38,242 nt of DNA. Source: a virus. Taxonomy: Duplodnaviria > Caudoviricetes. Below, piece by piece: positions 1 to 38,242 of this stretch. The translations under genes and the position numbers were made by a program. Where the stretch lies: the IMG/VR virus record IMGVR_UViG_3300032320_000142, positions 1 to 38,242 of that record; one strand, given 5' to 3'. Position 1 is the stretch's first letter; each line of letters begins with the position of its first letter. Below the pieces are notes generated by a model, which was given only the letters and a program-made list of their open reading frames with translations, made no database searches and was not told the DNA's origin.

Positions 1-258
1 GCCATCAAAAATCTTAAGTTGATTAACACCAGATGTATTATCATACCACAACTGTCCTTCAACAGGATTGTCAGGTGCGCTGTCGTTGGCAAAGTTTTCT
101 AATAAATGTAAAAAGTTTTCAGCAATAATTGTGCCGTAACCAGTAATATTACGTCCTGGAAATTGCAAGGATGTACTGTTATTAATGGTATTATCTTCTA
201 CCGTTAGTGCTGGTTTATCTAAATTTGTTGAATCTGTATATCTAACTTGGTATGACAT
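1..258 (-). CDS. Virion tail/baseplate-associated protein, N-terminal part (runs off the window edge)
   Basis: Not in the ORF track. ATG at 258-256 reads open to base 1: MSYQVRYTDSTNLDKPALTVEDNTINNSTSLQFPGRNITGYGTIIAENFLHLLENFANDSAPDNPVEGQLWYDNTSGVNQLKIFDG. The 'GYG..IAENFLHLLENFA...P..GQLWYD' pattern resembles tail-fibre/baseplate anchor N-termini of large phages. Starts 2 nt after the upstream stop. Confidence 0.8.
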   Translation of the reverse strand, partial: MSYQVRYTDSTNLDKPALTVEDNTINNSTSLQFPGRNITGYGTIIAENFLHLLENFANDSAPDNPVEGQLWYDNTSGVNQLKIFDG

Positions 259-260
259 AA

Positions 261-875
261 TTAAGCCTCATTGAAACCAGTTAAACTCTGTACACGAACA
301 GTATAATCAATTTGAATTAATCTGTTAAGTGACTTTTGTACTGGGTGGAAAATAACATGAGTTAGTAATCTACCGGTTCCGGTAGGATCATAACTTCTTA
401 GACCTAATTCATCAAACACATATTCGCCGTCGGTGTATGTAGCATTGTCAAATGCGTCCTGATTGCTAGGCTCGCCGTAGTCTAATAAACAAGTGATTAA
501 AATATCTGTGTAATTTGTACCAGTAACATGACGTGTTTCTATCTTATTTCTTGTTGGATCTAGGTTATTAGTGCTTCTATCATCAACTACTTTGGTATAT
601 GTTTCATTGTATAGACTAGCGTTGGACCCTGTACTGTTAGGAGTTAGGTATGTAATAACTCCTGTTGGATCTACTGATGTGCCGCCGTTGCCAAATACCA
701 TTTCATAAATGAATCCTTGGCCTGCATTTGCGAGACTTTCTGCTAATGCTATACTCATATTTTCGTAGTGAATAGCGTTTTTCTTATCAATAAAGACTTC
801 CTTAGTAGTTGGATCATATATTTTAATATGTCCTACTACTCGGATTCCTGAATTTTCATTTGGTTTTGTTGTCAT
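261..875 (-). CDS. Hypothetical virion structural protein (204 aa)
   Basis: Intact ORF between structural genes, preceded by a GATAAATA motif (897-904) and an AGGTG RBS-like sequence. C-terminal 'FDELGL...LLTHVIFHPVQKSLNRLIQIDYTVR' resembles tail-collar/baseplate beta-sandwich proteins (inference). Confidence 0.65.
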   Translation of the reverse strand: MTTKPNENSGIRVVGHIKIYDPTTKEVFIDKKNAIHYENMSIALAESLANAGQGFIYEMVFGNGGTSVDPTGVITYLTPNSTGSNASLYNETYTKVVDDRSTNNLDPTRNKIETRHVTGTNYTDILITCLLDYGEPSNQDAFDNATYTDGEYVFDELGLRSYDPTGTGRLLTHVIFHPVQKSLNRLIQIDYTVRVQSLTGFNEA

Positions 876-896
876 GTTAAAATCACCTGTATTCTA

Positions 897-904
897 TATT
901 TATC
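897..904 (-). promoter_or_regulatory. T4-like late promoter motif (GATAAATA)
   Basis: tatttatc on + strand. Close to the T4 late consensus TATAAATA, overlaps the stop of the giant ORF and lies 21 nt upstream of the next start. Confidence 0.6.
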
Positions 905-3900
905 GAGGCAAATTCGCTGCCTTAGCACGAACGAATTTTGCTTGGTCTGTTTGCGAATTCACTAGACTTTCGCCCTGTGCTACCCAAACTTTTCCTACTT
1001 TCTTCTGTACTATAACTTTAGAACCTTTCATTGGAGGTTCTGTTAAACGTACATAAGCACCTACATTTTTGTTTACTGCAAATTCTGCTTGTAATTGCTT
1101 GTCACCGCTAGGACTATCTGGGCCTAAACTTTCGTCCCAAATAGTGATTGGAGTTTTACGCAGTCTAGTACCTGCTACAAACACCTCAATGTCCATGCCT
1201 TCCCAGTACTCTAACGGAATACTTGTGTAATCTAATACTGTACCTGTACCCGAACCCACTGCGGTTGCAATAAATTCTGTACCTACTGTATTTGCAGTTG
1301 CACCAATACTCATATAATCGGTAGTTCCAACAGTATTAATTTTGTATCCTCTACCAGGCTGTATGTCAGTTACACTAATTTCTGTAGTATCTTTATACCA
1401 ACCTACTGCTGTTTTTGGGTTTGGTAGCGGAGCAAAAGGTAATAATATTTGAACATATCTAATTGCTTCTGGAGCCACATAACTGGTTTGTGCCACTGTG
1501 ACTGGGCCCACCGAGAACGAAGGATTTAATACAATTAAATCGTATGCTCCAACAACTTCTGGTTGTGTAATGAAAGTTAATTTTGTACTGTTAATATAAG
1601 TTGTCTTACATACTGAACGGCTGTGTGTGCCAATCATTTCCCCTGTGCTTACTGATAATATTACAGGAGAACCGCTGATGCTTTCACTGACTGTAATATA
1701 ATACTCGTCTGTAGTAGGATCCTGACCATAAGTTAAAACATAATAAGAAGTTGTTGTTTCAATGCCACCAAAAACTGCGCCGGTGAATACTATTTCTTTT
1801 CCTTCATATATTCTATCAATTGAACTTACAATAATTTCTCCTGCTGAATTAATTTCAGCGGCTGTAAAATTAACAGTTAATGTTGGATCGCCGACTATTA
1901 CCTGTACATTTTCTTTGAATCCGCTACCAGTTACTGTTGCAACTTGTGTTCCTAACGGGAATGCAGTATTATTATTAAAATTATACTTGACAGAAGTTAC
2001 TGACATTCCAAGACTATTTTCAAAAACTTCCGAACCCTGACTATAGCCGCCAGCAACTAAAACAACTGTTTCTGTTTCATCTTTGTAAGGAATAGTCTGT
2101 CCTACGCTGGCGTCAATTACCATTGTTCCTAAAGCGTGTGTCTGCGGAATACCTGTACCTAATGTACCTCTTCTTAGATACCTAAGTGTGTTTCCAGATT
2201 TTTCAAGATACTCGATACGCTCTTTATCAATGATAATAATACCAGGTTGATTTTGATTTCGCAAAGGTTCAACTAAATTAGAAGCATCAACTAATTCAAT
2301 TTTAGTATCATAATAGTTCAATGGTTGTGCCAAATAGGTAGTTGCATCTGCATCTAGTCTCTTATAGAAAGTTCTATTCAATAAATCCTTAAAGATTCTG
2401 TAACCAAATGGACGATTAAATGATACACTACTACTAAACACAATCACTTCAATAATATCAGTATCTGATAGGACTTTATTTCTATCAATTTGAATATAGG
2501 TTAAATTATCTTCTAAAATATAATCAATTTCAGGAGTTAATAATTCACCATTCAATGTTAGCCATATATATTGTGCGCCAATTGATGGGCTTCTTAATTG
2601 TATACGTCCTGCTAATAACTGATTTAATCTATAATATTCTGTAGATCCGATCGTAACTGTACTCGAAGAAGTAATAAAATCATTATTACGTTCGATGTCT
2701 AAAATATCATGATTAGTAAACGTTGTTACAACAAATTTTGCATTAGCAGAATAAGTGTCTAATAATCTAATTTGTGTATTAGTAGAATCTTTTTCGATGT
2801 AATATTCAGCATTGGCTAAAATCACTAAGGCAATCTTATCGCCTGCAACTGCTACACCGCGCTTGATTGTCAGTTGATTATTAGAAGACTTCCATGTAAA
2901 TTCTTTAGAAATTAATAATTCTTGTCCGTTTTTATAAACTCGAATTTTGTTAGTATCAATTGTATTAATAGCATAATCCACTGTGCTTACAAGATATGTT
3001 CTAGAAGTTCCTGATACATCAAAATAAACAGTGTCAACTGGGCGTAGTATTTTTCCAGCGTGTTCAACAATTACATTATTGTCAAACGGTTCTAAGTTGG
3101 CTGGTGTATTAGTCAACGCATACACTTGAGTTGTACCGTCATAAACAACAGTCTCCGAAGACACGCGACTAATGCTGTTTAATGTTGAACTTATTACAGT
3201 ATAATCAATAATTGCTGTGTTAGCAGGCGCTGTGGCAAATCTGATACCAATGTTACCCACTTCACTGTAGGTATTATCTGTAACAAAAGTTGTAACTGTA
3301 GTTGGAACTCCGTTAATTGTAACTAAAACAGAATAGTCTCCGTCCCATCTAGCAACTGTGACAAATTCTATCGATACACCGTCACCGATAAAGGAGTCAG
3401 AATCTAAAACATTAAGACCATTTCGGCTCATCGATGTAACAACAACTTCGCTGCCTACTGGCAAATTAGTTGGAAATACAATCTTTGCTAGTCCAAAATT
3501 TAATGTATAATCAACATCTTGTTTCTTTATCAATCCGTTGACTTTGACAAATGCCGCTTGTGTGCTATTTGGTCTTTGACCAATTAAAAATTCATTTTCT
3601 GGCTCTGTTGTAATATAGTGTCTTGTAGTAATAACAGGTGCACCATCTTCAACTGTGTGATAAACTGTAATTGCAACAGAGTCAATTACCTGTCCAGTAA
3701 CTACTTCTTCAGGAGCATAACTGGTTGTTGGCGTTACAAAATTGTCACCATCAATAATAATTTCTTCTGCACGGATTCCTCTAGCAGTGGTATATGTAAA
3801 ATCTCCGCCTGTGATTTCGGAATCAAGGAATTGTTGATTTGGTCTAAAACTTCCGTCGCTAGTGCTTTTACGGAAAATAATTATATCACCATCATTAACA

Positions 3901-6900
3901 TCTACGTATGCTGGAATAATTATTGGTTCATTGGTGCTGCCATCGCCTGTAAATGTATTCATTTGAGCATCAGGATTTGTAATCACTGGCGTAGAATTTA
4001 ATGTTGACAAATTGTTAGCAACTTCTATTGTTTTATTTGAAACCTCAGTTTCTTTTGCAGACAGACTTGTCTGCAATACAACCAATTCTCCGTTGGCTAC
4101 AGATATGTCACTAATTAACTGTGCTTCCTGCGCTTGATTTTCTGCTAAAAGTGTTTGCAGAGTAAAATACAATGGATCGCTTGGCGAAGTTACTGCTAAC
4201 TGTGCTTCTAAATCTACAATAACTGCCTGTGTATCAATTAGATCCTGCGTAAAGCCGTCTAACTCTGCTTGTTTAGCATCTGTTTGATTTTGTAAAACTA
4301 CCTCTTCTGCTGTTAATGTCTCTAACTCAGCAACAGTGATATCGTAGGCAGTTTTAGCAGATGTGTAGACATCATAATTAACATCATCTATTCTTATACC
4401 GTTTATGTATACAGTAATCTGTTCGCCATCTTCTGGGATATAAGGAAGATTAAATGAACGAGTAGTTCCGTCAGATACAACTAGATGATCTGTGTATGCT
4501 TCATCGAAATCGTCCCAGCCCGCAGTAAACCATGGAAGGCCGTCCCAGCCTGAACCTATCTCAAATCCAAGTCCAGTTACTTCAACACCGCCGTAGTCAA
4601 TGCCTTTCATTAACTGTCCAAGATCTTTACCTAACTGTCCAGTTGTTGGATTATAATAATACTGAATTCTATCTGCGGCTGATAGCAATCTAATATCTTT
4701 GGTATAAGATATAGTTACGTTTGCTGATCCAATTTCTGCGGCTGTGGTTAATTCAAGAATACCAATGTATCTTGTATAACCCTTAGATGTGTCTTTTCTG
4801 TTGTAAACTTCAAAATCGCTAGATAACAATTCCTCGTTAGACACTACCACAGATGTTTTATTTGTTCTTAAATCAATTGGCCAATTTAATTCAAACAAAG
4901 TTCTAGAGCCAGTACCGTTAAATGTCTGTGTTACAGTTATAGAACTGATTTCATAATTAGGTATTGTTCTGTCAAACTTAATTCCTATAGTGTTTGTTCT
5001 AGTTAAACCATTGCCTAGCACCGCTGTAGCAGTTGCAGGTGTAGTAGAAGATCCTGTAATGGAAATTACAGGTGTTGTTATATAGCCAGCGCCTGATGTT
5101 TCTACAATAATCTTAGTTACAGATCCTTGTGATATGTAGGCCTTGGCTGTGGCTGTTGTTCTTGCACTGCCGACTATTTCAATAGAAGGTGCTACTTGAT
5201 AATCAGATCCGCCATTGGATACTATTATTTCTGTAACACTATAACCAATATTATCTAACCAGTCACTATAAGGAGCATTTAAAATAGTTCTATCTGTATA
5301 AACTATTGAAGATCCTCTAACTTTTACATTGTAAGGAAGAATTTTTCCTTCTTCTTGGTTATATGCGGCAGGTAGGTCAAAATCTGTTGTACCAGTATTT
5401 GTATTATCAGTGGCTGTATAATTGCTGATAAATTCTCTGACTTTAGTGCGATATGGTTTAACTTCATTGATATAATCTTCGTAACTAGATAAACTATCAT
5501 TTTTGTAGTTAATTTTTTGCTGTAATTCGCCTAAGTTGTGCTGACTCTTGACAAAAGATGTCTTGAAAGCCCAATCAACAAACGGCTGTTCTGTGAATAC
5601 ATAACGAAGACTTGCAAAGAATAATTTATTATATTCTATTTCTAAATCATCTACTAATATATTATTTTTAATAACATCTAAAATAATTCTTAATTCTTCT
5701 TTTGGTTCATCATCGTATGCGTCGCCGTCATAGGTAAAACTGTCAAAACCAATATTGCTGTTAACAAATTTATAAAGATTTGAATTAAACTGGATAGTAC
5801 CGTTTTCTCTTCCTACTGTTCTATAATTTAAAGAAACATTATCTGTGATTAAGTTATTAATTCTTTCTAATAGAATCCAGCCGCCAGATTTTTCGTTTTT
5901 AATTTTTACTAAATCACCGACCGCAATGTCAATGAAACTCATCTCGTAAGAAAAATCGACTAAATGATTTATCTTAGTATATTCTGAATAACCGTCGGCA
6001 TACCAATCAATATAATTCCAGTGTTTTGTTACATCGTATGTTTGTGTTTTAGATCTAAACCAGGTTCCTAGTGTAGTGTCCCATATATATAAACTCCACT
6101 TATTGGCGGCCGTTTCATCGCTGTTAACTAGAATTGTAAATGGTCGTACTGTCAGTATTGTTGTATCTAGGTAATCTCTACCAGAATTATTTACAGTTAC
6201 TCCGGTAATTTCTCCTGAAGAATTTAATCGTGCAGTTAATTTAGCACCTGAGCCTGCTCCTGTGATTGTGATTTCTGGAGAGATTTTATAGCCTCTTCCA
6301 GATGCAATAACAATTACTCTAACAATTTTTCCTGCTTCTACTACAGGTGCCAGTGTGGCTTGTTTAAATCCTGTAGAGCCAACAAAACGAATTTGACTTT
6401 GTGTATCTATAGCAATATCATACTTGCCAGAAATTTCTGTAGGAGCATCTTCTTTAGAATTTAATTTAGACAAGTCTAAATCATCTATTATAGATCTAGA
6501 AATTAAAACTGAGTTTACACGTTCTGTAAATTGTTTTAATGCTTCCAATCGGTTAACAAACATGCCTTGTCTAGGTTTGTTTAAAATTCCGTATTTTAAT
6601 TTTGCTGGCAGTTTAGGATCAGGAACTTCTGCGCCTGTTATATCGTAACCGACAAGACTGTCAAACCATTTTTGTTCAACATACTTGTTAAGTTTTTTAT
6701 TAATATTGCCTTCGGCCAATAACTGATAATGTGCATGAATGTTTTGTTCTGTGTTATCAATAATCCAATAACGAATGTTCAACGCAACGTCTTTTGCAGT
6801 TATTAAATCTTTACAGTTTACTAGTGCAAACTGATTTGATCCTAATAGTGTAGCGTATTGGGCGCCTTGTCCTTTTGGATTTGCTATTAACTTGGCTACG

Positions 6901-9900
6901 TCACTTGCTGATGTTTTTCTAAATGTAACATTCGGTACTACAGTTTTATTCTTCACCCAGAAGTAATAGATATTTTTAAATGTTTTACTTACGTTGTCAT
7001 AACTTTGACGAACACTGTATACTGCATCTCCGTATCTAGAAGTTCCACTAATACCCAACACCAATCCAGTTTCTGTATCTGCTAGGCTATCCCACTCACT
7101 TGGAAGATATTCGCTTTCAACCCATTCGTAGATATCAACGCTGGCATTGTTATAAACATTGTTCCATGTGTTGGCTTTGTAAACAATTGATCCTTGTAGC
7201 GGATCTGCAAATTTAACTGTGCTTAAATCCCACCAAAGTTTTCCAACATTGTTATTTTTCCATGCCATTAAAGAATTAGTTACAACTGCATCTGTACCTA
7301 CAGAATACGTTGCTGGATCATAGTATGTTTTAAAACTTAACTCTTGTTCTGCAATGCCTAATATTTTTCCATTGATAGGATCAATAAAATCAAGATTTGC
7401 AATTATATTGTTTGTTCTAGTATTGTATAAAAATAACGATTTAATCTTAGACAAATTAACAGACGATTCTGGTTGGCGATATTTTGTCCATGATTTTGCC
7501 GTACTAGCAAACTCGTAGAATGCTCCGTCTGTTGATGTTTGATCATTAACGTAGACATTTTTTGCTACAACAAATGCATCACCATAATTAATTCCTAAAA
7601 CATTTTGTGGTTCTAATTCATCACCAATTAAGAATTTTGTATCGTATTTTTCGTAAACACGCACACTACCAGTAAACTCTTCTAGTTCTATAAATTTAGT
7701 AACGTTTAAATCAAATGTAGTGTTTTCGCCGTCAATGGTAGTTTCAATTGTTTGATTTCCACCATAACTATAGATTACTAATCTATCTCCGTCAGCATTA
7801 AATTTAACTCTATAACCAAATTTTTCACTGTCTTGGTTTAATGGGCTGGTTATTAAATCAAGCGGTTCGTAAACTGTATTGTTTAATTTAAACAATGCTA
7901 CTGCACCTTGGTTTGATGCAACGTTAGAATATCCTGGTGCGCCAACTGCAATATAAGACGAATCATTAGAAATTGCAACAGATGTAGCAAAATTGCTGCC
8001 TGTACTAATCTGTTCTAACGAAACAAAATCGCTGACGTTTAATTCTTTTACTGTAACAAATGTTGAACTCACTAACTTAACTACTAATACTGATTCATCG
8101 TCTTTAGAAATAACAACAGTATTATTTGTTGAAACATCAATATCGGTTATTGATATTCCTGGTGTTAGGTCCAACGAAGTTATAATTGTATTAGAAGTAA
8201 GATTATATGCTGTCAATGCCGCAGGCACTAATGTGCTACCGTCAATTGATAATCCACCTTTAGATACTATGTATAAAATATTTCCGTTGACTTGAAGTTT
8301 GTCTCCAAAATATTGAAATTGTGTTGGAGTAGAGTTTTGTATAACTCGAGTAAATTCATAACTACCGTAAATGTTTCTAGTAAATTGTGCTACATATCCA
8401 ATATCAACTTCTGTGATTATAGGAGGATCTAAAGGATCTGGATCCGGGATAGATACCACACCGTACTTTGGGGCGCCTACAAATAGGTAAGTGCCGTCTG
8501 CACTAAAACAAATACTATCGCCGAAACTACCATTTGTATCTGTAAATGTTTCAGTCGACAACGGAGACAACGTTTCTTGATAGGCCCAGCCAAAATTTAC
8601 AGTCGGTCTTGAATAATAAAGAACAATGTTAGATGCAGAAACCGCAAAGACTATTTCATTTCCGCTAATTGCCAGTGCTTTTCCAAAATTATCTTCTTCG
8701 CTGGTAATTTTTGTTCTGGTATAGTTCTTAGAAAACTTCCAAACACTCCAATTATTATTAACACCATCTGTCCATACTAGTTCATTATTTTTCTTAGCAG
8801 ATATAGGCAGAGAGTTTAAATCATCAATACTTGATAATCGCTGTGGTGTAAATTTAAACAGATTAATGTTTAACGATTTGTTAATTTCAATTATAGCCGC
8901 AGTATCTAAATCTGCAGGCATGGTTATTTCGAACCAGTTCAATCCTGTATCGATTACTTCTTTGATACCTTCAAGAGAAGTGCTGGTGTTGTTAATTCCA
9001 ACATAACTTCCGATTTCAATATCTACTGGCAGTTTTGTTTTTAGAACAAATCGCAGATTTGAAGTTTCTTCGACAAGTTTTATCGATTTTGCAAAATTTG
9101 TAAATCTGTATACGTTCCAAGAACTCTTATCAAATCCAAGCCAGAAATATTTTCCTTCAACTAAAGTGTTAATATCATAATCTGCAAATTCATCTTTTGA
9201 ATTAATTATGTAATCAACATCTTCATAGTTTACATATCCAGCAGTACGAATATATTCTTTTTGCGATGCTACTACAGGGAACGGTGCATGTGTATAATCA
9301 TCAGGTTTTAAATACACCTGATCCTGAGTAATACGATAGACGAAATCGTTTACACCAAATGGAACAACATTTACCAATTCGATCGGTTGAGGGTTAATTA
9401 AGAATTTTTCTTCGTTGAGAATGTATTCTACTTCTTCAAAACCTGCGTTGGCTCCGTACTGACCTAAACGAATTGCCCACTCTTCAAAGAACTCAAGACT
9501 GTCTTGCTCTGCATAATTTAGTGCGTCAAACAATTTAGAAAGACTATTCTGTGTGCCTTTCTCTTGTATCATGCCTTGATAGAACTTATACTGACTTACA
9601 TCGTCATTGATAATGTTTTCTAAGTACTGGCGTTTTTGATAACCAATTAAGTGTTGTGCAAACTTTTGTTGGTCAACATCAAAACTATCAGTGTCTAAAT
9701 CATAAAAATCTTCAAACTGTGTAGCACGATAATCCCAGTTAGGAATTAATTTACTTTCTGGTTTATCTGATAATTTGTACCAACTGTCGTAATCAAATGT
9801 TTCTGTTCCTGGAACATTTTGTTTAGCACTATAATAAAATTCTTTGTACTTGACTGTTTCGCCCAGTGAATAATCTTTCCAAGATTTCCATTCTGTAACT

Positions 9901-12900
9901 GTTGCACGGTCGTAGACAAAACCAGGAATACTAAAATCTCCGGTCCAGTCGCTGATTTTATATCCTACTATTTTAATTCTATCTTGACGATAACCCTGAG
10001 TTTGATCGTATATGATATCATTGAAAACTGTAGCGTCGTCAAGAATTAAAACGTGTTCCTTTTGTACAAGATTTAGTGTTGCGTGATATAGACCGTCTGC
10101 TGTATTTGTTGGACGCAGACTAAAACTATTTTTCTCTCGAACACTGTTTGTAAAACTTGGTTCTAATTCGATACCGTCTTGTTTAAAAATAGAATATTCG
10201 TAAAACGGATCGTAAATGCTGTCGACTACTGCATAGTCTTGTCTATAAACTAATTCTTCTGCGGCTGGGCTTAATGTGATTACTGCGCCATCTGCCCAGT
10301 TTTGTGTAGTCCAGAATGTAAATTCTTTAGCACTAGTTTGCCAGTCTGTGTTTGTTCTTAGGGCAGGATTAAAATAATCAAATGTAAATCCTGAATCAGT
10401 TAGATACTTGCCATAGCCTAATAGAAAATCAACTACTTCTTGAACAGTTTTTAATTCTGCGCCGTAATGAAGAGTGTCAATATCAGTTTCAAAATTTCTT
10501 CTTAAAGTAATTTCTCTGCCGCCAACAATTGGCAGCGAAGGTAATTTAGCAAAATATTTAAGTTCAAAAGTTGTAGTACTGTCGTGAGCTGTTGTCACTC
10601 TAAAATAATTATCATCTCTTTTAACAATCTGACCTTTACTGTAGTATTTTCCAGAATTCCAATCTATATAAGTTTCAGAAATTCCACCAACACTAATCTG
10701 AGGATCAGAAACAGTTGATACTGCTTTTTTATATTTAAATTCTGGAACTAATTTATCGTAGCCTTTGATTACAAATCCTGAAGTAGTTTTTTCAACAATA
10801 ACTCCGCTGTAATCAATTGTTGTTACGGGTGTACTTGAATTTAGAATAATATCATAATTTTCTTGAGGAATAAAAACATTACCTTCATTCAGTGGACTAC
10901 GACTATCTAAAATTAATTTAAATTTTTCTTTAGTTGTAAATCCAGCAAGTTTGCTAGAAATTTTTACTTGTAATGAACTAAAATTTGTTTTAAAATTATC
11001 TAAAATTGTAAATGATTTGCTTAAAGCATAATCTGAAAGATAATTAACCAACCCACTAGTAAACACCCGTGTCGAGTCTTTTACTGTGCTTGGAAAAATT
11101 ACGTTCTTAGTACTGAAACGCAAATTACCTTCAGGTAACTTATAAACAATTTGTCCTGTATCATCTCTGTACTGACGTATTCTATCAAATCCTAAAGCAA
11201 ACATTTTTGCCGGTTGCAGTAAAGTTAAGGCAGTAATTAATGCAAATGGGAATTGACTGTTGCGGCGCCATGCTGTTTCAATCGGTGCTTGATCGCCAAA
11301 TGTAAATTCGCGTTCTGTAAACACAGATACAAAATCAGCAACCATACCTACTGTAAGTGGGTCAATTAATTGTCCCTGATCATCTACTGGTAAAAATTTT
11401 AATAGATCTGGCCTTGCATACAGTTTGTTCTTTTCAGGCAATTGTCCTGGAATTCTAATTAATCCTTCTGACAAATCTTGCCATAGTAGTAAGTTGTCTT
11501 TAGAATATGGAGCAGGTCCGTATGTATTTTCCCACCAATCAGGCTGAATGCTAAAACCTAACATCTCCCATGGATGTGTATGTGGGCGATCTGTATCGTA
11601 GAAGTATTTGTAAATACCTCTCCAGAATCCTAAATGCGGTACACCCGCAGGATCTGCAAACGATTTATAATTAAATGTAAACGGATTATTCCTATCAAAG
11701 AATGTGTGTTTGGTATAATCATCATTAATTAATGTTGACCAATTTAAAAATTCCTGTCTTAACGTAGAATTTAATTGTTCAATTGACACATCGGTTTTTC
11801 TAAAGAATCCTGAAACTAAACTATCAATGTTTAATAATTCAGGATTATATCTTACCTTAATATTGTTGTAAACTCGTGTTTCAAATTCTAATAACAATTC
11901 GTCTCTAAACTCGTTGGGCTCGCCTACTTTAGAAAACGCCACTGTGATACTACCGTCGTGTCCTTGTATTACCTTTGTAGGTGTTTGATAGGTATCGTCA
12001 ATATAAATTTTTGGTTCGAATAAAGGATATAACCCCAATTTGCTAGGAGTTGGAGGAACACAGCAACCGGCTGTTTGTTCATATTGAACAATTTTTAAAT
12101 TATCGCCGGCTTGAATTGGGGATAAAATTCTTACAAAACTAGTATTAATAAAAATATAATCTCTACGGTGTAATATTATTTCGTCGTTGACATAAATCAT
12201 TACAGCCTTGGCGCTGGCCTCGTCTAGATTAAAGTCAAATGTTAGAGGATAATCTGTAAACGAATCATCGATAACTTCTTGCTCGTAGACAAAATTTACG
12301 CCAAACGGAACCATATCACTTAGATAAAATGGAGATTCGATTGTATTATTTTTTGTAGCCTCTGTTAATATTAAATCTAAATGTGTTCTTGTTATTCCGT
12401 CGTAGCCGTAATTAGTGGCTGTTCTAATTAAATTACGTTTGAATTTAGAATATTCATTTTTTGCATAACGTAAACTTTTTATAATGTTTACATTTTTATT
12501 TGTAAATGAATAAATGATCGGAGCAAGAGGGCCAGAATGCTGTACAATTTGTGTACCGTATCCGGATACATTTCCTAAATCTCTTAAATTACTAATTCCT
12601 GGAATAGATCCTTGGAAATTAGAATAATTATCTGTAATTGTTTTTACATGATTAGAAATTTGCCCTAGTGTTAAATCATATAGACTTAAATTTTGAGGAT
12701 TACTTTCTAAATTGCTTGGAAATTTATAATATCCAATGTCATCTATTTTTTCAGCAGAAGACATTGTTTCAATAAGCACAATGTCATTAACTTTGACATT
12801 AGAAATAAACTGAATATAGGCAATGCCGTTTTGTCTATAAATTTCAAAGTCAGTTATTTTTTTATTATTAACAAAAATTTTAACATCTAAATCTTCAAGT

Positions 12901-14975
12901 GTTGCACTTTTTTTATAAACATCAATTGGGAATAAATTTAATAACTGTGCTGTAGCAACATACTGACGCACTACCGGCTGTCTAGTTAAAAATTCAGATT
13001 TAATCCAACCATTTAATAAATTAAAATTTGATAGGTCGCTGTTAAATCTAACATATCCTCTATCTAGATATCTTTCTATTAGTTCAACTTCGCCTTGGAA
13101 CGTAAACGAATCTTTCTGTAAATTAAAATCAAAAACTATGTCGCCAATATTTCCAATATTTTTATAAGATATATTAAAACCTAATTCATTATCATAGGTA
13201 TCACCAATTTGATAACTGAATAATTTAGTACCTGCAAATGTTGAACCCACATAGGTTGTTCTATCACCGTAACTTACTGCATTAACATCTACTACATCAA
13301 ATAATGGAGGAGTATTAACTTCAATTTTATCTTGGCTTTCTACCCATGCTCCGCTAGCATAATGGAACATCTTGCCTTTGAAATTATCACCGTCTGTGAT
13401 TAATACAGATTCGCCGTCAATAGGAGTTGTATCATCGTCTTCTAATAAAGTTATTCTTTTAATTCCAAGATGTGTTACAAACCCAATTTTAAAAATTCTG
13501 CCGTTAACAGTATCATCTGTGTCTACTGCAAATAACACTCGCATACCTTCTAATAACAGCACCCCGTCAATGTTATATCCAATACTGCCTTCAACTGTTG
13601 AAAATGCATCTTTAGTATACAAATCGATTAAGTCAACACTACGCTTGGCCTGACGACCAAAATTCCATAGTTGTATATCTGCTTTAAATTCAACAATCGG
13701 ACGCTTTGCCCTGGCTGTTTGATCAATTACCACTGGTTGATTATTATAGGCTGCTGATGCTTCAATAACAGATTTATGGAACCATCTATTGTATCTAGTC
13801 CAGTGATTTCCATCTCGACTACTTCTATTAATAGTGATGTAGTCTTTTTTACTAGGATAATTATTGTTTACATCAAACCCCTGTGTGTCAAAATTTTCTG
13901 AATCAAATTCAACGTCCTGATCTAATGTAAACGTAGAAGGAGTTTGCAAAGATGCTTCTGCAATCAATCTTATTCTTTCGCCTACACCTTCTACATACCA
14001 GTTGTCTGTTGCATATTTGTTAGGCGTAACATTTCCAATGAAATTCAACTTCATGCCGTTTGACAGTTCTGTGGTTCCGTCAATATTGTATGTCTTTTTT
14101 CCTAGAATTTCTTTTTCAACATCGATAAAAGTATTTTCCTCGATGTCATAAATCTTAAAGAATCCGGACATATTGATATCGTCCGCACTAACATAGTAGA
14201 GAATGTCTGGAGAAATTTCTGGTATTTTAAAAGTAATAGTACCTACTTCTACATACTTGGTGTCGCTGGTTATACCTTGCTCATATATAAAAGAATCTGC
14301 AAGATCTCTAATAGTTTTAAATGCGATACCGTGCCCAGGGCAATTAATCTCAAACTTGTATGTTTGACCTCTATATAATTTTAGAGTAGGATTTCTTGTT
14401 AGGCCGTCTGGGCTAAAGACATAGGCAAAATTATCACCGTCGTTAACAAAAGTAACAGTATAGGTACTAATTATTGATTTAGACTGTCCTTTGACAGCAA
14501 TGACCTGCGGACCTTTTGGAAGCCAATAGTATTCTCTATAGTTAACAAATTTATCCCACTCAATGTGAGGATCCCAACTGTAGAATTCCTGACTGTTTAT
14601 TTTACTATGGTCTGCAACAGCCGCATTAAAATAAAATAACTGATTGATATAATCATTGTAATCGCTGAAAAAAGTTATATTATCTAAATTGTCGCGAACA
14701 ATAACTGCTGGCTCTAACTGGTATGCAGATCTATTTGATGATATTTCTTCAACGTAGTTGTCGGCTGGTGTGTATGCTTTACTGGTTTTTCTACCAATAT
14801 AAGCATTAATTTTATCAACTGTGCCAACAGAAATTAACTGATCTAAAGTTCCATTTAAAAACTTTTGATTAGTGCTTGTTCTAAAATATCTAGGTAAAAA
14901 ATTAACAGCACTTCGTGAAGTGTCTGTACTGCTAGTTGGCAGACTTGGTTCTTTTTGATCTTTAGTAAATGCCAT
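900..14975 (-). CDS. Giant multidomain baseplate wedge / tail structural protein (4691 aa; position of gp7-like wedge gene)
   Basis: Single 14-kb ORF immediately downstream of gp6, with AAGGA RBS. N-terminal 'VNFLPRYFRT..NQKFL' looks wedge-like. Contains FG-GAP-like propeller repeats, G(S/A)GY beta-repeats typical of T4-like baseplate proteins, Ig-like repeats and a C-terminal 'ERIEY....NTLRYLRRGTLGT' motif. Confidence 0.75.
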   Translation of the reverse strand: MAFTKDQKEPSLPTSSTDTSRSAVNFLPRYFRTSTNQKFLNGTLDQLISVGTVDKINAYIGRKTSKAYTPADNYVEEISSNRSAYQLEPAVIVRDNLDNITFFSDYNDYINQLFYFNAAVADHSKINSQEFYSWDPHIEWDKFVNYREYYWLPKGPQVIAVKGQSKSIISTYTVTFVNDGDNFAYVFSPDGLTRNPTLKLYRGQTYKFEINCPGHGIAFKTIRDLADSFIYEQGITSDTKYVEVGTITFKIPEISPDILYYVSADDINMSGFFKIYDIEENTFIDVEKEILGKKTYNIDGTTELSNGMKLNFIGNVTPNKYATDNWYVEGVGERIRLIAEASLQTPSTFTLDQDVEFDSENFDTQGFDVNNNYPSKKDYITINRSSRDGNHWTRYNRWFHKSVIEASAAYNNQPVVIDQTARAKRPIVEFKADIQLWNFGRQAKRSVDLIDLYTKDAFSTVEGSIGYNIDGVLLLEGMRVLFAVDTDDTVNGRIFKIGFVTHLGIKRITLLEDDDTTPIDGESVLITDGDNFKGKMFHYASGAWVESQDKIEVNTPPLFDVVDVNAVSYGDRTTYVGSTFAGTKLFSYQIGDTYDNELGFNISYKNIGNIGDIVFDFNLQKDSFTFQGEVELIERYLDRGYVRFNSDLSNFNLLNGWIKSEFLTRQPVVRQYVATAQLLNLFPIDVYKKSATLEDLDVKIFVNNKKITDFEIYRQNGIAYIQFISNVKVNDIVLIETMSSAEKIDDIGYYKFPSNLESNPQNLSLYDLTLGQISNHVKTITDNYSNFQGSIPGISNLRDLGNVSGYGTQIVQHSGPLAPIIYSFTNKNVNIIKSLRYAKNEYSKFKRNLIRTATNYGYDGITRTHLDLILTEATKNNTIESPFYLSDMVPFGVNFVYEQEVIDDSFTDYPLTFDFNLDEASAKAVMIYVNDEIILHRRDYIFINTSFVRILSPIQAGDNLKIVQYEQTAGCCVPPTPSKLGLYPLFEPKIYIDDTYQTPTKVIQGHDGSITVAFSKVGEPNEFRDELLLEFETRVYNNIKVRYNPELLNIDSLVSGFFRKTDVSIEQLNSTLRQEFLNWSTLINDDYTKHTFFDRNNPFTFNYKSFADPAGVPHLGFWRGIYKYFYDTDRPHTHPWEMLGFSIQPDWWENTYGPAPYSKDNLLLWQDLSEGLIRIPGQLPEKNKLYARPDLLKFLPVDDQGQLIDPLTVGMVADFVSVFTEREFTFGDQAPIETAWRRNSQFPFALITALTLLQPAKMFALGFDRIRQYRDDTGQIVYKLPEGNLRFSTKNVIFPSTVKDSTRVFTSGLVNYLSDYALSKSFTILDNFKTNFSSLQVKISSKLAGFTTKEKFKLILDSRSPLNEGNVFIPQENYDIILNSSTPVTTIDYSGVIVEKTTSGFVIKGYDKLVPEFKYKKAVSTVSDPQISVGGISETYIDWNSGKYYSKGQIVKRDDNYFRVTTAHDSTTTFELKYFAKLPSLPIVGGREITLRRNFETDIDTLHYGAELKTVQEVVDFLLGYGKYLTDSGFTFDYFNPALRTNTDWQTSAKEFTFWTTQNWADGAVITLSPAAEELVYRQDYAVVDSIYDPFYEYSIFKQDGIELEPSFTNSVREKNSFSLRPTNTADGLYHATLNLVQKEHVLILDDATVFNDIIYDQTQGYRQDRIKIVGYKISDWTGDFSIPGFVYDRATVTEWKSWKDYSLGETVKYKEFYYSAKQNVPGTETFDYDSWYKLSDKPESKLIPNWDYRATQFEDFYDLDTDSFDVDQQKFAQHLIGYQKRQYLENIINDDVSQYKFYQGMIQEKGTQNSLSKLFDALNYAEQDSLEFFEEWAIRLGQYGANAGFEEVEYILNEEKFLINPQPIELVNVVPFGVNDFVYRITQDQVYLKPDDYTHAPFPVVASQKEYIRTAGYVNYEDVDYIINSKDEFADYDINTLVEGKYFWLGFDKSSWNVYRFTNFAKSIKLVEETSNLRFVLKTKLPVDIEIGSYVGINNTSTSLEGIKEVIDTGLNWFEITMPADLDTAAIIEINKSLNINLFKFTPQRLSSIDDLNSLPISAKKNNELVWTDGVNNNWSVWKFSKNYTRTKITSEEDNFGKALAISGNEIVFAVSASNIVLYYSRPTVNFGWAYQETLSPLSTETFTDTNGSFGDSICFSADGTYLFVGAPKYGVVSIPDPDPLDPPIITEVDIGYVAQFTRNIYGSYEFTRVIQNSTPTQFQYFGDKLQVNGNILYIVSKGGLSIDGSTLVPAALTAYNLTSNTIITSLDLTPGISITDIDVSTNNTVVISKDDESVLVVKLVSSTFVTVKELNVSDFVSLEQISTGSNFATSVAISNDSSYIAVGAPGYSNVASNQGAVALFKLNNTVYEPLDLITSPLNQDSEKFGYRVKFNADGDRLVIYSYGGNQTIETTIDGENTTFDLNVTKFIELEEFTGSVRVYEKYDTKFLIGDELEPQNVLGINYGDAFVVAKNVYVNDQTSTDGAFYEFASTAKSWTKYRQPESSVNLSKIKSLFLYNTRTNNIIANLDFIDPINGKILGIAEQELSFKTYYDPATYSVGTDAVVTNSLMAWKNNNVGKLWWDLSTVKFADPLQGSIVYKANTWNNVYNNASVDIYEWVESEYLPSEWDSLADTETGLVLGISGTSRYGDAVYSVRQSYDNVSKTFKNIYYFWVKNKTVVPNVTFRKTSASDVAKLIANPKGQGAQYATLLGSNQFALVNCKDLITAKDVALNIRYWIIDNTEQNIHAHYQLLAEGNINKKLNKYVEQKWFDSLVGYDITGAEVPDPKLPAKLKYGILNKPRQGMFVNRLEALKQFTERVNSVLISRSIIDDLDLSKLNSKEDAPTEISGKYDIAIDTQSQIRFVGSTGFKQATLAPVVEAGKIVRVIVIASGRGYKISPEITITGAGSGAKLTARLNSSGEITGVTVNNSGRDYLDTTILTVRPFTILVNSDETAANKWSLYIWDTTLGTWFRSKTQTYDVTKHWNYIDWYADGYSEYTKINHLVDFSYEMSFIDIAVGDLVKIKNEKSGGWILLERINNLITDNVSLNYRTVGRENGTIQFNSNLYKFVNSNIGFDSFTYDGDAYDDEPKEELRIILDVIKNNILVDDLEIEYNKLFFASLRYVFTEQPFVDWAFKTSFVKSQHNLGELQQKINYKNDSLSSYEDYINEVKPYRTKVREFISNYTATDNTNTGTTDFDLPAAYNQEEGKILPYNVKVRGSSIVYTDRTILNAPYSDWLDNIGYSVTEIIVSNGGSDYQVAPSIEIVGSARTTATAKAYISQGSVTKIIVETSGAGYITTPVISITGSSTTPATATAVLGNGLTRTNTIGIKFDRTIPNYEISSITVTQTFNGTGSRTLFELNWPIDLRTNKTSVVVSNEELLSSDFEVYNRKDTSKGYTRYIGILELTTAAEIGSANVTISYTKDIRLLSAADRIQYYYNPTTGQLGKDLGQLMKGIDYGGVEVTGLGFEIGSGWDGLPWFTAGWDDFDEAYTDHLVVSDGTTRSFNLPYIPEDGEQITVYINGIRIDDVNYDVYTSAKTAYDITVAELETLTAEEVVLQNQTDAKQAELDGFTQDLIDTQAVIVDLEAQLAVTSPSDPLYFTLQTLLAENQAQEAQLISDISVANGELVVLQTSLSAKETEVSNKTIEVANNLSTLNSTPVITNPDAQMNTFTGDGSTNEPIIIPAYVDVNDGDIIIFRKSTSDGSFRPNQQFLDSEITGGDFTYTTARGIRAEEIIIDGDNFVTPTTSYAPEEVVTGQVIDSVAITVYHTVEDGAPVITTRHYITTEPENEFLIGQRPNSTQAAFVKVNGLIKKQDVDYTLNFGLAKIVFPTNLPVGSEVVVTSMSRNGLNVLDSDSFIGDGVSIEFVTVARWDGDYSVLVTINGVPTTVTTFVTDNTYSEVGNIGIRFATAPANTAIIDYTVISSTLNSISRVSSETVVYDGTTQVYALTNTPANLEPFDNNVIVEHAGKILRPVDTVYFDVSGTSRTYLVSTVDYAINTIDTNKIRVYKNGQELLISKEFTWKSSNNQLTIKRGVAVAGDKIALVILANAEYYIEKDSTNTQIRLLDTYSANAKFVVTTFTNHDILDIERNNDFITSSSTVTIGSTEYYRLNQLLAGRIQLRSPSIGAQYIWLTLNGELLTPEIDYILEDNLTYIQIDRNKVLSDTDIIEVIVFSSSVSFNRPFGYRIFKDLLNRTFYKRLDADATTYLAQPLNYYDTKIELVDASNLVEPLRNQNQPGIIIIDKERIEYLEKSGNTLRYLRRGTLGTGIPQTHALGTMVIDASVGQTIPYKDETETVVLVAGGYSQGSEVFENSLGMSVTSVKYNFNNNTAFPLGTQVATVTGSGFKENVQVIVGDPTLTVNFTAAEINSAGEIIVSSIDRIYEGKEIVFTGAVFGGIETTTSYYVLTYGQDPTTDEYYITVSESISGSPVILSVSTGEMIGTHSRSVCKTTYINSTKLTFITQPEVVGAYDLIVLNPSFSVGPVTVAQTSYVAPEAIRYVQILLPFAPLPNPKTAVGWYKDTTEISVTDIQPGRGYKINTVGTTDYMSIGATANTVGTEFIATAVGSGTGTVLDYTSIPLEYWEGMDIEVFVAGTRLRKTPITIWDESLGPDSPSGDKQLQAEFAVNKNVGAYVRLTEPPMKGSKVIVQKKVGKVWVAQGESLVNSQTDQAKFVRAKAANLPR

Positions 14976-14985
14976 TTACTGTCCT

Positions 14986-17900
14986 TTAATTACTTGCAAT
15001 GCCGTTGGCTGACGCCGCGCTTGATGTTAAAATTATACCTGTTGTGTTTAATCTTGCCGCAGTTATTTCTGAAATAATTTCAATGTTATCAACTGATACT
15101 GAACTGGCAAATATTTCGTCAGGGTTTGATTTAATTTCGTATAAACTACCAAACGCTAAATTTTGATTTTTTGGAACTAACACAATGTTAGCAATCTTAG
15201 GACTCATTTTAGTCATAATATATGTTGCTAACTCTCCGAAGTAAAATGTATCTCCAAAGTCCCAGTTTTCTATAGCAAAAAATTCTTTAATTGCTGTAAC
15301 TACACCTGTCTTAATATCGTTGTCGCTGACAATTAAAGAACTGTTTTTAACAACTTTAAAGGTTACCTGAAGACTTGTATCTGCTTTGGAGCCAAACAAG
15401 TTTTTATATTTTACCGGATGATAAATTACTTCATCGCTTATGGCTTTTATTTTTCCTAGTTCTCCGCCAAAATTAATAAAAAGAGAATCGCTACTTGGAG
15501 GTAAAGGTTTAGATGTTAGATCGCCATTTAACCATAATCGGTATTGTGTATCGTAAGATCTTGTTAACATATAAACATCAATAATATTTGTAGATGCCGG
15601 ATCAATCCTAGCACTTTCATCTGCGGCATGTACATACTGAAACTTCAATATATCTCTTCCAACAAATGCACGATATTCTGTAGTAATAACAAAACTAGCA
15701 CTCTCTTTATAAAAAACTTTTATCACATCTTCGTCAATGACATAAACTAACTGTTGATTTGTCAAAGTATTACTGTCGATTACTCCCTGCGATGTAAAAA
15801 TTTTAATTAAGTTATTTTCATTCTTAATATAATAATAATCTGTTATACCATCTATGCTAATTCTACTCTTTTGAAAAATATACTTTTCTGAAGAATTTAC
15901 AGTAGGAGCAACAATAATATCAAATATTTCAGGATTATCAACTACACCGTCTTCATCGTTGTCGTAGAAACTAATTGCAATTTTTTTACTGTCGATATAT
16001 CCGTCAGCACCTTTGTATTCGTCAATAATTTCCCACTTGATATCTTGATTGATTGGAGTAATACTATCGGGATTTTTATTAATTCCTAAAACAGTAATAC
16101 TGTCTCTTACAATTTTTCCTGTGCTGGTATCATAAACTTTATCACTGCTATCGTAAAAGAATCTTATTTCTTTTTCGCTTTCGAATACGTATCGTGTTCC
16201 ACGACTAGTAACAGTATAAGTTTCTCCGTTGGTTTCAAATAAAACAACCCAACTGGCATCTAACTGTTGATTACTTACGTCTCCGGCTTTGCCTAGACTA
16301 AAATCATTCTTTTTATCAACGTTTGTATCTGAAACAATTTTCCAGGTTGTAAGATTAGCATCATATCTTAAACCAAATTCTTTGTTAGCAAAGATTAAAT
16401 CAATTATTCGAGCAATAACGCTGGCTTCCAGGCCGGTAACAAATTTTGGTAATACTAAATCCATGTATGCTCCGCTAGGAATAACATCATTAAGAATAAC
16501 AGGGCCAGTGCCGTCTGATAGCAATCCTGTGTTCGATGCAGTGCCGTCAGAAATAACATTAATGAATTTACTCCAGATATAAGATTTAGAATTTACATCT
16601 GCATTTGCAATATCGATTATTTCATTGTCTGCATTAAAAATCTTTCCTGAAGGCGGAATAAATTTTCCTAATGCGCCCGGTACTACATATCGCAGATTAG
16701 AACTAGTATAAGATCCTAATTTTTTTGTAGACGCAGTTTCTGTATCTCCAATGTAACCTGTTGATAGATTAACTGCACTTGTTTGCTGATAAAAACTGCT
16801 GAAGTTTGGACCTAATGCAATTTTAGTATATTTGTCAATATAAAAATCAATTGTTTTTCTATTTGACAATATTGGTTCTATTTGATTTAATACAACATTT
16901 TCAATATCTGAGCGTGTGTTTACAGTAAACGTAAATCTATCCACTGTGGGTTCTTTGTAAATTATCCCGTCTGTTCCAAACAGATTAGTTGTACTGTATT
17001 TTCCAGTGCTATCTTTTAAATCAAAATATCTACTGATTCCGCTACTAACTCTGTTAATAGATTTTACTTTAATAATTTCTTGATTAATGCTTAGAGGATA
17101 AACGTTGTAATCCTCGCCGGTAATCATACGACTTTGTGTGTAGTATGTGGCAGGTGCATTTGTTTTAATGCTGTCAGATGTCTCAGCAATGGCAGAATTA
17201 GTTACTGTATATTTTAATCCCAGTGCTATTGTAATAACTTCTTTTTTGCCAGCGCGGCTAATATAAGGAATATCTATAGTTACATTTCTTATATCTGTTG
17301 GGTTAATAGAATAAGATAAACCATTGCTGGTTCTATAATAAACTTTAAAGTTTCCTTGTGGTAAATTACCAAAAGTGCCGTCAGCAAAAATTAATCTAAC
17401 ACGATCCAACGAACGTGTTAATACACTATAGATGTTTCTAATATTTTTACTAACGCTGTTATAGATAATATTATTACCTTCTACCGCATCTACTTTAGTC
17501 CATAGATTTGTTTCAAAACCAATACTGTCCAATCCGTATAACCATACATCCGAGTTATTAATATTAGGACTGTCAATGTCTAGTGTTTCGCTAGTGCTAG
17601 GACGCTCAATTGTAAATGTACTTTCTTGTAATGTTCCTTGACGGAAGTGTACAAAAAATCCTGTATTACTGCTAGGCGGGCCGCCGCCATCGTCTCTATA
17701 TAAAAATGCTAGACTATTTGTTGGGAACGGCGATTCTTCGTAGATTGCTTCTTTGCCTGAAAAGGTTGTAGACACAACTTCAAAGTCAATATTTCTGCCG
17801 TCAATATTTTTACTAAATCCGTAAATTGGCACTTCTGTGTTTGAAGCGTTGAAGCGATATTGTTCACAAGGAACTCCGCTGATAATTGAGCTGTCTATCG

Positions 17901-18417
17901 GTTTGCCGTACTGACTTGTTTCTGGCAGTGCTGAATTAATGACTTTAATGAATTGTTCATACCAGTTTACATTAGCACTGTCATTCCATACGATAGTCTG
18001 ATTGGATAAATTTCTTCCGTTGCTGTCGATTACAGTTTCTGTTGTAGATACAGATGTAAATTTTAATAGGCCGTTGGCTGGCAGACAACGTTTAGGATTA
18101 TAAGATAATAGACGTGCTAGACGTAGAACACTTTCTCTGCGTTCTGCTAGTTCAAGAAAGTTATCACGGGCATTTAAGTCAAATCTAAATGCTAGGTTTT
18201 GACCTAAAAATGAGATGAGATCAATTAGTGCCAGGTACTCGCTTGACTCAATATAATCGTTAAAATCTTCTGGATAATTTTCACGTAGATACGTGATCAT
18301 TGTACGACGTAGATTGTCAAAGTCGTACGATTTGAAGTCTGCATTTTTAAAAGATTGGTATATCTTTTTCCAATCTTCTGCCGCAATAAGTTTATTTTGT
18401 CTATCTACACTTGCCAT
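14986..18417 (-). CDS. gp6: Baseplate wedge subunit, T4 gp6-like (1143 aa)
   Basis: N-terminal 'DFDNLRRTMITYLR...FNDY.ESSEYLALIDLISF......FRFDLNARDNFLELAERRESVLRLARLLSYNPKR' and 'ETSDSIKTNAPATYYTQSRMITGEDY' match gp6/Baseplate_J motifs. Directly follows gp25. Confidence 0.88.
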   Translation of the reverse strand: MASVDRQNKLIAAEDWKKIYQSFKNADFKSYDFDNLRRTMITYLRENYPEDFNDYIESSEYLALIDLISFLGQNLAFRFDLNARDNFLELAERRESVLRLARLLSYNPKRCLPANGLLKFTSVSTTETVIDSNGRNLSNQTIVWNDSANVNWYEQFIKVINSALPETSQYGKPIDSSIISGVPCEQYRFNASNTEVPIYGFSKNIDGRNIDFEVVSTTFSGKEAIYEESPFPTNSLAFLYRDDGGGPPSSNTGFFVHFRQGTLQESTFTIERPSTSETLDIDSPNINNSDVWLYGLDSIGFETNLWTKVDAVEGNNIIYNSVSKNIRNIYSVLTRSLDRVRLIFADGTFGNLPQGNFKVYYRTSNGLSYSINPTDIRNVTIDIPYISRAGKKEVITIALGLKYTVTNSAIAETSDSIKTNAPATYYTQSRMITGEDYNVYPLSINQEIIKVKSINRVSSGISRYFDLKDSTGKYSTTNLFGTDGIIYKEPTVDRFTFTVNTRSDIENVVLNQIEPILSNRKTIDFYIDKYTKIALGPNFSSFYQQTSAVNLSTGYIGDTETASTKKLGSYTSSNLRYVVPGALGKFIPPSGKIFNADNEIIDIANADVNSKSYIWSKFINVISDGTASNTGLLSDGTGPVILNDVIPSGAYMDLVLPKFVTGLEASVIARIIDLIFANKEFGLRYDANLTTWKIVSDTNVDKKNDFSLGKAGDVSNQQLDASWVVLFETNGETYTVTSRGTRYVFESEKEIRFFYDSSDKVYDTSTGKIVRDSITVLGINKNPDSITPINQDIKWEIIDEYKGADGYIDSKKIAISFYDNDEDGVVDNPEIFDIIVAPTVNSSEKYIFQKSRISIDGITDYYYIKNENNLIKIFTSQGVIDSNTLTNQQLVYVIDEDVIKVFYKESASFVITTEYRAFVGRDILKFQYVHAADESARIDPASTNIIDVYMLTRSYDTQYRLWLNGDLTSKPLPPSSDSLFINFGGELGKIKAISDEVIYHPVKYKNLFGSKADTSLQVTFKVVKNSSLIVSDNDIKTGVVTAIKEFFAIENWDFGDTFYFGELATYIMTKMSPKIANIVLVPKNQNLAFGSLYEIKSNPDEIFASSVSVDNIEIISEITAARLNTTGIILTSSAASANGIASN

Positions 18418-18435
18418 AATTAGCCCTCGATATGA

Positions 18436-18443
18436 TATTTATC
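18436..18443 (-). promoter_or_regulatory. Late promoter motif (GATAAATA) upstream of gp6
   Basis: tatttatc in the intergenic gap, 18 nt upstream of the gp6 start; GAGG RBS lies between. Confidence 0.65.
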
Positions 18444-18466
18444 AAGTTTAAAATGTGCGTAGATTA

Positions 18467-18910
18467 TTAACTGAGGATGTTGTTGTCGTTGTCAAATCTA
18501 AAACGCAACTGTTCTGATATGTTATAGGGCAGATATACTAAATCGCACTCAACTTGTATGCCGCTTTCATATTCGCTGACTACTAAACTATCAACTTTAA
18601 CTCTAGGATCATAGTTCATTATTTGAGTAACATTATCTGCAATAGCATCTTTTAGTTCTTCTGTTAAAGGATCGAATAGCAAGTCCCAAATAATACAGCC
18701 AAATTCAGGATTTTCTAGTTTTTCACCCTGACGAATGTGCAGATGATTTACAATATCTTGTTTAATTAAACTTAAATCGTATAGTGTAAAACTACCTGTT
18801 GGAGAGGCAACAGTGCTTAGACCGCGATATGCGCGGCCGGTAGGAGTAGGATCAGAAATACCATTTTGAGGTATTACACTTTTTCCAGAAACAGAATTAT
18901 ATGTTGCCAT
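18467..18910 (-). CDS. gp25: Baseplate wedge protein gp25-like (147 aa)
   Basis: 'LIKQDIVNHLHIRQGEKLENPEFGCIIWDLLFDP...I...YDPRVKV' is the GPW/gp25 signature. Confidence 0.92.
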   Translation of the reverse strand: MATYNSVSGKSVIPQNGISDPTPTGRAYRGLSTVASPTGSFTLYDLSLIKQDIVNHLHIRQGEKLENPEFGCIIWDLLFDPLTEELKDAIADNVTQIMNYDPRVKVDSLVVSEYESGIQVECDLVYLPYNISEQLRFRFDNDNNILS

Positions 18911-18917
18911 AGTTTAA

Positions 18918-18925
18918 TATTTATT
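18918..18925 (-). promoter_or_regulatory. Late promoter motif (AATAAATA) upstream of gp25
   Basis: tatttatt overlapping the stop of the spike gene; 7 nt from the gp25 ATG. Confidence 0.5.
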
Positions 18926-20249
18926 TTCCTATTTTTTTGAATGTATCCAGGATTTTCTTTAAAACTCCTGTGCTGGCGGATCCGCCTGCTGTAGTCTTTG
19001 CGGGAGTATGTGCTGTTGGATTTAAATTTTCGTGGCCGTTCCATGGCTCTGCTTGGGGTACTCTACTTGCAGTTGACGCCGTAGTTGCTTTGCCAGAATT
19101 TAGATGAATATCTCCGCCGTCAATGTAGGTGTTTGCGGCTTTTACTTCGTGATTCCCGCCTGCTTTGATTTTATTATATCCTGTTGAACTCATGTTTATA
19201 TTTCCACCTGCGGTCATATTAATATCTCTATCAGCAGTGATATTCAAATCATTTTTAGTATGTAAACTAATACTGTCTGCGGCATAGACATCAATTTTGC
19301 CGTTGCTGGTTAATTCTATCCAAGCAGTGCCGCGAGCATTGGCAATATAGATTAAATCTTCACTGTTGTGTAACAGTATCTGATGCCCGGTTCTTGTACG
19401 AATTCTAAATAACTCGTTATGCGGGATATCTACTTTGCCACCTTTTTCGTCGTTTTCTACGCTGGCATATTCTGGCGGGCCTTCGCCGGCTTTGGTTTTA
19501 CGTAAGAAGTTTTCATCACCGTCATCCATGACAAACGTGAACCCGCCTAGACGACCAACAAATGCTCCAGATACTGGGTTTTCTTTAGAGCCTACTTTTC
19601 CACGTGTGGCTCCTGACCCTCGATCAACAGGGCCAGGTGTACTTATACCAAATACATTACTTGGACTTTCTCTTCTTGCACTACTGGTTGTGATTCCTCT
19701 AGTTTCGTCTTCAATTAATCCTTGTGCTGTTAACACTTGAGAAAATGGATGTACTGGTTTTTGAATTAGTGTAGTATCAGTTTTTGTTCCGTCTGTTAAA
19801 CTTTTATTATGTTCGGCCACTGGTAATTTTTTAGAAGGACTTTGTGTGTTTAGTTCTGTAGCCGCAAGTCCAGGAATCATAAAATTCATGTATTCGTCTT
19901 GTACACAACCTATCCAGAAGCCTTTACTAGCATCGCCATTGATAAACAACACAACAACTATTCCGCCTTCGGTTGGCGGAATCATCCACATACCATATGA
20001 TTTTTGTGTATCTGAAAATGTATTATTATTCCCCAGATGGGTAATGCTAGTTACACCATAGAATGGACTTAGATACTGTACAGGATATGTGCTGGCTTCG
20101 CTGTCTGGAATATTACCTACATCACGCAATAACTGTACATGCAGTGTTCCCATGTACTTGTTGTCTTCTGATCGAATAACACGAGCAAGATGGGGTCCTG
20201 GATCTATTGATCCTTGACTGCTTTTTTCTGGTGAACGAATATTTTCCAT
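18921..20249 (-). CDS. gp5: Central baseplate spike, gp5-like (OB-fold plus beta-helix, no recognisable lysozyme domain; 442 aa)
   Basis: N-terminal 'ARVIRSEDNKYMGTLHV...YLSPFYG...GMWMIPPTEGGIVVVLFINGD...FWIGC' fits the gp5 OB-fold. 'RIRTRTGHQILLH...AWIELTSNGKIDV...ISLHTKNDLNITADRDINMTAGGNINM' fits beta-helix repeats. Lies just upstream of gp25. Confidence 0.82.
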   Translation of the reverse strand: MENIRSPEKSSQGSIDPGPHLARVIRSEDNKYMGTLHVQLLRDVGNIPDSEASTYPVQYLSPFYGVTSITHLGNNNTFSDTQKSYGMWMIPPTEGGIVVVLFINGDASKGFWIGCVQDEYMNFMIPGLAATELNTQSPSKKLPVAEHNKSLTDGTKTDTTLIQKPVHPFSQVLTAQGLIEDETRGITTSSARRESPSNVFGISTPGPVDRGSGATRGKVGSKENPVSGAFVGRLGGFTFVMDDGDENFLRKTKAGEGPPEYASVENDEKGGKVDIPHNELFRIRTRTGHQILLHNSEDLIYIANARGTAWIELTSNGKIDVYAADSISLHTKNDLNITADRDINMTAGGNINMSSTGYNKIKAGGNHEVKAANTYIDGGDIHLNSGKATTASTASRVPQAEPWNGHENLNPTAHTPAKTTAGGSASTGVLKKILDTFKKIGK

Positions 20250-22588
20250 TATGCACCACCCCTTGGACGACCTGGAATTGGAATTCCTTTATTAGTAAAT
20301 TCAACTTGAAGTTCTTTTGTTCCTCTACTGACTGCATCAACTGCTTTCTTCACTATTTCTCCTGGTCTTTGTGTCAAAGGTTTGCCATCATCTCCATACA
20401 ATCCTGTGGCATCATATAGTTCGCCTGTTTCTTCATTTCGACGAATGTTACTAACTTTTCCTGTTTCGTCGACCAGTGCAGAACTTCCAGCACCCGTGAC
20501 GGCTGCAACTTGTTTGACATCAATTTGTTCTTTTTCAGGTTCTTGTACAGGTCTTCTTATTGCTTTTAATGTTTGTATAAATTTTCCGCTTCTAAAAGTA
20601 TTAGTTACTTCTTGTACATTATATAATCCGCTGAAGCCTGAATTTTCAACACCATCAACAAAATCCATAGATCCAGTTAATCCGTTATAATCAATAGGAG
20701 TCCTAAAATTTATAATTATATCAACTTCTCCACTTTGATAATTCATCGAGCCGTTGGCATTTTCATTAAAGTTTACTGGTATGTCGCTGAAATTTCCCAT
20801 ACCGCTATCTGCAATATAATAAGGATCTCCCATGACTTCTATTTCTGCTGTTAGCATATCTCCTTGGCTGTTTAACAAGGATTCGTAAAAGTTTTTTGCA
20901 ATAAGACTACGATAGTCATCATTAGGGCCGCCGCCAGCATTTCTATATCTACGAAATTGTTCTCCGACTACTGCATTAGGAACACCCTTTTCATTAGATA
21001 CTTTATTTGATTCATCGCTAGTTGGCTGGCCACCGCGGTCTACACCTTGACCATTAATTTGACTGTATACTGCTCCGGCCAAAGCATTTCTATCAGCATA
21101 GGCTGTGGTAAACATACCTGCATTTAATCTTATATTAAAATTAAGAATATCTACGTTTTTACCGGTGTAGATGTAGTTATATTCTTTTACTGCATTTTTC
21201 TTTAACTGCTCATAGCCTTGTGGCTGAGACGCAGGCGGTTTAAATCTATGTTCGTGTACAAGATATTCTACAACTCTAAAAACGTAAAGTTTAGGAATTT
21301 TTGCACGATTATTATTTCCTGGTACTGCTTTTAAATTATAAACTTGTGTTTCTATTCTAAACCAAGTTTTTAAGCCAGATTCATCGGATGGTGCAGACAC
21401 AGCACCTTTACAATACTCACTCATTAACAATACTTCGGTGATAGCATTAATGATTGTAGTACCCTGTGTAAATTTAAAAACTTTATCTTTAGGATCGTAA
21501 ACATTTTCCTTTCTTGAATTAGGCTTGTCTGGATCTTTTTGTATTTGATCTTTAGGCTTCAACTGGCTGTCTCCGCCTGTGTTAAGATCAAATCCCATTT
21601 TTGCTTTACCAATGTCATTTAAAGACTCTGTATTTTGTACTAATAATTTTACAGATCCTGCCGTTCCTCCCACTGCTGTGCTGGTTTTGTTTAAATTTAA
21701 TTTATTTTGTGCTTGCGCCATTGCGCCCTGTGCACCTGGAGACGCGGTTACCGATTGGCCTTCATCGTCTGGCAAATCTGGAGAAGATATACGTGCTCCG
21801 TCCTTGGGAAATATAATAACAATTTCATCCGGCACATATTCTTCTTTACCAGTTTCACTACCCTGTTTAGCCATCTCTGCGCTTCTATCATTCAGCCATC
21901 GTTGTAAACTGTTAGGACCAGATTGTAATATTTCTTGCACAGTTGTGCCGCTGATTTTCATGTCCGATTTTAAAACATTAACAGCATCTGATAACGCCGA
22001 TTCGTTGTAAGGAACTGCTGTGACTTTGTATCGACATCCGGCCGCAGTAATTTCCATTTCTATGTTGGCAAAAGTAAACGGAATATGTCTGTTTAATACA
22101 TCAGTTGTAGCGATGATATTTCCGTCTTTGTTATACCCAATAAATTCCATTGTCAGCAAATAGGGAATTTCTGTATAGTTAACCGAAACACTTTGGTCTG
22201 AAACTGTGGCAGCGGCTAATTGCAATGTCTGTAAAAACATTCCTAAACTATAGGGTTCAAAAATTTCAAAACTAATATTAGTAGAATTAGTGCCTTTAGT
22301 TCTTTTATCGTAGGTCATTAAACTGCCAATTTCTATATTGTCAATATAAAAATCAAATTTACCTGTGGGGTTTGAAATTGAACTATACGCAGTAGATACT
22401 CGGTTATCAGGCTTTCCTGCGGCACTACGCAGTATAATTTCTCCTAATTGATTATTTTTATAACTAGAACTCGATTCTGGAAAATTTAACTGATTACTAG
22501 TCAGCGCACTGATTGTAAAAATTGTTGTATAGGATGTGAAATATTCTAGGATATTTGGTTGAATCCCGATGCTGTCTGCTATTGGCAT
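20249..22588 (-). CDS. Baseplate hub protein (gp27/gp44-like; 779 aa)
   Basis: Sits between the LysM-like gene and the spike. C-terminal 'AEIEVMGDPYY...FSGLYNVQEVTNTFRSGKFIQTLKAIR' is typical of hub C-terminal barrels. Confidence 0.65.
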   Translation of the reverse strand: MPIADSIGIQPNILEYFTSYTTIFTISALTSNQLNFPESSSSYKNNQLGEIILRSAAGKPDNRVSTAYSSISNPTGKFDFYIDNIEIGSLMTYDKRTKGTNSTNISFEIFEPYSLGMFLQTLQLAAATVSDQSVSVNYTEIPYLLTMEFIGYNKDGNIIATTDVLNRHIPFTFANIEMEITAAGCRYKVTAVPYNESALSDAVNVLKSDMKISGTTVQEILQSGPNSLQRWLNDRSAEMAKQGSETGKEEYVPDEIVIIFPKDGARISSPDLPDDEGQSVTASPGAQGAMAQAQNKLNLNKTSTAVGGTAGSVKLLVQNTESLNDIGKAKMGFDLNTGGDSQLKPKDQIQKDPDKPNSRKENVYDPKDKVFKFTQGTTIINAITEVLLMSEYCKGAVSAPSDESGLKTWFRIETQVYNLKAVPGNNNRAKIPKLYVFRVVEYLVHEHRFKPPASQPQGYEQLKKNAVKEYNYIYTGKNVDILNFNIRLNAGMFTTAYADRNALAGAVYSQINGQGVDRGGQPTSDESNKVSNEKGVPNAVVGEQFRRYRNAGGGPNDDYRSLIAKNFYESLLNSQGDMLTAEIEVMGDPYYIADSGMGNFSDIPVNFNENANGSMNYQSGEVDIIINFRTPIDYNGLTGSMDFVDGVENSGFSGLYNVQEVTNTFRSGKFIQTLKAIRRPVQEPEKEQIDVKQVAAVTGAGSSALVDETGKVSNIRRNEETGELYDATGLYGDDGKPLTQRPGEIVKKAVDAVSRGTKELQVEFTNKGIPIPGRPRGGA

Positions 22589-22589
22589 A

Positions 22590-22889
22590 TTACAATCCTA
22601 ACACAACAAATAAACTAGACTTTTTAGGAATATAAATTTTTACACCTGATTTAAAATCAAACAACGGATCTTTAAGTATATCCATATTGCGTTGCATAAA
22701 CACCCACCATAATTTAGTAGATCCATATAAGTCATAGGCTAATAAATCAGGTCTTTGATTATATTGTGGTTCTATAGTATAGACCCAGTCGTCAGGCTCG
22801 GCACTGACAGGTCTAACATTGATTGGTGCTAGATAACCAGGTAACTCTTGAGTTTTAAACCACGGACTTTTGTTATTATAAGTTGCCAT
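22590..22889 (-). CDS. gp53: Baseplate wedge protein gp53-like / LysM-like (99 aa)
   Basis: 'YTIEPQYNQRPDLLAYDLYGSTKLWWVF...N...DP.FDF..G.KIYIP' is the gp53/P2 gpX LysM-like motif. Confidence 0.85.
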   Translation of the reverse strand: MATYNNKSPWFKTQELPGYLAPINVRPVSAEPDDWVYTIEPQYNQRPDLLAYDLYGSTKLWWVFMQRNMDILKDPLFDFKSGVKIYIPKKSSLFVVLGL

Positions 22890-23782
22890 TAAATGTATCC
22901 TGTTCTACCTGGGCCACTACCAATTACATAATCGCCTTTGATAAATTTATCAAGACTAAAATTACGTACTTGATCTCTGCTGTATAACGGAGTTACTGTT
23001 ACTGTAAACTGGCTCTTTACCGGTGCCCATGCTACTCCTTGTCCTACCGACGAACCAGGTAGTTGAATTCCTGTAACTGCGGCTACTGCGGCAGAAACTT
23101 TACTGGCTGTTGTAGGAGAATTTGCAGACAATCCTGTTGATATGTAATCAACATCATTTGGTAATTCTAATCCAAAACTTGTAACTACTACTGGGACATC
23201 TTTAAAAACATAATCTCCGTATCCGTTTAATTTTAAAACAGGAGGAGGAGCACCGGCATTAAGGTCGCTACCAAAAGACATTTTAGTCACAGACTTTAAA
23301 AAATGCACTGCGGCAATCCAATACGCGGCTTCTGTGCTGTCTTCACAAAAAAACTGTCCTGTGATTGTCATTGCATCCACTTTACTGTTTTCATAAGATA
23401 AAAAAGGATAATTATTGTGTACAGGATTCATTGGCTGATAATTTGCCTGATGTGTCATCTGTATTGACGGAGTGTATGGAAATACCATTCCGTTAGTTTC
23501 CACTAAGGGTTTCATTATAGCACTAGTTCTATATACTGGATTGTTTGGCAGGCTCAATCGTACACGCCAGTCCCTATTTGCAGAAGAAGTAAAAATAGCC
23601 GATGCTGGATTCGATTTAGCACCAGTTTCACCCCCTGGTAGTAAGTTAATACTACGCAACGCCGCACCAAACCCTTCTGTTTTTAATGTGTTTACCGTAT
23701 TAGTTATTGTGCCCAAAGTACTGGCCGCAGATCCAGCGATGGATCTTGCATTATTGACAAAATTGTTTAAGTCTAGTGGCAT
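22889..23782 (-). CDS. Tail tube initiator / baseplate-tube junction protein (gp48/gp54-like; 297 aa)
   Basis: 'FPYTPSIQMTHQANY', 'GAPPPVLKLNGYGDYVFKDVPVVVTSF' and 'APVKSQFTVTV' resemble tube-fold initiators of contractile systems. First gene of the baseplate operon. Confidence 0.65.
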   Translation of the reverse strand: MPLDLNNFVNNARSIAGSAASTLGTITNTVNTLKTEGFGAALRSINLLPGGETGAKSNPASAIFTSSANRDWRVRLSLPNNPVYRTSAIMKPLVETNGMVFPYTPSIQMTHQANYQPMNPVHNNYPFLSYENSKVDAMTITGQFFCEDSTEAAYWIAAVHFLKSVTKMSFGSDLNAGAPPPVLKLNGYGDYVFKDVPVVVTSFGLELPNDVDYISTGLSANSPTTASKVSAAVAAVTGIQLPGSSVGQGVAWAPVKSQFTVTVTPLYSRDQVRNFSLDKFIKGDYVIGSGPGRTGYI

Positions 23783-23804
23783 ATTTGGTTATCCTTGTTA
23801 AACA

Positions 23805-23812
23805 TATTTATT
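23805..23812 (-). promoter_or_regulatory. Late promoter motif (AATAAATA) for the baseplate operon
   Basis: tatttatt, 22 nt upstream of the ATG at 23782; AAGGA RBS lies between. Confidence 0.65.
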
Positions 23813-23839
23813 GACTTTATAAAGTGCTGAGTTTATAAT
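23811..23839 (+). promoter_or_regulatory. sigma70-type promoter for the late-sigma gene
   Basis: TTGACT (23811-23816), 17-bp spacer, TATAAT (23834-23839); GAGGAG follows before the ATG at 23864. Confidence 0.85.
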
Positions 23840-23863
23840 TTATAGTGAGGAGTCATAAGAATA

Positions 23864-24703
23864 ATGAAAAAAATAAACTATCTTAATAACAAAGATTTAT
23901 TATCAGAAATACACAAAAGTAAGAATTCCTACTGTAGTTTTGTTAAGCCAGAATATCATCAATACGATTTAATTCTGCCTAGCATAGAAAAAATCAATAT
24001 TAGAACTGTAGCAGAAGCCAAACGGGCTAGAGCAAAACGACTTGCACAGCAGGCATTTGAGGCCGCTAAAGCAGAAAATGTCAAAGTTAAATTGGCAGAA
24101 TTTGAGGTTGATTATAAAAAGATTGAAAAAGTAGATTTAATCTTCCGCATTATGACTTATGATCACATTCCATTGGAACCAGGTCGTAAACGCACACCAA
24201 AGAGTCAAGCAGATCACAGAGAGAAGGTAAACTTTCCAGCATTTCAACATTGGAAGTTTGACGACACCGACGAACTTATCTGTGTAGGTAAAAGCCATTG
24301 GCGCGGTGGAATGATCAAAGGTAAGTTCAGCAAGGATCATGGACAGATTACAAATACATTGGCCCGAATGTATATCAAGCTCTGCGAGCGATATGCTACT
24401 CGTGGCAACGTTAGAGGTTACACATACAATGACGAAATGAAAGGACAGGCTATCCTTCAACTTACACAAATTGGATTACAATTCGATGAATCAAAAAGTG
24501 ATAATCCTTTCGCATATTTTACCGCCGCGGTTACTAACTCGTTTGTCCGTGTCATCAATATCGAAAAGAAAATGCAAAACATCAGAGACGATATCTTGCA
24601 AGAAAACGGTATGAATCCAAGTTACACTCGAATGATTAACCAAGAATATGATAATGCAATGAAACGAGAAAATCTCCCAGTAGTTCCACCAGTAGAAGAT
24701 TGA
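23864..24703 (+). CDS. gp55: Late-transcription sigma factor, T4 gp55-like (279 aa)
   Basis: 'NYLNNKDLLSEI' and 'YTYNDEMKGQAILQL...FDESKSDNPFAYFTAAVTNSFVRVINIEKK' match gp55 motifs. Upstream of gp47-gp46, as in many T4-like phages. Confidence 0.85.
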   Translation: MKKINYLNNKDLLSEIHKSKNSYCSFVKPEYHQYDLILPSIEKINIRTVAEAKRARAKRLAQQAFEAAKAENVKVKLAEFEVDYKKIEKVDLIFRIMTYDHIPLEPGRKRTPKSQADHREKVNFPAFQHWKFDDTDELICVGKSHWRGGMIKGKFSKDHGQITNTLARMYIKLCERYATRGNVRGYTYNDEMKGQAILQLTQIGLQFDESKSDNPFAYFTAAVTNSFVRVINIEKKMQNIRDDILQENGMNPSYTRMINQEYDNAMKRENLPVVPPVED

Positions 24704-24729
24704 TTTGCAACTTGTTAATATGTTACAAT
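24700..24729 (+). promoter_or_regulatory. sigma70-type promoter (extended -10) upstream of gp47
   Basis: TTGATT (24700-24705), 18-bp spacer, TACAAT (24724-24729) preceded by TGn (TGT). Confidence 0.55.
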
Positions 24730-24751
24730 ACGATACTCATAAAGGTATTCA

Positions 24752-25756
24752 ATGTTTAAAAAAATAGCCTGTTTCACAGACATACATTTTGGATTAAAAT
24801 CAAATAGTGCTGTACATAACCAGGACTGCGAAGATTTTGTAGATTGGTTTATTGCTGAAGCCAAAAAAGAAGGTTGCGACACCGGAATGTTTTTAGGCGA
24901 TTGGCATCATAACCGCAATAGTCTTAATATGTTGACTATGGTCAGTAGTATTCGCTGTTTAGAAAAACTAGGTAAAGCGTTTGATAATTTTTATTTCTTT
25001 CCAGGCAATCACGATTTGTACTATAAAGACAAACGTGATGTACATTCAGTTGACTGGGGCAGACACATACCTGGTGTAACCATCGTCAGCGATATCACAA
25101 CTATTGACGATGTAACTATGGTTCCGTGGCTAGTAGGTGATGAGTGGAAGAAGATGGAAAAGTTAAAAAGCCGTTATGTGTTTGGACACTTTGAACTTCC
25201 GCTGTTTATGATGAACGCTATGGTACAAATGCCGGATCACGGAGAACTACAGGCCAGTAACTTTAAAAATCCCGAGTATGTGTTTAGTGGACATTTTCAC
25301 AAGAGACAGGCTAAAGAAAATATTGTGTATATTGGCAATGCTTTTCCGCACAACTATGCAGATGCATGGGACGATGACCGCGGCATGATGATTTTAGAAC
25401 GAGATAAAAAGCCCGTGTATAAAGTCTGGGACAATGCGCCTAAATTTAAAACAGTTAAACTTAGCGAATTAATCGATAATTCAGAAAAATTAATACTGCC
25501 CAAGACATATCTGCGTGTAGGTATTGACATTGATATAAGTTTTGAAGAAGCAAGTTTTATTAAAGAAACTTTTATGGGTCAAGAAAATATTAGAGAACTT
25601 ACTCTAATTCCTGAAAAGAAAGATGTAGAGATTAACACTAACTTAGATGTGCAACAGTTTGAAAGTGTAGATCAAATTGTCAGCAGTCAAATTGCTAACA
25701 TTCAAAGCGACAGTTACGACCCTAAAGTACTGTTGGCTATCTATAATAACTTATGA
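24752..25756 (+). CDS. gp47: Recombination endonuclease subunit, Mre11/SbcD-like (T4 gp47; 334 aa)
   Basis: Metallophosphoesterase motifs DIHFG, GDWHH, GNHD, GHFE and SGHFH. Confidence 0.93.
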   Translation: MFKKIACFTDIHFGLKSNSAVHNQDCEDFVDWFIAEAKKEGCDTGMFLGDWHHNRNSLNMLTMVSSIRCLEKLGKAFDNFYFFPGNHDLYYKDKRDVHSVDWGRHIPGVTIVSDITTIDDVTMVPWLVGDEWKKMEKLKSRYVFGHFELPLFMMNAMVQMPDHGELQASNFKNPEYVFSGHFHKRQAKENIVYIGNAFPHNYADAWDDDRGMMILERDKKPVYKVWDNAPKFKTVKLSELIDNSEKLILPKTYLRVGIDIDISFEEASFIKETFMGQENIRELTLIPEKKDVEINTNLDVQQFESVDQIVSSQIANIQSDSYDPKVLLAIYNNL

Positions 25757-27534
25757 TAAAAATTAAAGATTTAACCGTACGTAATTTTATGAGTGTAGGA
25801 AATGCTACACAGGCTGTCGATTTTAATAAAGAGCAACTTACATTAGTCTTGGGCGAGAATTTAGATCAAGGAGGTGACGATTCCGGTTCTCGGAATGGCA
25901 CTGGCAAGACTACTATTGTAAATGCACTTAGTTATGGATTGTATGGTCAAGCATTAACTAACATTAAAAAAGATAATCTTATCAATAAGATTAATTCTAA
26001 AAATATGTTAGTTACTGTGGAATTCGAAAAAGACGGTCGTCTATATAGAATTGAACGCGGTCGTAAACCCAATGTGTTAAAATTCTATGTTGACAATCAA
26101 GAACAGGAAAATGCTGATGTAGACGATGAAGGCCAAGGCGATAGTCGTGAAACACAAAAAGATATCGACGAACTGTTAGGGTTGAGTCACGATATGTTTA
26201 AGCATATCCTTGCTCTTAATACGTATACCGAGCCATTCTTATCTATGAAACCTAATGATCAGCGTGTGATTATTGAACAGTTGCTCGGAATTACACTGCT
26301 ATCTGAAAAGGCAGAAGGTTTAAAAGAACAAATACGTATAACCAAAGAAGAAATCACACAGGAAAGTGCTAGGATAGATGCTGTTAAAAAATCCAATGAC
26401 AAAATACAAGAAAGTATTAACAGTTTAAAATTAAAACAGTCTGTTTGGCAACAGAACAAAGAAGCAGATATTTCTAAAATTCAAAAAGCCATTGACGAAT
26501 TGCTGAAAGTAGATGTTGAACAAGAAATTAATCAGCATGAACTGGCAAAAGTATACGACGAACAAGCGGCTAAGATTAAAAGTCTTAACAAAGAAAAGGC
26601 TACATTAGAAACTGCTGTTATGCAGGCAGATAAGACTGTTAAAAAATATCGTAAAGAAGTTGAACAATTAGAAAACAAAACTTGTCCGGCTTGCGAACAG
26701 GAACTGCACGATCACAAGCACGAAGAAATGATTAAAGCGGCAGAGAAAAATCTCACAGATGCTGATACATACTTGTCCAAAGTGGTAGGAGATCTCGAAT
26801 TGATTATCAAAGAACTCGACGGCATCGGAGATATCAATGGCAGACCTGCTACATTCTATGACACACTGAATGAAGCATACAATCATAGAAGCAATTTAGA
26901 AAGCCTAGCCGCACAGTTAAAAAACAAACAAGAAGAAATTGACACATATCAAGAGCAGATAATTGAATTAGAAAATACTGCACTACAGGAGGTGTCTTGG
27001 GATTCAGTTAACAGTTTAAATCTAATGAAAGAGCATCAAGAGTTCTTACTAAAACTGCTAACTAACAAAGATTCGTTTATTCGTAAGAAGATCATTGATC
27101 AGAATCTTGCTTACTTGAATAACCGTCTCACTTATTACCTTGATAAGGTGGGTCTACCTCACACCGTTGTATTCCAAAATGACCTAACGGTAGAAATAAC
27201 CCAACTCGGGCAGGACTTAGATTTTGATAACCTGTCACGAGGAGAAAGGAATCGCTTAATCTTAGGATTGTCGTGGGCGTTCCGCGATGTCTGGGAGTCA
27301 TTATACCAGAACATCAATCTCTTATTCATAGATGAACTTATTGATTCAGGCATGGATGCCAATGGAGTTGAAAACTCTTTAGGTATTTTAAAGAAGATGG
27401 GCCGTGAAAGACATAAGAACATTTATCTAATTTCTCATAGGGATGAATTAGTGGGTCGAGTGAACAACGTGCTCAAGGTAATAAAAGAAAACGGGTTCAC
27501 CAGTTACGCTAACGACATAGAAGTCTATGACTGA
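25753..27534 (+). CDS. gp46: Recombination ATPase subunit, Rad50/SbcC-like (T4 gp46; 593 aa)
   Basis: 'RNFMSVG', Walker A NGTGKTT, coiled coil with CPAC zinc hook, signature LSRGE, Walker B LLFIDE and ISH loop. ATGA overlap with gp47. Confidence 0.94.
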   Translation: MIKIKDLTVRNFMSVGNATQAVDFNKEQLTLVLGENLDQGGDDSGSRNGTGKTTIVNALSYGLYGQALTNIKKDNLINKINSKNMLVTVEFEKDGRLYRIERGRKPNVLKFYVDNQEQENADVDDEGQGDSRETQKDIDELLGLSHDMFKHILALNTYTEPFLSMKPNDQRVIIEQLLGITLLSEKAEGLKEQIRITKEEITQESARIDAVKKSNDKIQESINSLKLKQSVWQQNKEADISKIQKAIDELLKVDVEQEINQHELAKVYDEQAAKIKSLNKEKATLETAVMQADKTVKKYRKEVEQLENKTCPACEQELHDHKHEEMIKAAEKNLTDADTYLSKVVGDLELIIKELDGIGDINGRPATFYDTLNEAYNHRSNLESLAAQLKNKQEEIDTYQEQIIELENTALQEVSWDSVNSLNLMKEHQEFLLKLLTNKDSFIRKKIIDQNLAYLNNRLTYYLDKVGLPHTVVFQNDLTVEITQLGQDLDFDNLSRGERNRLILGLSWAFRDVWESLYQNINLLFIDELIDSGMDANGVENSLGILKKMGRERHKNIYLISHRDELVGRVNNVLKVIKENGFTSYANDIEVYD

Positions 27535-27754
27535 TGATATAAAAGACGACACGCATGACCAATTAGTCAAAGCGTTTATTGAATATAGTCGCTGGAACGA
27601 GCGTTTTGAACGCTACGGGTATCATGGTTCCAGCGTCCAGGCACGAGAATTTCTACGATCCATAAGAGATTTATGTAAAAAAAGACGGATGGAAATACAG
27701 GCAAGTCGCAGATTAAACAAAAAGGCCAAAACGGAAGGCAATGATCTGGAGTAA
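27527..27754 (+). CDS. Small basic helical protein, possibly Hc1-like nucleic-acid binder (75 aa)
   Basis: Overlaps the gp46 stop. 'AREFLRSIRDLCKKRRMEIQ' resembles the 'ARKAL.E..KL.K.RR.EI' pattern of Hc1-like phage proteins (recalled similarity, unverified). Confidence 0.55.
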   Translation: MTDDIKDDTHDQLVKAFIEYSRWNERFERYGYHGSSVQAREFLRSIRDLCKKRRMEIQASRRLNKKAKTEGNDLE

Positions 27755-27769
27755 TCGGTATATAAGTGC

Positions 27770-28213
27770 ATGTCGTGGCACTATCAAAATGATTTAGTTG
27801 AAGAAATACCTGAAGGCATCATTGGCTTCGTTTATCTCATCACAAACAATCGATCCGGACAGAAGTACATAGGCAAAAAATTAGCACAATTTAAGCGTAC
27901 TAAACCACCACTCAAAGGCAAAAAACTTAAAAGACGTAGCACAGTAGAAAGCGATTGGCGCGAATACTTTGGTTCATCAGATAGGTTAAACGCAGACGTC
28001 CACGAATTAGGTCCGGAAAACTTCACACGAGAAATACTTTATTTTTGCAAATCCAAGGCAGAGATGTCTTATCTAGAGGCAAGAGAGCAGTTCGAACGCA
28101 GAGTTTTAGAAACTGACGAATACTATAACGGCATTATCAATGTTAGAGTAGGCGGATCAAATATACTAAGACAGCGTTTATTAGAACAAGCACAGGCAAA
28201 ATCAAACGGTTAA
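27770..28213 (+). CDS. Stand-alone GIY-YIG endonuclease (SegE-like catalytic domain; 147 aa)
   Basis: 'GFVYLITN..SGQKYIGKK' GIY-YIG motif, 'W.EYFGSS', 'FTREIL', Glu-bearing helix 'YLEAREQ' and 'YYN'. No C-terminal NUMOD/HTH module is visible. Confidence 0.85.
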   Translation: MSWHYQNDLVEEIPEGIIGFVYLITNNRSGQKYIGKKLAQFKRTKPPLKGKKLKRRSTVESDWREYFGSSDRLNADVHELGPENFTREILYFCKSKAEMSYLEAREQFERRVLETDEYYNGIINVRVGGSNILRQRLLEQAQAKSNG

Positions 28214-28580
28214 TGGCTAGCGCAGGCTAAATTCGTGCGCTCTATACCTGGATCACGGATCGCAGGGACGGAATTCTCTTGCCGTTAAGAGTACTCAGCA
28301 ACTATCCTTAACAGGACGAGGATCGCAAACTGCCGCGGTTTTGCTGTTTTAAGAAGAAAGGCCCAAAGAGAGGAGAAAAACCTCACGTAAGCAAGTATGA
28401 TAGCGTATATTTGTTTACCGCCGTTGTGATAAGACGGAGCTCGTGGTACCGGACAACCGCCACTGTAATGCTCTAACGCTGTGTGACATTGTGCAACTCA
28501 GATAATGTTTTTAACTTTGCCCTGTGCGGGCGAAGTGTGACTGAACAATCTAGATAATGCTAAAGTGCTTCGCACTTAAT
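28214..28580 (+). ncRNA. Candidate structured non-coding RNA (family not recognised)
   Basis: No ORF in the track. About 47% GC by hand count over 28211-28560, above the short AT-rich intergenic gaps. At least 10 consecutive hairpins, several with G-U pairs favouring the + strand, and potential pseudoknots. Boundaries are approximate. Confidence 0.6.
28481..28559 (+). repeat. Imperfect direct repeat GTGTGAC-N10/12-AGATAATG (2 copies)
   Basis: GTGTGACATTGTGCAACTCAGATAATG (28481-28507) and GTGTGACTGAACAATCTAGATAATG (28535-28559). Confidence 0.7.
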
Positions 28581-28657
28581 AATGCTCTATCATTAATAAA
28601 GAAAGAAATAGTTCGAGCGATAGCGAAGAACAGATGAACGCAGTGAATCTTGAAGTA

Positions 28658-28888
28658 TTAGAAGAAAGGTAATCCTGATTTCTTAGTAGTTTCTAGATTA
28701 TCTTTAATAATTTCTGATATGATTTCACGATCTTCTACACTTAATGCAAAAGCATCATCTAATGAAATACCGCCTCTCATGTACCAAGTTATTTTAATAA
28801 GATCTGTGCGAACGGCTTTGACTTCTTTATCAAGCCCTTCAACGACTCGCAATGCGTCTTCGAGGTTAAGGTTGAAGAGCTTTATGCG
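28658..28888 (-). CDS. Short gp51-like / 'T'-like tail assembly ORF, probably expressed as a -1 frameshift extension of the gp26-like gene
   Basis: The track ORF 28658-28852 starts only at TTG with no clear RBS. Its frame stays open upstream (RIKLFNLNLEDAL...) back to the slippery run at 28888-28897. Confidence 0.7.
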   Translation of the reverse strand, partial: RIKLFNLNLEDALRVVEGLDKEVKAVRTDLIKITWYMRGGISLDDAFALSVEDREIISEIIKDNLETTKKSGLPFF

Positions 28889-29748
28889 AAAAAATTTGAT
28901 GCGTCTAGTGAAATAGGAGTTTCAAATTCTTCCGGAGCACCTTCGTCGCGTTCTTCTTGTGTAGTTACAATTTTGAACATAGGCATAGTAAACTTGTCAC
29001 GTTGTTTTTCAAGATGATCTGTGACTTTGTTAAAGAATTCTTTATCTGAATTACTGACGAATTCGCTGATATACGCTGGATCAGTAACTTCTCCGTCTGG
29101 CGTAACAATTTTAATAATACTTCTAACAATAGTTCCAATATTGATTTCTGTTAGAATTTTAAAACTTTTATTAAATTGTTCAATTTTTTGTTGTTCTGAA
29201 AGTTCTTGACTGTTAACTATACTGAATATTCTCTGTTCTTCCAGCGTTTTAATTGAATTTTTAGTGAATTCTTCGTAGTTAATAGGATGTACAAATGCAG
29301 TTAATTCGTCGTTTATTTTAATTTCAGTGTCGTAAACAGCAGACAGCAGTTTATCTAACGCTAGTCTTAAATCAGTGGTATATGTTTTAGTTACGCTGGT
29401 ATTAGGAATACTGATATCAAGTTCAATTTGTTCACCATAAGTAGCAATACGGATGGCAATCAGTATAGCATCTAAATCGATACTAGGAATCATCCATGCA
29501 TTTTTAATGTTTGGCATGCAACTCTGTATAACATCGACAGTACTTTGACCATTCATTAACGCATCAGGAGTCTTAATTGCAATTTCATCTCTTGCAGTCA
29601 TAGCGTATACTGGAAATTCCATATTCTGGGTAAATTCTATTGAGCCTTTAGGATAAAAATTGCCACTACTAGGCAGTTTAACATATAGTTTTGGCTGTCT
29701 AAAATACTTCTTTAAAGGATTCATTCCTTGTTGTTCTTGGTTTTCCAT
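28882..29748 (-). CDS. gp26: Baseplate hub assembly / tail chaperone protein, T4 gp26-like (288 aa)
   Basis: 'NPLKKYFRQPKLYVKLPSSG.FY', 'VYAMTARDEI..KTPDALMNG' and 'DLDAILIAIRIATYGE' match the gp26-like family. GGAG RBS and a perfect TATAAATA upstream. Confidence 0.8.
   Translation of the reverse strand: MENQEQQGMNPLKKYFRQPKLYVKLPSSGNFYPKGSIEFTQNMEFPVYAMTARDEIAIKTPDALMNGQSTVDVIQSCMPNIKNAWMIPSIDLDAILIAIRIATYGEQIELDISIPNTSVTKTYTTDLRLALDKLLSAVYDTEIKINDELTAFVHPINYEEFTKNSIKTLEEQRIFSIVNSQELSEQQKIEQFNKSFKILTEINIGTIVRSIIKIVTPDGEVTDPAYISEFVSNSDKEFFNKVTDHLEKQRDKFTMPMFKIVTTQEERDEGAPEEFETPISLDASNFFA
28888..28897 (-). other. Predicted programmed -1 ribosomal frameshift site (A AAU UUU UUC)
   Basis: Minus strand reads TCA AAT TTT TTC GCA TAA. 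This holds two overlapping in-phase X XXY YYZ heptamers (A AAT TTT and T TTT TTC) one codon before the stop. The -1 frame is open to 28658. Confidence 0.7.
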
Positions 29749-29765
29749 GCGTTTTTTAACTCCAC

Positions 29766-29771
29766 TAAATA
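29766..29771 (+). promoter_or_regulatory. Late promoter core (TAAATA) for the tape-measure/portal operon
   Basis: cTAAATA in the divergent intergenic gap, 52 nt upstream of the ATG at 29824. Confidence 0.5.
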
Positions 29772-29790
29772 ATAGTACTGCTCGTCTTAT

Positions 29791-29798
29791 TATTTATA
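29791..29798 (-). promoter_or_regulatory. Perfect T4 late promoter TATAAATA for the gp26-like gene
   Basis: tatttata on + strand, 42 nt upstream of the ATG at 29748. Confidence 0.75.
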
Positions 29799-29823
29799 TA
29801 CGCAGTTTTTGACGGAAAAATAA

Positions 29824-32229
29824 ATGCCAATAAAAGTCACGATACCTAATTACGGTACAGTATTAGTCGAAGGAGCCGCAGAAGAATCTACAATGCGTCA
29901 GATATTGACGGCATTGAATAAAGGTGCAGGTACTACATCAGGCTCTAAATCTGGTACAGGTGGCGTGCCACCTGGTGGCGGAGACACGGCCGGCGATAAA
30001 GCCACGGCCGATGCTAAAAAGAAAGGCGAAGCGGCAGAAAAAGGGTTTACTGATTCACTAAATGTTTTTGGCGATGCATTAGAAGGTACAGCACAGACTT
30101 TCGGTAAATCATTTTCTAATACAACACCGGCAATTAAAGACTTTACTGGTTATTTGGCATCGATGCCACTGGCGAATCTCAAAGGTGTCAGCGGAGTAAT
30201 AACACAGTTTGGCGGAGTTTTAGACGACCAAGTACAGATTTTTAGACACTTATCACAGTCTGGTATTGACTTAGGTGATTCTTTACTAACTGCACAGTTA
30301 AAAGCCGGCGAAGCAAGACTTCCGTTAGAGATATTTGCTCGGACAATTAAAGAAAATTCCACATCACTGTCTATGGCATTTGGTTCTGCCAGCCAAGGCG
30401 CAGATAAATTTGCTTCGATACAGGGCAAGTTTATGGCATCTAGTGGTCAAAAATTTGCCGCACTAGGGTTTAGTATGGATGAACTAGCAACTTACAATGC
30501 TAGTTACATGGAACAGTTAAACAGAAGCGGTAAACTTCGCAGTATGAGCGATGCTGAAGTAGCCGCTGGCGCAGAAAAATATAATCAAGAACTAGATAAG
30601 ATGGCCAAGGCTACTGGCATATCTAGGCAGCAGTTAGACGAAGCCAACAAAGCCACACAGCGCGATGCTAGAATGAAACTAGCATTATCAAAATTAGATA
30701 CAGATCAACAAACCGCAGTTAATGCTAAAATTGCACAGTTAAATCAGATGGATCCTAGTGGTCAACTAGCCGCAGGTTTTAAAGATTTAATTGCTGGTGG
30801 TGGTGTAGCACTGACCAAAGAAGCACGTAACTTTACAATGACTATGCAAGCCGCAGGAGTTGATGCTGGCAAAATGACTAGAGACATTTCTAAAGGTCAA
30901 GCAGGTGCTATTGAACAAATGAATGCCGGATTCTATAAAGCCGGCAAAGCGGGAGAACAACTGTCAGAAGGTCAACGAACACTGGCAATGGCCACAGCAA
31001 CTATGGGTCAACAGATTCCTTCGTTGGGACTTGCACAGATGGCTGGCATGCAAGATACCAATGCCGCTATTGATAAGGCTAGAAAAGAACAGGCAGAAAA
31101 AGAAGCAGCCGCGGCAAAAGATCCAACTCGAGCAGTAGCAGGACTAGATCAAACTTTAACACAGATACAAAATTCATTTAAGAAATCATTTATCGAAACA
31201 GGTACATTAGATTTAACTGCTAAAGGAATGAAAATGGCCGCTGATGCAGGTATGGCCGCCGCCGACAAATTTGCAGAAATTGATCCTTCACGAAGAATGA
31301 TAACATTATTTGGCGCAGAAACAGCCAAAGTGTTGGTAAATGATCTTGTTAAGTTGGGCGGAGCCGCTGCCGCAACCTATCTTGGTGCTAAAGGCGCAGG
31401 TATGGCCTATGACAAATACAAAGATATGAAAGATGGAAAACCTCCGGCAGCAGAACCTGCTAAGACTGATACAAAGAAACCTGGAGGCACTCCTGAAAAA
31501 CCGGGATCGACTACCGGCAAAGTATTAAAAGAAGGTGCAGAAGAACTTGGAGAGAAACCAAGTTGGTGGCAAAAAGCCATGGGCGCCTTCAAGAGAAATA
31601 GATACGTTTTATTAGGAACTACTGTTGCTGGAGCCGCTGTTTATTTTTCAGACGAACTAATAGACATGGCTACTCCAGATTTTTTAAAAGCAAGAAAGAC
31701 TTTTGAAACAGGAGGATCGAATACTAGCGGAGTTACTACAAATAATGCCACAGCCGGTGCAAATATTCCTCAGAATATGCAACCTGGAGTCAATAATCAA
31801 ACTGTTACAGGACAAATGAGTAAAGAAGTTGCCGATCTCAATGCCGCACTTAAATCTACAGATTTTTCTAAATTGGCTATACCAGAATCTGTAGGAGCAA
31901 GCATTGATCAGAGTGTTATTAAATTAAAAAATCTCAAAGATACTATCAGCACAACTACATCTGCTTTCAAAGATCTAAACACAGTAAACTTAACCACACT
32001 AAATGAAAGTATCAATAAACTCAACACAACAGTTGAAAAACAAAGCACACAGCCAAAAGCAGAAAAAGTTTCAGCAGTTGTGCCTCCAGGTGCGGAAAAA
32101 GAAATGGTAGCCTTGTTGAATCAGTTAAATATGAACATGGGCCAGATGGTATCGCAACAGTCGGACGCTGTAGATTATTTGAGCAAGACAGCCAAATACA
32201 CTAGACAAGCAACCGGAAATATGGTATAA
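29824..32229 (+). CDS. Tape-measure-like protein (801 aa)
   Basis: Long Ala/Gly/Gln/Met-rich, helix-like sequence with no Cys, including 'ELDKMAKATGISRQQL' and hydrophobic glycine-zipper stretches. Adjacent to the chaperone-like pair. Confidence 0.65.
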   Translation: MPIKVTIPNYGTVLVEGAAEESTMRQILTALNKGAGTTSGSKSGTGGVPPGGGDTAGDKATADAKKKGEAAEKGFTDSLNVFGDALEGTAQTFGKSFSNTTPAIKDFTGYLASMPLANLKGVSGVITQFGGVLDDQVQIFRHLSQSGIDLGDSLLTAQLKAGEARLPLEIFARTIKENSTSLSMAFGSASQGADKFASIQGKFMASSGQKFAALGFSMDELATYNASYMEQLNRSGKLRSMSDAEVAAGAEKYNQELDKMAKATGISRQQLDEANKATQRDARMKLALSKLDTDQQTAVNAKIAQLNQMDPSGQLAAGFKDLIAGGGVALTKEARNFTMTMQAAGVDAGKMTRDISKGQAGAIEQMNAGFYKAGKAGEQLSEGQRTLAMATATMGQQIPSLGLAQMAGMQDTNAAIDKARKEQAEKEAAAAKDPTRAVAGLDQTLTQIQNSFKKSFIETGTLDLTAKGMKMAADAGMAAADKFAEIDPSRRMITLFGAETAKVLVNDLVKLGGAAAATYLGAKGAGMAYDKYKDMKDGKPPAAEPAKTDTKKPGGTPEKPGSTTGKVLKEGAEELGEKPSWWQKAMGAFKRNRYVLLGTTVAGAAVYFSDELIDMATPDFLKARKTFETGGSNTSGVTTNNATAGANIPQNMQPGVNNQTVTGQMSKEVADLNAALKSTDFSKLAIPESVGASIDQSVIKLKNLKDTISTTTSAFKDLNTVNLTTLNESINKLNTTVEKQSTQPKAEKVSAVVPPGAEKEMVALLNQLNMNMGQMVSQQSDAVDYLSKTAKYTRQATGNMV

Positions 32230-32241
32230 TAGGAATTAATA

Positions 32242-33948
32242 ATGAGTTGGAAAAGACATTTCTCTCCAGTAACAACAGGCAACGTAAGCCCAATATCTGG
32301 TGCTGGCGGCAAAATGGGACCAGCACGTTCCAACTATAGTTCCTATCTACCTGATGTATATACAGGATCTCCTAATCGTATTGAACGCTATATGCAATAC
32401 GATACTATGGACTGGGACAGCGAAGTTAATGCCGCACTAGACATTCTAGCAGAATTTTGCACACAGAAAAATAAAGAAAACGGCACACCATTTACATTAA
32501 ATTTTAGAAATCGTGCTACAAATTCTGAAATTAAAATACTAAAAGAATACCTACAGCAATGGACAAAGTTACAACAACTTGATACGAGAATGTTCCGTAT
32601 TGCTCGTAATTTGTTCAAATACGGCGATGGATTCTTTGTTCGTGACCCAGAAACACAAAAATGGTACTACATTGATCCAGGTAAGGTAGTTAAGATTATT
32701 GTCAACGAAAGCGAAGGTAAAAAGCCTGAGCAGTATGTTATACGTGATTTAAACGTTAACCTACAAGATCTTGTAGTAACACAGATTAATCCTAACACAC
32801 AAAACACGCAACCTGGCGGTGCCGCTTATGTACAAGGTGGTAGCGGTGCGAGAGGTATGACTGGTGCATATCCACAACAATCTGGTACAAGATTTAGTAA
32901 AAGTCAAAATGAATTTGCCATCGATGCAAAACACGTAGTTCATCTAAGCCTAAGTGAAGGTTTAGATAATAACTTCCCATTTGGCAATTCATTATTAGAA
33001 TCAGTATTCAAAGTATACAAGCAGAAAGAATTACTGGAAGATGCGATTATTATCTATCGTATACAACGTGCTCCAGAGCGTAGGATTTTTTATATTGACG
33101 TAGGTAATATGCCTAGCCACTTGGCCATGGGATTTGTAGAGCGAGTTAAAAATGAAATCCATCAGCGTCGTATTCCAAGTTCAACTGGCGGCGGAAGTGC
33201 GATTGACAGTGCTTACAATCCGTTAAGCATTAACGAAGATTACTTCTTCCCGCAGACAGCAGAAGGTCGCGGTAGTAAAGTTGAAACACTACCGGGCGGT
33301 ACTAACCTTGGCGAAATTGATGACTTGAAGTACTTTACTAATAAGTTGATGCGAGCTCTACGTATTCCTAGCAGTTACTTGCCGACTGGTGCAGATGACA
33401 GTCAAGCGGCTTTCAATGACGGCAGAGTTGGTACAGCATACATTCAAGAACTTCGTTTTAACAAATACTGTGAACGTTTGCAAACTTTAATGATTCAAAC
33501 GTTTGATACACAGTTTAAATTATTTTTGTATAACAAAGGCGTAAACATTGACTTTGGATTGTTTGATATTAAGTTCCAAAGCCCGCAGAACTTTGCCGCA
33601 TATCGTCAGGCAGAGTTAGACAATCAACGTATCAGTACATTTGCACAGGTAGTTGCATTACCATTCATTGCAAAACGATTTGCACTGAAACGATTCTTAG
33701 GTATGTCCGACGAAGATCTAGCAGAAAATGAACGTCTATGGAAAGAAGAAAGTGGTATGGCTAAGGCTACATCGCAGGATGCCGCAGGAGAATTACGTAC
33801 CGCCGGAGTAAGTCCAACAGGTATCGCCGCAGATGCTAGTGCAATGGCTGGAGCAGAACCTGCACCAGAAGGCATGGCTCCAGAAGCAGGCGCAGAAGGT
33901 GCTCCGCCAGCAGAAGGCGCACCAGCCGCAGGCGCACCACCAGCATAA
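32242..33948 (+). CDS. gp20: Portal protein, T4 gp20-like (568 aa)
   Basis: 'LLEDAIIIYRIQRAPERRIFYIDVGNMP', 'EDYFFP..AEGRGSKVETLPGG.NLGEIDDLKYF..KL.RALRIP.S' and 'ELRFNKYCERLQ'. Confidence 0.96.
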   Translation: MSWKRHFSPVTTGNVSPISGAGGKMGPARSNYSSYLPDVYTGSPNRIERYMQYDTMDWDSEVNAALDILAEFCTQKNKENGTPFTLNFRNRATNSEIKILKEYLQQWTKLQQLDTRMFRIARNLFKYGDGFFVRDPETQKWYYIDPGKVVKIIVNESEGKKPEQYVIRDLNVNLQDLVVTQINPNTQNTQPGGAAYVQGGSGARGMTGAYPQQSGTRFSKSQNEFAIDAKHVVHLSLSEGLDNNFPFGNSLLESVFKVYKQKELLEDAIIIYRIQRAPERRIFYIDVGNMPSHLAMGFVERVKNEIHQRRIPSSTGGGSAIDSAYNPLSINEDYFFPQTAEGRGSKVETLPGGTNLGEIDDLKYFTNKLMRALRIPSSYLPTGADDSQAAFNDGRVGTAYIQELRFNKYCERLQTLMIQTFDTQFKLFLYNKGVNIDFGLFDIKFQSPQNFAAYRQAELDNQRISTFAQVVALPFIAKRFALKRFLGMSDEDLAENERLWKEESGMAKATSQDAAGELRTAGVSPTGIAADASAMAGAEPAPEGMAPEAGAEGAPPAEGAPAAGAPPA

Positions 33949-33951
33949 ATA
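33944..33951 (+). promoter_or_regulatory. Late promoter motif (CATAAATA)
   Basis: Overlaps the portal stop; 5 nt upstream of the ATG at 33957. Confidence 0.55.
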
Positions 33952-33956
33952 CTATT

Positions 33957-34196
33957 ATGATCCTACGTGAACTATTTTATTTTAATCGTAATACTGCTGA
34001 CTTTGAGCAGGATGACAAATATATCTCTCACAGAGATACCGATGTTCTTAGCGGTTTAGACGACACTCGTAAAACTAGATTAACTCTAGGACAGATCAAC
34101 GAGTTACGCAGAGCAAGTGATCAACACATCAAAGAAACTGAAGCCGAGTTAGAATTTATTGCTCGAATGTACGCGGCACCTCCTCCAGCCGCTTGA
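33957..34196 (+). CDS. Small hypothetical head-module protein (79 aa)
   Basis: ATG-started ORF right after the portal gene; N-terminal MILRE. Confidence 0.7.
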   Translation: MILRELFYFNRNTADFEQDDKYISHRDTDVLSGLDDTRKTRLTLGQINELRRASDQHIKETEAELEFIARMYAAPPPAA

Positions 34197-34207
34197 TAAA
34201 TTAATAC

Positions 34208-34783
34208 ATGAATCATGCCTTTGTATTAGGCAACGGACGTAGCCGTATGGCCGTTGATCCTATTAGACTGAAATCTCTTGGTAAATTATACGGTTGTAAT
34301 GCAATATATAGGGACTGTGACCCTGATTATATTGTGTCTGTAGATCCAAAAATGGTTCTAGAATTAACAGATAAAGCAGTACATCGACGTATACCAGTAT
34401 GGACTAATCTCAATACAAAAATAAAAAATATCGCCGGATTGAACTTTTTTGATCCAGCAAAAGGCTGGAGCAGTGGGCCCACAGCACTATGGCTAGCCAG
34501 CACACACGGATACGAAACTGTTTATATTTTAGGATTCGATTACGTGGGAATTAATGACAAACTAAACAATGTTTACTCGGATACTCCTAACTATAGACGT
34601 AGTGTAGAACCTGCAACCTTTCACGGTAACTGGCAAAGACAGACCGAAAGTGTTATAAAAGAATTTACTAAAACTAAATATGTTAGAGTTATTGAACCAG
34701 GCGCAATAGAGTTTGGTTGGAAAAAATATGACAATTACAGTACATTAACTTATGATGAGTTTAAAACTGTAATATTTTATTAA
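34208..34783 (+). CDS. Rossmann-like nucleotide-sugar-binding protein (sialyltransferase/Maf-like fold; 191 aa)
   Basis: 'AFVLGNGRS', 'YGCNAIY', 'SSGPTALWLA...GYETVYILGFD' match the pattern of the GT29/GT42/Maf (DUF115) superfamily. Confidence 0.55.
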   Translation: MNHAFVLGNGRSRMAVDPIRLKSLGKLYGCNAIYRDCDPDYIVSVDPKMVLELTDKAVHRRIPVWTNLNTKIKNIAGLNFFDPAKGWSSGPTALWLASTHGYETVYILGFDYVGINDKLNNVYSDTPNYRRSVEPATFHGNWQRQTESVIKEFTKTKYVRVIEPGAIEFGWKKYDNYSTLTYDEFKTVIFY

Positions 34784-34797
34784 AATATCGTATTTTG

Positions 34798-34821
34798 AAC
34801 CGGTTTGTACCGGTTTTTTTT
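34798..34821 (+). terminator. Intrinsic terminator
   Basis: AACCGGT-TTGT-ACCGGTT hairpin running into a T8 tract, 14 nt after the stop. Confidence 0.8.
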
Positions 34822-34830
34822 ATGTGCATA

Positions 34831-34837
34831 GTAAATA
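34831..34837 (+). promoter_or_regulatory. Late promoter motif (GTAAATA) for the head-assembly operon
   Basis: Directly after the terminator. Followed by a GGGTA-GAAA-TGCCC leader hairpin (34853-34866) and an AGGAGA RBS. Confidence 0.6.
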
Positions 34838-34888
34838 CATCGACAGCCTTGCGGGTAGAAATGCCCCACATTTATATAGGAGAATAAC

Positions 34889-35671
34889 ATGACTGATCGC
34901 GCAAAGTTCGAGCAGATGCTTGAATATCTAATTAATGAAGACAAACAAAAAGCCGAAGAATTGTTCCACGAGTTAGTGGTAGCAAAGTCTCGCGAAATTT
35001 ACGAAAACTTGTTAGACGATGATCTAACATTTGATCAACCAACAGAAGAAGAGTTTGGTTTAGAAGCAAAAGATGAACCACAAGACGACTTGCTTAAAGA
35101 CATCGAAGCCGACGACGAGCCATCAGATGGCATGGGCGGCATGGACGACATGGAAGGTGGCGATGAAGAGCCAGCAACTGTAGGCGACTTAGACCTAATG
35201 AAGCAAGACATTATCGACGCACTAACCGCAGAATTTGAACAAATGATGGGCGGCAAGGGCGAAGAAGGTATTCCTCCAGGCGGCGAAGAAGAAGGTCCAG
35301 AAGCACCAGAAGGTGAAGCACCAGAAGGTGAAGAAGAAGAGCCTAAAGAAGATTTCGTTATGGAATACGTAGAAAAAGTATCTCCACCAAAGCACGGTGA
35401 CAACGGTTCTAACAACAAGTCAATTGTAGCCAACAAGAACGACATGGGCGGTGTTAACGGCATGGGCGGGAAGCGTGAAGCAGACGGCAAAGGCGGTACA
35501 CAAGGTGGATTGGCAAATCCATCGACAAAGGATTTGAATTCTGGTAATGTAAACACACCAGGTTCAAAAAATGCGACAAAACTAAGTAGCGTAGCAAAAG
35601 GTCATGGCGCAGAGAAGAAAGGCTCCGCCGAAAGCGGTGCTTCAACTACCAGCATTATCGGTAGTAAGTAA
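34889..35671 (+). CDS. Acidic prohead core / scaffold-like protein (260 aa)
   Basis: Very Glu/Asp-rich N-terminal two thirds and a Gly/Lys/Asn-rich tail. Occupies the gp67/gp68 position between portal and protease. Contains a 15-bp tandem repeat GAAGCACCAGAAGGT x2 (35300-35329, EAPEG). Confidence 0.6.
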   Translation: MTDRAKFEQMLEYLINEDKQKAEELFHELVVAKSREIYENLLDDDLTFDQPTEEEFGLEAKDEPQDDLLKDIEADDEPSDGMGGMDDMEGGDEEPATVGDLDLMKQDIIDALTAEFEQMMGGKGEEGIPPGGEEEGPEAPEGEAPEGEEEEPKEDFVMEYVEKVSPPKHGDNGSNNKSIVANKNDMGGVNGMGGKREADGKGGTQGGLANPSTKDLNSGNVNTPGSKNATKLSSVAKGHGAEKKGSAESGASTTSIIGSK

Positions 35672-35693
35672 GATTAATTAAGGCCCAAACTAG

Positions 35694-36329
35694 ATGAGCA
35701 ATTTCTACTTACGTGAGAATTTAACATTCGACCAAGCCCGAATGGTTGTGGAGTCGGATGGCACTGATGGTAAAAACATGTACCTCAAAGGTATTTGTAT
35801 CCAAGGTGGCATTCGTAACGCCAATCAGCGTGTGTATCCTGTGAGCGAAATCGGCAGGGCTGTCAAAACACTAAACGACCAGATCACTGGCGGGTATTCA
35901 GTTCTTGGCGAAGTAGATCATCCAGATGACTTAAAAATTAATCTTGACCGTGTAAGCCATATGATCACAGAAATGTGGATGGATGGACCAAACGGTTATG
36001 GCAAAATGAAGATCCTTCCGACACCTATGGGACAACTAGTGAAAACTATGTTAGAAAGTGGAGTGAAGTTAGGAGTTAGTTCACGCGGATCCGGAAACGT
36101 CAAGGAAGACGGTTCCGGTGAAGTATCGGATTTCGAGATTATTACAGTTGATGTAGTAGCTCAACCATCTGCCCCGGGAGCGTATCCAACGCCCATTTAT
36201 GAGCATCTCATGAATACGAGGGGAGGTTATAAGGCATTTTTAACAGCACAAGAAGTCTCAGGCGACAAAAAGGCACAGCAATACTTAAAAGAAAGCCTAT
36301 TAAAAATAATAGGTGGACTCCAATCATAA
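35694..36329 (+). CDS. gp21: Prohead core protease, T4 gp21-like (211 aa)
   Basis: 'RNANQRVYP', 'LGEVDHP', 'VSH.I', 'ILPTPMG', 'LGVSSRGSG' and 'DVVAQPSAPGAY'. Confidence 0.95.
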   Translation: MSNFYLRENLTFDQARMVVESDGTDGKNMYLKGICIQGGIRNANQRVYPVSEIGRAVKTLNDQITGGYSVLGEVDHPDDLKINLDRVSHMITEMWMDGPNGYGKMKILPTPMGQLVKTMLESGVKLGVSSRGSGNVKEDGSGEVSDFEIITVDVVAQPSAPGAYPTPIYEHLMNTRGGYKAFLTAQEVSGDKKAQQYLKESLLKIIGGLQS

Positions 36330-36341
36330 GGGAGAATCACA

Positions 36342-37433
36342 ATGTTGGATGCACTTAAATCATTATTCGAGAACAATGTGATTTCTGAAGAAATCAAAGC
36401 AGACATCGAATCTGCTTGGAATGCTAGAATCGCTGAAAACCGCGAACAGGCTACTCAACAACTACGCGAAGAATTCGCACAAAAATACGAACACGACAAA
36501 CAAACAATGATCGAAGCAATCGACACAATGATTGAAGATCGTTTGTCAGTAGAAATCCAAGAATTTGCAGAAGATCGTACACAGTTAGCAGAGGCAAAAG
36601 CTCGCTATGCTGTGGCTATCCGCGAACATTCTAGCAGACTTAATGAGTTCGTAATTCAATCATTGGCTACAGAAATTTCTGAACTTCATGAAGATCAGAA
36701 AGTCATGGCTGAGAATTTTGGCAAGTTAGAGCAGTTTGTAGTCGAAGCATTGGCTAAGGAAATTGCAGACTTCTACGATGACAAGAAAGATTTGGCTGAA
36801 ACCAAAGTTCGTCTTGTTAAAGAAGCAAAAGAACAGTTTGCTCAACTTAAGAGCAAATTTATCAAGACTTCAGCAGAACTTGTTGAATCTGTTGTTAAAC
36901 AAGGTCTTGAAACAGAAATTAATCAACTTAAAGAAGATATTGATCAAGCTCGTCAAAACGATTTTGGTCGTAAGATCTTCGAAGCATTTACAACAGAATA
37001 CCAAAATAGTCTACACAATGAAAAGAGTGAGACTAGTAAACTGTTAAAAGTAATTGCAGAAAAAGAACAAAAACTCGCAGAAGCACAAAGCATCATTTCA
37101 CAAAAACAATCATTAGTTGAAAGCACACAGCAAGAAATTGCTCGCGCACAAGAAACTGCTGAGCGTCGTGAAGTAATGGGTGAACTTCTAAATCCTCTAA
37201 ACAAGGATCAAAGAGAAATTATGAGCGAGTTACTAGAAAGTGTGCAGACTGCAAAACTACGTACTAGTTTTGACAAGTACCTACCAGCAGTTTTGAGTGG
37301 AAGCACACCGGAGAAGAAGAAGGCACTAGTAGAGGCAAAAGAAATCACAGGCAATAAAGAAATTCATAGCATTAGTAGTGCTACAGGCCAGGCCGATGTA
37401 ATTGACATTCGTCGCCTTGCTGGATTAAAATAA
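36342..37433 (+). CDS. gp22: Prohead scaffolding protein, T4 gp22-like (363 aa)
   Basis: Long acidic coiled-coil protein between protease and capsid genes; GGGAGA RBS. Confidence 0.8.
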   Translation: MLDALKSLFENNVISEEIKADIESAWNARIAENREQATQQLREEFAQKYEHDKQTMIEAIDTMIEDRLSVEIQEFAEDRTQLAEAKARYAVAIREHSSRLNEFVIQSLATEISELHEDQKVMAENFGKLEQFVVEALAKEIADFYDDKKDLAETKVRLVKEAKEQFAQLKSKFIKTSAELVESVVKQGLETEINQLKEDIDQARQNDFGRKIFEAFTTEYQNSLHNEKSETSKLLKVIAEKEQKLAEAQSIISQKQSLVESTQQEIARAQETAERREVMGELLNPLNKDQREIMSELLESVQTAKLRTSFDKYLPAVLSGSTPEKKKALVEAKEITGNKEIHSISSATGQADVIDIRRLAGLK

Positions 37434-37443
37434 GGAGAAATTT

Positions 37444-38242
37444 ATGTCAGAACTACTAGAAAGCCGCTGGCAAGAAACTAAAGAGGCACTATTAGAAGGC
37501 CTTCAAGGTACCAAGCGTTCAGTTATGGGAGTTACTTTAGAGAATACTCGTAAGTATCTTTCAGAATCTGCAAGCGCAGGTGCTACTTCTGCCGGTAACG
37601 TCGCAACACTTAACCGCGTGATCCTTCCAGTGATCCGTCGTGTTATGCCAACAGTTATTGCCAACGAATTAGTTGGTGTACAACCAATGACTGGTCCAGT
37701 CGGTCAAATCCATACTCTACGTGTTCGTTACGCAGAGACTGGTGAATTTGCCGCTGGTACAGAAGCATTAAGCCCATTTGCAATCGCTCAGGGTTATTCT
37801 GCTAACTCATCATCTGCGACAGCTCGTGCTGCCGCTACAGCCGCACTAGAAGGTGTTGCTGGTAAGAAGATGAGCATTCAAATCTTGAAACAAACAGTTG
37901 AAGCCAAGACTCGTAAATTGTCTGCACGTTGGACATTCGAGGCTGCTCAAGATGCACAAGCCCAACAAGGTATTGACATCGAAGCAGAAATCATGGCTGC
38001 TCTTGCTCAAGAAATCACTGCTGAAATCGATCAAGAAGTTCTTGGTTCTTTAGCAACATTGGCTTCAAGCAACGGTAACAACCAAGCGTTTGACCAAGCC
38101 ACTGTAAGTGGTACAGCAACATTCGTTGGTGACGAGCATGCCGCATTGGCAGTTCTAATCAACCGTGCCGCTAACGTTATCGCACAACGCACACGTCGTG
38201 GTGCTGGTAACTGGGCTGTTGTTAGCCCATACGCATTGACAA
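37444..38242 (+). CDS. gp23: Major capsid protein, T4 gp23-like (5' part; runs off the window)
   Basis: Not in the track. AAGGAGA RBS, then ATG at 37444: MSELLESRWQETKEALLEGL...VILPVIRRVMPTVIANELVGVQPMTGPVGQIHTLRVRY...VEAKTRKLSARWTFEAAQDAQAQQGIDIEAEIMAALAQEITAEIDQE, which are classic gp23 motifs. Confidence 0.96.
   Translation, partial: MSELLESRWQETKEALLEGLQGTKRSVMGVTLENTRKYLSESASAGATSAGNVATLNRVILPVIRRVMPTVIANELVGVQPMTGPVGQIHTLRVRYAETGEFAAGTEALSPFAIAQGYSANSSSATARAAATAALEGVAGKKMSIQILKQTVEAKTRKLSARWTFEAAQDAQAQQGIDIEAEIMAALAQEITAEIDQEVLGSLATLASSNGNNQAFDQATVSGTATFVGDEHAALAVLINRAANVIAQRTRRGAGNWAVVSPYALT

Follow-up and report, generated by a model that had tools for sequence, protein, structure and literature searches.

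What occupies the one large gap behind a small nuclease gene in a phage genome, and does it work together with that nuclease? The question is raised by the stretch of DNA analyzed here (38,242 nt, referred to as the window), which is part of a T4-like large phage and in which an earlier note had seen a minimal GIY-YIG nuclease gene followed directly by a highly structured candidate RNA, possibly a partner, guide or scaffold of the nuclease and otherwise an independent phage ncRNA. The structured RNA stands: the gap behind the nuclease gene contains a real, pseudoknotted non-coding element of about 365 bases, part of which has already been catalogued. The link to the nuclease is weak, and the independent ncRNA fits best. 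We favor, at roughly an even chance and by analogy with ColE1 RNA II, the possibility that the element is a putative self-anchoring R-loop primer RNA that acts in cis at a replication origin. The features referred to below are as follows.

23864..27754, plus strand: upstream operon with a late sigma factor, SbcD-like and SbcC-like genes and a 75-aa ORF
27770..28213, plus strand: SegE-like minimal GIY-YIG nuclease (PF19835, PHROG 447)
28194..28213, plus strand: 5' leader with a conserved AGGC, overlapping the last nuclease codons (from covariation)
28215..28349, plus strand: 5' domain, Polynucleobacter-1 (RF01718)
28370..28499, plus strand: 3' domain, outside Rfam, with stems 28387-418 and 28437-73 and pseudoknots 28400-06:28476-82 and 28424-27:28453-56
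28500..28506, plus strand: box 1, AGATAAT, after an invariant ACTC
28514..28536, plus strand: hairpin between the boxes (82% paired)
28552..28558, plus strand: box 2, AGATAAT, after an invariant ATCT; putative DNA target of box 1
28563..28650: tail, A+T-rich, in which small hairpins form at 28563-77, 28611-31 and 28632-50 (the last imperfect here)

The ORF list of the window confirms 28214-28657 as its sole large interior gap. As had been claimed, the first helix begins 5 nt past the nuclease stop and no terminator-like site lies between the two, the only such site being at 28319-28342 (1 found vs 1.2 expected). Past the nuclease gene the order is the 444-nt gap, reverse-strand genes including the baseplate hub, and then the portal and head protease; elsewhere in the window a reverse-strand ORF of 4691 aa fills 900-14975. 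The closest relatives of the sigma factor among cultured phages are found in PA5oct-, PBECO4- and Atu_ph07-type jumbo phages (39-44% identity). The upstream operon is the presumed origin of read-through transcription into the element. No conserved internal promoter for the element was found in the window, and a candidate promoter in the tail of the nuclease gene was rejected as not conserved (TATACT in 17 rows, CATACT in 27). An ATAAATA motif precedes six of the window's genes.

The view that the RNA belongs to no known family proved wrong for 28215-28349, which an Rfam search matched to Polynucleobacter-1 (RF01718) at 116.2 bits vs a gathering threshold of 37, over model positions 1-141. Since these first 135 nt match RF01718, the element is partly known. 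The remainder gave nothing significant against Rfam, and BLAST of the gap against cultured phages gave no match. RF01718 also matches 7 of 12 related loci tested, and the gap is conserved far past the end of that model in the 80 closest nuclease loci. Taken over the full gap, folding energy does not exceed what chance would give (z -1.16, with 13 of 100 shuffles equally good), so the evidence for the fold is covariation, which we measured as mutual information in an alignment of 111 non-identical relatives (Neff about 88). By this measure the core spans about 28194-28558 and holds three pseudoknots, followed by a hairpin tail. Several helices drawn in the earlier note are backed by two-sided changes in the 111 relatives (28219-41, 28247-66, 28296-346, 28387-418 and 28437-73), as is the helix at 28322-39; the helix at 28370-84 has such support in weaker form. 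The hairpin at 28514-28536 is 82% paired, and the ACATTGT/ATAATGT helix is weak (78.6% paired, many gaps). The proposed CCGTT/GACGG stem (28421-37) does not covary; 28424-27 pair with the loop at 28453-56 instead (97% paired), and G28437 pairs with C28473. The pseudoknot 28400-06:28476-82 (96% paired) had been missed altogether, as had a 5' pseudoknot and the hairpin tail. In the 5' pseudoknot, ACGG at 28206-09, which in the window lies in the last nuclease codons, pairs with the loop at 28282-85; depending on the phage, this 5' motif falls inside the ORF or past its stop. For the 3' domain, pairs were counted in 58 of 68 picked domains, 10 with long inserts or high divergence being left out. 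In these, 87.1% of cells pair and two-sided changes occur at 36 of the 51 pairs; covariation is 0.423 vs 0.168 in shuffled and 0.06-0.09 in slid controls, none of 500 shuffles being as high, and the slid controls are 36-48% paired.

Several further observations concern the element as a whole. Four of the 12 RNA runs listed (X1, X2, X3 and X5) gave contigs of relatives that span gene and gap alike, with no discrete ends. A group I intron was rejected, as there is no Rfam group I match at E<=10 and no downstream exon, and the ACUA context resembling a group I P7 core pairs locally with 28342-46. In the window the AGGC leader (28190-28206) could also base-pair with the 5' arm of the inter-box hairpin (28510-28527), to which its sequence is complementary, with no covariation seen. 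Internal deletions of the element occur in contigs L007, L064, L035 and L167 (L035 lacks box 1) and may be artefacts of assembly or amplification.

The core ends in a feature that had been overlooked, two 7-nt direct repeats (AGATAAT) at 28500-06 and 28552-58. A DNA-pattern scan, in which the search pattern fixed two of the seven box positions and left the others free, returned 120 of an estimated 1300 or so loci, or 115 after removal of 5 duplicates. The two boxes are identical in 112 of the 115, across 12 variants, and their sequence varies between phages. The three mismatching loci lack the hairpin and lie inside coding DNA and were, for that reason, read as chance matches and set aside post hoc. 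Box identity extends to 777 of 777 aligned cells, vs 3057 of 3363 Watson-Crick cells in stems. Among 120 bacterial pattern matches taken as a control, most of which are due to chance, 12 agree at each of the five free positions and another 4 at four of them; the 12 full matches carry the hairpin and the flanking motifs, and one of the four (L316) is a genuine element with a box mismatch. When box type is mapped onto a tree of 108 rows from which the boxes had been left out, it changes 41 times, a count to which recombination could add apparent changes and for which the bootstrap is not fully settled; the two main types change at least 10 and at least 14 times on starred branches alone.

What do the boxes pair with? 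In register, antiparallel pairing between them reaches only 26.6%. A slide of two columns raises this to 67.5%, and given this value some RNA-RNA contact of the boxes may occur. No complementary third copy was found in about 1.4 kb of the locus. With neither antiparallel pairing nor a nearby complement, the complementary DNA strand is left as the partner, and pairing of one box copy with the other's complementary DNA strand would, judging from the sequences, be the simplest cause of their identity. Copying of one box onto the other is not required: in 21 close pairs there were 2 double and no single box changes (in stems, 33 double changes, 7 of them from one deleted sequence, and 24 single changes over 31 stem pairs).

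A transcript re-pairing with its own template close to the 3' end, and an A+T-rich hairpin tail beyond it, would fit an R-loop primer origin like ColE1 RNA II and T4 oriF/oriG. In the scenario that we favor, the RNA would be transcribed as the tail of the sigma-SbcD-SbcC-nuclease operon, with promoters of its own in the look-alikes described below, and box 1 of the transcript would re-pair with the DNA template strand at box 2 and hold an R-loop open for priming. The contact may be bipartite, with a second short match just upstream of each box, and the hybrid would be trimmed and extended by the phage replisome. Hairpins of the tail, on displaced DNA, could then serve the loading of helicase or primase, and the GIY-YIG protein would be a Holliday-junction or branch nuclease in a replication-recombination operon rather than an RNA-guided enzyme. 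The 55 nt past box 2 have an A+T content of 0.68, vs 0.54 in the core (mean of 111). Hairpin loops of the C-GAA-G and G-N(1-3)-A types are specially stable in DNA. The loop of the hairpin at 28563-77 reads C-GAA-G on the minus strand, as do minus-strand loops in 86 of the 111 relatives, and plus-strand tail loops read G-N(1-3)-A in 86 of the 111, many of them not GNRA and all found with a search pattern that forced the G and the A. We read the tail hairpins as possible single-stranded-DNA signals, with a presumed resemblance to the primosome-site consensus.

Our reasoning for preferring the primer origin is that: (i) the boxes are identical in nearly all loci; (ii) box type has changed 41 times; (iii) the bacterial control separates full box matches from chance; (iv) no other partner was found for the boxes; (v) look-alikes in cultured jumbo phages show multiple co-oriented copies, promoters, matched triplets and a transcript, ncRNA004; (vi) T4 and ColE1 offer precedents for priming by a transcript; and (vii) in integrase-bearing bacterial islands the 3' module comes with a 188-aa recombinase and gave no GIY-YIG match. 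Against it we count that 7 bp is a short anchor; that the boxes show no rG-dT wobble states, although a simple hybrid should tolerate them; that the slid boxes pair at 67.5%; that the window clade has a single copy and four bacterial islands have a late-type promoter motif; that profile searches do not connect the look-alikes to the window family; that the agreement at the end of ncRNA004 could be due to chance; and that base skew, in four genomes, follows gene direction, with no origin signature separable from it.

The look-alikes came from the corresponding slot of PBECO4, where a gap is conserved in 73 phage records; 8 of these could be aligned and share a promoter, stems that look alike and a repeat of 6-7 nt whose two copies change together. 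By profile search, PBECO4 has 4 copies, BF has 5 and RaK2 has 3, every one of them lying on the majority strand.

PBECO4: copies at 38, 94, 195 and 305 kb
BF: copies at 30, 93, 174, 259 and 335 kb
RaK2: copies at 7, 191 and 280 kb

These are unannotated structured elements of 500-700 nt (loci L335-L370 and L389-L406), dispersed and co-oriented, each with a sigma70-type (TATAAT-type) promoter; none of those tested matched Rfam. Spacing of the copies is evener than random in PBECO4 and BF, which as related genomes do not give independent tests, and not in RaK2 (P 0.047, 0.005 and 0.13, respectively). The triplet before each box matches within each of the 12 copies, two of them read from a printed alignment, and differs between paralogs. 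PA5oct has three paralogs, at 13, 76 and 246 kb. The 246-kb copy is ncRNA004 (L620:417-1035), which was annotated from RNA-seq and is highest early (0.08/0.03/0.02% of phage reads; PMC7318152). Its annotated 3' end is the last base of a second CATAAG copy, an agreement that has a chance of about 10% and was found post hoc. Of its two paralogs (L621; L325:13990-15350), one is overlaid by four tiny hypothetical ORFs and one is unannotated in the terminal repeat. PBECO4 DNA matches PA5oct in weak pieces only. The RaK2-type and PA5oct elements were picked up neither by the freshwater HMM, nor by model R1 (best E 1.8), nor by a subfamily HMM, so what the look-alikes show transfers by architecture only, and it is in architecture alone that the window family is like them. 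The window clade, unlike the look-alikes, has a single copy in each genome, as seen in 9 records, of which two are 99-100% complete.

The twin-box end is also found beyond the family of the window. A second and more divergent RNA class (L078, L079 and L407-L526; about 640 stretches estimated) has another 5' part and the same twin-box end, with identical boxes in 111 of 112 and no Rfam match in those tested. In bacteria, seven loci have the 3' module, six of them in Rhodobacteraceae and one in Limnohabitans. Model R1 gives 38 and 33 bits for two of these island loci and is found in 1 of 151 in a Nereida family sample, Nereida itself having three copies; RF01718 is found in none of 151 genomes of a Limnohabitans family sample. 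Four islands have a 188-aa tyrosine recombinase within about 1-3 kb and three have a larger integrase. An ATAAATA late-type promoter motif lies upstream in four islands, at a distance from box 1 of about 350 nt in two of the Nereida copies, and fits packaging as well as replication. An integrative island family (L222, L238, L243 and L251) combines the RNA module with the 188-aa recombinase, which consists of a catalytic domain only; the AAA protein of L222 and a 435-aa protein of L238 have homologs in jumbo phage G001. These four islands are possible phage satellites.

Should the primer reading hold, one might go further and suppose an initiator-free, RNA-addressed class of origin in a wide T4-like jumbo-phage group, in which a knotted RNA reads a short bipartite address on the template strand, in single or evenly spaced copies. 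Islands would borrow it under phage late promoters to hijack the helper replisome, and the address would be rewritten by changing both boxes. We regard this generalization as tentative and, on balance, doubtful.

The nuclease itself was correctly recognized. Its ORF (27770-28213, 147 aa) matches Pfam SegE_GIY-YIG (PF19835; E 3.9e-35, 121.2 bits vs a cut-off of 25) and PHROG 447 (E 8.2e-38). An AlphaFold model (mean pLDDT 72.7) has its best fold match in the I-TevI catalytic domain (Z 6.6, rmsd 3.4, 74 aligned), followed in order by PD-T4-3, UvrC and T4 EndoII; Foldseek with this model gave nothing at E<=0.001, and no sequence match to a solved structure was found. Y22, Y33, E103 and N120, which we take to be the catalytic residues, are invariant in 27 sequences of the family. 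Relatives number 7709 at E<=0.001, and 498 cultured-phage records have them; PHROG 447 and many cyanophage records carry the label 'NAD synthetase' for this family. Four cultured relatives of the phage gave no match to the window nuclease. In PA5oct the slot holds an annotated RusA-like resolvase and in PBECO4 and GAP32 an endonuclease VII, in opposite orientation; in Atu_ph07 (L327:13500-14000) it seems, by eye, to be filled by a nuclease-like ORF on the reverse strand that is not annotated, with no large gap for an RNA. A PD-(D/E)xK nuclease takes the place of the GIY-YIG gene in other loci, identified as Pfam PDDEXK_15 in L142 and the L091 record and by likeness in L114, L225, L427 and L451. 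The very high conservation of the nuclease (77-94% identity across the 80 closest loci) and the fact that resolvase-type genes can replace it point to a housekeeping role and not to homing. It is likely, as a predicted activity, that the window nuclease is a branch-cutting housekeeping enzyme and a neighbour of the RNA.

These findings also bear on a different role for the boxes, in which the same cis RNA-DNA anchor would mark a cut site, where the adjacent nuclease (GIY-YIG, PD-(D/E)xK or Endo VII) or terminase cleaves a branched structure and so starts recombination-dependent replication or packaging. A nuclease does adjoin the element in the window clade, PBECO4, GAP32 and PA5oct; PDDEXK_15 and GIY-YIG are mutually exclusive in the five records compared (absent from four GIY-YIG-positive records, present in one GIY-YIG-negative record); and the islands have late-type promoter motifs. 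However, the resolvase gene is distant from most of the RaK2-type copies, cargo genes often intervene between nuclease gene and element, the promoters of the look-alikes are of early type, and a search of five island genomes, run without a positive control, gave no GIY-YIG match. We consider this reading unlikely.

Distinctly unlikely, in our estimation, is that the boxes serve to stop transcription or to make a 3' end, in which case box 1 would displace the nascent copy of box 2 from the polymerase hybrid and free a stable trans-acting RNA. The RNA-DNA hybrid within polymerase is about 9-10 bp, close to the length of a box; the final base of the second box is also where ncRNA004 ends, and no intrinsic terminator was found 3' of the element core. 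Even copy spacing and carriage by islands would be left unexplained, however, and ncRNA004 is of low abundance.

The idea from which this work started, that the RNA and the GIY-YIG nuclease form a dedicated ribonucleoprotein with the RNA as guide or scaffold, we now think improbable. In its favor, the nuclease gene lies upstream of the RNA in 69 of 77 callable class I loci and 64 of 69 class II loci, the element overlaps the gene tail, and the protein is as strongly conserved as noted above. The eight class I exceptions comprise three chance matches, two loci with the gene about 1 kb further upstream and three with a PD-(D/E)xK nuclease. Set against this, unrelated folds occupy the same slot, near-identical nucleases go with different boxes (those of L005 and L010 differ at 2 residues), and an 83%-identical nuclease in L079 goes with the second RNA class. 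The Melnitz nuclease, 64% identical, is followed by a gap of 148 nt with no match to model R1. Enough flank was available for 65 Melnitz-like loci: twin boxes are present in 21, 16 keep the gene and its basic insert with the next ORF only 37-190 nt away, and 28 have long gaps, in which the pattern may have missed divergent forms. Since the basic insert is kept in these RNA-less Melnitz-type proteins, it is no mark of RNA binding, and the guide-like variable segment that was to be looked for came down to one variable matched segment in about 1.4 kb, which matches the element's own 3' end. The earlier note had named in advance, as results that would speak against the novelty of the RNA and against its coupling to the nuclease, an Rfam match and occurrence of the RNA without the nuclease, and both were found, the latter in islands and at PD-(D/E)xK loci. 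Because PD-(D/E)xK nucleases occupy the same slot, islands lack a GIY-YIG match and Melnitz-type nucleases occur without the RNA, we regard the link as weak and the nuclease as a neighbour.

It is more improbable still that a single trans factor binds both boxes, be it a dimeric protein of phage or host or a further RNA, and that its specificity varies from phage to phage. This would account for the strict, wobble-free identity of the boxes and for the 6-nt box core not varying among the copies of any one RaK2-type genome, but box type switches between phages with 98% identical RNA cores, and the triplets upstream of the boxes differ between paralogs of one genome while matching within each copy. 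Finally, it is highly improbable that the boxes provide the homology for template jumping, giving DRT2-like concatemers, or for site-specific excision of a 52-bp circle: strict 7-nt identity and the short tyrosine recombinase of four islands would fit, but no concatemer junctions were found in viral or metagenome contigs and no excision junctions in viral contigs (assemblies can hide rare forms of both), and the 188-aa recombinase has no match in 4 large phage genomes.

If the primer reading is true, an RNA catalogued without function since 2010 gains a mechanism with genetically testable boxes, and a common phage nuclease labelled 'NAD synthetase' gains a likely role; if the origin reading fails, strict same-strand covariation of 7 nt in a large RNA still needs explanation. 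The literature searched, which took in the main text of 2026 preprints, contained no description of the full element and no account of how replication starts in RaK2/PA5oct-type and aquatic jumbo phages. The full fold, the twin boxes and the multi-copy look-alikes were not found in print in these searches, the 5' third being already catalogued.

How does the element compare with known systems? Polynucleobacter-1 is presented, in the part of Weinberg et al. 2010 that deals with it, as a candidate without function, possibly a cis-regulatory RNA, with 16 examples (PMC2864571). Its whole 141-position model is matched by 28215-28349, roughly one third of the element, and does not reach the twin boxes, the tail or either of the 3' pseudoknots. 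Among SegE-like GIY-YIG proteins (PF19835/PHROG 447), the window protein has no separate DNA-binding domain. With IscB/HEARO, TnpB and bridge-RNA systems the element shares a large RNA that adjoins a nuclease gene, and with bridge RNAs also a same-strand covariation like theirs between RNA and DNA. It differs in having no obligate protein partner and, in about 1.4 kb searched, no outward-pointing guide, and in sitting in a fixed genomic slot with no mobile-element ends; that RNA and nuclease do not obligately co-occur speaks against an RNA-guided nuclease of the IscB/HEARO or TnpB type.

There is also precedent in origins that are primed by a transcript. In ColE1, a G-run in the upstream part of RNA II re-pairs with a C-run of the template. 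As set out in the sections of PMC5043065 on this plasmid, ColE1 primes from a 550-nt folded RNA (RNA II) with no plasmid initiator protein, by means of a persistent hybrid at the RNA's own 3' end. The window element is likewise a long folded RNA, for which a primer hybrid at its own 3' end is only predicted; it has no sequence or Rfam similarity to RNA II, an antisense RNA I was not found, and its putative anchor is a variable 7-mer. T4 has several R-loop origins per genome, and oriF and oriG are described, in the portion of PMC3016281 that treats them, as about 100 bp long, with a promoter, an A+T-rich downstream region whose unwinding element is sequence-independent, and an RNA primer. The window element resembles these in the A+T-rich region downstream of its box 2 and differs from them in being a 350-600-nt element with a conserved fold and matched boxes.
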